A program made the position numbers and the translations under genes. Positions 1 through 64,000 of a DNA stretch of 64,000 nucleotides are shown here, one piece after another. The number at the start of each line of letters is the position of its first letter. Positions within the stretch are counted from its first letter, which is position 1. The notes below the pieces were generated by a model. The model searched no databases, was not told the DNA's origin, and worked only from the letters and a program-made list of their open reading frames with translations. Source of the stretch: Alphaproteobacteria bacterium (GTDB taxonomy: Bacteria; Pseudomonadota; Alphaproteobacteria; UBA2966); assembly GCA_964291395.2 (NCBI GenBank), contig OZ219856.1, positions 416,001 to 480,000 of the forward strand. The letters are read 5' to 3'.

Positions 1-84
1 TATCAGGCTTGACCGTCGCCCCAACGAACGCGGATCGGAAGACGACCGGTCGCCCCGCCGAGGCCTGGGTGAGGCTTCGCCGTG

Positions 85-717
85 CTAGGCGAGTGGTTCT
101 TCGACGAGGGGCATCGCCTTCAGCCAGCGTTCGACGTCTTCCTCGTTGTCGAACAGCGTTTCCAGCTCTTCGCGGGCCTCTTCCACGGTCTGCAGCACCG
201 ACTCGACGTTGCTGATGTCGTTACCGGCGAGGCTCGTGGCCAACTCCAGGCGGATGCCGTTGTTGTCGTAGAAATACGCCGACCAGAATCGGCCGCCGAG
301 GGACACGGGACCCACGACGTCGATGCCGCGGCTCTTCACGTGCTCGACCATCCCGTCCAGCTTGTCCGGCGGTACGTGGAAGGCGAGGTGCTGCATGCCG
401 CCCGGCAGGTCCCGGTCGGAACGGTCGAGCCCCTTCGGATACTCGAAGAAGGCCAGCAGGGAATCGTTACCCATACCGAAGAAGTAGTGGCGCAGATCGT
501 CGTAAGGTGGCTGGCCACGATCCGGGGCGTAGGGTACCCGGCGGACATGGAGGAGCTGCATACCCATGACCTCGGTATAGAACTCCATGGTCTCGGCCAT
601 GTCATCGGTGACCAGCGCCAGATGGTCCACGCCGCGCGTGGTCGGTGTCGTCAGCTTCGTACCGGTGAATTTGGCCTTCTTGGGCCTGGCTTTCGGATCA
701 GCGTCAGTGATGGCCAT
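85..717 (-). CDS. VOC/glyoxalase family protein
   Basis: GVDHLAL..., MQHLAFHV and YFYDNNGIRLE metal-binding beta-alpha-beta-beta-beta motifs. Confidence 0.85.
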   Translation of the reverse strand: MAITDADPKARPKKAKFTGTKLTTPTTRGVDHLALVTDDMAETMEFYTEVMGMQLLHVRRVPYAPDRGQPPYDDLRHYFFGMGNDSLLAFFEYPKGLDRSDRDLPGGMQHLAFHVPPDKLDGMVEHVKSRGIDVVGPVSLGGRFWSAYFYDNNGIRLELATSLAGNDISNVESVLQTVEEAREELETLFDNEEDVERWLKAMPLVEEPLA

Positions 718-735
718 CTCTCTTCCTCCCTCGCT

Positions 736-1581
736 TCAAAGGAATTCCTTCACTGCGCGGATCAGCCCGTCCGGATCCTCGCCGCCGACGTTGTGCGCGG
801 TATCGAGTTCCACGAGCGTCACGTTGGCGTTCGCTTCCTTCACCTTCGGCACGGTCTCCTCGGCGAACATGTCCGACCGGGTCCCGCGAACGACGAGGAT
901 GGGGCACCGGATGGCGCCGAGCCGCTCCCACATGTCGGCACCCAGCGGCTCCCGCTTCCCCGTCTCGCGTTGTTTGCGGAACTTCTCGCGGAACACCGTG
1001 TCGCGCTTGATCACGAACCCGCCGTCGACGGGCTTGAGGTAGTTCTCCATGCGGGTGCGGACCGAGGAATCCCGCGGCGAGTGCGGGTCCTGGCCGAAGT
1101 ACTCCAGGGCCGCGTCGACGTCCACGAAGACGTCGGGCACGTCGGCCACGATGTTCATGACCCGCTTGCCGCCCGCCGGAGCGTTGACCGGCGAGGAATC
1201 GACAAGCACCAGCTTCTCGACGTGGTCCGGATGGCCGGCCGTAAAGTAGGTGGAATTGCGCCCCCCCATGGAGTGGCCCATAACGACGGCCTTCGGCCAC
1301 TCGAGGTGATCCAGGAGATTGCGCATGTCGCCGGCGAAATCGTCGAGGCCGTACTTTCCGGTGGGGCTCCACGTGGAGTCGCCGAAGCCGCGCATGTCCA
1401 TGACCGCGACTTCGCGGTCGCTACCGAGCGCGGCGGCGATGTCGATCCAGTCATACGAGAAATAAGAGAGGCCGTGGACGATCAGCATCGGCGTCGCGCC
1501 AGGGCTGCCGAAATGCCGGTAGTGAATGGTTACGTCGTCCGAGTCACAGGTCCCCGTGCGGCGTTCCGGTGTGGTCGACAT
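736..1581 (-). CDS. alpha/beta hydrolase
   Basis: HG, DMRGFGDS, GHSMGG nucleophile elbow and C-terminal AH; start moved to MSTTPER. Confidence 0.85.
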   Translation of the reverse strand: MSTTPERRTGTCDSDDVTIHYRHFGSPGATPMLIVHGLSYFSYDWIDIAAALGSDREVAVMDMRGFGDSTWSPTGKYGLDDFAGDMRNLLDHLEWPKAVVMGHSMGGRNSTYFTAGHPDHVEKLVLVDSSPVNAPAGGKRVMNIVADVPDVFVDVDAALEYFGQDPHSPRDSSVRTRMENYLKPVDGGFVIKRDTVFREKFRKQRETGKREPLGADMWERLGAIRCPILVVRGTRSDMFAEETVPKVKEANANVTLVELDTAHNVGGEDPDGLIRAVKEFL

Positions 1582-1761
1582 GCAATGTCCTCGCCCTCTC
1601 TCGCACCCTCGGCAACAGGATAGAACAGGGAGCGATGGGCCGCAAAGTGATCGCGTCCTGATGACCGTCCGAGTAAGGAGTTGAAGGTGACGATCGAAAA
1701 ACCGCATCCTGCCGGTCGACGCCCAAGGCGCGGGCCTTCGCAGGCTTCTTGACCGAACGTT

Positions 1762-2835
1762 TCAAGGAATGACGCGCTTCTCCCGCAATTCGTCGAACAT
1801 ACGGAGAAACATGTCGCCCGTGTCGACGAATTCGTGGAACCCGAGACGGCGGATCCGGTTGTAATCGGAGATCATGTCGTAGTCGGTGGACAGCATGTAG
1901 TCACCAAAGGGCCAGTGGGCGATGTCTTCGAGCCTGTACGGCATGAGCCCATACTTGGCGACGATCCCCTCCCACAAGGGCTCCTTGTCGCCCATCATCC
2001 GGGCCAGATTGATGGTCTGAACGGGCCCCGCCTCCAGATCGAAGTACGCGGCGATCCTGGGCCACAGGTCCTCCCAACGGAACACGTCGCCGTTGGAGAT
2101 GTTGAAACCCTGGTCCGCGCACTCGGGCGTCGTCGCCAGCCAAGTCATGAACCGGACCAGTAGATCGACGTCCACCGCCTGGACGACGGTACGATAGGCG
2201 CGTTCCTCGCCCGGATAGCGCAGCGGCAGCCCGAGCTCCTTGGAGATGGTTGCGTAGGCGGCGATGAGATTGACGAGGTTGAAGGGCTTGCCCAGCGACC
2301 AGCCGCAGACGATCGGCGGCCGGAGACTCGACCAGGACCAGCTCTTGCCTTCGCTCTCGGATTCCAGAAATTTCTGTTGGCTGACGTAGAAGTTGGGGCC
2401 CATGTGGGTGGGATCGGTCTCGCGCGCCGGGTTGGTCCAGGGACCGAGGTGGGCGCCGTAGTATTTGGTGCCCTGGGCCAGGCAGACGTGGCGCAGCCCC
2501 TTGGCGACGGGTTCGACGACCCGCAGGGGATTGACCAGCAGCGCCGTGTTGGCCGGGTCCTGTTCGGCCCAGGTCGGCCGGTCCGTGTAGCCCGCGAAAA
2601 AGATATGCGTTACATGGCCGAGCCGGCCCAGCTTCGCCTCGCAATCGCCCGGATCGAGCAGATCGACGGAGATGTGTTCCATCCGGGAGGGGTAGTCGGG
2701 GGCGCCGCGCGAAAGTCCGATGACGTCCCAATCTTCGAGCGTGTCCAGATGCCGTATGAGGTTGCCGCCGATGATCCCGGTTGCACCGATCACCAGGGCC
2801 GTTTTTCGTTCAGCCGCTCGGTTCGTCCGGGGCAT
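1762..2835 (-). CDS. PRISE/progesterone 5-beta-reductase-like extended SDR
   Basis: GATGIIG, QGTKYYG, NFYVSQ and FNISNGDVFRW motifs. Confidence 0.85.
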   Translation of the reverse strand: MPRTNRAAERKTALVIGATGIIGGNLIRHLDTLEDWDVIGLSRGAPDYPSRMEHISVDLLDPGDCEAKLGRLGHVTHIFFAGYTDRPTWAEQDPANTALLVNPLRVVEPVAKGLRHVCLAQGTKYYGAHLGPWTNPARETDPTHMGPNFYVSQQKFLESESEGKSWSWSSLRPPIVCGWSLGKPFNLVNLIAAYATISKELGLPLRYPGEERAYRTVVQAVDVDLLVRFMTWLATTPECADQGFNISNGDVFRWEDLWPRIAAYFDLEAGPVQTINLARMMGDKEPLWEGIVAKYGLMPYRLEDIAHWPFGDYMLSTDYDMISDYNRIRRLGFHEFVDTGDMFLRMFDELREKRVIP

Positions 2836-3759
2836 CTACGGAAGCGGGTCCCGTACCGACCGATCGTCGGCATCGCCCCGAATGTCTCCCGTCGCGGCGT
2901 TATTCACGGAAAATCCCCCGGACCAGTCGGGCGGCATGGGGCAGGGGCGGGGGTCGTGCCGGGCGTAGGCGGCGGGCTCGCCGCGCACGATCGTTCCGGT
3001 GTTCGCGCTGCGTTGGGGCAAGTAGGTGTACGGAAAGGCGTCCGCCGCCGTGTACGTGTTGACCAGGAGTGGCCGCCCGCGGTCGGAGCGGTTGGGATCG
3101 GAGCCATGCACCGTGCGACAATTGTGCACCGTGACCGAGCCCGCCGGTCCCATGAGCAGGGGCGCTTCGTCAACCCGCAAGTCCTCGAGGTCCCGGTCCT
3201 GTATGCAGGCCGTCCAGACATTGTCGTCCGTGTAGTGACGGTACACGTCGCCCTTGTGGCTGGCCGGGACGGCGCGGACGGGGCCCTGGTCCGGTCCCAC
3301 GTCTTCCAGCAACGTCCCGATCGAGAGCGGCGAGTAGTTGGTATGCGGATAGAACTGGATGTCCTGGTGCCACTTCACTTCCTGGCCCACACGAGCCCAT
3401 TTGAAGTTCAGCAGCGCGTGGCTGAACCGGACGTCGGGGCCGACGAGGTCGGCCGCGATGTCGGGCAGGACCGACTCGGCCGCGTAGGTCCAGAAATCGG
3501 GGTGGTGCACGTCGGGGCAGTTGAGCCGGAGGAGGCGCGGGTCGTCCGCGGCGTGACCCTTTTCGAGCCAGATCGCCTCGTCCGAGTCCGTCATCGACCG
3601 GGACCGTTCGATGATCTCGTCCACGGCGGCGCGAAGCCGGGACAGCCAGTGATCTTCGATCAGGCCTTCGATCAGAAGGTACCCGTTCTCGAAATAGAAT
3701 TGGCGTTGGGACTGGCTGAGCGCGCGCGGGGGAAGCGCCAGGATGTCGTCGTCGTTCAT
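2836..3759 (-). CDS. phytanoyl-CoA dioxygenase (PhyH) family Fe(II)/2OG dioxygenase
   Basis: FYFENGYL, WHQD, VHGS..N.S...R motifs; abuts the SDR start. Confidence 0.85.
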   Translation of the reverse strand: MNDDDILALPPRALSQSQRQFYFENGYLLIEGLIEDHWLSRLRAAVDEIIERSRSMTDSDEAIWLEKGHAADDPRLLRLNCPDVHHPDFWTYAAESVLPDIAADLVGPDVRFSHALLNFKWARVGQEVKWHQDIQFYPHTNYSPLSIGTLLEDVGPDQGPVRAVPASHKGDVYRHYTDDNVWTACIQDRDLEDLRVDEAPLLMGPAGSVTVHNCRTVHGSDPNRSDRGRPLLVNTYTAADAFPYTYLPQRSANTGTIVRGEPAAYARHDPRPCPMPPDWSGGFSVNNAATGDIRGDADDRSVRDPLP

Positions 3760-3937
3760 GGTTCCGCGAGGATACCATGCGGCCGTATTCGGAAACACCG
3801 AGCCCCTCTCTTGATTGCGTGGGTTCCGTCCCCATAATTGCGAGGTATCGGGGTGATCTCGTTGCCGCCGCCCGGAATGACCGCAAGGAAGCCGACCTCG
3901 GTCCCAACGGGCGCAATACTGACAGGGAGGACTGGGC

Positions 3938-4921
3938 ATGACGCTCGACGGCGAGCTCGCGAAAAGGATGTACTCGAACATGTGGCGCATTCGCCTGTTC
4001 GAGGAGGAAGCGAACCGCCAGACCGGCCTCGGGAACGTGGTCGGCACGCTTCATCTTTATTGCGGCGAGGAGGCGGTCGGCGTGGGCATTTGCGCTCATC
4101 TCGATGACGGCGACTACATCCTGGGCACGCACCGCAGTCACGGGCACTGCCTGGCCAAGGGCGCTCCGATGGACGACATGATGGCGGAGCTTTTCGGCAA
4201 GGAGACGGGCACCTGTTCGGGGAAAGGCGGGTCCATGCACGTGGCCGATCTCTCCAAGAACATCCTGGGCGCCAACGGTATCGTCGCCGGCGGCATCGGC
4301 CCGGCTACCGGGACGGCCATGGCGACGAAAATCCGCGGCACGCACCAGGTGTCGGTCTGCTTCTTCGGCGACGGTGCCGCCGCGCGGGGGCCGTTCCACG
4401 AGGGTATTCTCATGGGTTCCCTTTGGAAACTGCCGGTCGTCTACGTCTGCGAGAACAACGGATACCAGCAGTGGGTGCGGCGCGAGAACGTCGCCGTGGT
4501 GGACTCGGTGGCCACGATGGCGGCTTCCTACGGCATCCCCGGCGTGTCCGTGGACGGCCAGAACATCGTCGAGGTGTACGAGGCGGCAGGGGAGGCCATC
4601 GACCGGGCGCGTCGCGGCGAGGGACCCACGCTCATCGAGGCCAGGACCTACCGCTATTTCGGGCACAGCTTGGGCGACCGCGAGGAGTACCGAACTCGGG
4701 AAGAAGTCGATGAGTGGCGCAACAACCGGGACCCGATCAACATCTTCCGCGAGTACATGTCGGAGCGCCAATGGCTGACCGAGCGGGAGGATGAGGATAT
4801 CCAGGCCGCGGCGAAGGAAGATGTGGCCGCCGCCGTCAAGTTCGCGGATGAGAGCGCCTATCCGCCGCTCGAGGCGGCCTATACCGATGTGTTGGACACG
4901 GAGTGGAGGGTAGACGCATGA
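3938..4921 (+). CDS. TPP-dependent 2-oxoacid/acetoin dehydrogenase E1 alpha
   Basis: THRSHGH, GKGGSMH, GDGA...ENN TPP motif, TYRYFGHS. Confidence 0.9.
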   Translation: MTLDGELAKRMYSNMWRIRLFEEEANRQTGLGNVVGTLHLYCGEEAVGVGICAHLDDGDYILGTHRSHGHCLAKGAPMDDMMAELFGKETGTCSGKGGSMHVADLSKNILGANGIVAGGIGPATGTAMATKIRGTHQVSVCFFGDGAAARGPFHEGILMGSLWKLPVVYVCENNGYQQWVRRENVAVVDSVATMAASYGIPGVSVDGQNIVEVYEAAGEAIDRARRGEGPTLIEARTYRYFGHSLGDREEYRTREEVDEWRNNRDPINIFREYMSERQWLTEREDEDIQAAAKEDVAAAVKFADESAYPPLEAAYTDVLDTEWRVDA

Positions 4922-5889
4922 GCACGCTGACAATACGCGATGCCCTTCACGATGCGATCCACGAGGAAATGGAGCGCGACGAGAGCGTCTTCGTGATCGG
5001 TGAGGACGTCGTGGCGCACGGCGGTCCTTACACGGTGACCGAGGGCATCGCCGAGCGGTTCCCCGACCGGATCTTCGAGACCCCGATCGCCGAGGCTGGA
5101 ATCGTCGGTGTGGGCGTCGGCGCGGCCATGGCGGGCATGCGTCCGGTGGTAGAGATCATGTATCTCGACTTCATCACTTGCGCCATGGACGAGGTCGTCA
5201 ATCAAGCCGCCAAAATGCGCTACATGACGGGCGGTCAGGCCAGTGTCCCGATCGTGATCCGGCTGCCCTGCGGTCTGGGCCGTTACATAGCGGCGCAGCA
5301 CTCCCAGATCATGGAGTCCTGGTTCATGCACGTACCGGGGCTTCAGGTCGTCGTGCCCTCGACGCCGAAGGATGCCAAGGGCTTGCTCAAGACGGCGGTG
5401 CGCAGCCCCGATCCGGTCCTGTTCTTCGAATACAAACGCATCTACACCGCCGAGGGGGAGGTGCCGGAAGAGGAGTATCTGATCCCCTTCGGCGTGGCGG
5501 AGACGAAGCGCGAGGGCGAGGACGTGACGGTCGTGGCGGTCGGCCCGATGGTCGGCAAGGCGCTGGAGGCGGGCGTGATCCTGGAGGACGACGGATACGA
5601 TATCGAAGTTATCGATCCGCGCACGCTGTCGCCGCTCGACACGGAAACGATCCGTGCCTCGGTGGGCAAGACCGGCCGTGCGGTTATCTGCGAAGAGGAT
5701 TCGTCATTCGCCGGAACCGGCGCGGAAATCGCCGCGATGATCGCGGAGAACTGCTTCAAGGATCTGCAGGCACCCGTGGTGCGTGTCGGCATGCCGCACG
5801 TGCCGATGCCCTTCGCGCCGCCTCTCGCGGACAGCGTGGTGCCCCAGGTCGACAGCGTCGTCGACGCCGTCCGTCGCGTCATGGCCTGA
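4918..5889 (+). CDS. 2-oxoacid/acetoin dehydrogenase E1 beta
   Basis: IGEDV, ETPIAE, RPVVEIM and AQHSQ motifs; overlaps the E1 alpha stop. Confidence 0.9.
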   Translation: MSTLTIRDALHDAIHEEMERDESVFVIGEDVVAHGGPYTVTEGIAERFPDRIFETPIAEAGIVGVGVGAAMAGMRPVVEIMYLDFITCAMDEVVNQAAKMRYMTGGQASVPIVIRLPCGLGRYIAAQHSQIMESWFMHVPGLQVVVPSTPKDAKGLLKTAVRSPDPVLFFEYKRIYTAEGEVPEEEYLIPFGVAETKREGEDVTVVAVGPMVGKALEAGVILEDDGYDIEVIDPRTLSPLDTETIRASVGKTGRAVICEEDSSFAGTGAEIAAMIAENCFKDLQAPVVRVGMPHVPMPFAPPLADSVVPQVDSVVDAVRRVMA

Positions 5890-5909
5890 GTGGATCGCGG
5901 ACGGCAGAC

Positions 5910-7061
5910 ATGGCGACACGATTTCGCTTGGCGGCGTTCGGCCACACGATGGAGGTCGGACGCATCGTCGAATGGAAGGTCTCGGAAGGCGACGCGATCA
6001 AGGAAGGCGACGAGATTCTTGCCGTCGAGACGGACAAGGCCGTCGTAGACGTGGAGGCGCCCATCGGCGGCGTTCTGCTGAAGATCGTCGGGCGGACCGA
6101 TCAGGAACTTCCGGTCGGCGCGACGTTGGCGTGGATCGGCGAGGCCGGCGAAGAGGTTCCCGATGAGCCTGAGGAAGCGCCCGCCCCCTCGGTGGCGGAC
6201 GCGCCGCCGAAGGAGCGGGTAACCCCCGTGGCCCGCCGCCTCGCCGAGCGCCACGGCGTCGACGCCGATGCGCTCGAGGGGACCGGGCCGGGCGGCCGCG
6301 TGACAAAGGAAGACGTGCAGAAGGCGGTCGAGTCCGGTACGGCGCCCAGGAAGGAAGACGAGGTGCCGGAAGGCGTGGAGGTCATCCCGCTCGCGGGGCT
6401 TCGCAAGGTCGCGGCGGAACGCCTGACGGCGAATTGGGCGCGGGCGCCCCAGGTGACCGAAGGAATCGAGGTTGATTTCTCGGCCTGCCTGGAGGTCCGG
6501 CGACGCAATCGGGACTCCTGGAGGGAGGAGTTCGGGGTCGAGCCCACGATCAACGACATCGTCCTTCTGGCGACGGCGGCGGCGCTCAAGGACAATCCCG
6601 CGCTCAATGCGGCGTTGGTCGACGGTGCCATCCACCGGTACGCCCGCATCAACCTCAACGTCGCCGTCGACACCGAGGAGGGCCTGACCGTTCCCGTCGT
6701 CAAGGACGCGGGCGAGGCGGGACTCGGGGAGATCGCCAAAGCCGTGGCGGAACTGGCGGAAAAGGCGCGTAACAGGCGGCTGAGCCCCGAAGACCTCGAG
6801 GGGGGGACCTTCACGGTCACCAACCTCGGCGGCATGGGCGTGGACTGGTTCACGCCGGTGCTCAATCCGCCCCAGGCGGCGATCCTGGGCGTGGGACGGG
6901 TGCGCCGCACGCCGGTCGTCGACGGGGACGAGGTGGCCGTGCGCGACCGCGTGACCTTCGTGCTGTCCTTCGATCACCGGGTCGTGGACGGCGCGCCGTG
7001 CGCGCGCTTCCTCGCCCGTCTCAGGGAGCTGATCGAGGATCCGTCCGCCTGGCTCGTTTGA
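5910..7061 (+). CDS. dihydrolipoamide acyltransferase E2
   Basis: lipoyl VETDKA, E3-binding GTGPGGRVTKEDV, catalytic FDHRVVDG. Confidence 0.9.
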   Translation: MATRFRLAAFGHTMEVGRIVEWKVSEGDAIKEGDEILAVETDKAVVDVEAPIGGVLLKIVGRTDQELPVGATLAWIGEAGEEVPDEPEEAPAPSVADAPPKERVTPVARRLAERHGVDADALEGTGPGGRVTKEDVQKAVESGTAPRKEDEVPEGVEVIPLAGLRKVAAERLTANWARAPQVTEGIEVDFSACLEVRRRNRDSWREEFGVEPTINDIVLLATAAALKDNPALNAALVDGAIHRYARINLNVAVDTEEGLTVPVVKDAGEAGLGEIAKAVAELAEKARNRRLSPEDLEGGTFTVTNLGGMGVDWFTPVLNPPQAAILGVGRVRRTPVVDGDEVAVRDRVTFVLSFDHRVVDGAPCARFLARLRELIEDPSAWLV

Positions 7062-7219
7062 GTTCGCTCTTAAACCCTGATGCGGATCGAGGTATGCCGC
7101 TTCGATCGATTGGCGGTTCGGGGTCGGTCGGCCGAGGCGATGAAACCGGACCGATATCGAAACGCCCGACAGCGGTTGGCGGTACCTTGGTCCCTTGGCT
7201 CCAAGCGCCGTCTCCCGGC

Positions 7220-7604
7220 AACCCGGTCGCGGTCCTGCTCTGCTCCATCGCTTGCCGTGCCAGGCAACTATGCCCGAACCGCTTGTTCTCGACTTCGTCG
7301 TCGAACCGGCCGAAGTGGCGTTCCTCGTCCAGGACGAGATCCTCGAACAGCTTCTTGGTAGCGGTATCGGCGTTGGCGCCGCGTTCGACCGCGGTGCGCG
7401 TATCCGTTCGGCGGCCGAGGGATGGGACGCAAGACCGCTCGTTTGTGTCCGCCCCCAAGCACTCTTGATGACCGGCCACCCGGCAGGCGAAGCTGGTTGT
7501 TCCTCGTCCAGGACGAGATCCTCGAACAGCTTCTTGGTAGCGGTATCGGCGTTGGCGCCGCATTCGACCGCGGTGCGCTTGAAGACGCTCGCGAGCAACT
7601 CGAT
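7220..7604 (-). pseudogene. bacterioferritin-like gene remnants (internally deleted, partly duplicated)
   Basis: LLASVFKRTAVE, CGANADTATKKLFEDLVLDEERHF and KRFG..LARQAMEQS fragments in different frames. Confidence 0.6.
7321..7578. repeat. 79-bp direct repeat (7321-7399 and 7500-7578), one mismatch
   Basis: ttcctcgtccaggacgagat...gcggtgcgc read directly in both places. Confidence 0.95.
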
Positions 7605-7629
7605 GCGGACCGCCGTCAGTATGAGGCGA

Positions 7630-8015
7630 TCGGTTTCGAGGATCTGTACAGCGCGATCGATGCCGATGACGTCGACCGGATCGAGCGACTGCTGACGATG
7701 CGCCCGGTTTCGTCAACTCCACCGACGAGGCGCCTCCTCCGATTCACTGGGCAATCTACCGAGACAAACGCGGAGCGGTGGAGGTGCTTCTGAGATCTCG
7801 CGCTGCGGGATCGGGATCGCGATGCAACGCCGCTCGACTATGCGGTCCGAAGGGAATTGATCCCGTTGTTGATCTCGCGTGGCGCCAACCTCGATAGCGG
7901 AGTGCGGGTGGCGCTCAAAGGCGCTTCCGGAGGATTCGAGGAATATGCCGAGTTGCCGGACCGCCGTCAGTATGAGGCGATTGTTGACCTGCTTCGTGAA
8001 CTCGGTTCGCCATGA
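7630..8015 (+). pseudogene. ankyrin-repeat protein remnant
   Basis: LYSAIDADDVDRIERLL, ATPLDYAVRR, ELIPLLISRGA and RRQYEAIVDLLRELG fragments broken by frameshifts; 25-bp duplicate at 7606-7630 and 7957-7981. Confidence 0.55.
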
Positions 8016-8216
8016 CCTCGCTCCCTCCGGCAGGTTCCGCTATGTCAATCCGCAGCAGAGAGACCGCCCCGATGAACGGTCGCCGACTCGTCAATGCGCG
8101 GAGTGCGCCGCCATACCGTCCGCGCCATCGCTCGTCGGCGGCTGAAACCGCGGTAGTGCCGGATCGACGAACGCCTTCGGCCGTGTTACGGCCGCCCGAC
8201 CGTTCACCTGTGTGGC

Positions 8217-9707
8217 TCATTGTCCGGAATTTGGCAAGGACACCGATGATCCAGTCCGCCCGCTCCGCAGCGCATGCGCCATGAGAAGGTGGGCCACGCA
8301 GGCGGTGAGCTTCTTGCCGGTCGGGATGTGCAGGAACTCGTTGGGGCCGTGCGCGTTGGAGCCGGGCCCCAACAGTCCGGTGATCAGAAACTGCGCGTCG
8401 GGGAATTTCTCGCCGAGCATCCCCATGAAGGGAATCGTGCCGCCTTCACCCATGTAGACGGCCGGCTTGCCGAAGTAGGTCATCGACGCGTCGTCCGTCG
8501 CGGCTTCGAGCCAGCCGGCCAGAGGCGGAGCGTCCCAACCGTCGGCCACAGTGTCGAACTCGGCGGTGATCCGGGCACCGTAGGGTGGATCTTCGGTCAG
8601 CGCCTTCTCGAGGTCGACCACGATCTCCGAGGCTCTGGCAGTCGGCGGGATGCGCAGGGACAACGCCAGCGACGTCGTCGGCCGCAGCACGTTTCCGGCA
8701 TCTCCAAGATCCGGCAACCCCGATTGTCCGGTAACGGAGAGCGCCGGCCGCCACGTTCTGTTGAGGATCAGTTCGGCGAGGTCGGACCCGGTCGCCCGCG
8801 CGCCGTCGACGAATGGAAACTTGCGCCAGACCATGTCGCCGAGGTTCTGGGCGGCGACCCCTGCCTGGGTAACCCGCTCGGGCGGGATCTCCACGTTCGC
8901 CGATGCTACCCGGACGGCTCCCGACCCTTCGTCGTCGATTCGCGACAGAAGCTGGCGCGCGATCCGGAAACTGGAAGCCACGATGCCGCTCGCGTCCCCG
9001 CTGTGCACACCCTCGTCGAGGATGTCCACGTGCAATGTTCCGGAGACCAGCCCCCTGAGGGACGTTGTGCTCCAGAGCTGATCGTAATTGCCGCAGCCGG
9101 AATCGAGGCAGACGACGAGGTTCGGGGCTCCGATTCGCTCGGCGAGCGCATCGATGTAGAAGGGGAGGTCATAGCTGCCGCTCTCCTCGCACCCCTCGAT
9201 GAGGATCACGCAGCGGCCGTGCTTGCCGTCGAAGCGGTGGAGGGCCTCGATGGCGGTCAAAGACGCGTAGGCGGCGTAGCCGTCGTCCGCCCCGCCACGG
9301 CCATAGAGTTTGTCGTTTTCGCGAACCGGCTTCCAGGGTCCGAGGCCGTCGCGCCACCCCGACATCTCGGGCTGCTTGTCCAGATGACCGTACAGCAGAA
9401 CCGTCTCCCCGCCGGCATATGGCGCGATGCCGGGGTGTTCCATGTAGATCAGGGGCGTACGGCCTTCGAGCCGGACGACCTCGACTTCGAGATCCTCGAT
9501 CTCGCGCGTCCGACACCACGCCTCGATGTGCGCGACCGCCTCGTCGATGTAGCCGTTGTCCCGCCAGTCGGCGTCGAAGGCAGGGGACTTGGCGGGAATC
9601 TCGATGTAGGTCTCGAGCTCGGGGATGATCTCCCGTTCCCAGGCTTCGTCTACGAATGCGGAGATCCGCGTGTCATCGAGACGGACCTCCGGGATTTCCG
9701 ATGTCAC
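8217..9707 (-). CDS. M20 family metallopeptidase (Dug1/ArgE/DapE-like)
   Basis: YGHLDKQP, GRGGADD, EESGS and AHGPNE motifs; GTG start approximate. Confidence 0.9.
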   Translation of the reverse strand: MTSEIPEVRLDDTRISAFVDEAWEREIIPELETYIEIPAKSPAFDADWRDNGYIDEAVAHIEAWCRTREIEDLEVEVVRLEGRTPLIYMEHPGIAPYAGGETVLLYGHLDKQPEMSGWRDGLGPWKPVRENDKLYGRGGADDGYAAYASLTAIEALHRFDGKHGRCVILIEGCEESGSYDLPFYIDALAERIGAPNLVVCLDSGCGNYDQLWSTTSLRGLVSGTLHVDILDEGVHSGDASGIVASSFRIARQLLSRIDDEGSGAVRVASANVEIPPERVTQAGVAAQNLGDMVWRKFPFVDGARATGSDLAELILNRTWRPALSVTGQSGLPDLGDAGNVLRPTTSLALSLRIPPTARASEIVVDLEKALTEDPPYGARITAEFDTVADGWDAPPLAGWLEAATDDASMTYFGKPAVYMGEGGTIPFMGMLGEKFPDAQFLITGLLGPGSNAHGPNEFLHIPTGKKLTACVAHLLMAHALRSGRTGSSVSLPNSGQ

Positions 9708-9842
9708 GCGGAGTCCTCCACGGCGTTTCCTCGAAGACCCCCACAATACCGCGAACAGGCGCGAGTGGCACGACAGTCCGGGTCCATACGGGCACCATGG
9801 CGGTCCGAGCTCCGCTTCACTCCGACGGCGGGGGAAACCGGC

Positions 9843-10598
9843 TCAGACGATCAGGACCACCAGGCCGACGGCGAAGATGAACCAAAGCGCGGCCCGCCGG
9901 TACAAACGATCCGAGGCGGCTCGAAAAAACCGGGCGCCGACCCAGATTCCGAATGCGTATGGAAGCATGATCAGGGCGAACCTGATCAGCGTCTGGTGCC
10001 CGATGGCGCCCTGTGCCGCCATGGAGACGATCGTGCTGATGGGGAATATCGTCGAAACGAACAGGATATTGGCCCGCGTTACCGCCGCTTCGACGGGTGC
10101 GGACAGAAGGTACAGGGAGTAGATCGGACCGGACGTCGCGCTTGATCCGGCGACGAGTCCGGAGAGCATGCCCGTCAGGCCGCCGGCGATGGACCCGCGC
10201 GGCCCGCGGTATGTCCAACCTGACAACATGATCACGGCGAAAAGCAGCACGATTCCGCCGATGGAGCGGCGCATGAAATCCGCGTCGGTCGCGAGCAGGA
10301 CGTATGTCCCGAACGGGATGGTCGCGGCGCCGCAAAGGGCGACGGGCAATGATTCCCGAACCTGCACGCGCCGTCTGATCTGCGGCCACAACAGGACAAC
10401 GGCCGTAGTACTGGTCATGGTGACGATCGCGATGGCATCCGTTGGATTGAAAATGACCGCGAACAACGGTGACATGATCAGGCCTGCGCCGAATCCGGCG
10501 AAACCGAAAATCACGCCCGACAGGACCGAGGCGATGACCGCGTAAAGAAGGTCGGTGTTCAGCGAGTCCGCAAGTATTTCCATGCCGGCGGCCGGCAT
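9843..10598 (-). CDS. TauE/SafE sulfite-exporter family membrane protein
   Basis: GFAGFGAGLI motif, about 8 TM segments, G..SG..GP second repeat. Confidence 0.8.
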   Translation of the reverse strand: MPAAGMEILADSLNTDLLYAVIASVLSGVIFGFAGFGAGLIMSPLFAVIFNPTDAIAIVTMTSTTAVVLLWPQIRRRVQVRESLPVALCGAATIPFGTYVLLATDADFMRRSIGGIVLLFAVIMLSGWTYRGPRGSIAGGLTGMLSGLVAGSSATSGPIYSLYLLSAPVEAAVTRANILFVSTIFPISTIVSMAAQGAIGHQTLIRFALIMLPYAFGIWVGARFFRAASDRLYRRAALWFIFAVGLVVLIV

Positions 10599-10603
10599 GC
10601 CGT

Positions 10604-12064
10604 TCAGGCGACGTGACTGAGCCGGGTGTTGCCCTTCTCTACGAAGACATAGCTGACCTCGGGCCGGTGGGAGATCTCCTGGATCAGGGTCGCGACCGGT
10701 GTCCGTGCCATGGGCCGCCCCTCGCGCACCTTGCAGGCCTCGCGCCAGGCATCGAGGAGCTTGGGCTTGAAGTGCATGGCGAGGATCAGTTCTTCGTCCG
10801 ATTCGAAGGGACCGTGCTCGGCCCGGAAGCCTTCCACCATGGGCTTGAGCAGGGCACCCGGCCGGTCCGTGATGGGCTCCTCGCCGTCGGCGATCCGATC
10901 CAAGACATTGGGATCGACGGGCGCGGCCAGTTCGCCGTACCAGCCCAGGACGTAGCGCTTAATCTCGGTCTGAACGGTCGTATACCGTTCCGCTTCGACG
11001 ACGTTCAGCAGCGCCTGAACGCCAATGAACTGGGACATCGGGCTCACCATGATGGGCCAGCCCAGTTCCTCGCGCATGCGGACGATTTCCTCAAGCACCG
11101 CCGGAAGCTTGTCGTGGAGGCCGATCTCCTCCATCTGCTTCTCGAGGTTGCTCCGCATGCCGCCGGGAACCTGATGCCGGAACAACCCGGGGTCGTAGGC
11201 GACGGGCGCACCGATGGGTTTGCCGTGCTTGATCGCCTGCTGTCGGAAATGCTCCGCGATTGCGTCGACCTTGTCGAAATCCAGGTCCAGGTCCATGCCC
11301 TGGTTACGCGCCTCGTGGGCGATCAGCTCGGTCGGCGGATTCGATGTGGCATGCGCGATCGGCGAGATCGCCGTATGTACGACGTCGACGCCCAGGGGAA
11401 GGGACTCGAGCGCGACGAGAGGTCCCAGCCCCGAGGTGCAGTGCGTGTGCAGATGAAGATCGATCCCGTCGCCGATCGCCGCCCGCACCGCAGGCACGAG
11501 GGTACGGACGCGGTCCGGCGTCAATAGGGCGCCTGAATCCTTGATCTGGACCGCATCCACGCCGAGGACGACGAGTTCTTTCGCCTTCTCGACGAAGTGC
11601 TCGTCGGTGTGGACCGGGCTCTCGCTGAATACGATGGAGCCGACGGCGTGCAATCCGGCGTCCTTCGTTGCCTTGATCGATACGGTCATGTTGCGCGTGT
11701 CGTTGAGCGCGTCGAACGTGTTGATGCAGCCGATGCCGTGCCGCGCGAGCGCATCGATGGTCAGCGGGAATACGTCGTCGGCGAACAGGTCCCAACCGAG
11801 AACGTTAAGGCTCCGGATATAGACGTTCTTGAGGGTTCGTGGAGCGAGCCGCTGGATCATCCGCAGGCGTTCCCAGGGATCCTCCGCCAGGTAGTAGATG
11901 CAGGATTCGAACACGGCCGAACCGGCGACCCCCATCACGCCGTAGGCCGCCTCGTCCATGGTCGGGATGATGGGCTCCATCATCTCGCTGGTCATGCGGG
12001 TCGCCCAAAGGCTCTGATGGGCGTCTCGCAGCGCCGTTTCCCAGATTCGGAGCTTTCTGCTCAT
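10604..12064 (-). CDS. pyruvate carboxylase B / oxaloacetate decarboxylase alpha-like carboxyltransferase without a biotin domain
   Basis: LRDAHQSL, EDPWERL, HLHTH, HQVPGGM and MVSPMSQ motifs. Confidence 0.85.
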   Translation of the reverse strand: MSRKLRIWETALRDAHQSLWATRMTSEMMEPIIPTMDEAAYGVMGVAGSAVFESCIYYLAEDPWERLRMIQRLAPRTLKNVYIRSLNVLGWDLFADDVFPLTIDALARHGIGCINTFDALNDTRNMTVSIKATKDAGLHAVGSIVFSESPVHTDEHFVEKAKELVVLGVDAVQIKDSGALLTPDRVRTLVPAVRAAIGDGIDLHLHTHCTSGLGPLVALESLPLGVDVVHTAISPIAHATSNPPTELIAHEARNQGMDLDLDFDKVDAIAEHFRQQAIKHGKPIGAPVAYDPGLFRHQVPGGMRSNLEKQMEEIGLHDKLPAVLEEIVRMREELGWPIMVSPMSQFIGVQALLNVVEAERYTTVQTEIKRYVLGWYGELAAPVDPNVLDRIADGEEPITDRPGALLKPMVEGFRAEHGPFESDEELILAMHFKPKLLDAWREACKVREGRPMARTPVATLIQEISHRPEVSYVFVEKGNTRLSHVA

Positions 12065-13434
12065 GCCGTCATGCTCTCCTGTGGCATCACCTGTCCGATG
12101 TTCTTTTCCAGCCACTGTGTATTGAATTTGCCTTTCCTGAAGGCCTCGGATTCGAGCAGGGAAAGGTGGAAGGGAATGGTCGACGGAATGCCGTCGATGA
12201 CGTAACCCGCCAGAGCCGTCCGCATCTTTTCGATGGCCTCGGCGCGGTTGGCGGCCCAGACGATGACCTTGGCGATCATGGAATCGTAGTAGGGAGGCAC
12301 CGTATAGCCGGCATAACAATGCGAATCGATCCGCACACCAGGTCCGCCGGGCGCGACATACGCGGCGAGCGTTCCGGGGGACGGCATAAAATTACGGGCG
12401 CCGTCTTCCGCGTTGATGCGGCATTCAATCGCATGGCCGCGCAACTTCACGTCCTTCTGCTTCAGCGACAGGCCCTCGCCGCCCGCGATCAGGAGCTGCT
12501 CGCGAACCAGATCGACGCCGGTCAGCATCTCGGTGACGGGGTGCTCGACCTGGATGCGCGTATTCATTTCGATGAAGTGGAACGCCTGCTCGTCGAGGTC
12601 GACGAGAAATTCGACGGTGCCCGCGCCTTCGTAGTCCACGCTCGCCGCCAAGGCGGCTGCGGCCTCGTGGAGGTCCTGTCTCAGGGCACGCGTGATGACC
12701 GGGCAAGGGCCTTCCTCCACCAGCTTCTGGTGACGCCGCTGCATCGAGCAATCGCGCTCGCCCACATGTATAACGTCGCCTTGCCCGTCGCCCAATACCT
12801 GGACTTCCACGTGACGCGCGTTCCCGATGTATCTCTCCAGATAGATCGACGAATCGCCGAACGCTGCCTGTGCCTCGGCCTGCGCCGAGAGTGCGTTGCG
12901 AGAAAGTTGGGCCGGCGTCTCGGCCAGCATCATGCCCCGCCCGCCGCCACCCGCCGCCGCCTTGATCAGGACGGGGTAGCCGATCTTCTCAGCGACCGCG
13001 GCCAATTCACCGGGGTCGACGGCCTTGCCGTCGGAGCCGGGAACCGTCGGCACGCCGGCCTCCGCCGCCACGGTACGCGCCACCGCCTTGTCCGCCATCT
13101 GTCGGATGGAATGTCCCGTGGGGCCGACGAACTTGATGCCTGCGTCGACGCAGGCATCGGAAAACGCTGCATTCTCGGCGAGAAAGCCATAGCCCGGGTG
13201 AATGCCGTCGGCTTTCACGTACATGGCGGCGCCGATCAGCGACCCCGCGTTGAGGTAACTTCGCGTTGCCTGCGCCGGGCCGATACAGACCGCTTTGTCC
13301 GCAAGACGGACATGGAGCGAGTCGTGGTCCGCCTCGGAGTAGACGGCCACCGTTTCGATACCCAGCTCCCGGCAGGCTCGAATGACCCGCACGGCGATCT
13401 CGCCGCGATTGGCGATGAGGACTCGGCGGAGCAT
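12061..13434 (-). CDS. accC: biotin carboxylase
   Basis: VLIANRGEIA, HPGYGFLAE, GGGGRG, EMNTRIQVEH, PPYYDSMIAK. Confidence 0.92.
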   Translation of the reverse strand: MLRRVLIANRGEIAVRVIRACRELGIETVAVYSEADHDSLHVRLADKAVCIGPAQATRSYLNAGSLIGAAMYVKADGIHPGYGFLAENAAFSDACVDAGIKFVGPTGHSIRQMADKAVARTVAAEAGVPTVPGSDGKAVDPGELAAVAEKIGYPVLIKAAAGGGGRGMMLAETPAQLSRNALSAQAEAQAAFGDSSIYLERYIGNARHVEVQVLGDGQGDVIHVGERDCSMQRRHQKLVEEGPCPVITRALRQDLHEAAAALAASVDYEGAGTVEFLVDLDEQAFHFIEMNTRIQVEHPVTEMLTGVDLVREQLLIAGGEGLSLKQKDVKLRGHAIECRINAEDGARNFMPSPGTLAAYVAPGGPGVRIDSHCYAGYTVPPYYDSMIAKVIVWAANRAEAIEKMRTALAGYVIDGIPSTIPFHLSLLESEAFRKGKFNTQWLEKNIGQVMPQESMTA

Positions 13435-13454
13435 TCGACTCTTGCGAGCGTCGA

Positions 13455-13949
13455 TCAATTGGGCTCGAACCACATGACGGTCTGATTCGCGCCCACGGCT
13501 TCCGCGTTTTCGACGGGAATGCTCAACACCAGGCCGTCACAGGGTGCTTTCAGCGTGTTCATCACCTTCATCACGTCGAGGATGCAGACGGTGTCGCCGC
13601 TCATTACCTTGTCGCCTTCTTCGACGAAGGGATCAGCGCCCGGTGCCGGCGCCCGGTAGAACGTTCCGGACAACGGGGAATTGAGTGCTACGGCGGTATC
13701 GCTTGGTGCGGCAGAGCCGACGGTGTCGGTCGCGGGTTCCGTCGTCGCGGGCTGCGAAGCGGGGCTCGCCGTCGGCGTCTCGGGCATCGCTGTCGGCGGG
13801 GCGACTGTCGTCGTGACCGCCGGCCCCCCTTCGGCATCGTGCTTACGGACAATCAGCTTGAAGTCGTCGACTTCGATATGGATTTCCTTGGTCGACGACT
13901 GGTCGATAATCTTGAGAATCTCCTGAACGTCTTCGTAGGTGAGTGACAC
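13455..13949 (-). CDS. accB: biotin carboxyl carrier protein
   Basis: Pro/Ala/Thr linker, SPLSGTFYRAP, VMKVMN biotinylation site. Confidence 0.88.
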   Translation of the reverse strand: MSLTYEDVQEILKIIDQSSTKEIHIEVDDFKLIVRKHDAEGGPAVTTTVAPPTAMPETPTASPASQPATTEPATDTVGSAAPSDTAVALNSPLSGTFYRAPAPGADPFVEEGDKVMSGDTVCILDVMKVMNTLKAPCDGLVLSIPVENAEAVGANQTVMWFEPN

Positions 13950-14272
13950 CGTGCAGCCCTCTGTCGGCTCTTTCGCCCGAACGGATGATCTGTTTCGCGC
14001 GCCATTCATGCGGGGCGCGGTCGATGACGACGCCCGAAGAGCGCGGGCCTACGAAGCATATCCGGGAATGCGAGTCAACTTGACGGCCGCCCCGGCACGG
14101 ACCGGAGTCCGGCGAAGATGAGGCGCATCGCAGACCCGCCCTCGCAGGAGAGGGAGCCGGACCCGGGTTCGGATCTGAACTCCGATTCCGAGTGGCCCCG
14201 CATCCGGCGATTTGCGCAACTCCATCGCTTCCGATTGAATGCGGGCACGACAGCAGTGCGGATTGGATCGAC

Positions 14273-14821
14273 ATGAACACCCAACCGGCCGTGACATCGA
14301 ACAACCCTGCGGAACAGCTCTACGAGCGTGTACGCAGTCATGGCATCGACTTCTTCGTCTCCGTGCCGTGCAGCCTTCTCGGCGAGGTCATCGAGATTCT
14401 CGAGGGCGATACCGAGGTGACCTACACGCCGGTCACACGGGAAGAAGAGGGCATCGGCGTTCTCGCGGGCGCCTACCTGGCGGGCCGCCGGCCGGCCATC
14501 GTCATGCAGAACTCGGGGTACGGCAACATCGTCAACGCGGTGTGCTCGCTCGTGAACTATTACAGCATTCCGATCGTCATGCTGGTCAGCCACCGCGGGA
14601 GCGCGGGTGAGCGGATCGAGGCCCAAGTTCCCATGGGTGATGCCGTGCAGGGCGTCATGGAAGCCTCGGGCGTCAAATGTGTGCCCATCGCGCATCCTTC
14701 GGATCTCGACGGCGTGGACGAGGGGATCGAGTGGGCCCTGGCCGAAGAGAAGTCGATCGCGTTCCTGTTTCCGTTCAGTTTCTGGCAGGATGCGGAAACC
14801 TACGTGCCCGAACACCGATAG
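14273..14821 (+). CDS. comD: sulfopyruvate decarboxylase alpha subunit
   Basis: SVPC, TREEEGIG, MQNSG.GN and SHRG..GE...AQ.PMG motifs. Confidence 0.85.
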   Translation: MNTQPAVTSNNPAEQLYERVRSHGIDFFVSVPCSLLGEVIEILEGDTEVTYTPVTREEEGIGVLAGAYLAGRRPAIVMQNSGYGNIVNAVCSLVNYYSIPIVMLVSHRGSAGERIEAQVPMGDAVQGVMEASGVKCVPIAHPSDLDGVDEGIEWALAEEKSIAFLFPFSFWQDAETYVPEHR

Positions 14822-14830
14822 GGGGAACGG

Positions 14831-15394
14831 ATGCGCCGCTACGAAGCCACCCGCGAGATCATGAACGCGATCGGCGACGAGTTCGTCGTATGCAACATCG
14901 GGCATCCAAGCCAGGAGATCTTCGAGCTGCGGGACCGGCCGGAGAACTTCTACATGTTCGGATCGATGGGGCTCTCCTCGTCTATCGGCTTGGGGGTGGC
15001 GATGGCGCAGGATCGTATGGTCGTCGCCCTGGATGGCGACGGATCGGTCGCCATGAACATGGGAACGCTGGCGACCATCGGACTCGTGCGTCCCAAGAAT
15101 TACATGCTCGTCATCATCGACAATCGGTCATATGGCTCCACCGGGTTTCAGCGCTCGTTCACGGCCGACAATCTCCGGCTGGAAGAGGTCGCCAGGGGCT
15201 CCGGCGTAGAGAGCGTCGTGGCGGTTCATCGGGAGACCGAGATCGCACCGACCGTGACCCGCCTCCTCAAGGAGGACGGCCCCCATGTCCTGGTCGTCAA
15301 ATGCGAGCCCGGAATGCCCGATGGCATCGGGGTCATTCCCATCGACGGAATGGAAGTGCGCAACCGGTTCATGGCGGCCGCGAAGCCAGGGTAA
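14831..15394 (+). CDS. comE: sulfopyruvate decarboxylase beta subunit
   Basis: NFYMFGSMG, DGDGS and DN.SYGSTG.Q motifs. Confidence 0.85.
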   Translation: MRRYEATREIMNAIGDEFVVCNIGHPSQEIFELRDRPENFYMFGSMGLSSSIGLGVAMAQDRMVVALDGDGSVAMNMGTLATIGLVRPKNYMLVIIDNRSYGSTGFQRSFTADNLRLEEVARGSGVESVVAVHRETEIAPTVTRLLKEDGPHVLVVKCEPGMPDGIGVIPIDGMEVRNRFMAAAKPG

Positions 15395-15690
15395 AGCGGA
15401 TAACCGATGCCGCACCGGACAAACGGCAAAGGCGGGGTCCGACACCACCTTCCCGCCCGGGTATTCCTCGTCACTCGGCCGAGCGGATCTGCACGCTGCT
15501 GTCCGTCAGGGCTGATCAACGAACTGAGGGAATACTCGACGTACTCCCGCAGCAGCCCCGGCGTGTCACGCTGAGCGCAGCCGCGACCCGTCGTTCGTCA
15601 TCTTCTCCCCGACTGAAACACGGTCGGGCCCGGGACGACGCAGGCACCATAACCGGATGGCGACCTCGGAAAATCACAAACGCGCGAGGC

Positions 15691-16458
15691 TCAGGGTGCG
15701 AACTGCTCGTTCAAAATGCGTTCCTCGAGGTCGTGTTCCGGGTCGAATAGGAGTTGCAGGCTTCGCGTACTGTCTTCGCGCACGTCGACGGAGACGACGT
15801 CCCGAACCTCCGTGTGATCCGCGACCGCGCTGACCGGCCGTTTCCCGTTTTCGAGGACGTCGAACCGGACCTTGGCGCTCCGGGGCAGGATCGCACCGCG
15901 CCATCGCCGGGGACGGAAGGCGCTGATCGGCGTAAGTGCAAGTACCTCGGCGGAAAGGGGCAGGATCGGACCGTGAGCGGACAGGTTGTAGGCGGTGCTG
16001 CCGGCCGGTGTCGAAATCAGAACGCCATCGCAGATGAGTTCGTCGAGCCGGACAACCTTGTCGACCGTTATCCGGACCTTCGCCGCCTGATAAGTCTCGC
16101 GGAGCAGGGAGACTTCGTTGACGGCGATGGCGCGCCGCGTCTTCCCGTCCGCCGTCTTGACCGTCATGCGCAGTGGATGCAACGTCACGGTCTCTGCCTT
16201 CGCCACCCGTGCCTTCAGGTCTCCGTCGCTGAATTCGTTCATCAGGAATCCAACCGATCCCTGGTTTAAGCCGTAAATCGGCACCCCTCGGTTCATGAAC
16301 CTGTGCAACGTCTCGAGCATGAAGCCGTCGCCACCGATGGCCACGATGACATCGGCCTTGGAGGGCGGCACGTGCGCATATCGTGATTGGAGGGCGGCAC
16401 GCGCTCCTTTCGCCTGCGCCGTGTCGGTCGCTACGAAGGCGATATCGGTTTTCTTCAT
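15691..16458 (-). CDS. ppnK: NAD kinase
   Basis: GGDG, NE, DG and [12 protein letters not shown] motifs. Confidence 0.93.
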
Positions 16459-16509
16459 GGACGGGACAGTGCCGACGGGAGCCCCTTGCGGCTCGGCAGC
16501 ATAGTGGGG

Positions 16510-17592
16510 CTAACCGCCAGTGACACTCATGTGCCGAGGGACGGCCGGGTCCCGATGACGCCGGTCGATGACGAAGTCATGGCCTTTGGGCTTGCGGCCG
16601 ATGGCTTCGTCGATGCTGGCGTGCAGCAGGGTATCGTCGTCGGGAGCAAGCCGAAGCGGCGCGCGCAAATCCGCCGCATCCTGCTGTCCAAGGCACATGT
16701 ACAACGTGCCCGTGCACGTGAGACGGACGCGGTTGCACAGTTCGCAGAAATTGTGGGATAGCGGGGTGATGAACCCAAGACGGCGGCCGGTCTCGCGGAT
16801 GCGCACGTAGCGGGACGGGCCGCCGGTCCGGTAATCCGTCTCCTCGAGCGTCCAGCGATTCCTGAGGCCGGCGCGAACCATCGACAGCGGCAGATACCGG
16901 TCGGTGCGATCCTCGTCGATCTCGCCCATCGGCATCGTTTCGATCAGTGTAAGGTCGAGTCCCTCGTCGCCGCACCATCGGATGATGGTATCGAATTCGT
17001 CGTCGTTCACGCCCCGCAAGGCGACGGTGTTGATCTTGATCTCGTGCCCCGCCGCCTGAGCGGCACGGACACCCTTCAGCACCCGCGCGAGATCGCCCCG
17101 CCGCGTGATCGTGCGAAACTTTCCGGGGTCCAACGTGTCGAGCGATACGTTGATCCGGCGGACACCCGCCGCGAACAGATCGGCGGCATGCTTCTCGAGC
17201 TGGCTGCCGTTGGTCGTCAAAGTGAGCTCGTCCAAGAGACCCGAGTCCAGATGCCGGCCAAGTCGCCGGAACAACTGCATGACGTCTCGGCGGACCAGGG
17301 GTTCCCCGCCCGTGATTCGGAGTTTGCGAACACCGCGTTCCGCGAACGCGGTGCAGATCCGGTCCAGTTCCTCGAGCGTGAGAACTTCGGCTTTGGGCAG
17401 GAAGCTCATGTCTTCCGCCATGCAGTAGACGCAGCGGAAATCGCAGCGGTCCGTGACGGAGACCCGCAGATACGTGACGCGGCGTCCGAACGGATCAATG
17501 AGGCCGCCGTCCGCCGACCGGCCTTGCTCCGCCAGCCAGAGACGATCGCTCTCGATCGTTTTCGCCTCGCTTGGAATGGTACCGTTCCCCAT
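16510..17592 (-). CDS. moaA: GTP 3',8-cyclase
   Basis: CDFRCVYC radical-SAM motif, FCELCNR..C and C-terminal GG. Confidence 0.95.
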
Positions 17593-17593
17593 G

Positions 17594-17620
17594 GTCGTTA
17601 TATTCCCTAAAACATAACAC
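17594..17620. promoter_or_regulatory. ModE/Mop-type operator
   Basis: cGTTATAT-N8-ACATAAC dyad between divergent moaA and fdhD. Confidence 0.65.
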
Positions 17621-17715
17621 TTTTCAAGTGTTTCAAGAAGTCCTGCGCCCGCCGGATCCCTCCGGCAAGACGCGTTTCCCTTGGCGGATGCGTTCCGGCG
17701 GCGCATAGTGATGTC

Positions 17716-18597
17716 ATGTCCAGGTTCATCGTGACGCCTGATCCGCAGAATCCGCGCCTCGTCGAAACCGTCCGCGCCACCGATCACACGGGCATGGACA
17801 CGGAGGCGTCCGTGCCGGTGGAGAGACCGCTTACGCTTTTTCTCAATTCCCGGGAAGTGGTCACCATGATGACCATCGGGGACTATCCCGAGTGTCTGGC
17901 GATCGGTTACCTGTTGAATCAGAACATGCTTCAGCCGACGGAAGAGATCGTCGGGATCGACGTCGACGACGAAATCGACGTCGTCGTGGTTCGAACGGAG
18001 GAGGAAACCGATTTCGAGGAGAAGCTGAAGCGGAAGACGCTGACTTCCGGGTGCGCCCAGGGCACGGTGTTCGGCGACGTAATGGAGAAGTTCGACGAGG
18101 TCATTCTACCGCCCGACGCCGTCGTGCGGACCTCGTGGATCTACAGGTTGTCCCGCGCGATCAATACGCAGCCGAGCATTTATCTTCGCGCAGGAGCCAT
18201 CCACGGATGTGTGCTGTGCGAGGCGGACCAGCCGCTGATCTATATGGAGGACGTGGGGCGGCACAACGCGATCGACAAGATCGCCGGCTACATGCTCCTC
18301 AACGGCATGGGACCGAAGAACAAGATTTTCTACACGACGGGCCGCCTGACCAGTGAGATGGTCATAAAGTGCGTGCAGATGCGGATCCCAATCCTCATTT
18401 CCCGGTCCGGGTTCACGGCCTGGGGGGTCGAGCTCGCGCGCCGGGCGAACCTGACGTTGATCGGGCGGGCCAAGGGCAAGCGGTTTCTCTGTGTTTCGGG
18501 GGAGGAGCGCATCGTCTTCGATGCCGATCCCGACCAAGTGCCGGAGGAGAGCGCCCGGGTCCAGCGCAAGGCGAGCCTGCGGGAAGATGTCGTCTGA
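17716..18597 (+). CDS. fdhD: formate dehydrogenase accessory sulfurtransferase
   Basis: [23 protein letters not shown] and [10 protein letters not shown] motifs. Confidence 0.93.
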
Positions 18598-19215
18598 CGT
18601 CGTCGGCGTCCTCCTCGCCGGCGGGCAGTCGCGGCGCATGGGCGGCGGCGACAAGTGTCTTAAGACCGTCGGCGGGGAAACGCTTCTCTCCCGCGTGATC
18701 GCGCGGGCACGACCGCAGGTCGGACCGCTCCTTCTCAACGCCAACGGCGACCCCACCCGATTCTCGGGCTTCGGCTTGCCTGTGGTGGCCGACGTGGTGG
18801 AGGGTTTTCACGGCCCGCTCGCCGGCGTTCTCACCGGTATGGACTGGGCGGCCGACCAGGTGCCCGCTACCCGTTGGATCGCGACCTTCGCCACAGACGC
18901 CCCCTTCTTTCCGCTCGACCTCGTCGATCGGTTGCTGGCGGCCGTGGAAGGGGCGGCGGCGGAGCTTGCGTGCGCCAAGTCGGCGGGGCGGACCCATCCG
19001 GTCTTCGGCCTCTGGCCCGTGGCTCTCGCTGGCGATCTGCGTTCGACTTTGGTCGACGAGCAGCTACGCAGGATCGATGCGTGGACGGCGCGCCACCGCC
19101 TCGTGGAGGTATCGTTCCCGACCGATTCGATCCGTTCTTCAACCTCAACAGTCCCGAAGACCTGGCGGCGGCGGCGTGCCTGGCCCGCGGTAATTCGGAA
19201 ACGAAGAAACAGTGA
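18587..19215 (+). pseudogene. mobA: molybdenum cofactor guanylyltransferase, frameshift near 19125
   Basis: LLAGGQSRRMG, GPLAG and DAPF in one frame; conserved DPFFNLNSPEDL C-terminus in another frame. Confidence 0.8.
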
Positions 19216-19417
19216 AGCGCTCGCCGGGGCGGATGGGGATGCGAGCTATGGCATGCCTCCTCAACGATAACCGACGATTTCGACCTCGGACGGACCTGGC
19301 CTGCCGCCGGCCATTCGAAGCAGATTCGCCGCCAGTCATTGATGCGGGGACTCTATTGAACGTGGCCTTGACACGACTCACAATCCTTTCTCTCATCGGC
19401 GCCGTGAGGAGGGCGCC

Positions 19418-19792
19418 ATGGCGCGGCCCGGAAAGTCCAAAAAGCAGCGGCCCCAGGTACGCATCTTGTTCGGTTCCGTCTATCCGCTGGGACCGGGCAA
19501 GGCCTCGCTGATCGAGGCGGTGGGGCGGACCGGATCGATCTCCGCGGCGGCGCGCGAGCTGGGCATGTCCTATCGGCGTGCCTGGCAGCTGATCGACGCC
19601 ACGAACAAATGCTTCCGGCAGCCGCTCGTGGAAACCGCCACGGGGGGGCGCGGCGGCGGAGGTGCCACGGTGACCCCGTTCGGCGAAGAGGTGCTGGACC
19701 GCTTCCGGACGATCGAGGCGAAAGCGGTCGCCAGCGTCGACCGCGATATCACGGAATTCGAGCGTTACCTGGCCGACGAGCCTTCCGGTTGA
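19418..19792 (+). CDS. modE: ModE-type winged-helix regulator (N-terminal domain only)
   Basis: GSISAAARELGMSYRRAW and GGRGGGGA.VT motifs; no TOBE/molybdate domain. Confidence 0.85.
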   Translation: MARPGKSKKQRPQVRILFGSVYPLGPGKASLIEAVGRTGSISAAARELGMSYRRAWQLIDATNKCFRQPLVETATGGRGGGGATVTPFGEEVLDRFRTIEAKAVASVDRDITEFERYLADEPSG

Positions 19793-19810
19793 GCAGGACG
19801 AGCGCGGGCG

Positions 19811-22564
19811 TTACTCGGCCGCGACGTTCGCCTCGAGCTTCTCCACTTTTGCCGCGCAGTACTTGAATTCGGGGATCTTGCCGAACGGGTCGAGCGCCGC
19901 GTTGGTCAGCAGGTTTGCCGCGGCTTCCACGAAGGCGAAGGGGACGAAAACGGTCCCGGGCGGCACGCCTGAGTCGATGCGGGCCGCGAGCTCGATCGTC
20001 CCGCGGCGGGTCGAGACCCGCACGTGATCGCCCCCCTTGGCGCCCACGCCCCGCAGATCCTGCGGAGCCATGTGGCAGACGGCCTCGGGTTCGATCGTGT
20101 CGAGAACGCTGGCTCGCCTGGTTATGGCGCCGGTATGCCAGTGTTCGAGGACGCGCCCCGTGGTCAGGATCATCGGATAGTCCTCGTCGGGCTGCTCGTC
20201 CGGCGGAATGATCCCGGCAGGCACGAACCTGCCGCGGCCGGACGGCGTCGGATAGCCGTCACCGAAGATGATCGGCTTCCCCGGATCGTCCTCCGAAGCG
20301 CACGGATAGGTGACGGCACTATCCCGCCACAGTCGCTCCCACGAAATTCCCTTGATGCTGTTCATGCATTCCCGCATTTCCTCGTAGACATCCGCGGGGC
20401 CGGTGTAGTTCCAGTCGAGTCCGATGCGACGGGCGATCTCCTGGATGATCCACCAGTCCTGGCGCGCGTCGCCGGGCATGGGCAGCGCCGAGCGCCCCAT
20501 CTGGACCTGTCGGTTCGTGTTCGTGACCGTTCCATCCTTCTCCGGCCACGCCGAGGCCGGCAGGACGACGTCGGCGAACATCGCCGTTTCGGTCATGAAG
20601 ATGTCCTGAACGACGAGATGTTCAAGCCGGGCCAGCGCTTCGCGTGCGTGACTCACGTCGGGATCCGACATGGCCGGGTTTTCGCCCATGATGTAAAGGG
20701 CCCTGATGTCGCCGTCGTAGGCGGCGTTGGCGATCTCGACCACCGTGAGACCCCGATTCGGATCGAGTTCCGCATCCCAGTACTTCTCGAACCTTTCCTT
20801 GGCTTCCGGGCTGTCGACGGCTTGATAGTCGGGGTAGACGATTGGGATGAGACCCGCGTCCGAGGCGCCCTGAACGTTGTTCTGGCCGCGCAGTGGATGA
20901 AGGCCGGTGCCTGGTCTCCCGACCTGACCCGTCATCAGGGCGAGCGATATCAGGCACCGCGCGTTGTCCGTCCCGTGGACATGCTGCGAGATCCCCATGC
21001 CCCAGAAGATCATCGCCGAGCGGGCGTTGCCGATGATCTCCGCGACCGTCCGAATCGTGTCGGGGTCGATGCCGCAGATCGGTGCCATCGCCTCGGGCGA
21101 GAACGCCTTCAGATGCTCCTTGAGTTCGTCGAACCCGTCGGTGAAGCCTGCGATGTAGTTCTCGTCATAAAGCCCCCGTTCCGTGATCACGTGCATGATG
21201 GCGTTGAGCAGCGCCACGTCCGAACCGCTCTTGAATTGCAGCATGTGGGTCGCGTGCCGCGACAAGGCCTGGCCGCGCGGGTCCATGACGATCAGTTTCA
21301 CGCCGTTCTTGGTCGCGTTCTTGAAGAACGTGGCCGCGACGGGATGGTTGACGGTGGGATTGGCGCCCGTGACGACGATCACGTCCGCATTGGTCGCTTC
21401 GGTAAAGGGCGCGGTGACCGCACCGGATCCGACGCACTCCAGCAGCGCCGCCACCGAGGAGGCGTGACAGAGGCGTGTACAGTGGTCGACGTTGTTGGTG
21501 CCGAACCCCACGCGTACCAGCTTCTGAACGAGGTAGGCTTCTTCGTTCGATCCCTTGGCCGAGCCGAAGCCTGCCATGGCCTGGCCACCGTGCTCGTCGC
21601 GAATGCGTTTCAAGCCCGAGGCGGCGAGATCGAGCGCCTCCTCCCAGGTCGCTTCGCGGAAATGAGTCAACGGATTCATCGGGTCGATTTCCAGGGACGT
21701 GTCCTTGCCGACACCTTCCTTGCGGATGAGCGGCTTGGTCAGGCGGCCGGGGTGGGCGACGTAGTCGAATCCATAGCGGCCCTTGACGCACAGCCGCCCA
21801 TGATTGGCGGGCCCGTCGCGGCCGTCCACGGATAGGATCTTGTCATCCTTGATGTTGTAGGTGATCTGGCAGCCGACACCGCAGTAAGGGCAGACACTGT
21901 CCACCCGGCGGTCGATTTCCTCCTTGCCGACCTCCGCGGCGGGCATCAGCGCGCCGGTGGGACAGGCTTGTACGCATTCGCCGCAGCCCACGCAGGTACT
22001 CTCCCCCATGGGGTCGTCGAAGTCGAAGACGATCTTGGCGTGGTGTCCCCGGTAGGCCATGCCGATCACGTCGTTGACCTGCATCTCGCGGCAGGCTCGG
22101 ACGCACAGATTGCAGTGGATGCAGGCGTCAAGATTGACGGCCATTGCGGGGTGGCTCACGTCGGCCGTCGGGCCCGTTCGGACCGGGAAGCGGCTTTCCC
22201 GCGTGCCCATTTCGTCGGCCCACTGCCACAGCCGCGACTTCGGATCGTGGGCCGACTCCCGTGGTGGCTGGTCCGCCAGCAGCAGTTCCATGACCATGGC
22301 GCGGGCCGTCGTCGCCCGCTCGCTCGCGGTGTTCACGATCATGCCTTCGGCGGGTTTGCGGATGCACGACGCGGCCAGTACGCGCTCACCCTCGATCTCG
22401 ATCATGCAGGCGCGGCAGTTGCCGTCCGCCCGATAAAGGGGCGCCGTCGACCAGCAGAGGTGGGGAATGTCCGTGTCGTACCGTGCCGCAACCTGCCAGA
22501 TGCTCTCTCCGGGCCGGGCCGTGACTTCCTGGCCGTCGAGGGTAAAGGTGACCGTATCGGTCAT
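19811..22564 (-). CDS. fdhF: NAD-linked Mo/W formate dehydrogenase alpha subunit
   Basis: N-terminal 2Fe-2S/4Fe-4S motifs, CPYCGVGC, DHCTRLCHAS (Cys type), LRGQNNVQG. Confidence 0.93.
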   Translation of the reverse strand: MTDTVTFTLDGQEVTARPGESIWQVAARYDTDIPHLCWSTAPLYRADGNCRACMIEIEGERVLAASCIRKPAEGMIVNTASERATTARAMVMELLLADQPPRESAHDPKSRLWQWADEMGTRESRFPVRTGPTADVSHPAMAVNLDACIHCNLCVRACREMQVNDVIGMAYRGHHAKIVFDFDDPMGESTCVGCGECVQACPTGALMPAAEVGKEEIDRRVDSVCPYCGVGCQITYNIKDDKILSVDGRDGPANHGRLCVKGRYGFDYVAHPGRLTKPLIRKEGVGKDTSLEIDPMNPLTHFREATWEEALDLAASGLKRIRDEHGGQAMAGFGSAKGSNEEAYLVQKLVRVGFGTNNVDHCTRLCHASSVAALLECVGSGAVTAPFTEATNADVIVVTGANPTVNHPVAATFFKNATKNGVKLIVMDPRGQALSRHATHMLQFKSGSDVALLNAIMHVITERGLYDENYIAGFTDGFDELKEHLKAFSPEAMAPICGIDPDTIRTVAEIIGNARSAMIFWGMGISQHVHGTDNARCLISLALMTGQVGRPGTGLHPLRGQNNVQGASDAGLIPIVYPDYQAVDSPEAKERFEKYWDAELDPNRGLTVVEIANAAYDGDIRALYIMGENPAMSDPDVSHAREALARLEHLVVQDIFMTETAMFADVVLPASAWPEKDGTVTNTNRQVQMGRSALPMPGDARQDWWIIQEIARRIGLDWNYTGPADVYEEMRECMNSIKGISWERLWRDSAVTYPCASEDDPGKPIIFGDGYPTPSGRGRFVPAGIIPPDEQPDEDYPMILTTGRVLEHWHTGAITRRASVLDTIEPEAVCHMAPQDLRGVGAKGGDHVRVSTRRGTIELAARIDSGVPPGTVFVPFAFVEAAANLLTNAALDPFGKIPEFKYCAAKVEKLEANVAAE

Positions 22565-24261
22565 GTGACTTCCTCCGGAAAAAACTCGAGGACGTGCTTG
22601 AGCGGGTTGGGGGCCGCCTGACCCAGCCCGCAAATCGAGGCGTCCACCATGCATTGCCCGAGTTCTTCGAGCAACGGGGTGTCCCACGCGGGTTGCTGCA
22701 TCAGCTTGACGGCCTTTTCCGTGCCGACCCGGCAAGGCGTGCATTGACCGCAGCTCTCGTCCTCGAAGAACCGCATGAGATTGAGGGCGCTGGCCCTCAC
22801 GCTGTCCGCCTGGGACAAGACGACGACGGCCGCGGACCCGATCAAGCCTCCGTGTTCCTCGAGGGTGCCGAAATCGAGCGGCACGTCGGCGAGTGACGCG
22901 GGCAGGATCCCGCCGGATGCTCCGCCCGGCAGGTAAGCTTTGAACAGATGGCCGTCCGCCATCCCGCCGCAGTACTCGTCGATCAATTCGCGCGCGGTGA
23001 TGCCTGCCGGCGCGAACTTGACACCGGGGTCTTTGACCCGGCCCGAAACGGAGAACGACCTCGGTCCCTTGCAGCCGTTTCGTCCCTGGTCCGCGTACCA
23101 ATGCGCCCCGCGCTCGAGAATGTCGCGCACCCAGTAAAGCGTCTCGGCGTTGTTGATCAGCGTGGGGCGGCCGAACAGTCCGACCTGAGAAGGAAACGGC
23201 GGTTTGTGACGGGGCAATCCGCGCTTGCCTTCGATACTCTCCAGCATCGCCGATTCCTCGCCGCAGATATAGGCGCCCGCGCCCCGGCGAACGTGGATCG
23301 TCACGCCATCCGCCAGCCCTTCCGCGCCAATGCGGCCGAGTTCGGCCATCAACAGCTTGCGGACGGCAGGGTACTCGTCACGCAAGTAGATGTAGACGTC
23401 TTCCGCTTCGACGACCCAGGCGGCGATCAGCATGCCTTCGAGGAATCGATGGGGATCCGTCTCGAGATAGTGTCGGTCCTTGAAAGTTCCGGGCTCCCCT
23501 TCATCGGCATTGATGGCCATGAGCCGCGGCCGGGGTTCCTGCCGGACGAACTGCCATTTGCGGGCCGTGGGAAATCCGGCGCCGCCTAGACCCCGAAGAC
23601 CGCTTTGTTCGATGCATTCGAGGACGTCTTCGACGGATTTGTCGCCGCCGATGCATGCCTTAAGGGCCGAATAGCCGCCGTGTGCCACGTAGTCGTCGAA
23701 TCCGATGTACGCGGCCATCGCTTCGTCGGTCTCGCCGTTGTTGACCGCGCGGCTGACCGTTTCGACGTTTGCCTGCTTCATGTAGTTGTGTCCCACGCAG
23801 GCGACGGGAGCGCCCTCGCACCGTCCCATACACGGGCCGGGCACGACCCGCACGTCCTCACCCAATCCCTGTCTGAGTTCCTCGATGAGGCGCGGCGCTC
23901 CAAACAGTTCGCAGGTTAGGCTGTCGCAAACCCGGACCGTGATCTCGGGCAGGGTGGCGTCGTCGTCGATCACGTCCCAATGCGCATAGAAGGTGGCCGT
24001 CTCGAATACCTCCGCCATCGGCAGCCGCAGGTCGTGGGCGAGCGCCGCCAAGTGGCGGTGGGAGAGGCGGTTGTAGCGATCCTGGATGAGATGCAAGTAC
24101 TCGATCAGGAGGTCGCGCCGCCGAGGCGTGCCGCCAAGCAGCGCCTGGATTTCCTGCACAGCTTCGGGATCGACCTGCCGGCCCTTCAGGAAGGGGCGGG
24201 CCTTGCCGCGCCGGGCACCCGGGCTCTGCATTTTGCCACTGAACTTCTCCGATCCCGGCAT
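22561..24261 (-). CDS. formate dehydrogenase diaphorase subunit (NuoE+NuoF fusion)
   Basis: GLGGAGFP, NADEGEPGTFKD, GAGAYICGEE and ESCGQCTPCR motifs. Confidence 0.9.
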   Translation of the reverse strand: MPGSEKFSGKMQSPGARRGKARPFLKGRQVDPEAVQEIQALLGGTPRRRDLLIEYLHLIQDRYNRLSHRHLAALAHDLRLPMAEVFETATFYAHWDVIDDDATLPEITVRVCDSLTCELFGAPRLIEELRQGLGEDVRVVPGPCMGRCEGAPVACVGHNYMKQANVETVSRAVNNGETDEAMAAYIGFDDYVAHGGYSALKACIGGDKSVEDVLECIEQSGLRGLGGAGFPTARKWQFVRQEPRPRLMAINADEGEPGTFKDRHYLETDPHRFLEGMLIAAWVVEAEDVYIYLRDEYPAVRKLLMAELGRIGAEGLADGVTIHVRRGAGAYICGEESAMLESIEGKRGLPRHKPPFPSQVGLFGRPTLINNAETLYWVRDILERGAHWYADQGRNGCKGPRSFSVSGRVKDPGVKFAPAGITARELIDEYCGGMADGHLFKAYLPGGASGGILPASLADVPLDFGTLEEHGGLIGSAAVVVLSQADSVRASALNLMRFFEDESCGQCTPCRVGTEKAVKLMQQPAWDTPLLEELGQCMVDASICGLGQAAPNPLKHVLEFFPEEVT

Positions 24262-24536
24262 ATTTCCTCACAGGGCCCTGGTGCAAATCGAGACGACCGG
24301 CTCCAGGCGATGGGCCGGACGATCACGCATGCTAGTTTCGTTCTTGTCCATTCTCAAACCACGAGGCTTTGCATCGGCGTCACGGGAACCCATACCGGCT
24401 CCCTTGTATTTCGCCAAATCGGCCATACGCTCTCGTTTCCATGCCATTATTCTACATGGACCTTGCGGTACGCATAAGCGAAATCACCAATTAAGAAAAT
24501 TTTTCGGTGATTCGGACGCTCGGCAGGCACGGAACG

Positions 24537-24740
24537 TCATGAAGGCGGAGAACTGCCCGCGGCGGGAGAGGCGGCCCGGACGACCGTCAGCGAAACCACG
24601 TCCGTGTTGATCAGCTTCTTGCCCGCGTGCTCAAAGTTCGTCGTCACGCGGTTGCCGACGGCGGACTGTACCTGCCCGAGGCCCCATTCCGGATGCTCGG
24701 GGTGGCGCACGAAGGTCCCGGGTGTGAGATCCGTGAACAT
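24537..24740 (-). CDS. DUF3553-like small protein
   Basis: VRHP..P.WGLGQVQS..G.RVT.NFEHAGK pattern. Confidence 0.75.
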   Translation of the reverse strand: MFTDLTPGTFVRHPEHPEWGLGQVQSAVGNRVTTNFEHAGKKLINTDVVSLTVVRAASPAAGSSPPS

Positions 24741-24916
24741 GGAGGTCACTCGATCGGCGGCGTCATGGCCGTAGATGTCGATGGCGAGTAGAATTACCTG
24801 GTTTTCATAGCACATATTCGCTCCGTATGCCGGCGCCCTCGTGGCCGGCACGACGGGAGCGGTCGCGGAGCTTCCGCAGGCACCGATCACGGCTTGGGCA
24901 TCTCGGGGAGGAGCGG

Positions 24917-25444
24917 ATGAGTCGGTTTTTTGGAGAGATCCGTCAAAACGGCTATGTCGTTCGTGACATCCAGGCGGCGATGACGCACTGGATTGACGTC
25001 ATCGGCGTAGGGCCATGGTTCTACACCGAGCGGTTCCCGTTTCACGGCTTTCGGTACAAGGGGCAGGCTTCCGACCCGCACGTCTCCATTGCGCTCGCGA
25101 ACTCCGGCCCTCTGCAGATCGAGCTGATCCAGCAGCGCAACGATGCGCCCTCCATGTTCAAGGACTTCATCGATGCGGGACGTGAAGGGCTGCAGCATGT
25201 GGCGTACTGGCCGGAGGATATCGACGGGCTCCTCGATCCCCTGTTGAAGCGGGGATACACCATTGGACAGACCGCGCAGGTCGGCCGGCTGGGACGGTTC
25301 GTCTACCTGGAGACGGAGACGCACCCCGGCACCGTCGTCGAGGTCTCCCATCTGACTCCGACGCGCAGGGCGGCGTTCGACCGGGTGCGAGAGGCGTCCA
25401 GGAACTGGGACGGCAGCGACCCGATCCGCGAGATCTCGCTTTGA
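24917..25444 (+). CDS. VOC family protein (methylmalonyl-CoA epimerase-like)
   Basis: QNGYVVRD, QIELIQ and GLQHVAY motifs. Confidence 0.82.
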   Translation: MSRFFGEIRQNGYVVRDIQAAMTHWIDVIGVGPWFYTERFPFHGFRYKGQASDPHVSIALANSGPLQIELIQQRNDAPSMFKDFIDAGREGLQHVAYWPEDIDGLLDPLLKRGYTIGQTAQVGRLGRFVYLETETHPGTVVEVSHLTPTRRAAFDRVREASRNWDGSDPIREISL

Positions 25445-26329
25445 TCAGCCGGCGAAGAACGCCTCGCGAATGCCGGTGGCGCCCGTCCCCTGGATGGCGA
25501 ACAGGGCGCCGGCCAGCGGGGAGGCCTCGTTGTCGCCCGGCTCGATCTCCCAGGACAGAGACGTGACGTAGATGACGTCGAGGTCGGTCCCGCCGAACGT
25601 GCACATGGTCGGGTAGCGGATCGGCATTTGTATCGTCCGCATCAGCTTTCCGCTCGGGTCGTATTGGGCGACCTCCCAGCCGTCGATGTGTGCGGCCCAG
25701 TAACAGCCGTCGGTGTCGACGGTGGCGCCGTCGATGCGTCCTTGCTTGCCCTCTCGTGAGATGAACTCCCGCCGGTTGGCGATGTCGCCCGTCGCGATGT
25801 CGAAATCGTAGGCGTACACCACGCGTCCTCGGGAGTCGGAGTAGTACATGGTCTCGTTGTCGGGACTCCAGGCGATTCCGTTGGTGACGAAAAAGCCTTC
25901 GTCCATCACCGTGCAGGTGAGATCGGTGTCGAGCCGCACCAGCTTTCCCAGCCTGTCGTTGAAGGTCGTGTCCATGGTCCCGCTCCAGTAACGCCCGGCC
26001 CGGTCGCACTTGCCGTCGTTGAGGCGGGTGATCGGATTGTCGGGGTCGGGATTGGCGATCGGCGTAACATCGCCGGTATCCAAGTCGATGAAGCTGAAAC
26101 CCCTCTCCCACAATCCCGCGACGATCCCGCCTTTCTCGCGGAACACCATGGAGCCGATCGTCTCCGGCACGTCCCAGGTCGTCACGTCGCCGGTCGCCGG
26201 ATCGACACGGTGCACCGCCGGTCTGTCGGCGTCGACCCAGTAGAGCGTGTTCTCCTTCCAGTTCCAGATTGGCCCTTCGCCAAGGATGTCGGGTCCCTCC
26301 CAGACGCATTCGACTTCGGCTTCGGCCAC
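25445..26329 (-). CDS. SMP-30/gluconolactonase family protein
   Basis: LGEGP.W, RLNDGKCD..GR.W.GTM, NGIAWSPD and DG..VD..G.YW motifs. Confidence 0.9.
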   Translation of the reverse strand: MAEAEVECVWEGPDILGEGPIWNWKENTLYWVDADRPAVHRVDPATGDVTTWDVPETIGSMVFREKGGIVAGLWERGFSFIDLDTGDVTPIANPDPDNPITRLNDGKCDRAGRYWSGTMDTTFNDRLGKLVRLDTDLTCTVMDEGFFVTNGIAWSPDNETMYYSDSRGRVVYAYDFDIATGDIANRREFISREGKQGRIDGATVDTDGCYWAAHIDGWEVAQYDPSGKLMRTIQMPIRYPTMCTFGGTDLDVIYVTSLSWEIEPGDNEASPLAGALFAIQGTGATGIREAFFAG

Positions 26330-26491
26330 GGTATCCTCCTCTTACGGCGGTCATCTGTCGGTATGCTAGAGCGGTTCCCGTTCGACTGGAAGCGCTCCGG
26401 CGTTGTCTGTTGTCCGCCACGTGGGAGCGGGTTGCGCTTCCGCCAAAGGAGGATCGCCCGGGCGTTCGGCGGGCGCGGCCGGTGGCGAGCG

Positions 26492-27835
26492 TCAGAGCCC
26501 GTTCGCCGCGATGAAGTCGTCGATCCGATCGAGCAGTTCGCCGAAGCGCGGATTGTAGGTCAGCCGCGCCAGCGGCTCCCCGTCGGGGACCGCCGCCCGG
26601 TTGTCGCCGAACACCTCGCCGCGCCAGGGGTGCGGGGCCGCGAGGCAGCGGGCGACCGCATCGGCGCTCTCGCCGGAGCTCTGACCGCAGCTTCGATAGT
26701 CGCCGTCCGCGCCGTAATGCGCGTTGCCCGGCGCGATATGGATGGATTGATGGGAGAAGCCGGCGATCCTTTGTTCAGGCAGGAGACTGTTGGCGTAGCG
26801 GATGCGCACGTCGGCCGGATCCACCCCCTCTCGCGGGTCCCGGCGGTACACAACCAGCCGGCTGCCCGGATGGGAGAAGCGGGTCTCGAACCAGGCGCGG
26901 TTGGTGGCCACGTCGATGACGGGGTCGTCGGCGCTCTGCGCCATGAACACGGGCGCGGCGACGCTGCGTCGTTCCAGCGACCGCGCCAGCTCCCGGGTGA
27001 GCAGGAAGGTCTCCGCGGTGGCGTTCACCGGCATCGCCTCGTAGCGCGCATAGTCGTCCGGCGGGTCCCGGTCCAGCCAGTCGAGGACATGGCGCAGCCA
27101 GACCGTCTGGCGGACCAGCCAGGCGCGCTCGAGCGCGAGGGCGGGCGAGAACACGAAGGCGCCCTCCACCGCGGGATCGTCGAGCAAGGCGTGGATGGAA
27201 AGCAGTCCTCCGAGCGAGAAGCCGCCGACGAAGACCGCGTCGGCGTCCCTTTTCAGCGTGGTCAGACCGAACCGGGTCGCGGCCAGCCAGTCGCCGCGCC
27301 TCGCATCGAGCAGGTCTCCCGGCCGCGTGCCGTGTCCCGGCAGCAGCATCGCCCGGACCAGAAAGCAGCGCGCGGCGAACGCATCGGCCAGGTCCCGCAT
27401 CGCCAGGGGCATGTCGGCCAGGCCGTGCAGGAGCAGAACGCCCCGGCCCGAGCGGCCGCTCGGCGCTAACGGACAACCCTCGGCGGGTGCCCGCTCGAAG
27501 GGCGAGGCGGCGGCGAGCTCCATCGCTGTCCGACCGGGATTCACGTACACCTTGTGGCGTTCGAGCCTCTCGCGCGTTTGTCGGACGTAGTCGTCGAAGT
27601 CGCGATAACGGGTCGGATCGAACGGCAACCCCTCCCCGGAGAGCTCGAACCGTGCATCGTCGGCGCTGCGGCCCTGGGACGATGCATCGGCGGGAAACGG
27701 CTGGCCGGTCGCAACGAGGCACACCGCGAGAAACATGCCGGCCGGGCCGGCGCGCGGGCGATGCCGAAGGAACCGGACGGCGGTCTTCCCGGGCGGCCAT
27801 TCGCTCCGCCGAGCGGACGGGAATCGCAGCCTCAA
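26492..27835 (-). CDS. secreted alpha/beta hydrolase (esterase-like); start uncertain
   Basis: LLHGL, LPGHGT, GFSLGG, DDPVID and SH triad-like motifs; hydrophobic signal-like segment MFLAVCLVA. Confidence 0.75.
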   Translation of the reverse strand: MRLRFPSARRSEWPPGKTAVRFLRHRPRAGPAGMFLAVCLVATGQPFPADASSQGRSADDARFELSGEGLPFDPTRYRDFDDYVRQTRERLERHKVYVNPGRTAMELAAASPFERAPAEGCPLAPSGRSGRGVLLLHGLADMPLAMRDLADAFAARCFLVRAMLLPGHGTRPGDLLDARRGDWLAATRFGLTTLKRDADAVFVGGFSLGGLLSIHALLDDPAVEGAFVFSPALALERAWLVRQTVWLRHVLDWLDRDPPDDYARYEAMPVNATAETFLLTRELARSLERRSVAAPVFMAQSADDPVIDVATNRAWFETRFSHPGSRLVVYRRDPREGVDPADVRIRYANSLLPEQRIAGFSHQSIHIAPGNAHYGADGDYRSCGQSSGESADAVARCLAAPHPWRGEVFGDNRAAVPDGEPLARLTYNPRFGELLDRIDDFIAANGL

Positions 27836-27899
27836 GGTGTCTTCAAGTATTTGAATACCCTATATCCGATGGCGGTCGGCCCGGGAACGATTGCATCGA

Positions 27900-28083
27900 G
27901 CGGACGCGCCGGTAACCTGCTCTTTGCGGGTTGCGCCGCAGAGACGCAGTGGAGGAGGCGCCTTTTGCGACGCTCAAAGTCGAAGGGCTCCACTGTGACT
28001 GTGAACTTTCTGGCGCCGAAATCCACTTCGTAGTCGGAAATCACGCCGATTCTCAAGAGTCGATATAGGGCCTTGTCGTTTCA
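27900..28083 (-). pseudogene. fragment resembling the C-terminal region of large RecQ-like helicases
   Basis: DKALYRLLRIGVISDYEVDFG in a lower-GC intergenic patch; similarity recalled from memory only. Confidence 0.3.
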
Positions 28084-28125
28084 CGTCGCCTCCGGTGCAG
28101 AAGAACCGGTCGCCCGGTGCGGCCT

Positions 28126-28785
28126 CTACCACGGGTGCTCGCGTCCGTCCCAAGTCCAGAACCGGCCGTGCCGGGAGTCGTCGAGGCTGGCCATGACCTC
28201 GTAGATGCCGCGGGCGCTCTCTTCCACCGAGATCGTGGCTCGGGGACCGCCCATGTCGGTACGCACCCATCCCGGATGGATGACCACCGCGAGACAACCC
28301 TGTTCGCGCCACCTTCCCTCGAGCGCCCGGAACCGGTCGTTGAGCGCCGCCTTCGACTCGCCGTACGTCCCGAGGCTGCGGCGCGACCCGCGACGTGCGC
28401 CCAACTGGCTGGTGATGAGCGCGATCTTTCGCTGCTCGCTACGTGTGACCGCGCCCATCAGCAATTCGGTCATCTCGATCGGCGCCTCTGCGTTGACTCG
28501 GTGCACGGCTGCGGCGCTCATGCCGTCGCCCTGGACCCCCGCGTTGTGGATCAAGACGTCGATCGCCTCATCTCCCAACGCATCGCGGAATGCCCGCTGC
28601 TGCGCGGCGTCGGTCACGTCGAGTCCGTGGAGACAGACGTCGCCGGTCACCGCGCCGAGTGCCCCGGGGTTCTCCCGGGTGCGTGTCGTTGCGTGCACCC
28701 GCCACCCCTCGTCCGCGTATCGCTTGACCAGTCCCAGACCGATGCCTCGGCTTGCGCCGATCACCGCCACGGTCGGCATGCTCAT
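28126..28785 (-). CDS. short-chain dehydrogenase (CsgA/C-factor-like)
   Basis: GASRGIG, HNAG, YGESK and HPGWVRTDMGG motifs. Confidence 0.88.
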   Translation of the reverse strand: MSMPTVAVIGASRGIGLGLVKRYADEGWRVHATTRTRENPGALGAVTGDVCLHGLDVTDAAQQRAFRDALGDEAIDVLIHNAGVQGDGMSAAAVHRVNAEAPIEMTELLMGAVTRSEQRKIALITSQLGARRGSRRSLGTYGESKAALNDRFRALEGRWREQGCLAVVIHPGWVRTDMGGPRATISVEESARGIYEVMASLDDSRHGRFWTWDGREHPW

Positions 28786-28915
28786 CCTCCTCTCCGGTCC
28801 CTACACCCGGCGTGCACGGGCAACATAGCGACAAATGCAGACCTTGCGGAACACCAAGGCGCTCGCGGAGCTGAGGGCAAGGACGCGGGCGTTGCGCACT
28901 ACGCTCGCGCACCGG

Positions 28916-29317
28916 CTATTCTGACGCGACCACCCAGCCCAGGCCATCGATGATCGGGCAATCCGGCCTTTCGTCACCCTTGCAGGCGTCCACGAGATGG
29001 GCGAGCTCGTCGTGCAGCGACTGCAGCTCCCGCTGCTTCTCCGCGATCTCTTCCAGCCGCTTCGTCGCGATGCGCTTCACGTCGGCGCTGGAGCGGTTCT
29101 GGTCCTCGTAGAGGCTCAGCAGCTCACGGCACTCGTCGATCGAGAACCCGAACTCCCGCGCCCGGCGCACGAACACCAGCTTCCGCACGGAGCCGTCGTC
29201 GTATGCCCTGTATCCCGCCTCCGATCGCTCCGGCGCCGACACCAGGTCGATGTCCGCGTAGTAGCGGACCGTCTTCACCGGCAGTCCCGCTATCCTCGCC
29301 GCCGCAGAAATATTCAC
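28916..29317 (-). CDS. cueR: Cu(I)-responsive MerR-family regulator
   Basis: TVRYY..I.L, GFSIDEC and C.GDERPDCPI metal loop. Confidence 0.9.
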   Translation of the reverse strand: MNISAAARIAGLPVKTVRYYADIDLVSAPERSEAGYRAYDDGSVRKLVFVRRAREFGFSIDECRELLSLYEDQNRSSADVKRIATKRLEEIAEKQRELQSLHDELAHLVDACKGDERPDCPIIDGLGWVVASE

Positions 29318-29330
29318 CGCCGACTCCTCC

Positions 29331-29361
29331 TTGACTCTCCAGTAACTGGAAACCCTAGGTT
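29331..29361 (+). promoter_or_regulatory. CueR-dependent sigma70 promoter
   Basis: TTGACT-19bp-TAGGTT with internal dyad TCCAGT-A-ACTGGA. Confidence 0.85.
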
Positions 29362-29391
29362 GTCGCACAGGACCAATCAACCGGTATCGAC

Positions 29392-29838
29392 ATGACCGCC
29401 ATAGCCGCAAGCATTGCCATCGACTGGCGCTGCCGCCACACCTGGCGCCGGGCATCGAAGAACACGGCCTGGTGTCTCCTGGGCTGCGCCATCGGCGATT
29501 TCGGCACCATCGCCTTCTTCCAGTTCACCGGCATCCCCTGGCCCACGCTGGCGATCATGATCCTTGCGATCGTGAACGGCCTGCTGACCTCGATCGCGCT
29601 GGAGACCGTGATCCTGGCCCGCCAGATGGATCTCCGGACCGCTTTCCGGACGGCGATCGGCATGTCCTTTATCTCCATGGTTGCCATGGAGACCATGATG
29701 AATGCGGTGGACTGGGCGCTGACCGGCGGTGCGGTGCTGACCTGGTGGGTCGTGCCGCTCATGCTGGCGGCCGGCTTCGTCACCCCGCTTCCCTACAACT
29801 ACTGGCGGCTGAAGGCACTCGGACGGGCATGTCATTGA
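29392..29838 (+). CDS. DUF4396-like membrane protein
   Basis: CLLGCAIGD, MSFISMVAME and AGF..PLPYNYW motifs. Confidence 0.75.
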   Translation: MTAIAASIAIDWRCRHTWRRASKNTAWCLLGCAIGDFGTIAFFQFTGIPWPTLAIMILAIVNGLLTSIALETVILARQMDLRTAFRTAIGMSFISMVAMETMMNAVDWALTGGAVLTWWVVPLMLAAGFVTPLPYNYWRLKALGRACH

Positions 29839-30272
29839 GATGGGCCGTGATCGTGCTCGCCCCGGCCGTCGCGGTTGGTATCGGCGGGTACGTCTACGTC
29901 ACCTCTCCGGATCACCAGAGCGAACGACGGCTGGAAGCCGGCCAGGCCAATGCCGCTCTCGCCGAAGTTTCCCTGCCGGAGGCGCTGTCCGCGCGCGCGA
30001 AGCTCGGGCAACGGGCTTTCGATGCGAAGTGCGCGTCATGCCATGGCGGAAACGCCGCAGGACGGGATGGGCTGGCTCCGCCGTTGGTGCACAACATTTA
30101 CGAACCCGGCCATCACGGGGACGAGTCGTTTCAACGGGCGGTCGCCATGGGCGTCAGGGCCCACCATTGGACATTCGGGAACATGCCGCCTGTCGAGGGT
30201 CTGACCCGCGGAGACGTGTCCCTGATCGTGGCCTACATCCGGGAGCTTCAACGCGCCAACGGTATCCAATGA
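29829..30272 (+). CDS. membrane-anchored c-type cytochrome
   Basis: N-terminal TM segment, CASCH and HHW.FGNMP. Confidence 0.85.
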   Translation: MSLRWAVIVLAPAVAVGIGGYVYVTSPDHQSERRLEAGQANAALAEVSLPEALSARAKLGQRAFDAKCASCHGGNAAGRDGLAPPLVHNIYEPGHHGDESFQRAVAMGVRAHHWTFGNMPPVEGLTRGDVSLIVAYIRELQRANGIQ

Positions 30273-30610
30273 AGGGATTCCTCCTTGCCGGACTTCTGGC
30301 CCTGGCGGCAACGCCGGCGCTGGCCCATTCCGGCCTCGACGCGACCGCGCCGATGAACGGCGCCGTGCTGGAGGAGGCTCCGCCCCATATCGTCCTCACC
30401 TTTGCCAAACGCACCCGCCTGACACGGGTCCGGATGGCCCATGGCGACAATCAGGCGGTCGATGTCGACCTTGGCGGCCAGACTTCTTTCGCGACCCGGT
30501 TCGTGGTTCCGTTGACGGACATGGGCAGCGGCCTCTACCGGATCGAGTTGCGCGGCCTCTCGGGCGACGGACACCCCGTGCGCAACGCCTTCACATTCAG
30601 GGTGCAATGA
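30269..30610 (+). CDS. copC: CopC copper-binding protein
   Basis: signal peptide ending ALA-H, DGH motif. Confidence 0.82.
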   Translation: MKGFLLAGLLALAATPALAHSGLDATAPMNGAVLEEAPPHIVLTFAKRTRLTRVRMAHGDNQAVDVDLGGQTSFATRFVVPLTDMGSGLYRIELRGLSGDGHPVRNAFTFRVQ

Positions 30611-30613
30611 TCC

Positions 30614-31492
30614 TTGCCCGACACCTGGGAACTGGCCTCGGCCTTCGCGCGGTCCCTGCTCTATCTCGGGGTGCTCGGAAGCGTCGGCCTGGTCCTCGCC
30701 CGCATCGTCTTCCGCCGGGAGACCGGCGGTCTGCACGATCCCATGGTCCGGCAGGCGACGGCTCTCGCGACGCTCGCGCTTCTGGCTGCCGGCCTCGGCT
30801 TCGCCCTGAAGGGCGCTGCCATGACGGGCGGGTTCTCGGGCATGACCGACCCCGAGATGCTGGGGCTCCTCTGGCAGACCCCGGCCGGGACGGCGCTCCT
30901 GCTCCGGGTTGCCGGCCTGATTACGATCCTTGTCGCCCTTCGCGTCCCCGCTATCGGCCTTCCTCTCGCCGCCGTCGGCGGCCTGATGACGCTGTGGTCA
31001 TTTACCGGGGTGGGGCATGTCGCCGATGCGGGGGCGCTCTGGCTCGAAATGCTGCTTCTGCTGCATCTCGCCGGCGTGGCGTTCTGGATCGGCATCCTCT
31101 CGCCTCTCCGCACGCTTGCCGGCGACCCCGAAGGGCTCTCCCTCGCGGCCGGCCTGGGCCATCGTTTCGGTCGCATCGCCGCGTTCACGGTGCCGGTCCT
31201 GATCGCCGCCGGGATCGTCATGGCATGGCGCCTGCTCGGGGAAGCTTCCGCCCTGGTCGCGACGGGATACGGCCTCACCCTGCTTGCGAAAATCGGCGCG
31301 CTCGGCCTGCTGCTAGGCGCCGCGGCGGCCAACAAGCTCCGTTTCGTTCCGGCCGTGAGGGCGGGCGACCGGAGCGCGGCTTTCGCGCTGCGACGTTCCA
31401 TCGCGGTCGAGTGGGCCGCGGTCTGTTTCGTCCTCCTGGCGACGGCCGTTCTGACCACGGTGCCGGACTTGCCGCCCGGAGGTGATCCGTGA
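30614..31492 (+). CDS. copD: CopD family inner-membrane protein
   Basis: GH, HL...FWIG, YG..L..K and AANK motifs; multiple TM segments. Confidence 0.85.
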   Translation: MPDTWELASAFARSLLYLGVLGSVGLVLARIVFRRETGGLHDPMVRQATALATLALLAAGLGFALKGAAMTGGFSGMTDPEMLGLLWQTPAGTALLLRVAGLITILVALRVPAIGLPLAAVGGLMTLWSFTGVGHVADAGALWLEMLLLLHLAGVAFWIGILSPLRTLAGDPEGLSLAAGLGHRFGRIAAFTVPVLIAAGIVMAWRLLGEASALVATGYGLTLLAKIGALGLLLGAAAANKLRFVPAVRAGDRSAAFALRRSIAVEWAAVCFVLLATAVLTTVPDLPPGGDP

Positions 31493-32787
31493 ACCGAAGA
31501 GAGTTCCTCATAGCCTCGACCGCAGCGGTTCTGCTCCCGACGACCGGCTGGGCGGCGCCCACCATCCGCTTGAGGGCCGGGCCCGTCAACGCAAGGATCC
31601 TGCCCGAACCCAAAAGCCTCACCCCGATGCTCGGCTTCAACGGCACGACCCCCGGACCCGAACTCCGCGCCCGCCAGGGGGACCGGATGTCGGTCGCCTT
31701 CGAGAACGGAACGGGACAGCGCTCCGCCGTCCACTGGCACGGCATCCATCTCGACAACGCGATGGACGGGGTGCCGGAGCTGACGCAGGAGCCGGTCGAA
31801 CCGGGCGCGGCCTTCCACTACGCCTTCGATGTCCCTTACGCCGGCACCTACTGGTACCACGCCCACCATCGCTCCTGGGAGCAGGTCGCCAGGGGTCTTT
31901 ACGGGCCCCTGATCGTCGAGGAGCCGGACCCGCCCGCCGTCGCCCGCGACATTACCGTCGTCCTCGACGACTGGCGCCTGGAACGTAACGGCTCGCTGCA
32001 CGAGAGCTTCGGCAACCGGCACGACTTCTCCCATGCCGGACGGATAGGAAACGTCGCCCGGGCCTTGTTCTCTCGGAACACGGTGCGGCGCGGGGACCGG
32101 ATCCGCCTGCGGCTGATCAACGCGGCCACCGCAAGGATGTTTCCCGTGAGGATCGACGGGGGAAACGGCAAGGTCGTGGCCCATGACGGGATGCCGCTCG
32201 CCGTTCCGGCCCCTCTGGGCGACCTTTTCCTCGCCCCGGCGCAGCGGACCGACGTCATGCTGGACGTGACCGGCCCGGTCTCCTTCACCCTCCTGACACG
32301 GCAGGGCTCCTACGGGCTCGGCACCATCGCCGTCAGTGGGTCGAACCCCGCGCCGACCGATGCTCCGATCCGGCCCCTGCCGCCGGCCCACGTGCCCGTG
32401 CCCGACCCGAACGGGGCGGCCCGCCTCACCCTCGTCATGCAGGGCGGCGCCATGGGCGGGCGGCACGGGGGCAGCGACTTCTGGGCGTTCAACGACCGGT
32501 CGGGCATGGCGGACGTGCCGTGGCACCGATTTGCCCGCGGCGAGACGGCCCGGATCACGCTGCGCAACGACACCGCGTTTCCGCACGGCATCCACCTGCA
32601 TGGCCACCATTTCCACGAACTCGGGGAAGATGGCTCTCTCGGACACTACCGGGACACGACCCTGGTCGATCCGCGGCAAAGCCGGGACATCCTCTGCGTG
32701 TTCGACAATCCCGGCAAATGGCTCCTGCACTGCCACACGCTGGCGCACCAGGCGTCCGGCATGAAGACCTGGGTGGAGGTCGCATGA
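31489..32787 (+). CDS. Tat-exported multicopper oxidase
   Basis: RREFL Tat motif, HWHG, WYHAH, HGIHLHGH and HCHTLAHQASGM. Confidence 0.92.
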   Translation: MNRREFLIASTAAVLLPTTGWAAPTIRLRAGPVNARILPEPKSLTPMLGFNGTTPGPELRARQGDRMSVAFENGTGQRSAVHWHGIHLDNAMDGVPELTQEPVEPGAAFHYAFDVPYAGTYWYHAHHRSWEQVARGLYGPLIVEEPDPPAVARDITVVLDDWRLERNGSLHESFGNRHDFSHAGRIGNVARALFSRNTVRRGDRIRLRLINAATARMFPVRIDGGNGKVVAHDGMPLAVPAPLGDLFLAPAQRTDVMLDVTGPVSFTLLTRQGSYGLGTIAVSGSNPAPTDAPIRPLPPAHVPVPDPNGAARLTLVMQGGAMGGRHGGSDFWAFNDRSGMADVPWHRFARGETARITLRNDTAFPHGIHLHGHHFHELGEDGSLGHYRDTTLVDPRQSRDILCVFDNPGKWLLHCHTLAHQASGMKTWVEVA

Positions 32788-33218
32788 CGCGCGTCCTGCC
32801 GGTTCTCGCCCTGCTCTGGCCCGCGCTGGCCATTGCGGACCACGAGCTGGACAACCGCGACATCGGAAACGGGCGCGTCCTGTACAAGGAGCACTGCGCC
32901 TCCTGCCACGGCGTCCGGCTCGAAGGGCAGCCGAACTGGCAGCAGCCCGGAAAGGACGGAATCCTGCCGGCTCCGCCGCACGATGCGACCGGTCATACCT
33001 GGCATCACGACAACCGGCTTCTGTTCGACTACACGAAGCTCGGCGGCCAGGCCCTCATGGAGGCCATGGGCATCACCGGGTTCAAGAGCGGCATGCAGGG
33101 CCTCGGAGACGTCATGAGCGATGACGAGATCTGGGACGTCCTCGCCTACATCCGCTCCACCTGGCCCGACCGCATCCGGAAAATCCAGGCCACGAGAAAT
33201 CCGGAGCACGGGCAATGA
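32784..33218 (+). CDS. c-type cytochrome
   Basis: signal peptide, CASCH and GHTWHH. Confidence 0.85.
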   Translation: MTRVLPVLALLWPALAIADHELDNRDIGNGRVLYKEHCASCHGVRLEGQPNWQQPGKDGILPAPPHDATGHTWHHDNRLLFDYTKLGGQALMEAMGITGFKSGMQGLGDVMSDDEIWDVLAYIRSTWPDRIRKIQATRNPEHGQ

Positions 33219-33410
33219 CCGGTCCGGGATCCGCCCGTCGGGAAAACCCGCCTTGCATCGCATACACGAATGCGTGGTTCACCCGTCTGGAGACTTCTTC
33301 GGGCATCTGTAAACGGAGGCAGCATTGAAAACACCGACGAAGCGCGTCGAAGGATGCGGCTGTCCGGCCGCAAGGTTCGATCCCATGATTTCTGCCAAAG
33401 GACTACAGAT

Positions 33411-34211
33411 ATGAACAATCCGCAGGCACAGGCAAAACCGGGGGGTGGCGCCGCCAAAGCCGTGCGGCATGCCATCATCGCAATCGCCGCGGTGACTCTG
33501 GCCGCCACGTCCCCCGCAAGCGGCGGGCGGGCGGAGTCGGCCGCCGCGCCGCCGCCCGACAGGGACGCCGTCCGCAAGATCGTCAAGGAATACCTGCTCG
33601 AACATCCCGAGATCATCGAGGATGCCATCCGGGTTCTTCAGGCCAGGCGGGAGTCGCAGGAGCGGGACCGTGTCCAGGCCTCACTCCGCCAGCACGGGGA
33701 GGCGTTGCGGGCCCATCCGATGTCCCCGGTCTCCGGCAACCCGAACGGAGACGTCACCCTCGTCGAGTTCTTCGACTACCAGTGCGGCTTTTGCAAAAGG
33801 TCGCTGAAGCCGGTGATGGACCTTCTGGAGACCGACAAGCGGCTCCGTATCGTCTGGAAGGAGTTTCCCATCCTCGGTCCGGTCTCGCGGTTCGCGGCGC
33901 GCGCGGCGATGGCTTCCGTCAAGCAGGGCCTCTACCTCGAATTCCATGTCGCCGTCATGGGATCGCGGGGCCGACTGACGGAACAACGGGTCATGGACAT
34001 CGCCGGTGATGTCGGCCTCGACGTCCAGCGCCTTCGCCGCGACATGGAGGACCCCGACATCGAGGGGTATCTCGACGAAACGATCCGCTTGGCACGGATC
34101 CTCGGCATCAACGGCACGCCGGCCTTTGTAATTGGCGACACGCTGGTTCCGGGCGCCGTGGGTCACGCACGCCTGAAGGAGCTGATCGGCAAGGCCCGGT
34201 CCGGAGGCTAG
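33411..34211 (+). CDS. DsbA/Com1-like (ScsC-type) thiol-disulfide oxidoreductase
   Basis: EYLLEHPEII, EFFDYQCGFC and GTP cis-Pro motifs. Confidence 0.88.
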   Translation: MNNPQAQAKPGGGAAKAVRHAIIAIAAVTLAATSPASGGRAESAAAPPPDRDAVRKIVKEYLLEHPEIIEDAIRVLQARRESQERDRVQASLRQHGEALRAHPMSPVSGNPNGDVTLVEFFDYQCGFCKRSLKPVMDLLETDKRLRIVWKEFPILGPVSRFAARAAMASVKQGLYLEFHVAVMGSRGRLTEQRVMDIAGDVGLDVQRLRRDMEDPDIEGYLDETIRLARILGINGTPAFVIGDTLVPGAVGHARLKELIGKARSGG

Positions 34212-34315
34212 GAAGAATCCCGTCTGCCTCCACTGCAGATTGCAATCCGGCCTCGCAACACGATGTCTGCCATTACCGAGGTCGATACCAAGGTACGACC
34301 AACGAGGTAACTGTG

Positions 34316-34915
34316 ATGTCAATCCGCCGGAAAGCGTGCTTTCTCCTGCTTCCCCTCCTTCTTGCCCTTACTCCGCCGCGTCCGGCCGGGGCGGCGGAGA
34401 ACTCGCCATCGCCCTACGCCGGTCAGGAAGCCCGGCCGATCAAGAGCCTGTCTGCAGACGACCTTGCCGAACTCCGGCGAGGCGGCGGCTGGGGACTCGC
34501 CAAGGCGGCCGAACTCAACGGCATGCCCGGCCCCGCCCACCTGCTGGGGTTGAAAGACCGGATTCCCCTGACCACAGGCCAGGTGAGTGCGATCACCGCC
34601 GTCTTCGACGACATGCGCACAACCGCAATTACCGAGGGCGAACGCCTCATTGCCCGCGAGGAGGCGCTGGAGATGGCGTTCAGGAACGGCAGCGTTACCG
34701 AGAGCTCGCTGCTCGCCATGCTGTCGGAGATCGGACAGGCGCGGACGGCGTTGCGCTATACGCATCTGGCCGCGCACTTGAAGACGCTTCCACTGCTCAC
34801 AGGCGACCAGATCGCGCGTTACAACGTTCTGCGCGGATATAGCGGCGACCCTTGCGCAAGCCCGCCCCAGGGACATGACCTTCGAATGTGGCGCAAACAC
34901 AACGACTGCGAATGA
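34316..34915 (+). CDS. periplasmic Spy/CpxP-like protein
   Basis: signal peptide, AAELNG.PGP.H and LT..Q repeats. Confidence 0.65.
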
Positions 34916-35132
34916 CTCCAACCCCGGCTGCAGGGCCTTCGGGCAGGCCTCGAGGCTCTCCAAATCCCTTCCGTCGCCATCGCCGCGACCACATCGACCG
35001 CTTCGACGGCTATCCCGCCGAATCCGTCGAGGACCGGCGCAGGCCCCGGGGGCTCCGGGTGGATTGAATCCGATTCCGGACCCCGCGTTCACCATTGTTG
35101 CGTACCGACCGCCGAGGCCTATATTGCCCGCC

Positions 35133-36293
35133 ATGGCGGTGATCGACTCCATATCTGCGCCGGTGCCTGAAGCGGCATCGACCCCCCTGCCGGAGATTGA
35201 TGTCGCGGCCGGCTCGCGTGTGGTCGTGGCGATGTCGGGAGGGGTCGACTCCTCGGTGACGGCCGCCGTCTGCAAGGCCCGGGGTTACGAGGTCGTCGGA
35301 ATCACCCTGCAGCTCTACGACCAGGGGGCGGCCTCGAACCGCAAGGGCGCCTGCTGTGCCGGACAGGACATCCACGATGCACGCCGCGTGGCCGCTTCGC
35401 TCGGCATCCCCCACTACGTGCTCGACTACGAGGCCCGCTTTCGCGAAAGCGTCATCGACGACTTCGCCGATACCTACCTCGCCGGCGAGACACCGGTTCC
35501 CTGCGTCCGCTGCAACCAGACGGTGAAGTTCCGCGATCTGGTGGCCGTGGCACGGGATCTCGGCGCCGCGGCCCTGGCGACCGGGCACTACGTGCGGCGC
35601 ACTCTCGGGCCGGCCGGTCCCGAGATGCGCCGGCCGGCCGATCTCGCGCGGGACCAGAGCTATTTCCTGTTCGCAACCACGCGCGAACAACTCGCGTATC
35701 TGCGCTTTCCGCTCGGCGGTCTCGACAAGGCGCGGACTCGCGCACTGGCCGCCCGTTTCGACTTACCCGTCGCCGCCAAGCCCGACAGTCAGGACATCTG
35801 TTTCGTGCCCCGCGGTTCCTACGCCGATGTCGTCGCCAGGCTCCGCCCGGGAGCGATCGAGCCGGGCGACATCGTCCACGTCGATGGACGCGTGGTGGGC
35901 CGGCACGACGGCGTGATCGGGTTCACCGTCGGTCAGCGCCGTGGCCTTGGGGTGGGCGGCGAGGCCGCGCCGCTCTACGTGGTCCGTCTCGAACCGGAAT
36001 CGCGCCGGGTCGTCGTCGGACCCCGCGAGGCGCTGCTGGGGCGGGAGTTCAGGACCCGGGACGTCAATTGGCTCCGGGATGCGCCGGAGGCGGGCGACGG
36101 GATCCGTGTCGCGGTCAAGGTGCGGTCCACGCATGCGCCCGTGCCGGCGGCGGTCGTCCCCGACGAGGCCGGCGGTGCGTGCGTGGCGCTGGATCGTCCC
36201 GAGGCCGGGCTCGCGCCCGGACAGGCCGCCGTCTTCTACGACGGTGACCGCGTTCTGGGCGGCGGCTGGATCTGCCGTCTCCCCGGCCGCTGA
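35133..36293 (+). CDS. mnmA: tRNA 2-thiouridylase
   Basis: [33 protein letters not shown] and PGQAAVFY. Confidence 0.95.
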
Positions 36294-36320
36294 CTCCGGC
36301 CGTCCCCGGTCCTCCAGCGG

Positions 36321-37529
36321 ATGAGCGCCGAGACGTCCCGGGTGGCGGCCCCGCCGCGCCCGCCGCCCATCGCCATCCTCATCGTCATCGCGGGTCTCGG
36401 ACCGACGTCGCTGAACATCTTTCTGCCGTCCATGCCGGGACTGATGCGCGCGTACGGCACCGGCTACGACACGGCGCAGCTCACGTTGTCGCTCTATCTC
36501 GTGGGTCTCGCCGTGGCGCAGCTCGGCTACGGCCCGCTCTCGGACCGCTTCGGCCGCCGCCCCGCGTTGCTCGGAGGTCTCGTCCTCTATCTGGTTGGAA
36601 GCGTCGCCTGCATCGCCGCACCGACCATCGACGCGTTGATCGCGGGCCGCGTCCTTCAAGCCGTAGGCGGATGCTCGGGAATCGTCATCAGCCGAGCCAT
36701 CATTCGCGACGTCTACGATCGCGGCCGCGCGGCCAGTGTTCTCGCCTACGTCACCATGGCCATGGTGGTCGCCCCGTTGATGGCGCCGACGGTCGGCGGA
36801 TTCCTCGACGACTGGTTTGGATGGCGGGCGGGTTTCATGCTCATGGCCGCCATCGGCGTGGTCACCCTCGCGGCATGCTTCCTGTTGCTGAACGAGACGC
36901 ATACGCCGCGGAAGGACCCCGCGCCCCAACGAGGCCTTTGGGAGGGCGCGACGGCTCTCCTCGGCCGTCGGCGCTTTCACGGCTATGCCCTCCAGGTCGC
37001 GTTCAACTCGGGCGTGTTCTACGCGTTCATCGCCGGTGCCCCTTACGTCATGATCGAGCTGTTGCAACGGTCCGCGGGCGAGTACGGCCTGTGGTTCGCC
37101 GTCGCCTCCGCCGTCTACATGTTGGGGAATTTCACCGCAGGGCGCATTTCCGAGCGGGTCGGCCCGGACCGCATGATCACCGTCGGCACGACGATCTCGC
37201 TGGTCGGCGTGGCCGCGCTGGGCGCCTTCTACCTCGGCGACGTGGTATCGCCGGCAACCCTGTTTGGCGGCATGTCGATCGTCGCCTTCGGAAACGGCAT
37301 GAGCATTCCCAACGGGATCTCGGGCGCCGTCAGCGTCGACCCCGCCCGGGCGGGCACCGCATCGGGGTTCTCGGGATTCTCGCAGATGGCGATCGGCGCG
37401 GGGACGTCCTGGGCCGTCGGGTCCCTGCTCATGGACACGGCAGGCCCGCTCGTCGCCGTCATGATCTTCAGTTCGGTCGCGGCGCGGTGTTGCTTCGAGT
37501 GGGGCGTGCGGCGCGTGCCTCTTGCTTGA
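36321..37529 (+). CDS. Bcr/CflA family MFS transporter
   Basis: GPLSDRFGRRP motif A, about 12 TM segments. Confidence 0.88.
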   Translation: MSAETSRVAAPPRPPPIAILIVIAGLGPTSLNIFLPSMPGLMRAYGTGYDTAQLTLSLYLVGLAVAQLGYGPLSDRFGRRPALLGGLVLYLVGSVACIAAPTIDALIAGRVLQAVGGCSGIVISRAIIRDVYDRGRAASVLAYVTMAMVVAPLMAPTVGGFLDDWFGWRAGFMLMAAIGVVTLAACFLLLNETHTPRKDPAPQRGLWEGATALLGRRRFHGYALQVAFNSGVFYAFIAGAPYVMIELLQRSAGEYGLWFAVASAVYMLGNFTAGRISERVGPDRMITVGTTISLVGVAALGAFYLGDVVSPATLFGGMSIVAFGNGMSIPNGISGAVSVDPARAGTASGFSGFSQMAIGAGTSWAVGSLLMDTAGPLVAVMIFSSVAARCCFEWGVRRVPLA

Positions 37530-37554
37530 CAGGCGGCGGAGCCATAATTATAGG
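37526..37554 (+). promoter_or_regulatory. sigma70 promoter of tRNA-Met
   Basis: TTGACA-17bp-TATAGG just upstream of the tRNA. Confidence 0.7.
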
Positions 37555-37569
37555 CCGGAGCCCTCGGGT

Positions 37570-37646
37570 GGCGGAGTAGCTCAGCCGGTTAGAGCAGCGG
37601 AATCATAATCCGCGTGTCGGGGGTTCGAGTCCCTCCTCCGCTACCA
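37570..37646 (+). tRNA. tRNA-Met (CAT), probably elongator
   Basis: 77-nt cloverleaf GGCGGAG...TAGCTCAG...CAT...GTTCGAG...CTCCGCT-ACCA. Confidence 0.95.
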
Positions 37647-37901
37647 ACCTTTTACAGCAGATTCGGCCGATACCCGTACCGCCTGCGTGCCGGCGGCGAC
37701 ACGCAGCGGGGTCTCGCGATACTCGACAAGAGTTCCCACGAGACGACGCTGCAGAAAATGCCGATTGGGTTTCGGACACTTGACCGGTCAAGCGGGACAA
37801 GGCGGGACTAGCCGAGACTTGGCGTTCCCTGGTCCGCGAAATACCGGCAGTCCCGGCGCCACAACCGGATGAGATCCTTCAACGGAACGCTCCACGCGAA
37901 T

Positions 37902-37955
37902 TGTCGATGGCGAACGAAAACTGGACATTTCTGGCAATCGAAAACTGAACACTTT
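37902..37955 (+). mobile_element. orphan IS21-like terminus
   Basis: TGTC start followed by two 23-bp direct repeats at 24-bp period (tggcgaacgaaaactggacattt / tggcaatcgaaaactgaacactt). Confidence 0.5.
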
Positions 37956-38146
37956 GGGCGTGGGGGCGTACCCCCAAGCGGGTGTTAGACTCGGTGGAGC
38001 AACGCGACCGCCCACGAGTCTGGCGGCGACAAGCCAGTTATCCACAGCGGGCCGGCCGCACCGTCGCCTTTGTGCCCGGCGATCACTACGCGGCCCTCTT
38101 GCGGCGCCGATCCGAGCCGGATTGCAGCAGGTTCTGGTGATCCCGC

Positions 38147-38300
38147 ATGCGGTATGAGTTCCCTCGGATGTTGACGATGTGGCAGTGGCTGGTCTCGACG
38201 GTGCAGCGCTATTTCTACCAGTGGCGCGACAACAGGCTGTGGCAGACGATCCGGTTCGATCTGGCCATGCAGGCGCGTCGAGCGCAGGACGCGCAAGAGC
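38147..38300 (+). pseudogene. IS5-family transposase N-terminal fragment
   Basis: STVQRYFYQWRDNRLWQTI motif. Confidence 0.6.
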
Positions 38301-38366
38301 TCGTATTCGGTAGCGGTCAGCGCGACCGGGTTTCAGGCGACCGACACCCGGCGGCGCCCGTAGCGC

Positions 38367-39701
38367 TTACGGCATTCTCCATAATCGGGACATCGGCACT
38401 GCGTGAAAGCGATCGCCAAAGGGGACGGCGGTCTCGCCGTCATAGAGCACCACGCCGCGGACGAAGCGGTCACCGGCTGCTCTTTCGAGTTTGCGCAGTC
38501 CACGAAAGTCTCTCGAACTCACCGACGCGGCCGCCTTGATTTCCACGCCGGCGACGGCGCCGGACGCCTGCTCCATCACGATATCCGTTTCGGCGCCGTC
38601 CTTGTCCCGGAAATGGAAGAACCCGGTGGGTGTGTCTTGCCAACTCGCTTGTCTTCGCAATTCCTGAAACGCGAAGGTTTCCAGGAATTGCCCCAGAAGG
38701 GTTCGATCCGCCGCCAGCGCCTTGGCGTCGGCGCCGAGCAAGGCCGCGGCGAGGCCGGTATCGGTGAGATGCAACTTCGGACTCTTGACCAGCCGCCTCA
38801 GTCGATTGCCGTGCCAGGCAGGGAGCCGTTCCAGCAGGAAAAGCCTCTCGAGGAGCGTGACGTAATCCCCGATTGACGGCCGGCTGAGCTCGAAGGGAGA
38901 GGCCAGACTGCTGAGGTTGAACAACTGAGCCGTCCGGGCAGCCGCGGCGCGCAGAAGCCTTGGCAGGACGTCGAGCGAGCGGACCCGAGTTATGTCTCGC
39001 ACGTCGCGCTGGACGAGTGCCTCCACATAGTCGCGATACCAGTTTGCCGAACGCCTCAAGGTCGGTCGTTCCAATGCCGCAGGATAGCCGCCGGCAACGA
39101 CCGTCTCGACGAGCCGTGCTCCGAGACGCTCGCATTGGAACATCGGGAAGCCGTCACCGAACAGAGCGTTCAGGAAGCCCGCATCGGGACGAGCTGGATC
39201 TGACCGACCTGCAAGCTCAAACTGTGTCAAGGGATGCAAGGGCACGATCTGCAAGCGCCCCGCGAGCGAATCCGACAATTGGGGAACAAGAAAGACGTTG
39301 GTGGAGCCCGTAAGCAGGAAACGTCCCGCCCGCTGGCGGTCGACGGATATCTTGATCGCCTCAAACAGCTCGGGAACACGCTGGACCTCGTCGAGGATGA
39401 CGCGCTCCGGCAAGTCAGCAACGAAACCCGTCGGGTCCGCCCGGGCGCCGTCTCTCGTGACGGGATCGTCGAAGCTGAAATACTTGTAGTCCCGACCTTC
39501 CCGGGAGTATCCCCATGCAAGCCGATCGCCGCCCCAGGTCAGTCGCCGGCCCCCCAGGTGGTAGTTCGGCGTGCAGGTGATCTGGGCGAGCGTTGTCTTG
39601 CCGCACTGACGCGGGCCGTGAATCAGCACGACCGGCGAATCCTCGAGCGCTTCGACAAGCCGACGCTCGGCGGACCGGGGATAGAAGACCGGATTCGACA
39701 T
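38367..39701 (-). CDS. AAA+ ATPase with DUF4143-type C-terminal domain
   Basis: GPRQCGKTT, ILDEVQ, LLTGS, GGYP, K.PK..L.DTGL and FRD..G.E.D...E motifs. Confidence 0.88.
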   Translation of the reverse strand: MSNPVFYPRSAERRLVEALEDSPVVLIHGPRQCGKTTLAQITCTPNYHLGGRRLTWGGDRLAWGYSREGRDYKYFSFDDPVTRDGARADPTGFVADLPERVILDEVQRVPELFEAIKISVDRQRAGRFLLTGSTNVFLVPQLSDSLAGRLQIVPLHPLTQFELAGRSDPARPDAGFLNALFGDGFPMFQCERLGARLVETVVAGGYPAALERPTLRRSANWYRDYVEALVQRDVRDITRVRSLDVLPRLLRAAAARTAQLFNLSSLASPFELSRPSIGDYVTLLERLFLLERLPAWHGNRLRRLVKSPKLHLTDTGLAAALLGADAKALAADRTLLGQFLETFAFQELRRQASWQDTPTGFFHFRDKDGAETDIVMEQASGAVAGVEIKAAASVSSRDFRGLRKLERAAGDRFVRGVVLYDGETAVPFGDRFHAVPMSRLWRMP

Positions 39702-39980
39702 CGGCCAATTGTAAGTTTGGACTTCGGCCGATTGCAAGATTGCGTCTCGGCCAATTGAAGACAAACCCATCGATTGCAGGTGAGTGAGCGCCCTCTCGTC
39801 AGGGGTGATCGAACATGGGCTGACCGGCCTGCGGGTGTGACAGCACAACGGCGTGAAGCCAACGTCAAATAACGCGGAATCGCCGTCAAATGTCGCCAGA
39901 ATCCCCGTCGTACGCCAGAATCCGCAAAGGGAAGGTGCTGCGCGCAGGCCGGATGGACGGTGCAACGAAATTAGGCAGGT

Positions 39981-40025
39981 TTGACAACAGACTTGTTGCC
40001 AACGATATTGATGCCAACAATATCG
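39981..40025. repeat. three imperfect 15-bp tandem repeats
   Basis: ttgacaacagacttg / ttgccaacgatattg / atgccaacaatatcg. Confidence 0.7.
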
Positions 40026-40350
40026 AGTGTCGAAGACAGACTCGACCATGCGAAAGCGTGGGCCACCGCGCTCCCCGGCCGCAAGCTGGATTTGTCCCGG
40101 ATCGTCCCGTATGGTGCCGGGAACCGTCATTCGGAACGTGTCCGGCAATGCGGGACGGATCATATGTCCCTATTGAAAAGACTCGTGAAAACAACATGAT
40201 ATGTCTTTGGAGCAGCGGAATCACAATCCGCGTGTCGGGGGTTCGAGTCCCTCCTCCGCTACCACTCGTTCCCTCCCCGGTCTATGCCGGAGACACGGGT
40301 AACGGAACGTACCCGGGACACGGGGTGACAACGCCGGTTCGAACGGATTC

Positions 40351-41235
40351 ATGCTGACGCCGACCCAGATAGGGGAGTACGAGGAACGGGGTTTCACGCT
40401 CGTCGAGGGCGCGGTCCCCCCCGATCTGCTCGCCGAGCTGCGCGCCGGCACGGACGAGATCGTCGAGGCCGCCCGCGGCCTGACCGAAAGCGACGAACGC
40501 TACGACTTGGAGGCGTTGCACACGCCGGAGGCGCCGAGGGTTCGCCGGCTCAAGTCGCCCTATCTGTTCTGGCCGCTGTTCGCGAAGCTCGTCCGGGAAG
40601 CGTGCATCCTGGATGCCGTGGAAGATCTGCTCGGGCACGACCTCAGGCTCTACAACCACAAGGTGAACATCAAGGCGCCGGAATACGGGGCTGCCGTCGA
40701 ATGGCATCAGGATTGGGCCTTTTATCCCCACACGAATGACGACGGTCTCGCCGCCGGGATCTACCTGGACGACGTGACGGAGGAGAACGGACCGATGATG
40801 ATCGTGCCGGGCTCGCACAGGGGAGAGGTCTACGATCATCATGCCGGCGGCTACTTTTGCGGCGCCATCGACCCGACGGCCTGCGACCTGGATTTCGGCG
40901 GCGCGGTACCGCTCACGGGTCCGGCCGGCACCATGACCCTCCACCATGTCAGGGCCGTACACGGGTCGGACCTCAACCGGTCCTCGCGTCCGCGCCGGTT
41001 CGTGATCCAGGGCTATTTCGCGGCCGACGCCTGGCCGCTGCAAGGGTATATCAAGAACTTCGACCTCGAGACGTTCGACGCCAAGATCGTGCGGGGCAGC
41101 CCGACGGGCGCACCGCGCATGGCCGATGTGCCGGTGCGCATACCGCTGCCCGAGGCGCTCAATCAGGGTTCCATCTACGAAAATCAGAACACCCTGGAGC
41201 ACCGCTACTTCGCCGCCTACGAAGAGGTCGCGTAG
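40351..41235 (+). CDS. PhyH family Fe(II)/2OG dioxygenase (second paralog)
   Basis: WHQDWAFYPHTN, PGSH and VHGS..N.S..PRR motifs. Confidence 0.88.
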   Translation: MLTPTQIGEYEERGFTLVEGAVPPDLLAELRAGTDEIVEAARGLTESDERYDLEALHTPEAPRVRRLKSPYLFWPLFAKLVREACILDAVEDLLGHDLRLYNHKVNIKAPEYGAAVEWHQDWAFYPHTNDDGLAAGIYLDDVTEENGPMMIVPGSHRGEVYDHHAGGYFCGAIDPTACDLDFGGAVPLTGPAGTMTLHHVRAVHGSDLNRSSRPRRFVIQGYFAADAWPLQGYIKNFDLETFDAKIVRGSPTGAPRMADVPVRIPLPEALNQGSIYENQNTLEHRYFAAYEEVA

Positions 41236-41312
41236 TCCGCCGAAGAGGGGATTCGGTCAAGCGTCCCGGATCCGGAAACCCCGGGGCCCGGCCTCCCGGG
41301 GCCGGGGCGTAT

Positions 41313-41501
41313 TCAGGAATTCTCCACTTCGCGACGGGCCGCGTCGATGGCCTCGGAGACCGCCTCGAGATCGCCGACCCGATACCCGAGCTTGAGGGCG
41401 AGCTTCGCCAGAAACAGGGTCCGGTTCTCCTCGCCGAGAGAGTCGAGCGCCAGCGCGATCTCGCGCGACACGTCCTCTCGGTCGGCGTCCGGGTCGTTCA
41501 T
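41313..41501 (-). CDS. DUF2783-like small helical protein
   Basis: LFLAKLALKLG..VGD...V..AI.AA pattern. Confidence 0.6.
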   Translation of the reverse strand: MNDPDADREDVSREIALALDSLGEENRTLFLAKLALKLGYRVGDLEAVSEAIDAARREVENS

Positions 41502-41630
41502 CGGGGTGGTCTAGCAAACTTGCCGGGTCCGCGCGAGCGGCCCCGTGTCGGCCGCCTGCCGAGCCGGTGACGGCCATCGACGTGTCCGTCCATTCACGGT
41601 ATCTGAGATACCCACGGAGGAACCTGGCAC

Positions 41631-43619
41631 ATGGGTGAGCCCCGGACGCCTGTCTTCATGTCCGCCAAGGAGGTCCTTGGCTATGACCTTCCCCGGTATC
41701 CCTATCGCATGCCGGAGGAGCAGCGGACGGGACGTGCCGCGCGACATCCCGTGATCGTTGTCGGCGCGGGCCTCGTTGGTTTGACGGCCGCGGTCGATCT
41801 CTCGGTTCGCGGCATCCCCGTCGTCCTCCTCGACGACTCCGACACGGTGGGAGCGCGCGGGCTCTCGTCACGGGGCGTGAACTTCGCCCGGCGCTCGCTC
41901 GAGATCTGGGACCGACTCGGGATGGGGGACCGGGTGGTGGAGAAAGGTGTCGTCTGGAACGTGCACCGCACCTACCTGGGGCCCGACACCATCTACGCCT
42001 ACGAGATGAACCCCGATCCGGATCAGAAGCATCCCGCGATTCTGGCGTTGCAGCAGTATCACGTGGAGCAGTACCTGATTGACCGGCTGAGGGAGCTCGG
42101 CATGGCCGACCTGCGCTGGCGGAACGAAGTCGTGTCCGTAAACGTGAAACCGGACCATGCCTCGGTCGAGGTTCGCACTCCGGACGGGCTGTACGGCATC
42201 GAGGCCGAATATCTGCTCGCCTGCGACGGTGCTCACAGCGCGGTCCGGAAATCGCTGGGCCTGGACTCGGCGGAAATGGCGTTCGATCGCTGGTTCATTT
42301 CAGACGTCAAAATCGAAACGGAGATCGCCCGCGAACGGCATCTGTGGATCGATCCGCCGTTCCATGAGGGGCGGTGCGCACTTCTCATCGAGATGGCGGA
42401 CGGCGTTTGGCGGACCGACATGCAACTCGGCGAAGACGCCGATATGGCCGACGCGGTAACCCCGGAACGTGCGATGGAGCGCCTCGACCGCATGTTCGGC
42501 GTCGACACGTCGTACGGGATCGTGTGGGCGGGCGCCTACAGTTTCCAGTTCCGGGTCCTGGACGAATTCCGGCACGGACGGGTCTTTTTCCTGGGCGACG
42601 CCGCGCACGAAAACCCACCCTTCGGCGGCCGTGGCGGAAACGGCGGCATCCAGGACGCGGACAACCTGGTTTGGAAGCTGGATCTCGTACTGAGGGGGCG
42701 GGCTCCGAGCACGTTGCTCGATACCTATCATCGGGAACGACATCCGGCGGCAGTGGAGAACATCGCGCAGACCGCGCGCAGTTGCTGGTTCCTGTCACCG
42801 CAATCCCGGGGAAGGCGCCTCTTGCGGGACGCCGTGCTGTCGTTCGCCAAAACGGATCCCGAGATCCGCCCGCTGGTCAACACGGGGCGCATGTCCGTGC
42901 CGTTCTCCTACGACTCGTCCGACCTGATCACGGCGGATTCCGACGAATGGGAAGGTGGCCCGCCTCCCGGCGCCGCCGTGCCCAACTGCAGGGTCGAGAC
43001 GATGGACGGCTCCTCCGCGCTGGCAGGCCACCTGTTGGACGATTGGGGCGGCGAGTTCGTTTGCCTCTGTTTCGCGGGCGCGGTAGCCGACATGCCGGAG
43101 GATGCGCGGCGGTACCTGCGAGGGAAGCTCCAGGCGGACCTTCCCGTGGAAACCCGGTTGCTGGTGACGGGGGGCGAGGCGGACGCGGAGTTCCGTACGA
43201 TCCGCGATTCCCGGAACGCCGCGTTCCGCGCTTATGCCGCGGAGCCGGGCTGTGTCTATCTGGTCCGCCCCGACGGGCACGCGGCGGCGCGGTGGCGCAC
43301 GTTCGATCCGGAACGGGTGGAAACCGCGATTTCGCGGGCCGCGGGACGGCACGCACCTGCCGGCGCGACCGGACCACGGACCCCGTCGTCCGCCGGAGAC
43401 CTGCGATTGCCCGATCCCGAGCGGCTGGACGAGCGCCTGTTCGAGAGGCTGGTCGATTCGGTGGATGCGGCCGAGCCCGACGCCGTTCCCGTTTTCCTGG
43501 AGCGTCTGGTACTGCACCTGAGCCGGCGTATCGAGGACCCCGACGTCGTCCGCGGCGCGATTTCGGCTTCTCTCCAGGATGTCGCCGCGGACGTCCACGG
43601 GGATTCAAGTCCGGCTTGA
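41631..43619 (+). CDS. FAD-dependent aromatic monooxygenase (MhpA-like) with a C-terminal DUF2783-like extension
   Basis: GAGLVG, ACDG.HS, GDAAH..PPFGG.GGN.GIQDA and YLVRPDGH motifs. Confidence 0.88.
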   Translation: MGEPRTPVFMSAKEVLGYDLPRYPYRMPEEQRTGRAARHPVIVVGAGLVGLTAAVDLSVRGIPVVLLDDSDTVGARGLSSRGVNFARRSLEIWDRLGMGDRVVEKGVVWNVHRTYLGPDTIYAYEMNPDPDQKHPAILALQQYHVEQYLIDRLRELGMADLRWRNEVVSVNVKPDHASVEVRTPDGLYGIEAEYLLACDGAHSAVRKSLGLDSAEMAFDRWFISDVKIETEIARERHLWIDPPFHEGRCALLIEMADGVWRTDMQLGEDADMADAVTPERAMERLDRMFGVDTSYGIVWAGAYSFQFRVLDEFRHGRVFFLGDAAHENPPFGGRGGNGGIQDADNLVWKLDLVLRGRAPSTLLDTYHRERHPAAVENIAQTARSCWFLSPQSRGRRLLRDAVLSFAKTDPEIRPLVNTGRMSVPFSYDSSDLITADSDEWEGGPPPGAAVPNCRVETMDGSSALAGHLLDDWGGEFVCLCFAGAVADMPEDARRYLRGKLQADLPVETRLLVTGGEADAEFRTIRDSRNAAFRAYAAEPGCVYLVRPDGHAAARWRTFDPERVETAISRAAGRHAPAGATGPRTPSSAGDLRLPDPERLDERLFERLVDSVDAAEPDAVPVFLERLVLHLSRRIEDPDVVRGAISASLQDVAADVHGDSSPA

Positions 43620-44849
43620 ACCCCCGTGCCGATTGCCGGCGCCGGCCGCCGCGCGCGCCGCGCGCGCGGGATCGAAGGCCAGGTCGTCGTCGCCGAAGAG
43701 ATCCGGGGGGTCCGCCTGATCCGCGCCGACCAGATTGCTCGCGCCGATGCCGATGAGGCGGAACCGCTGACCGCCGGAGAGGCGTGCCAGGGGCTGAAGG
43801 GCGGTCTCATACAGGGTTCGTGCGCGCCGGGTGGGCTCGGCTATGGTGCAGCTCCGCGTGAGGTTCCTGAAGCCGGAGGTCTTCAGCTTCAGGACGACCG
43901 TCCCGGCCGCAAAGCCGGAGGACTCGAGACGGCCGGCCACGCTTTCCGCCAGCGGCCACAAGGCCGAGGCGAGCACTTCCAGATCGGAAGTGTCGTGATC
44001 GAACGTGGTCTCGGACGAGATGCTCTTGGTCCGGCGAACGGGCGATACCCTGCGAGCGTCTTCGCCGCGGGCAAACCGCGCCAGCCGGCGGCCGACGGCG
44101 CCGTACCTGTCGAGCAGGACGGGCTCGTCGACGGCCCGCAGGTCGGAAATCGTCTCGACGCCGTCGCCGGCGAGACGCTTTTCGAGCGCCGGACCGACCC
44201 CCGGCAGCAGTCGAACCGGCTTGTCCGACAGGAATTCCTGGGCCTCTCGCCGGCCGATCACCGAGAAGCCGCGGGGCTTGTCCAGGTCGGAGGCGATCTT
44301 GGCGAGGAACTTGTTGTAGCTCAGACCGACCGACGCCGTGATCCGGACGTCTCGCTCGATCTTTCCGACCAGTCTCGCGACGCGCCGGGCGGGCGACGCC
44401 GTGCCGGACGACCTTCCCTCGCCGAGGTCCAGGAAGGCCTCGTCGATCGAGAGGGGCTCGACCAGGGGCGTCACGCCGCGCATGAGTTCACGGACTTGCC
44501 GCCCGACGGCGGAATATTTGGCCCGGTCCGGCGGCAGCACGACGGCTTCCGGGCATCTCTCCAGCGCCTGGAACATGGGCATCGCGGAGCGGATGCCGAA
44601 ACGGCGCGCGACGTAGCACGCCGCCATGACGACGCCCCGATGCCGACCGCCGACGACGACGGGCCGGTCGGTCAGACGGGGATCGTCGCGTTTCTCGATC
44701 GTGGCATAGAAGGCGTCGCAGTCGACGTGAACGATGGAGAGCTCGTTCAGTTCGGGGTGGGCGATCGTTCGTTCGGAACCGCAGGACGGGCACCGAACCG
44801 CTCGACCGGCGTCGAAGACCGAGGTGCAGTCGCGGCACAGTCCAGGCAT
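43605..44849 (-). CDS. dinB: DNA polymerase IV
   Basis: CRDC...CPSC Zn-ribbon, HVDCDAFYA, SIDEAF and NKFLAKIASD. Confidence 0.93.
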   Translation of the reverse strand: MPGLCRDCTSVFDAGRAVRCPSCGSERTIAHPELNELSIVHVDCDAFYATIEKRDDPRLTDRPVVVGGRHRGVVMAACYVARRFGIRSAMPMFQALERCPEAVVLPPDRAKYSAVGRQVRELMRGVTPLVEPLSIDEAFLDLGEGRSSGTASPARRVARLVGKIERDVRITASVGLSYNKFLAKIASDLDKPRGFSVIGRREAQEFLSDKPVRLLPGVGPALEKRLAGDGVETISDLRAVDEPVLLDRYGAVGRRLARFARGEDARRVSPVRRTKSISSETTFDHDTSDLEVLASALWPLAESVAGRLESSGFAAGTVVLKLKTSGFRNLTRSCTIAEPTRRARTLYETALQPLARLSGGQRFRLIGIGASNLVGADQADPPDLFGDDDLAFDPARAARAAAGAGNRHGGSSRT

Positions 44850-45199
44850 GCCCTCAACCGTAGATGGATCTCACCGGCCGCGGTCGCCGCCAGCGCGCCG
44901 TGCAACCCGTTCGCTCGGGAGCGATGGCTGGCCGGATTCCGTACCCGGCCTCACGGCGATCGTGCCTCGTTCGGCGTGAGGATCTCGGTGCGGTGATCCT
45001 CGATCCATGGATCTGTCACGGCCCTCTCGTGTTTCGGGTGCCAGCGTAGCCAGGCACGCGTCGCTTCGCCACGGGTTTGACTCGGACCGTTACAGCATTC
45101 CGCAACGTTTGGGATGGGATTCGACCCGGACAACTCCGGAAATGGCTGCCATCTTTTCTTGATTCCGGTGCTGCTCGCAGCTACGTTGTCGTGGACACC

Positions 45200-45253
45200 C
45201 CCTGTGGTTTCGACTGCAGGGCGCGAGGCCTCTTCGGGGGCCTCTGCTTTTTT
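45200..45253 (+). terminator. two tandem TTCG-loop hairpins followed by a T-run (terminator/attenuator-like leader)
   Basis: ccctgtggt-TTCG-actgcaggg, then gaggcctc-TTCG-ggggcctc, then tgctttttt, ending 11 nt before the NYN ATG. Confidence 0.65.
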
Positions 45254-45264
45254 GGCAGGTACCG

Positions 45265-45888
45265 ATGCGCACGGTCGTGTATGTAGACGGGTTCAATCTC
45301 TACTATGGAGCCCTGAAGGATACACGCTGGAAGTGGTTGGACTTGGTAGCACTGTTCGAGGAAGTGCTCCAACCACATCACCAGATCCTCGCGGTGAAGT
45401 ATTTCACGGCCAGGGTTTCGGATACGGCCCGTGACCCAGCCAAGAGCCAACGACAAGATGTTTATCTACGAGCGCTGCGGCATCATCGGCCAGAAGTAGA
45501 GGTGTACTTTGGGCATTTCCTAACCAATAGGACGCGAATGCCGCTCGTGCGGCCGATCGGAGGTCGGCGTACAGTGGAGGTGATCAAGACCGAGGAAAAG
45601 GGTTCGGATGTCAATCTCGCTGTACATCTCCTGAACGACGCTTGGCTGGGCGCCTACGATTGCGCGGTTGTGGTGAGCAACGATGGCGATGTTGCAGAGG
45701 CGATGCGCTTGGTTAGAGAGTACCACAACAAGCGGCTCGGCTTACTGACGCCGGGTACCCGACTATCGTCCAAGCAACTCAGGACAAACGCAGACTTCAC
45801 GCGCCGCATCCGACAGACCGCCCTGCGGCGTTCTCAATTGCCAGATCCGATCCCTGGTACAAACATCCGGAAACCTCGGAGTTGGTAG
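45265..45888 (+). CDS. NYN-domain (LabA/DUF88, PIN-like) protein
   Basis: YVDGFNLYYG, EEKGSDVNLA and VSNDGD acidic motifs; GC visibly lower than the flanks. Confidence 0.88.
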   Translation: MRTVVYVDGFNLYYGALKDTRWKWLDLVALFEEVLQPHHQILAVKYFTARVSDTARDPAKSQRQDVYLRALRHHRPEVEVYFGHFLTNRTRMPLVRPIGGRRTVEVIKTEEKGSDVNLAVHLLNDAWLGAYDCAVVVSNDGDVAEAMRLVREYHNKRLGLLTPGTRLSSKQLRTNADFTRRIRQTALRRSQLPDPIPGTNIRKPRSW

Positions 45889-45975
45889 TGCGTGGCGTGG
45901 GCTACAACCTCCAGATCGCGGTGGACACCAAACACAACCCGATCGCCGAGCAGCAGGTTCACAACAAGGTCTCGG
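45889..45975 (+). pseudogene. IS1182-like transposase scrap
   Basis: VGYNLQIAVDTKHN motif directly after the NYN stop. Confidence 0.5.
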
Positions 45976-45991
45976 CCCGGCCCGGCCACCT

Positions 45992-47239
45992 TCACTGGGG
46001 CATGTGCCAGCGGGGTCGTGACGGGCGCGCCAGACCGCGCGCTTCGAGAATCGTACGCGGCACGAGGGAATGCTCCGCCACTGACTTCAGGCCGGCGTGG
46101 GTTCCTTCCAGGAACCGCCGGTGAAGGGCCAGGAGAACGTGACCCAGCGTGGTCTCTTTCCACAGCCACCGCTGAACGTCCCGGGCCGCCGCTCCCGGCC
46201 GCGCCGTCGCTGCCTCGCAGTACAGGGCCTTGAGATCTTCCACGCAGTGCTTGAAGACCTCTTCGATCGACGATTCCGGGACCGGGTTGTCAGGGTGATC
46301 GTCCAGGAAGCCGCCGATGAAGGCAGCCGCGGATTCGGGATCGAGGCTGCAGGCGCCCACCGTGGTCCGGTTGCGCCGTTCGCGGGAGAGCCCATACCAG
46401 GGCAACAGGGACCGGAGTTCGCGAACCAGAGCCGCGGCGAGGTCATCCTCGGCCACCGGAGGCGGCGCAAGGGTCACCGGACAGGCCCAACCGTCCGCAT
46501 CGATGTCGGCCTGATCCGGCAGGTCCCGGTCGTATTCCGTCAGCAGCGGCCCGTTTGCCGCGTCAAACAGGTCGAGTGCCGCCCGCAGGACACGCCGTTG
46601 AAACGGCGCGTCGCCGGGGAGACCGAAGGGGCGTCCCAACGGGAAGCTGACCCAGAGCGCCCGTGGCGGTGAGATCGCCGCGGTGTGTTCCCGGACCAGG
46701 CTGATCTGCGTCGTCGGAATCCCCGAGCCTTCCAGGTAGTGGGCGAGCGCGCCGACGGCGCGCGTGCAGCTCGGTCACACGGGAACGAGGAGCACGGCGT
46801 TCACACGGTCTTCGCGAAGAAGCGCCGCCACGGTCGCGGCGTTCTCCCGCATCCACGCGGGATGGGTACCGCCGCCCATGAACGAGTAGTGATAGTCGGC
46901 AATCGAGCCGATCAGACGGTCGCGGGCCAGCTCCCGGAGGCGGTCGATGGGAAAGACGGCATTGAGATCTTCCTGGAATCCCGTCCGATCGAAGTTGACC
47001 GATACGTGGCTCATGACGAGGTCGTCACCCGTGCTCGTGCCGGGGATGACTCGATAATCTCCGGCCCCCGGCAGAAAGGGGCGATCGCCGCGCCGATGCA
47101 GTCCGGCCGTCGTGACGATGGCGACGCGCCGTTCCGTGGCCGCCGCCGCCGCCGCCCACGGCCGACCCTCGAAGGAGGGTACGTCGGCGTTCAAGATGTG
47201 CCGGCGATCCCAATCCGCGAGATCGCTGAGTCGTACCAT
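45992..47239 (-). CDS. PrdB/GrdB-like selenoprotein (Sec UGA at 46775-46777, U155-P-S-C) with C-terminal extension, about 415 aa
   Basis: track ORFs 46775..47239 and 45992..46639 are in frame; VAIVTTAGL, D.N.VFPIDRL.EL, SFMG, LVPV-UGA-PSCTRAVG, LE..GIPT and PRAL.V.FPLGRP motifs. Confidence 0.88.
46747..46763 (-). other. bacterial SECIS-like hairpin
   Basis: GCGCGCC-GUC-GGCGCGC beginning 11 nt after the UGA. Confidence 0.75.
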
Positions 47240-47243
47240 CGGA

Positions 47244-48473
47244 TCAGTTTAGCGGAGACCAGTGTTGCTGCAGGCGCGGAATCAGATATTGCTTGCCGAT
47301 AAGCTGGAACGTCTCATCCGCGTTTCTCAGCAGAATCTTCTGCAGGTCGAAGAACACGGAGCCCGCCGTCGTCTCGCCAAAGAACCAGGCGTCCAGATCG
47401 CCGCTGGTGGGCGCGCCGGGTTGGGCGAGCATCGCCTCGTAGTAATAAGCCTTGATGTCGTCGCAGGCCCATTTCAGAGCGCGGTCCACGCGGGCGCCGC
47501 CGATGGGGCTTTCCGGAATCTCGCCCGACAGGAAAGAAAGCACGAACGCGGCCGCGTCCGGCATCTCGAGACCGCTCGACCCGACGGTTGATCGTTCCGT
47601 CTTGCGGACGGCCAAGTCATGCCAAGGCGCGAGCCGGGCCATTTCCCTTGATAGCTTGGCATCCATCGACTCGTCGCCGGGGGTAGCCGAGGGGGAGGCG
47701 AGGCCAATCGGGCAGACCCACGGCTCCTCGTCGTCGCCTCGGTCGCGGGCGGCAGGCGCGTCTTCGGAGTAGTCCGCAATTATGGGACCGTCTGTGGATT
47801 CCAGCAGTTTCAACGCCGCTTTGACGACGCGCCGCTGAAAATCGGCGTCGTTCGGGACGCCGAGCGGCCGACCGAGCTCAAACGTCACCCAGAGCGTTCG
47901 GGGCGTGCGGTTCTTCTCGCTGTGTTCCCGAATCAAGCTGATATGCACCGTCGGGATGCCTTCGCGTTCGAGATGCTTTGCCAGCGCGCCCCCGGCGCGC
48001 GTGCAGGCCGGTCACACGGGGGTGAGAAGGACAGCGTCCACGGCGTCCTTCTTGAGAAGTCCCGCGAGCTGGGCCGCGGCCGGCTCCAGGGTGACCGGGT
48101 CGCTGGCGCCCATGAACGAGTAGTGAAAATCCGCGACCGATCCGATGACCCCGTCGTCGGCGAGCTCCCGCAGCCGGTCGATGGGAAAGACCACGTTGAC
48201 GTCCCGCTGGAAACCGCTCCGGTCATAATTGATGGACGCGTGGCTCATGACCAGCCGACTGGCATCCACATCGGCCGGGATCACACGATAGTCGCTCGAT
48301 CCCATGGCGAACCGCGGGTCCTCACGTGCGGTCAGGCCCGCGGTCGTTACGATCGCCACCCGGCGCTCCTTCAGGGGAGGGCCTGCAACGCAGGGCGCGT
48401 CCTCGATTTCCGGGATGGGCATGTTCTCGAGGAAGGTTCGTTCGGGCACGGGGACATCGGCCAGTCGTACCAT
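47244..48473 (-). CDS. PrdB/GrdB-like selenoprotein paralog (Sec UGA at 48012-48014, U154-P-A-C) with C-terminal extension, about 409 aa
   Basis: track ORFs 48012..48551 and 47244..47948 are in frame; LTPV-UGA-PACTRAGG; homologous to the neighbour on both sides of the UGA. Confidence 0.88.
47984..48000 (-). other. bacterial SECIS-like hairpin
   Basis: GCGCGCC-GGG-GGCGCGC beginning 11 nt after the UGA. Confidence 0.75.
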
Positions 48474-48648
48474 GATCGGGCCTTTCGGAGTTTTCGGTGC
48501 CGCCGGAGCACCGTGCGCAAATTCAGGCCGCGTAGTTATGCCCCGAGGCAAGGCATGTCAACCCGGCCGGCCCCCAGCCGGCCCCGGGATGGCCGTCCTC
48601 ATTCCCCGGTCAGGTGCTTGGACAACCCGACGACGCCCAGCTTGCCGC

Positions 48649-49380
48649 TCAGGGCAGCAACGCGTTGCCCAGGCCGCTGCCGCCGTCCACGAACAGCGTC
48701 TGTCCGGTTATGAATTCGGAAGAATCCTGCATCAGGAACCCGACCGCGTTGGCAATATCGGCAGGCTCCGCAAAGCGCCCAACCGCAATGCGATGCAGCT
48801 TGCGCTCTCGCTGCGGGCTTCCGATCGGATTGTTCCTGAGGAAGAATTCGGTGTTCGTCGGGCCCGGTGCAACGGCGTTGACGGTGATGCCGTGACTCGC
48901 CAACTCGAGCGCCCAGGTGCGGGTAAAGCTGATGAGCATGGATTTCGTACCCGAGTACGCCGTGCGCTTCGGGATACCGAGAACCAAATCGCTCGAGATG
49001 TTGACGATTCGCCCGAACTTCTGCCTCTTCATGGCCGGAAGGCACGCCTGGGCACACTGAATGGAGGTTATTACGTTGATCTCCATTACATGGTCGAACA
49101 CCTCGAGCTCGATTTCCTCGAGACTTTGTTCTCCCGTGGTTCCGACATTGTTCAGCAGCCCGTTGAACTCGTAACGCTCGGCCAATTCGGCCAATAATAT
49201 TCGGGTTGCGGTCCTGTCGCTGAAATCGCAGGCGAAGTGATCTCCGGGAAACTCGTCGTCGGGTGCGTCCAAATCCAGATTGACGATGTGATGGCCGGAA
49301 GCGGCGAGTTGCTCGGCGCAGCGTCGTCCGATGCCTCGGCTGGCACCGGTTATGAGAGTTGTTTTTGTCGAGTCCGTCAT
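48649..49380 (-). CDS. short-chain dehydrogenase/reductase
   Basis: TGASRGIG, NNVG, YSGTK and NAVAPGP motifs. Confidence 0.9.
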   Translation of the reverse strand: MTDSTKTTLITGASRGIGRRCAEQLAASGHHIVNLDLDAPDDEFPGDHFACDFSDRTATRILLAELAERYEFNGLLNNVGTTGEQSLEEIELEVFDHVMEINVITSIQCAQACLPAMKRQKFGRIVNISSDLVLGIPKRTAYSGTKSMLISFTRTWALELASHGITVNAVAPGPTNTEFFLRNNPIGSPQRERKLHRIAVGRFAEPADIANAVGFLMQDSSEFITGQTLFVDGGSGLGNALLP

Positions 49381-49856
49381 GGTGCGGCTCCGCGTAGTGG
49401 TAGGTCCAGCAATGGCCACAGAAGCATTGTCAGGCCGGTCTGAGCGTCTGTCCGGCAAGGAATTCCGAGTGGTCGATCCAGAACGTCTGAAGGCGGAGAC
49501 GTCCATTCCGTGCCGACCCGGCAGCCGTGGACATTGGCCTGGATGGGAAATTCTCCATTCAAAACCAGCAATAATCCGGGCGTATCCCCGGGTCCTTCGG
49601 TTCAATCGGCATTGAGGAACAGCCACGCATCGATATCGATTTCCGAAGAAGGAACAACACTCCGGGAATTGGCCGATACTATTCAGAAGTGCATCCAGCT
49701 CGCAATTGCCGGACGCTCGGACCGGTGCCGTCACCCTCACGTTCGACGGAACCGCGCGCCTCGGCGAGATGGATGCGGAGGCTTACCGGGCGCGGGCGCC
49801 GGCATGGTCGACGAACTCGCCGAACTCGAGCGTGACGCGGTTCGCGAGGGCTGCCG

Positions 49857-52193
49857 TCAGCTTCGGGCCTTCGCTTCTCCGATGAGTTCGATAAGACGCG
49901 GCGGGCTGACGGGCGCTTCTCGAATGCGCACGTCGAAAGGCGTCAGCGCGTTTTCGATCGCGGATATCACGGCCGCGACGGCGGGGATGACGCCGGCTTC
50001 CCCCACGCCCTTGACGCCCAGGGGATTGACTGTCGAGGGCGTCTCGTGATGGATGATCTCGACGTTCGGCACGACGGGAGCCGTGGGCAGGAGGTACTCC
50101 GCGAACGTCGTGGTCACGGGCTGTCCGGTGTCGTCGTAGCCCATCCACTCGAACAGCGCGTTCCCGATGCCGTGCGCGACACCGCCAATGATCTGTCCCT
50201 CGACGATCATCGGGTTGATCAGGCGGCCGGAGTCGTTGACCACGAGGTAACGGGTGATCCGGACTCCGCCGGTGCCGATATCCACATCGACCTCGACGAC
50301 ATGCACGCTGTTGCCGTAGGTGAGGCCCGTGGGCAGGAAGTTGACGGTGGCTTCCAATCCCGGAGGCATGTCCTTCGGCCGCGCGTAGCCTGCGGCGCCG
50401 GACAGAGCCCTGGCGACGTCGGCCAACGACACCGAAAGGTCCGGGACGCCTGCGACGGAAATCTCGCCGTTCGTCAGCTCGAGATCCTGATCTGAAACCT
50501 CCAGCATGTGAGCCGCCGTTTTCAGCGCCTTCTCGCGCACTTCGATGGACGCCAGATGTATGGACGAACCGGCCGTGACGGTCTGGCGGCTGCCGAACCC
50601 GCCGATGCCCATCGGAACGGTGCCGGTGTCCCCCGCGATTACTTTGATGTCCTCGGGCTCCACCCCCAGTTGATCGGCGCAGATCTGCGCGTACGAGGTC
50701 TTGATGCCTTGCCCCATCGGCATCGCACCGGTGTGGACCGTGATCCGGCCGGACGGGCCGATGCGAACGATTCCCGTCTCGAAGGGGCCGCGGCCGGTGA
50801 TCTTCGTGCAGTTTGCGACGCCCACCCCGATGTAGCGGCCTTGGTCGCGGGCCGCTGCCTGCCTCTCCGCGAACCGGTCGTAGTCCGAGCCCTTCAGCGC
50901 CTTCTCCAGGCAGCTCGGGAAATCACCGCTTTCATAGTGCGTGGTAGAGCCGTCCCGTGCCTTCAAGGGCAATTCGTAGGGAATGCTGTCGGCGGGAATG
51001 AGGTTTCGGCGGCGGATTTCGGCACGATCGACGTCGAGTTCCTCGGCGATGGCATCCATCGCCCGTTCCATGGTGAATGTGCCTTCGGGGTAACCGGCGC
51101 CTCGAACGGGAATGGTGCCGACACGGTTGGTCGCTGCGATCGTCACGTCGAGCTGGTAGTTGGGCAGCAGATACGGTCCGGGAACGGCGATGGACGCGTT
51201 GTGGGGAACGTTGAAGCCGAGCAGCGTGTAAGCGCCCTGGTCGTGAATCATGGAACCGCGTAAGCCGAGCAGGCGGCCTTCCGCGTCCGTGGCCACTTCG
51301 ACATCCCAATATTGGTCGCGTTCCTGGATGGCGGCGAGAAAATGCTCGCGACGGTCTTCGATCCATTTGACGGGGCGCTTACACAGAAGCGCGGCTCCAG
51401 CCACGACGACCTCTTCCGGATAGACGACGTGCTTGGATCCGAATCCGCCTCCGACGTCCGGCGTTATGGTGCGTACCAGAGTTTCATCGAGGCCGTAGAT
51501 GTCCACGAGCGTGTTGCGCACGCGATGCGCGCCTTGTGTCGACGACCAGACCGTCAATCCCCCGGTGGAGGAGTCGAACTGGGCGACGATCCCCCGTCCC
51601 TCGAGGGGGTGTCCGCTGCCGCGATGCTGCTTGAGCGAAAGCGCGAGAACGTGGGCGGCAGCTGCGAAGGCAGGTCGGCAGTCGCCGTATTCCGTGCGAA
51701 ACCTCGCCACGACGTTGTCCGGAGCGTCCCGGTGGACTCGGGGGGCGTCGGGCGCCAATGCGTCTCTGCAGTCCGAGACCGAAGGAAGAACTTCGTACGT
51801 CACATCGATCAGAGCAACCGCATCCTCCGCGACATAGCGAGAGTCCGCGAGCACGATCGCCACGATTTCGCCGACGTAGCAGACTTCTTCCTCCGCCAAT
51901 ACGATGGCCTTCGTGGACTCGGCGAATTTCAGCGTCGGGTTGTCCGGCGGGATCAGATTCTTGGTCAGAAGTGGCGCAAGGTCCGCATAACTGAACACGG
52001 CATGGACGCCGCGCAGGTTTCGGGCTGCGGTCGAATCGACGGAGCGTATCAGCGCGTGCGGATGCGGACTCCGCACGAAGGCGGCCTCCACCGTCCCGGG
52101 CAACTCGATATCGTCCGCGAACCGGGCCGTGCCGGTGAGCAGGGCCGCGTCCTCGAGGCGACGTGTGGGCGAGCCGATGAAATCCCCTGTCAC
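49857..52193 (-). CDS. xanthine dehydrogenase-family molybdenum hydroxylase, large subunit (CoxL-like)
   Basis: VGGGFGSK, PVRGAG.PE, GQG, GSR and GVKGVGE motifs. Confidence 0.9.
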   Translation of the reverse strand: MTGDFIGSPTRRLEDAALLTGTARFADDIELPGTVEAAFVRSPHPHALIRSVDSTAARNLRGVHAVFSYADLAPLLTKNLIPPDNPTLKFAESTKAIVLAEEEVCYVGEIVAIVLADSRYVAEDAVALIDVTYEVLPSVSDCRDALAPDAPRVHRDAPDNVVARFRTEYGDCRPAFAAAAHVLALSLKQHRGSGHPLEGRGIVAQFDSSTGGLTVWSSTQGAHRVRNTLVDIYGLDETLVRTITPDVGGGFGSKHVVYPEEVVVAGAALLCKRPVKWIEDRREHFLAAIQERDQYWDVEVATDAEGRLLGLRGSMIHDQGAYTLLGFNVPHNASIAVPGPYLLPNYQLDVTIAATNRVGTIPVRGAGYPEGTFTMERAMDAIAEELDVDRAEIRRRNLIPADSIPYELPLKARDGSTTHYESGDFPSCLEKALKGSDYDRFAERQAAARDQGRYIGVGVANCTKITGRGPFETGIVRIGPSGRITVHTGAMPMGQGIKTSYAQICADQLGVEPEDIKVIAGDTGTVPMGIGGFGSRQTVTAGSSIHLASIEVREKALKTAAHMLEVSDQDLELTNGEISVAGVPDLSVSLADVARALSGAAGYARPKDMPPGLEATVNFLPTGLTYGNSVHVVEVDVDIGTGGVRITRYLVVNDSGRLINPMIVEGQIIGGVAHGIGNALFEWMGYDDTGQPVTTTFAEYLLPTAPVVPNVEIIHHETPSTVNPLGVKGVGEAGVIPAVAAVISAIENALTPFDVRIREAPVSPPRLIELIGEAKARS

Positions 52194-52708
52194 GGCGAGA
52201 TGGCCCCATTTCGGGCGCGGAGTCGGCCCGCCGCGTCGAGCACCGCCCTCACGATCCCTTGATAGCCCGTGCAGCGGCAGATGTTGCCCGAAAGCGCCTC
52301 GCGAACCTCATCCTCGGCGGGGTCCGGATTCTCTCCCAGGAACTCGACCATCGAGGTGAGAATACCCGCGGTGCAGAAACCGCACTGCAGCGCATGGTGT
52401 TCATGAAAAGCCTGCTGCAGGGGATGCCATTCCCCGTCGCGGGAGGCGATTCCCTCGACGGTCGTGATCTCGGCGTCATTCGCCTGCACGGCGAGCATCA
52501 GGCAACTACGCGCGCTGCGACCATCGACCAGCACCGTGCAGGCGCCGCAGACGCCGTGTTCGCATCCGAGATGAGTGCCGGTCTTTCCGAGCTTGTGCCG
52601 CAGGCAATCCGCGAGGGTCATCCGCGTTTCGACGTCGATCTCGCGGCGTTCGCCGTTCACCACCAGGACGACGGACCTCGTCTCCGGAAGTTCGTGGCTG
52701 TCAGTCAT
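52190..52708 (-). CDS. Mo hydroxylase [2Fe-2S] small subunit
   Basis: GCEHGVCGACT, QCGFCT and NICRCTGY motifs. Confidence 0.9.
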   Translation of the reverse strand: MTDSHELPETRSVVLVVNGERREIDVETRMTLADCLRHKLGKTGTHLGCEHGVCGACTVLVDGRSARSCLMLAVQANDAEITTVEGIASRDGEWHPLQQAFHEHHALQCGFCTAGILTSMVEFLGENPDPAEDEVREALSGNICRCTGYQGIVRAVLDAAGRLRARNGAISP

Positions 52709-53580
52709 GCCGACGAGCCTGCCCCGGGCTCTGCCAGGGCCGAGCGGAGAGCGCGCGACGTCAACTCCACCGCCAGGTGCCGTCGGTACGAAGGCGACGC
52801 GTGGACGTCTTCCATCGCCTCGAGGTCCGCGCATGTCAGGGCCGCCGAGCGGATGCCGTCGGGATCAGGCGCGCGGCCGGTCAGCTGTTCTTCCGCGGCC
52901 GTACAGCGCACCGGTGCCGGGCCGACGCCTGCCAGCACGATGCCCGCACGGCTGAGGGTTCCGTCGGTTCCGAACTCCAACAGGGCCGCTACGCCGACGA
53001 TCGCGAAATCGCCGGGACGGCGGGCAAACTCGACGAACGCCGACTTGTGTCCGGCGGGCCAGGGGGTGAAGCTCACGGCGCTGACGATTTCGTCGTGTCC
53101 GATGGCCGGTGTCATGTAGAACGCGGGGAAGCCGGTCATCGGGATGTCGCGCGCGCCTTCGGGACCGACTACGTGAACGGTCGCATCGAGGGCGGCGAGG
53201 ACGGCGGGCAGTTCGGCCGCGGGGTCGAGGTGGCAGAGGCTGCCGCCGATGGTGCCACGGTTTCGGGTTTGCGGGTGTCCGACCTGCAGCAGGGCCTTCC
53301 GCATCAAGGGGCAATGCCGGTGGAGGAGGTCGGAGCGCTCGATGTCCCGTTGGCGCGTCATGGCGCCGATCACCAGCCGGCCGCCGGCTTCGCCGATATG
53401 CGACAAGTCCGGTATCCGGTTGAGATCGATGACGTGGTCGGGCAGCACGTAGCGCATGTTCAGCATGGGCATCAGGGATTGCCCGCCCGCCAGGAACTTT
53501 GCGTTGTCGAGCGAGGCGCCAAGGGCGACCGCCTCCTCGAGGGTACCGGGGTCGTGATAGCGAAAGGGCGGCGGTTTCAC
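52705..53580 (-). CDS. Mo hydroxylase FAD-binding medium subunit
   Basis: KPPPF.Y, AGGQSL and RNRGTIGGS..H.DP motifs. Confidence 0.9.
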   Translation of the reverse strand: MKPPPFRYHDPGTLEEAVALGASLDNAKFLAGGQSLMPMLNMRYVLPDHVIDLNRIPDLSHIGEAGGRLVIGAMTRQRDIERSDLLHRHCPLMRKALLQVGHPQTRNRGTIGGSLCHLDPAAELPAVLAALDATVHVVGPEGARDIPMTGFPAFYMTPAIGHDEIVSAVSFTPWPAGHKSAFVEFARRPGDFAIVGVAALLEFGTDGTLSRAGIVLAGVGPAPVRCTAAEEQLTGRAPDPDGIRSAALTCADLEAMEDVHASPSYRRHLAVELTSRALRSALAEPGAGSSA

Positions 53581-55184
53581 GGCCCGGGGCGGTCCCACGG
53601 GTCCAGCCGCGCGGCGTGGCGCGCCGCCGTCCAGCCGCCGACGAAACATTCGGCCATGTTGCCGCCGCCGAGGTACAGGTGTCCGAACACGCCGCCGAGT
53701 TCCCCGGCCGCGTAGAGGCGCGGAATGGGCTCGTCGAACGCGTTCAGGACTTGTTGATGCACGTTGTGCACCGGTCCGCCGTGCGTGTTGGAGCAGACCG
53801 GCCAGACTTCCGCGCAATAGAACGGGGGCGTCTCGATCTTCATCATCGAGGGCGGCGGCCGGCCGAAATCGTCGTCGTGCCCGACATCGCACATCGCGTT
53901 CCAGCGCTCGATCGTTTCGCTCAGGACCCGCTCCTCGAGGCCCATGTGCGACGCCAGCTCCGACAGGCTGTCCGCCTTGGTGACGATACGATCTTCCAGC
54001 GCGCGCAAGGAGTCTTCGCTGTACTCGAACGAGAAACGCCGATCGTTGAACGTCGGCGAGCACAGGGGCCACGTCCGGCGGGCGGGATCGTCCAGGACGG
54101 CATAGGAGGGTATGCGCGGATAGCTCTGCGTGTGCGTGTCGTACAGGGACATGGGCCGTGCCGAGGTGTCCTGCATGTAGGGCGGATACTCGTTCATGTA
54201 TCGGCGCCCCTGCCGATCGACGACGATCCACGGCATTTTCACATCGTTGCGGGGCGGCTTTCCCGGAACCCAATCAGGCAGACGCTTGGGCCTGAGGCCA
54301 TAGGGATAGTCCGGATCCGGATGCCGGAATCCATAAACTCCGTGGTAGTTCCACATGTGCCACAACGCCGCGCCGGCGTCCTGGGCCATGCGGATGCCAT
54401 CGCCCGTGCTGCCGCGGAAGGCCGCCAACAACACCGGTTGTTCCGGCCAGTGCTGCAACTGCAGGTCGGGGTCGGCTTCGAATCCGCCACAGGCGAGGAC
54501 GACCCCCTTCCGGGCCTTGATGTCCTTGGCGCCATCTCTCGTATCCACGGTCAGACCGCGGACTTCGCCCGTCGGACCCGTGATCAGGCGCTTGGCCGCC
54601 GACTCCAGCCAGACCGTCACGTCCCGCTGCGCAATGTTGTCCTCCAGGACCTTGAACAGACGGGCGCCGGCGGCGCGGTGAATCGGAACGTAGCTGTTGA
54701 CGTGCGGGTATCGGGCCGCGGCGTCATAGTCGGGGACGCTGGCGATGCTGGCGTAGCCGAAGGTCTCGGCGCCCGGAAACGGATAGTTGCCCGGATTGGC
54801 GCGATACCCAACCTCGGCGCCGCTGGCCTCGGCAAGCCATTCGAAATAGCCGACGACTTCCGTCATGCCGACGGCCAGGGCCTTCAGGACATCGTCGGGC
54901 GTCGTGCCGGCGCAGGTTTCCTTGAGATACGCGAACGCCTCATCGGCATTCTCCGCGGCACGCACGTTGCCGCCCGAGCAAATCGAAATGCCCCCGGGGT
55001 CCGACATCTTTTCCAGAAGAAGAACCGAGCAGCCGGCTTCGCTCGCCTCAATGGCCGCAACACCGCCAGCGTACCCGTAGCCAACAACAACTATGTCAAA
55101 ACACCCGTCCCAGGACCGGGTGCCTGCCTGGTCACCTGCCACGTTTTCTCTCGGTTTCCTTGGCGAGGGATCGATCCCGCCCAA
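53577..55184 (-). CDS. FAD_binding_2 flavoprotein (fumarate reductase/ketosteroid dehydrogenase-like); start uncertain
   Basis: VVGYGYAG, LACGGF, TGDGI.MA, THGG and LYAAGE motifs. Confidence 0.85.
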   Translation of the reverse strand: MGGIDPSPRKPRENVAGDQAGTRSWDGCFDIVVVGYGYAGGVAAIEASEAGCSVLLLEKMSDPGGISICSGGNVRAAENADEAFAYLKETCAGTTPDDVLKALAVGMTEVVGYFEWLAEASGAEVGYRANPGNYPFPGAETFGYASIASVPDYDAAARYPHVNSYVPIHRAAGARLFKVLEDNIAQRDVTVWLESAAKRLITGPTGEVRGLTVDTRDGAKDIKARKGVVLACGGFEADPDLQLQHWPEQPVLLAAFRGSTGDGIRMAQDAGAALWHMWNYHGVYGFRHPDPDYPYGLRPKRLPDWVPGKPPRNDVKMPWIVVDRQGRRYMNEYPPYMQDTSARPMSLYDTHTQSYPRIPSYAVLDDPARRTWPLCSPTFNDRRFSFEYSEDSLRALEDRIVTKADSLSELASHMGLEERVLSETIERWNAMCDVGHDDDFGRPPPSMMKIETPPFYCAEVWPVCSNTHGGPVHNVHQQVLNAFDEPIPRLYAAGELGGVFGHLYLGGGNMAECFVGGWTAARHAARLDPWDRPGP

Positions 55185-55411
55185 ATCTGTCGTGCTTCCT
55201 TTTCGCCAATAAAGGGGCTGCCCGGGGCATTGTCAAGCTATCGGGGGGAGCCCTGTCGCCAGCACATGATTTGTCCGGTCAGGTGTCTCGGTGAGGAGGC
55301 AGCGGGATGAACCGCAGGGAGCGGTGGACGCGACCGGCGCTTTATTTTCTCTGCACCGATAGTAAGATTGTCCGCCACATCGTCCAGCGCTGCCGCCGGA
55401 TTCGCAGGGCC

Positions 55412-56269
55412 ATGCCGAAGTATCAAAAATTGGAAGTGACACCCTGTTCGGGCGCGTTGGGCGCAGAAATATCCGGCGTCGACCTGTCGTGTGAACTTTC
55501 CGATGACACCTTCGAAGAGATCCGTCGCGCGTTCCTCGAATATCAGGTGATCTTCTTCCGCGGTCAGAACCTGACGCCCGGACAGCACAAGGCTTTCAGC
55601 GCACGCTTCGGCCCACTGATCGCGCATCCATATCTGGAAGGCGTCAAGGGGCATCCTGAAATCATGCTCGTCAAGAAGGAGAAGCACGAGCTCCACAACT
55701 TCGCCAACGCCTGGCACACGGACTCGAGCTACCACGCCACTCCGTCCCTCGGCTCGGTGCTCTATGCGATAGACGTGCCGGAAACGGGTGGCGATACCCT
55801 GTTCACCAACATGTACCTCGCCTACGAGACATTGTCGGAGGGGATGCGGAGGCTTCTCGAATCGTTGAGCGCACGGCACAGCTTCCATGGAAGCCAAGGA
55901 CTTAGAGGGTACGGCCGCGAGCAGGATCTCAAGTACGCGCCGAGCAATCTGGAAGACGATCCTTCGATTCATGAAGCCGTGACCCACCCGGTGGTGCGCA
56001 CGCACCCGGAAACCGGCCGGAAGGCGCTTTACGTCAACGGCATGTTCACGATCGGTTTCGAGGGCCTGACCGAGGAAGAAAGCGCGCCCCTGCTGCAGTT
56101 TCTCTACCGTCACGCGACCACGCCCGAGTTCACCTGCCGCTTTCGGTGGCAGCAGGGATCCCTCGCCTTTTGGGACAACCGGTGCACCATGCACTATCCC
56201 GTGAATGACTATCCCGGGAAGTTCCGGCTGATGCACCGCACCACCATCCGCGGCGAGCGGCCCCGTTGA
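55412..56269 (+). CDS. TauD/TfdA family dioxygenase
   Basis: WHTD, GGDT.F, HPVVRTHPETG and WDNR.T.H motifs. Confidence 0.9.
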   Translation: MPKYQKLEVTPCSGALGAEISGVDLSCELSDDTFEEIRRAFLEYQVIFFRGQNLTPGQHKAFSARFGPLIAHPYLEGVKGHPEIMLVKKEKHELHNFANAWHTDSSYHATPSLGSVLYAIDVPETGGDTLFTNMYLAYETLSEGMRRLLESLSARHSFHGSQGLRGYGREQDLKYAPSNLEDDPSIHEAVTHPVVRTHPETGRKALYVNGMFTIGFEGLTEEESAPLLQFLYRHATTPEFTCRFRWQQGSLAFWDNRCTMHYPVNDYPGKFRLMHRTTIRGERPR

Positions 56270-56513
56270 GGGGCTTTCACGGTCTCCCGAGCGCCGACGC
56301 ATGCTCGCGGTCCGCTGCATGGGTCGCGGTTTGCAATCGGGTCAACCCGGAGGATAAGCTGACGACGAGTCGCGGGCGCACCACTCCACATACCAGAACA
56401 CGAAGGTGCCCAGCCGATCGCCGCGATTTGGTGCATCGGTTTTTTTACCGGTACGCGTAAGGACACGAACTCGTCCGAGACTGAGCAACATCAATCGACG
56501 GGAGGGAGAAGCG

Positions 56514-57509
56514 ATGGGAATCCCGAGCCAAAAAAGAAGCACAGCCGAATGGCTGCGAGCGGCGCTGGTGGGCGTCATGGCCTTTGCGGTGGGAAGCTGG
56601 GCCACGGGCGCGACCGCCCAGGAGAAACTTACGATCTTGTCCGGCTACGACATCCAGTTCATGCATGGCTATATCGCCGACAAGGAGGGCCTGTTCAAGG
56701 AGGAAGGCCTGGACGTCACCGTGAAATACTCGGTATCGGGCAAGGTCGCGGTGGATGGAGTCGTCGCCGGCGCCGGGGTGTTGGGAATCAGCGGGTCGCT
56801 GGTATCGGTGACCGCGGCGACGCAGGCACCGATCTACGTGGTCGCCCCTCTCGCGCGAAGCGAGCATCTGATGGAGATGGTGGCCCTTTCGGGAATCGAT
56901 GAAGCGGCCGACCTCAAAGGAAAGCGCATCGCATTTCAGTTCGGCACCGAGGGGCACAAATTCGTGCTTCTCTATCTGCAGAAGAACGGACTGTCGGTCG
57001 ACGACGTGACTCTCATGAACATTCCGGCCCAGGCCCTGCCGCCGGCTTTGTCCCGCGGCGATGTGGATGTGGTCGCCGTCTGGCCGCCGCACTCCACCAA
57101 GGCTTTGGAGGCGACGGACGGCGCCAAGGTCCTGACGACGTCCCATGGCGTATCGGCGGTATACGGCGTGGTGATCATGCGCAAGGATTTCGTCGAGTCC
57201 AATCCCGAAGGCGCCCGCAAGCTGTTGCGCGGCCTGTTGCGGGCGGACAAGTTCATCAAGGAGAATCCGGAACGCACCCTCGAGTATTTCGCCGAGCAGG
57301 GCAAGATCGACATGGCGACGGCCAAGACGATCAACGCCAGAGCGAAACCGGAATACGGAATGGCGCTGGACAAGGCGTTCTTCGACGAAAATCAGGCGAG
57401 TGCCGACTTTCTGGCCGATCACGGGTTCACCCCGAGTCGAGCGGATGCCAACGACTTCATGCACGAAGAGCTCATGCGAGACATAGACCCGGAACTCGTG
57501 ACGTTCTAA
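56514..57509 (+). CDS. ABC transporter substrate-binding protein (SsuA/NMT1-like)
   Basis: signal peptide, GLFKEEGLDV and DLKGKRIA motifs. Confidence 0.85.
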   Translation: MGIPSQKRSTAEWLRAALVGVMAFAVGSWATGATAQEKLTILSGYDIQFMHGYIADKEGLFKEEGLDVTVKYSVSGKVAVDGVVAGAGVLGISGSLVSVTAATQAPIYVVAPLARSEHLMEMVALSGIDEAADLKGKRIAFQFGTEGHKFVLLYLQKNGLSVDDVTLMNIPAQALPPALSRGDVDVVAVWPPHSTKALEATDGAKVLTTSHGVSAVYGVVIMRKDFVESNPEGARKLLRGLLRADKFIKENPERTLEYFAEQGKIDMATAKTINARAKPEYGMALDKAFFDENQASADFLADHGFTPSRADANDFMHEELMRDIDPELVTF

Positions 57510-57739
57510 GTCCACTGATCGTGTGGGAGCTCGAGCGGCGGCGCAACAACAGGGCGGCGTCCCTCGGGCGCTGCGAGGAGTCTGGAACGGGGAGCGGTGC
57601 GCCGCTCCTCGTTCTCTCGATTTTTCGCCGACAATATCTTCATCTTCGGCAATGCGAACCCACGCGGCGACACCGGGAACGAACCGCGTGTCGCAAAGGA
57701 TCCGAATCGAGAACTCGGTTTCGATAGGTCGTTTGAACA

Positions 57740-58465
57740 GTGTCTGACCTGATTCGCCTGGAAAGCGTAAGCCACTACTACGGCAATCAATGCACGCTTC
57801 GGGAAATTGATTTCAGCGTCGCCGACGGGGAGTTCGTCTGTATCCTCGGACCGAGCGGCTGCGGGAAATCCACCCTGTTGAATATCCTGGCGGGTTTCCT
57901 CGCCCCGAGCAGCGGACAGATCGTCCTCTCGGCCAGAGAGGACGGCGTCGTGGGCCACGACATCAAGGTGGTCATGCAGAATGCTCACCTGTTTCCCTGG
58001 CTGACCGTGCACCGGAACGTGGACTTCGGCATGCGCATGCGCGGCGACGCGAGGGAAACGCGGGATGCCCGCGTCAAGGAACTTCTGCACCTGGTAGGTC
58101 TTTCCGGAGTCGAGAGCAAGTATCCGGCGCAACTCTCAGGCGGCATGCAGCAGCGGGTGGCCATCGCCCGCGCCCTGGCACCGGATCCGAGCATTCTGCT
58201 CATGGACGAGCCCTTCGGCGCCCTGGACGCGCAACTGCGGCGACGCATGCAGGCCGAGCTGGTCCAGATCCGGGCCGTCACCGGCAAGACCATCATCTTC
58301 GTGACCCACGATATCGTCGAGAGCGTGCTGCTCGCCGATCGAATCGTCGTGCTCACCACCGCCCCTGGCCAGATCAAGAAAATCGTGTCCGTCGATCTCG
58401 AGCACCCGCGCGAGCGCAATCGCGCGGTCTACGACTGGGTATTCGAATTGGAGCAATTGCTATGA
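57740..58465 (+). CDS. ABC transporter ATP-binding protein (NitT/TauT)
   Basis: GPSGCGKST, LSGGMQQR and DEPFGALD motifs. Confidence 0.92.
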   Translation: MSDLIRLESVSHYYGNQCTLREIDFSVADGEFVCILGPSGCGKSTLLNILAGFLAPSSGQIVLSAREDGVVGHDIKVVMQNAHLFPWLTVHRNVDFGMRMRGDARETRDARVKELLHLVGLSGVESKYPAQLSGGMQQRVAIARALAPDPSILLMDEPFGALDAQLRRRMQAELVQIRAVTGKTIIFVTHDIVESVLLADRIVVLTTAPGQIKKIVSVDLEHPRERNRAVYDWVFELEQLL

Positions 58466-59328
58466 GTCCTGCAACACCTGCCGACACGGGCCGTGAGTCG
58501 GAATACGTCTTGCTGGCCTCCGGGGAGGACGAATCGGCTCCGGGAAAGAAGACGGAAAGCCGTCTCGCCCACTACCTGTACGGCACGTCCACCATTCTCC
58601 TGTTCATTGCCGTGTGGTATGCGGCAGCCGAGCTGGACATGATCAACCGCACCCTGCTGCCGTCGCCGGGAGAGGTGTGGAGTGCCTTCATCAGCATGAG
58701 CGTGTCCGGTGAGCTCACCGAACACGTAGCCATCAGCATGTATCGAATCGGCTCGGGCTTCGCGTTGGGGATGGTGACCGCGATTCCGCTGGGGCTGATG
58801 ATCGCGAGGATCCGATTGGTAAGGGCGTTCCTGGAACCGATACTGGAGCTGATTCGCCCGATTCCGGCGCTCGCCTTCCTGCCCTTGGCGATTCTGTGGT
58901 TCGGGGTGGGCGAGGCGAACAAGCTCTTCATCATGTGGTTCGGCACCTTCTTCGTCATCATCGTGAGCGTCATCGAGGGCGTGTACAACTTCGACGCGGT
59001 CTACTTGAGAGTCGCGAAGAATCTCAATGCCAACCAGATGCAGATGTTCGTGCACGTGCTTCTTCCCGGTGTCGTGCCGTTCGTTCTGGAGGGGATGCGC
59101 CAGGCGGTCGCGACCGCGTTCCGAATCATCGTGTCGGCGGAGATGATCGCGGCCCAGGCGGGAATCGGGTTCCTGATCCTGAACTCGGCGCTTTTCTACC
59201 AGACCAATCGCGTGATCGTGGGCATCATCGTGCTCGGCTTTCTCGGGATGACTCTCGACAGGTTGTTGATCTACATCACTCGAAATGTGTTTCTTCGGTA
59301 CAAGCGGACCGACGAGATCACGATTTGA
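58462..59328 (+). CDS. ABC transporter permease (TauC/SsuC-like)
   Basis: LPSP, RPIP.LA..PL, AEMIAA..GIG motifs; TM segments. Confidence 0.9.
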   Translation: MSPATPADTGRESEYVLLASGEDESAPGKKTESRLAHYLYGTSTILLFIAVWYAAAELDMINRTLLPSPGEVWSAFISMSVSGELTEHVAISMYRIGSGFALGMVTAIPLGLMIARIRLVRAFLEPILELIRPIPALAFLPLAILWFGVGEANKLFIMWFGTFFVIIVSVIEGVYNFDAVYLRVAKNLNANQMQMFVHVLLPGVVPFVLEGMRQAVATAFRIIVSAEMIAAQAGIGFLILNSALFYQTNRVIVGIIVLGFLGMTLDRLLIYITRNVFLRYKRTDEITI

Positions 59329-59505
59329 GCGCACGAGCGTTCGCCTTGGCTCGAGGAACCGTCGGTTGATTGCCGTCCCATGAGCGGCGCGGGCGCATGG
59401 AGCCCTCCATGGGGCGCGCCGACGCCGCGACCAGGCGGCCTGCCCCATCATTTCTTTGCAGTTCTTCGGTGAGTCCACGTTGGGACCCACGGCGGCCTCG
59501 CAGCG

Positions 59506-60261
59506 TCAGGTATGAGGCCGCCCGTTGGCGAGCAGATCTATGTCAAGCTTGATGCAATCGCCCCGATAAACAATCTCACCGATGTAGATCGCCGTGCCCT
59601 GGTCATCCACGACCACGCAGTGCGCCTCGGCGGTCGGCGAGCTGAGCGCGATATTCAGGTGGCTGGCCGCCACGGTATCGGCGCCGCCAATGACCAGCGT
59701 CTGATGGGCCCGTGCGATGGTGATGCCCTCGAGTCTGGACAACACCGACAACGCCGCTTGCACCTGAAATGCCTGGGGCGCCAAATCATAGACATGCCTG
59801 GCCAGGTGCACTCCGACCAGGGCGTACGGTTCGTCGTCGCGTGACTGGATGCTCCGGATATACTCGTAGTCCGCGGCAGGTTCACCTTCGCCGGCGGCCA
59901 GGCGGGGGCAGGGCGTCGGTATCTCTGCCGGGATCATGCGTGGGACGTTGTCCTCTATGGTCGCGACGAGCGAGGCCCAGTCGGTCTTCAGTCTGAGCCA
60001 ACGCCTGTCCGTGATCTCCTGCGAGACGAAAGTCCCCTTGCCTTGTTGGCGCCGGACCAACCCTTCTTTCTGAAGCACATCCAGAGCCTGTCTGACGGTG
60101 ACCCTGGCTACCTGAAACTCGGCCTGGAGCTGCTCGAGGGTCGAGATCTTCTGGCCCCGCGACCAATGCGCTTCTTCTATGCGCCTGCGCAGAGTTGCCG
60201 CGACCTGGAGATAGAGCGGTATGCGGCTACGCTGGTAGGTCTTGGCGAGTTGCACGACCAT
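59506..60261 (-). CDS. GntR family (HutC/UTRA-like) transcriptional regulator
   Basis: PLY.Q, VAR.TVRQAL and QGKGTFV motifs. Confidence 0.88.
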   Translation of the reverse strand: MVVQLAKTYQRSRIPLYLQVAATLRRRIEEAHWSRGQKISTLEQLQAEFQVARVTVRQALDVLQKEGLVRRQQGKGTFVSQEITDRRWLRLKTDWASLVATIEDNVPRMIPAEIPTPCPRLAAGEGEPAADYEYIRSIQSRDDEPYALVGVHLARHVYDLAPQAFQVQAALSVLSRLEGITIARAHQTLVIGGADTVAASHLNIALSSPTAEAHCVVVDDQGTAIYIGEIVYRGDCIKLDIDLLANGRPHT

Positions 60262-60551
60262 GGGAATGTTCCGTACGTGCTACCAATCTACCCGATAAGA
60301 GCACACTCGACCGTTCTTGCCTATCATGCCGCCGACGCGGGTATTCGCCCCCGGGTGGCGTGGGGCTGTCCGATGGCCGCCGACCGCAGGGCACGAGTAT
60401 TTCCATAAGTTAGATTATTGTATGGTCTTTCCAAACTTAATACCATTGCAATTCACCAGCGGCATCTCGACCGTCGGCTGGACATTCGCCCGTTCAGACG
60501 CCAAACGGCTTTCGGAAGACCGCATTTCGAGCGAGATCAGCGGGGCATGAA

Positions 60552-63500
60552 GTGAGCACGACGATTGGCAATTCCGGGCACTGGCAGTTCTGGATCGACC
60601 GGGGCGGCACTTTCACCGACCTCGTGGCCCGCCGACCCGACGGCACGCTGGTGACGCACAAGTTGCTGTCCGAAAATCCGGAGCGCTACGAAGACGCTGC
60701 GCTGCAGGGCATCCGCGACATGCTGGAGCTCTCCCCCGATGCGACGCTCCCCACGAAGTCCATCGAGGCGATCAAGATGGGCACGACCGTCGCCACCAAC
60801 GCGCTGCTCGAGCGCAAGGGCGACCGCACGGTGCTGCTCGTCACCAAGGGGTTCGGGGATGCGCTGAGGATCGGCTATCAAAACCGGCCCCACCTCTTCG
60901 CACGTCGGATCGTGCTCCCCGAGCTGCTTTACGAGCGGGTCGTGGAGGTCGACGAACGTTACACGGCGGACGGCGAGGTTCTGGCCGCGATCGACCTCGA
61001 GGGTACCCGTTCCGCGCTCCAGGATGCCTACGACGACGGCATTCGCTCCGCGGCCATCGTGTTTCTGCACGGGTATCGTTATCACGATCACGAGGAGGCC
61101 GCGGCAGCGCTCGCCCGTGAAATCGGCTTCACCCAGGTCTCGCTTTCACACGAGGTGAGCCCGTTGATGAAGCTCGTCGGGCGCGGCGATACCACAGTGG
61201 TTGATGCCTACGTGACGCCGATTCTGCATCGTTACGTAGGCCGGATCGCCGCCGAGTTGGGCGGCGCACGGCTCATGTTCATGCAGTCGAATGGCGGGCT
61301 GACTGACGCCCGGTTTTTCCAGGGCAAGGACAGCATTCTGTCAGGACCGGCCGGGGGCATCGTGGGCGCGGCGCGTACCGCCGAGATGGCCGGGTGTCAC
61401 AAGATCATCAGTTTCGACATGGGCGGCACCTCTACCGATGTCGCCCATTTTGCCGGCGAGTACGAACGTGCCTTCGAAACGCTGGTTGCCGGTGTGCGCA
61501 TGCGTGCGCCGATGATGCGCATTCACACGGTCGCGGCGGGCGGCGGCTCGATCCTGCATTTCGACGGCGCGCGCTACCGGGTCGGGCCGGATTCCGCGGG
61601 CGCCGATCCGGGTCCCGCCTGCTACCGTCGCGGCGGGCCTCTGACCGTGACCGACGCCAACGTCATGGTGGGAAAGATCCAGCCTGGGTTCTTTCCCAGA
61701 CTGTTCGGCCCGAACGGCGACGAGGCACTGGATGTCGAAATCGTCCATGCCAAGTTCGAGGCATTGGCCGCCGAGATCGAAGCCGCCACCGGCGACCGGC
61801 GTACGCCCGTGCAGGTGGCCGACGGCTTCCTGCAGATCGCCGTCGAGAACATGGCCCGCGCCATCAAGCAGATCTCGATCCAACGCGGCTATGACGTCAC
61901 CAAATATACCCTCAACTGCTTCGGCGGCGCGGGCGGTCAGCACGCCTGTCTGGTTGCCGATGCGCTCGGTATGACTCGGGTGTTCATCCATCCCTTTGCC
62001 GGCGTGCTGTCCGCCTACGGTATGGGCCTGGCGGATCTCAGGGTGATGCGCGAGCAGGCGGTGGAGGCGATATTGAGCGACGAGCTGATCGGGGATCTCA
62101 GCAAAACCCTCGACACGCTCGAGGCGAAGAGCCACGCCGAGTTGGTCCGCCAAGGGGTCGAAGCCTCGCGCATCAGCGGGCTTCGCAAGGTGCATCTGCG
62201 TTACGAAGGCACCGACTCACCCCTCGTGGTGAGCCTGAGCGACCGGGCCCGCATGATCGCCGAGTTCGAGGATGCTCACCAACAGCAGTATGGCTTTATC
62301 GCGCCGGAAAAGCGGCACATCGTCGAGGCGATTACGGTCGAGGTCGTCGGTGGTGCGCCCGAGGTGGCCGACCCGGAGCTCGAAGAGGCTGCCGGCGGCG
62401 CGCCCAGGGCCCTGTCCGAGGTCGAGACCCATATGGCCGGCAGTTCGCGGCACACGGCGGTTTACGACCGCGCTCAATTGAAGTCCGGCGCGCGGGTCCC
62501 CGGTCCCGCCATAGTCATCGAGGCCAACGCGACCACCGTCGTCGAACCGGGCTGGGCGGCTGAGGTCACCCGACGCGACCATCTGATGCTGAACCGCGTC
62601 GAGCCGCGTCCCGGCCAACCCACGCTCGGCACTGAAGCCGATCCCGTCATGCTCGAGGTGTTCAACAACCTGTTCATGTCGATCGCCGAGCAGACCGGAG
62701 TCGTGCTGCGCAACACATCTCATTCGGTCAACATAAAGGAGCGGCTCGACTTCTCCTGCGCCATATTCGGACCGGACGGCAATCTGGTGGCCAACGCGCC
62801 GCACATCCCGGTGCATCTCGGCTCCATGAGCGAGAGCGTCAAGACCGTCGGCGAACAGCGTCGGGGGACGATCAAACCGGGCGACGTGTTCATGCTCAAT
62901 ACGCCTTATAACGGCGGCACGCATCTGCCCGACATCACGGTCATCACGCCGGTGTTCGACCGGGCCGACAAGGACATTCTCTTTTATGTCGCCTCGCGCG
63001 GGCACCACGCCGAGATCGGCGGCATCACGCCGGGTTCGGTCCCGCCCGACAGCAGGCACATCGACGAGGAAGGGGTCCTGATCGACAACTTCCGTCTGGT
63101 TTCCGGCGGCAGGCTGATGGAGGACCAGACGAATGAGCTTTTCACCACGGCGCCCTATCCGACTCGCAACTTCCATCACAATCTGGCGGACCTCAAGGCC
63201 CAGATCGCAGCCAACGAGAAGGGTGTGCAGGAGTTGCGCAAGATGGTCGACCACTTCGGGCTGGATGTGGTGCATGCCTACATGAAGCACGTGCAGGACA
63301 ACGCGGAGGAGTCCGTGCGCCGGGTCCTGGGAGTGCTCAAGGACGGCAGTTTTGTCTACGAGATGGATTCCGGCGCCAAGATTTGTGTCGCCATAGAGGT
63401 CGACCAACGCGCGCGCGAGGCGGTCATCGATTTCACCGGAACCGCGAGCCAGCAGGACAGCAACTTCAACGCGCCGTCGGCGGTCTGCATGGCGGCGGTG

Positions 63501-64000
63501 CTTTACGTGTTCCGCCTCTTGGTGGACAGCGACATTCCGCTGAACCACGGCTGCCTCAAGCCGCTCAAGATGATCATTCCGGAACGCTCGATGCTGAGCC
63601 CGGAGTACCCTGCGGCGGTCGTCGCCGGCAATGTCGAGACCTCGCAGGCGGTCACCAACGCGGTGTTGGGCGCGTTGGGGATCATGGGGGCCGGCCAGGG
63701 CACGATGAACAACTTCACCTTCGGCAACGATGCCGGATACCAGAACTATGAGACCATCTGCGGTGGAGCCGGAGCGGGACCGGATTTTGACGGCGCTGAC
63801 GCGGTGCATACCCACATGACCAACACTCTGGCCACCGATCCGGAGATTCTTGAGTGGCGCTTTCCAGTGATCCTGGAGTCCTTCTCGATCCGCCACGGCT
63901 CTGGCGGGGCCGGGCGCCACCGGGGCGGTGATGGGATAATCCGGCGGGTCCGCTTCCGCGAGCCCATGACCGCGGCGATCGTCTCGGGTCACCGCCGGGT
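60552..64000 (+). CDS. fused hydantoinase A/B / ATP-dependent 5-oxoprolinase (runs off the window, absent from the ORF track)
   Basis: [49 protein letters not shown] and HTHMTN motifs. Confidence 0.92.

Follow-up and report, generated by a model that had tools for sequence, protein, structure and literature searches.

A stretch of 64,000 nucleotides from an alphaproteobacterium, apparently sponge-associated, carries on its minus strand four listed open reading frames (48012..48551, 47244..47948, 46775..47239 and 45992..46639). This stretch, hereafter the window, raises the questions of whether the four frames are in fact two genes, each interrupted by an in-frame TGA that is read as selenocysteine (Sec, U), and of what such proteins, which resemble PrdB and GrdB of the Stickland reductases, would be doing in the absence of the usual reductase partners. 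When TGA is read as U, the four frames become two genes, A and B, laid out as follows.

47244 to 48473, minus strand: gene A, a predicted PrdB-like selenoprotein of 409 aa plus a TGA stop, translated with UGA read as U (coding 48473 to 47247, stop TGA 47246-47244).
48014-48012, minus strand: putative Sec codon of gene A (UGA, U154), motif T-P-V-U-P-A-C-T-R.
47240 to 47243, minus strand: spacer of 4 nt separating the stop of A from the ATG of B.
45992 to 47239, minus strand: gene B, a predicted PrdB-like selenoprotein paralogous to A, 415 aa plus a TGA stop (coding 47239 to 45995, stop TGA 45994-45992).
46777-46775, minus strand: putative Sec codon of gene B (UGA, U155), motif V-P-V-U-P-S-C-T-R.

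Each gene contains one in-frame TGA, within the common motif U-P-x-C-T-R, and gene B lies in a different frame from gene A. The sequence-only reading of the window had proposed this arrangement, with two genes 4 nt apart, TGAs at the same aligned position and homology on both sides. The translations bear it out: the peptides LTPV-U-PACTRAGGALAKHLE (A) and LVPV-U-PSCTRAVGALAHYLE (B) were found exactly as quoted, and pairwise alignment of the two proteins gave 47% identity over 402 residues (E 2e-121) with the U positions aligned. The observation of two UGA-recoded genes is confirmed. That both genes lie on the minus strand was absent from the earlier reading.

A promoter scan found nothing, and only a weak candidate for a terminator was seen beyond gene B.

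45937 to 45951, minus strand: terminator-like hairpin with a T-rich tail, approximately 40 nt past the stop of B; three such sites occur in the region versus 1.9 ± 1.3 expected in shuffles, which is no excess.

A contig from an RNA library spans the A/B junction (47113-47340), although DNA carry-over is possible; the RNA contigs were short, and no near-identical one was found over either UGA. Both TGAs were retained in DNA contigs from other samples.

The genome possesses the machinery required for Sec insertion. Profile searches of the genome recovered selA (573.6 bits), selB (425.6 bits) and selD (309.6 bits), each above its curated cut-off, and a tRNA-Sec with anticodon tca (C1:1022640-1022734) adjoins selB and selA. 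In addition, the codon itself is strikingly conserved. TGA was present at the aligned position in 88 of 88 homologous genes at 80 loci from many phyla, these being the loci kept from at least 598 confirmed in species-representative genomes; it was also present at the site in all six paralogs of this genome, and exactly one TGA was found in 44 of 45 matches across 31 related genomes. This same-codon pattern is far beyond chance. The homologs that lack Sec are continuous proteins with Cys at the Sec position (21/21 full-length database homologs), and these Cys forms sit inside clades of Sec proteins at several points of the tree. Two of the checks proposed with the sequence-only reading, a search of the genome for selA, selB, selC and selD and an alignment of homologs for Cys/UGA exchange, came out in favor of recoding: all four genes were found, and the site holds either TGA or a Cys codon.

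Evidence from the region downstream of the UGA points in the same direction. The dN/dS values past the UGA (0.17-0.30) are comparable to those before it (0.09-0.28), and the sequence after the UGA is under purifying selection; moreover, P155, C157 and E169, all invariant, lie within the 21 residues that separate the UGA from the next codon able to serve as a start. It is hardly credible that the TGAs are ordinary stops, arising from nonsense mutations or marking a genuine four-gene arrangement, with the N- and C-terminal pieces as the only products. Gene callers do split the family in this way, and both genes end in TGA, so that UGA also serves as a stop in this organism, but this idea is contradicted by the 88/88 conservation of the codon across phyla, the continuous Cys homologs, the conserved residues from the TGA to the next start, the covarying hairpin described below and the full Sec machinery. 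Sec is almost certainly what both UGAs encode. A rough scan of the whole genome for further recoded UGAs returned 117 candidates, mainly gene junctions, and was not discriminating.

Downstream of each UGA lies a SECIS-like hairpin, which begins 11 nt past the codon and occupies nt 15-31 counted from the U.

47984 to 48000, minus strand: SECIS-like hairpin of gene A, stem GCGCGCC/GGCGCGC (7 bp), loop GGG.
46747 to 46763, minus strand: SECIS-like hairpin of gene B, stem GCGCGCC/GGCGCGC, loop GUC.

The hairpin was found in all six paralogs, and in the short paralog a quite different stem sequence occupies the same place. Across 86 sequences, 24 double-change cells were counted in the stem versus 2.8 ± 1.5 in shuffles, none of 500 shuffles reached 24, and slid controls gave at most 10. 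The stem is maintained by compensatory changes; some of its conservation is due to the encoded protein, as conserved codons overlap it. Neither hairpin exceeded dinucleotide-shuffled versions of its GC-rich sequence in stability (z +0.37 for A and -1.32 for B), and an Rfam search of the region matched neither SECIS nor any other family. It is strongly supported that SelB and tRNA-Sec read the in-frame UGA as Sec, with the 7-bp hairpin 11 nt downstream as the guide. The claim that A and B are UGA-recoded selenoproteins is therefore supported by the Sec machinery, the invariant TGA, the Cys homologs and the covarying hairpin together.

With regard to family, both proteins match Pfam GRDB above the gathering score (46.6 bits for A, 39.2 for B), and the best-scoring family is TIGR04483, the PrdB of clostridial D-proline reductase (A 124.1 bits, E 5.7e-36; B 108.3 bits, E 4e-31; equivalog cut-off 300). 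The four remaining paralogs score similarly against it (100.2-125.5 bits, versus the same cut-off of 300). For TIGR01918, A (80.8 bits) exceeds the subfamily cut-off of 65.45, whereas B (54.6) and the other four paralogs (43.1-50.3) fall below it, and both A and B are far under the cut-offs for GrdB, GrdH and GrdF (602-800). The U-x-x-C motif is present as U-P-A-C in A and U-P-S-C in B. The description of the pair as PrdB/GrdB-like with a U-x-x-C motif consequently stands on the Pfam GRDB, TIGR04483 and TIGR01918 matches and on the motif.

The likeness to the named families is partial. Positions 26-221 of the 238-residue PrdB profile align to the N-terminal domain of A and B, with U-x-x-C at the equivalent place and Sec encoded by UGA; however, PrdB is a single-domain protein of approximately 240 aa, and the greater length of A and B (409 and 415 aa) is due to an extra helical C-terminal domain. 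Similarly, A and B share with GrdB, GrdF and GrdH (PF07355; TIGR01918, TIGR01917, NF040794, NF040795) the Pfam GRDB match and Sec in U-x-x-C, with matches to positions 200-421 of 431 in TIGR01918 and 200-345 of 347 in Pfam GRDB, but nothing in A and B corresponds to the first 200 residues of GrdB, and the U-x-x-C-x-x-C motif (named in the accessible part of PMC13188914) is absent from A and B, unlike GrdB, GrdF and GrdH.

Gene A encodes a Rossmann-like PrdB-type domain (residues ~32-240), a linker with a near-invariant C254 and the helical C-terminal domain (~270-403), and the architecture of gene B is the same. In the AF2 model of A (pLDDT 91.6), a strand at 147-151 is followed by U154 directly ahead of a helix at 155-170. 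Outside the motif there are many invariant charged residues (R63, D84, R85, D91, N93, D99, R100, E169, R192 and Q213), and all invariant residues are intact in both A and B. Foldseek against the PDB gave no match at E <= 0.001; via a wide fold search, residues 32-240 retrieved nothing more specific than Rossmann, LacI, PBP and SDR matches (Z <= 8.8), and the C-terminal domain alone retrieved nothing that reached Z 5 (best 4.9). This helical domain is family-specific, without a solved relative. A search of the ESM Atlas with the natural Cys homolog P0012 found its own family only.

Two explanations of what such proteins might do deserve comparison with our own, and the weaker is that A and B are the protein B subunits of a true Stickland D-proline or glycine/sarcosine/betaine reductase whose partners are encoded elsewhere. 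The best family matches, to PrdB and to GrdB/GrdH/GrdF, and the U-x-x-C motif suggest this, as does the label "proline reductase PrdB" that the family carries in the published tables available from PMC1088965 and PMC2398784. Nevertheless, scores of 108-124 bits are well short of the PrdB cut-off of 300 and those of 602-800 for the Grd proteins, the additional helical domain of 150 aa is foreign to these subunits, the N-terminal 200 residues of GrdB are unmatched, and the partners were not found. In a genome that is 98.1% complete with 9% contamination, six-frame searches gave no match to PrdA/GrdE (PF09338) and the genome search none to GrdA (PF04723), two profiles that were silent in the control genomes as well; PrdC reached 46 bits against a cut-off of 490, and PrdA, GrdE and GrdA were absent from the scanned neighbors in related loci. 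The genome also encodes O2-dependent enzymes and two haem-copper oxidases, so the host is aerobe-type in genome content, unlike the setting of PrdB. A Stickland subunit is thus very improbable. The earlier statements that Stickland partners are missing from the window and that the host has O2-dependent enzymes agree with these results, within the silence of the PF04723 and PF09338 controls. That the family occurs stand-alone, without PrdA/GrdE, GrdA or PrdC, is strongly supported. Fused forms of at least 717 aa were not found, which is weak evidence.

The preferred reading, to which we assign a probability of roughly 0.8, is that A and B are real selenoproteins of a stand-alone PrdB-like family. 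This family is large, with 4456 clusters at 50% identity (profile search, E <= 0.001) in addition to the loci counted above, and it is not new. In the accessible parts of the catalogs of Zhang, Fomenko and Gladyshev 2005 and Zhang and Gladyshev 2008, which cover oxic marine samples, a UxxC "proline reductase PrdB" ranks with the most abundant selenoproteins both in the Sargasso Sea (42 genes; PMC1088965) and in the GOS data (235 genes; PMC2398784). Entries there were recognized by pfam07355, U-x-x-C, an in-frame UGA, Cys homologs and SECIS (PMC2398784 Table 2), and A and B display all of these features; the entries are probably of this long type, helical domain included. The novelty claimed by the sequence-only reading was therefore overrated, since catalogs of the most abundant marine selenoproteins have included the family from 2005 onward. 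Its related claim, that standard annotation would miss these genes, holds in one respect: public gene calls break the family up, with C-terminal pieces making up 113 of the best 150 representatives, although the family had already been cataloged (PMC1088965, PMC2398784). In the accessible text of both reports, the D-proline reductase function was carried over, and missing partners, tandem pairs and multi-copy genomes are unmentioned. No function is assigned to the family in the literature searched. What appears new is the tandem pair, found genus-wide and composed of two paralogs that diverged deeply, together with the expansion to six copies.

As to chemistry, a second explanation is that A and B are thiol/selenol-disulfide oxidoreductases of a general kind, acting as glutaredoxin-like redox carriers or as repair enzymes, without specific small-molecule cleavage. 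The placement of U-P-x-C at the start of a helix that follows a beta-strand recalls the CPxC of glutaredoxin, the sole match in a PDB sequence search (E 0.46 over 28 residues, not significant); the overall folds differ, and the likeness is a motif-level analogy rather than family membership. A review, in its accessible part, expects most uncharacterized selenoproteins to be redox proteins (PMC9312934), and the extremely varied neighborhoods fit a general role: no shared operon partner was found, with 190 different groups among the neighbors of 84 loci. In the closest relatives, the Cox-like and SDR genes that lie upstream in the window are not conserved. However, a specific binding pocket is suggested by the invariant charged residues beyond the motif together with a large C-terminal domain that is dedicated to these proteins, three to six diverged paralogs per genome fit several substrates better than a single housekeeping role, and solute-binding proteins, dehydrogenases and TauD recur near family genes. 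A purely general oxidoreductase is accordingly doubtful, albeit the more serious of these two contenders.

The products, of approximately 410 aa, each consist of a PrdB-type Rossmann-like domain followed by a helical domain, with U placed at a helix N-terminus three residues ahead of an invariant Cys (U-P-x-C). In the catalytic cycle that we favor, the selenolate would attack a small, probably carboxylate-bearing substrate; Cys157 would resolve the adduct to a selenenylsulfide; and a cellular dithiol such as thioredoxin would re-reduce it, possibly via the near-invariant loop Cys254. As no pyruvoyl partner is present, the substrate would need its own good leaving group or would be a redox substrate. 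The cycle, with its substrate and reductant, is a proposition we hold at about even odds.

A final question is whether A and B act together. Six family genes, diverged and in six different contexts, are present in this genome, of which the four outside the tandem pair stand alone in different contexts; the copy number is one in most genomes, with three to six diverged paralogs in some related genomes. Reyranella soli NBRC 108950, a cultivated bacterium, has one ortholog (L044). The tandem pair occurs in all six genomes of the genus (this one and five others) and in L021-L024, as well as in a second set of alphaproteobacteria (L025-L028); the gap is 3-9 nt in L021, L022, L027 and L028. In the tree, A and B belong to different starred clades, and in an AU test on 50 rows (59 of 109 dropped), joining the two B-types was not rejected (p-AU 0.126); tandem pairs may thus have arisen once or twice. 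From these comparisons A and B appear to be long-diverged paralogs. Co-transcribed and tightly spaced as they seem to be, they would be made together, and they may form a mixed oligomer or serve two related substrates.

That A and B work independently on two related substrates, sharing an operon by chance, comes close to an even call. The single copy in most genomes, the retention of every invariant residue in each of the two proteins and the other paralogs standing alone in different contexts are in its favor. Against it, A and B keep their tandem arrangement, with a gap of 3-9 nt, throughout the genus and in L025-L028; this fits stoichiometric co-production, which is short of proof of contact. 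The more specific idea, that an A/B mixed oligomer is a counterpart of the Stickland reductases, independent of pyruvoyl and tolerant of oxygen, in which the selenolate displaces the leaving group of an osmolyte and thioredoxin recycles the selenenylsulfide, is unlikely. Candidate host-derived osmolytes would include a quaternary ammonium, sulfonium, taurine- or betaine-type compound. Several neighbors offer weak leads: TauD lies within 10 kb at only 6 of 85 loci, is fused to homolog P0022, sits directly upstream in L076 and is divergently oriented to paralog 804, and paralog 680 has a GMC oxidoreductase and an aldehyde dehydrogenase upstream. Choline dehydrogenase is a member of the GMC oxidoreductase Pfam family. 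Solute-binding proteins are a further weak lead. The earlier interpretation as a whole, a stand-alone and possibly heterodimeric selenoenzyme that might cleave C-N or C-S bonds, is partly supported.

If that counterpart exists, a reductive C-N or C-S cleavage of a type so far credited only to anaerobes would become available to many marine and soil bacteria and to aerobic symbionts that may be sponge-associated. The family is among the commonest selenoproteins of oxic marine and soil bacteria, yet it takes its name from a clostridial enzyme of anaerobes and lacks the partners of that enzyme; its genes are generally broken in two by gene callers. Knowledge of its substrate would explain the costly Sec machinery in many aerobes and would correct a widespread annotation, and this genome, with six diverged copies including a tandem pair, provides several handles on the substrates.

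Reading TGA as selenocysteine (U) merged the four minus-strand pieces of the plain ORF list (48012..48551, 47244..47948, 46775..47239 and 45992..46639) into two genes, A and B:

48473 to 47247, minus strand: gene A, 409 aa, U154 encoded at 48014-48012, TGA stop
47239 to 45995, minus strand: gene B, 415 aa, U155 encoded at 46777-46775, TGA stop

The genes lie in different frames with a gap of 4 nt, and their products share 47% identity over 402 residues (E 2e-121), with U154 and U155 aligned. This translation and alignment confirm the sequence-only reading that the four ORFs are two genes 4 nt apart with TGA at the same aligned position, and the peptides that it quoted around LTPV-TGA and LVPV-TGA match the sequence exactly.

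The source genome (4.16 Mb in 3 contigs, 64% GC, 98.1% completeness, 9% contamination) encodes selA (573.6 bits), selB (425.6 bits) and selD (309.6 bits), each above its curated cut-off, and a tRNA-Sec (anticodon tca) immediately adjoins selB and selA; the selenocysteine machinery whose presence was to be checked is thus complete. A six-frame search with Pfam GRDB detected six copies of the family in this genome, each match ending at the profile position just ahead of U, and all six carry the motif P-[VIM]-U-P-x-C. The expected exchange between Cys and UGA was also observed: among the 120 database matches listed, all 21 full-length homologs have Cys at the U column, the remaining 99 being pieces of 226-264 aa that span the post-UGA part only, while TGA occupies the site in 88/88 genes from a scan with one genome per species (at least 598 of 601 candidate stretches confirmed, 80 loci kept for analysis). 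These 88 genes span Alphaproteobacteria, Burkholderiales, Gammaproteobacteria, Thermodesulfobacteriota, Chloroflexota, Gemmatimonadota and other groups. Across 31 related genomes, 44 of 45 family matches contain exactly one TGA, the one exception being the tail of a copy with a frameshift. A congeneric genome has a copy (G005:C1:821346-822568) that is frameshifted into two overlapping matches and is probably a decaying paralog.

The dN/dS values against four relatives were 0.17-0.30 past the UGA and 0.09-0.28 ahead of it, and the 21 residues from the UGA to the first possible restart codon include invariant positions. Both TGAs are kept in DNA contigs of other samples, in which strain variation falls at scattered sites elsewhere. 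Every sequence-level check agrees, strongly supporting the assignment of the UGAs of A and B as selenocysteine codons.

A 7-bp stem starts 11 nt past the UGA in A, B and the other four paralogs of the source genome. In the short paralog (290 aa), which lacks the helical domain described below, the stem sequence is unrelated and the loop is CGUGA, with the hairpin at the same position. Among 86 distinct sequences, 24 cells of the stem were changed on both sides, compared to 2.8 +/- 1.5 in shuffled alignments (none of 500 shuffles reached 24) and at most 10 in a slid-partner control; one stem pair is CG in 70 sequences, UA in 9, AU in 3, GC in 3 and UG in 1, and is never unpaired. As several of the compensatory changes are nonsynonymous, replacing R with C, G, T or S, conservation extends to the RNA pairing itself and is not confined to the protein. 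The hairpins of A and B are no more stable than shuffles of the same GC-rich sequence, and no Rfam model matched the pair region. It is strongly supported that the selenocysteine machinery reads these UGAs through the downstream hairpin.

The description of the proteins as PrdB/GrdB-like held at scores below the equivalog cut-offs. The best NCBIfam match is PrdB (TIGR04483, positions 26-221 of 238; 124 bits for A and 108 for B, cut-off 300), while the GrdB, GrdF and GrdH models gave 50-78 bits against cut-offs of 602-800; the broad subfamily cut-off of TIGR01918 is cleared by A but not by B, and the other four paralogs likewise stay below it and below the PrdB cut-off. Pfam GRDB aligns through its last 150 profile positions only. 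An AlphaFold model built on a 50-sequence alignment (pLDDT 91.6, pTM 0.91) predicts an N-terminal Rossmann-like alpha/beta domain (approximately residues 32-240), in which a strand (147-151) is followed by U154 abutting the start of a helix (155-170); the near-invariant C254 is placed in a lower-confidence linker, followed by an all-helical domain. Neither Foldseek nor an all-against-representatives fold search returned a specific solved relative, none of 48,161 chains reached Z >= 5 against the helical domain modelled alone (pLDDT 93.8), and a sequence search of the PDB found no PrdB or GrdB structure. Compared to PrdB, the pair shares the core and adds a new helical domain, and compared to GrdB it lacks the N-terminal half; this architecture thus differs from both known forms.

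The neighbourhood of the pair in the window includes the following genes:

38367-40163, minus strand: AAA_14/DUF4143 ATPase
45265-45888, plus strand: NYN-domain protein, between the pair and DinB
49857-55184, minus strand: Cox-like molybdenum hydroxylase (large, 2Fe-2S and FAD subunits) and FAD_binding_2 flavoprotein

Upstream on the same strand lie the flavoprotein, the three hydroxylase subunits and an SDR. Against the model of aerobic CODH group 5, the large subunit reached 752.7 bits, below the cut-off of 950. This upstream set is not kept in relatives, the closest of which carry MreB and a DRL-type oxidoreductase there. Downstream, the NYN gene on the opposite strand is followed by DinB; the ORF clusters listed as shared among the loci of the closest relatives do not include the NYN gene, which may be a small insertion. 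Elsewhere in the window are a copper-handling cluster (29840-34211, plus strand; CopC, CopD, multicopper oxidase and a ScsC/DsbA-like protein) and a catabolic island (55307-63998). The island comprises a dioxygenase of the TauD family (taurine dioxygenase model, 291.7 bits, cut-off 313), a solute-binding protein of the NMT1 type, an ABC ATPase, a GntR/UTRA regulator and, running past the window edge, a fused hydantoinase/oxoprolinase A+B gene.

The earlier statement that Stickland partners are lacking could be extended to the whole genome, in which searches matched neither GrdA (PF04723) nor PrdA/GrdE (PF09338), although control genomes gave no match either, so absence is not proven; the best PrdC score was 46 bits against a cut-off of 490. 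The immediate neighbours across 84 loci fall into 190 groups, and those scanned are a varied mix of transporters, solute-binding proteins, dehydrogenases and regulators. As no Stickland partners were found and the neighbours are so varied, the family is probably self-contained and independent of such partners. TauD-family dioxygenases occur near family genes: one lies 67 nt upstream in locus L076, another is divergent from paralog 804, and 6/85 loci have one within 10 kb. One database protein, P0022 (708 aa), joins an N-terminal Cys-form PrdB-like part to a C-terminal TauD/TfdA dioxygenase, the sole fused form, seen once. A MEDS-HTH regulator lies downstream of the family gene in five Thermodesulfobacteriota loci, and solute receptors such as TctC and DctP recur in the vicinity; these three recurrences are weak themes. 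In addition, aldehyde dehydrogenase and GMC oxidoreductase genes precede paralog 680, and MurJ and TrpRS flank a second group of tandem pairs. Such contexts are a hint, not proof, that the substrates may be small organic acids or osmolytes.

Outside the window, the source genome harbors four further paralogs (three long forms of 410-432 aa and the short form), all of which carry TGA at the site, followed by a hairpin:

L101:9004-10236, minus strand
L102:8992-10287, minus strand
L103:9001-10230, plus strand
L104:8997-9866, plus strand

Their contexts comprise TauD with a 3-hydroxyisobutyrate-dehydrogenase-like gene; aldehyde dehydrogenase, GMC oxidoreductase and tautomerase; an SDR with a DctP receptor; and a GntR regulator with Liv-type ABC genes. 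The same tandem pair recurs in each of the other five genomes of this genus, which have 3-5 copies each; at least one copy was found in 12/12 other genomes searched in the taxonomic family (delimited by group code) and in 0/10 from a sister family whose genomes are small. A tree built on 109 rows, with three Cys homologs excluded, places A and its four orthologs in one clade and B and its four orthologs in another. Both clades have full support and are not sisters; paralogs 804 and 2343 cluster with B, as does a Burkholderiales clade. By this placement, the pair is old and does not stem from a recent duplication. A single origin of the B-types was not rejected (AU test, reduced set of 50 rows, p 0.126), and a second set of tandem pairs (L025-L028) is placed in other clades. 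Every invariant residue is kept in both A and B, and a spacing of 3-9 nt is conserved among tandem pairs. This tight arrangement fits co-production of the two proteins, possibly as a mixed oligomer.

In PrdB/GrdB chemistry, a selenolate attacks the substrate, a nearby Cys resolves the product to a selenenylsulfide, and a dithiol reduces it. The placement of the U-P-x-C pair at a helix N-terminus is strongly supported, and by analogy these residues would act as a redox pair in the same two-step cycle, in which C254 may be a relay and invariant Arg, Asp, Asn and Gln may line the substrate pocket. As no pyruvoyl subunit was found, Schiff-base activation of a substrate amine would not take place; therefore, the substrate would have to bring a leaving group of its own; alternatively, the protein would be a more general redox enzyme, which we consider rather unlikely.

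The family itself has been catalogued. In selenoproteome surveys, "proline reductase PrdB" (pfam07355, UxxC) ranks third in abundance among the selenoprotein families of the Sargasso Sea, where its 42 genes stand beside one Cys homolog and a single GrdA (PMC1088965); 235 "PrdB" genes occur in 38 GOS samples (PMC2398784); and the catalogued copies also include those of Anaeromyxobacter and Geobacter and five of a worm symbiont (PMC1794560, PMC1976440). The name D-proline reductase persists in later reviews (PMC5029168, PMC9312934, PMC13188914), the last of which also covers PrdB/GrdB chemistry. In the literature outside subscription journals, we found no report giving non-Stickland PrdB-like members a function of their own. 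Thus, the core of the sequence-only reading stands with respect to recoded UGAs, PrdB-like proteins and the Stickland partners not found, whereas the claim of hidden novelty was overstated, the family being listed in PMC1088965 and PMC2398784.

Part of the stretch 45900-48600 of the window is present in 20 of the 24 public runs listed (17 studies), seven of which hold at least half of the sampled words. As these runs are mostly labelled sponge metagenome, the organism may be sponge-associated. At least two further candidate selenoproteins of the source genome are CMD/AhpD-like (Pfam CMD 50.6 and 23.3 bits), with an in-frame TGA in C-x-x-U (RCPTU and GCFYU...H; L107:247-249 and L108:817-819) and a CGUGA(A)-loop hairpin approximately 20 nt downstream.

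Taken together, at the level of sequence, A and B are real selenoprotein genes, additional members of a catalogued, uncharacterised family. To this family the locus adds two deeply diverged paralogs conserved as a tandem pair, and the source genome adds six family copies along with the further candidate selenoproteins.
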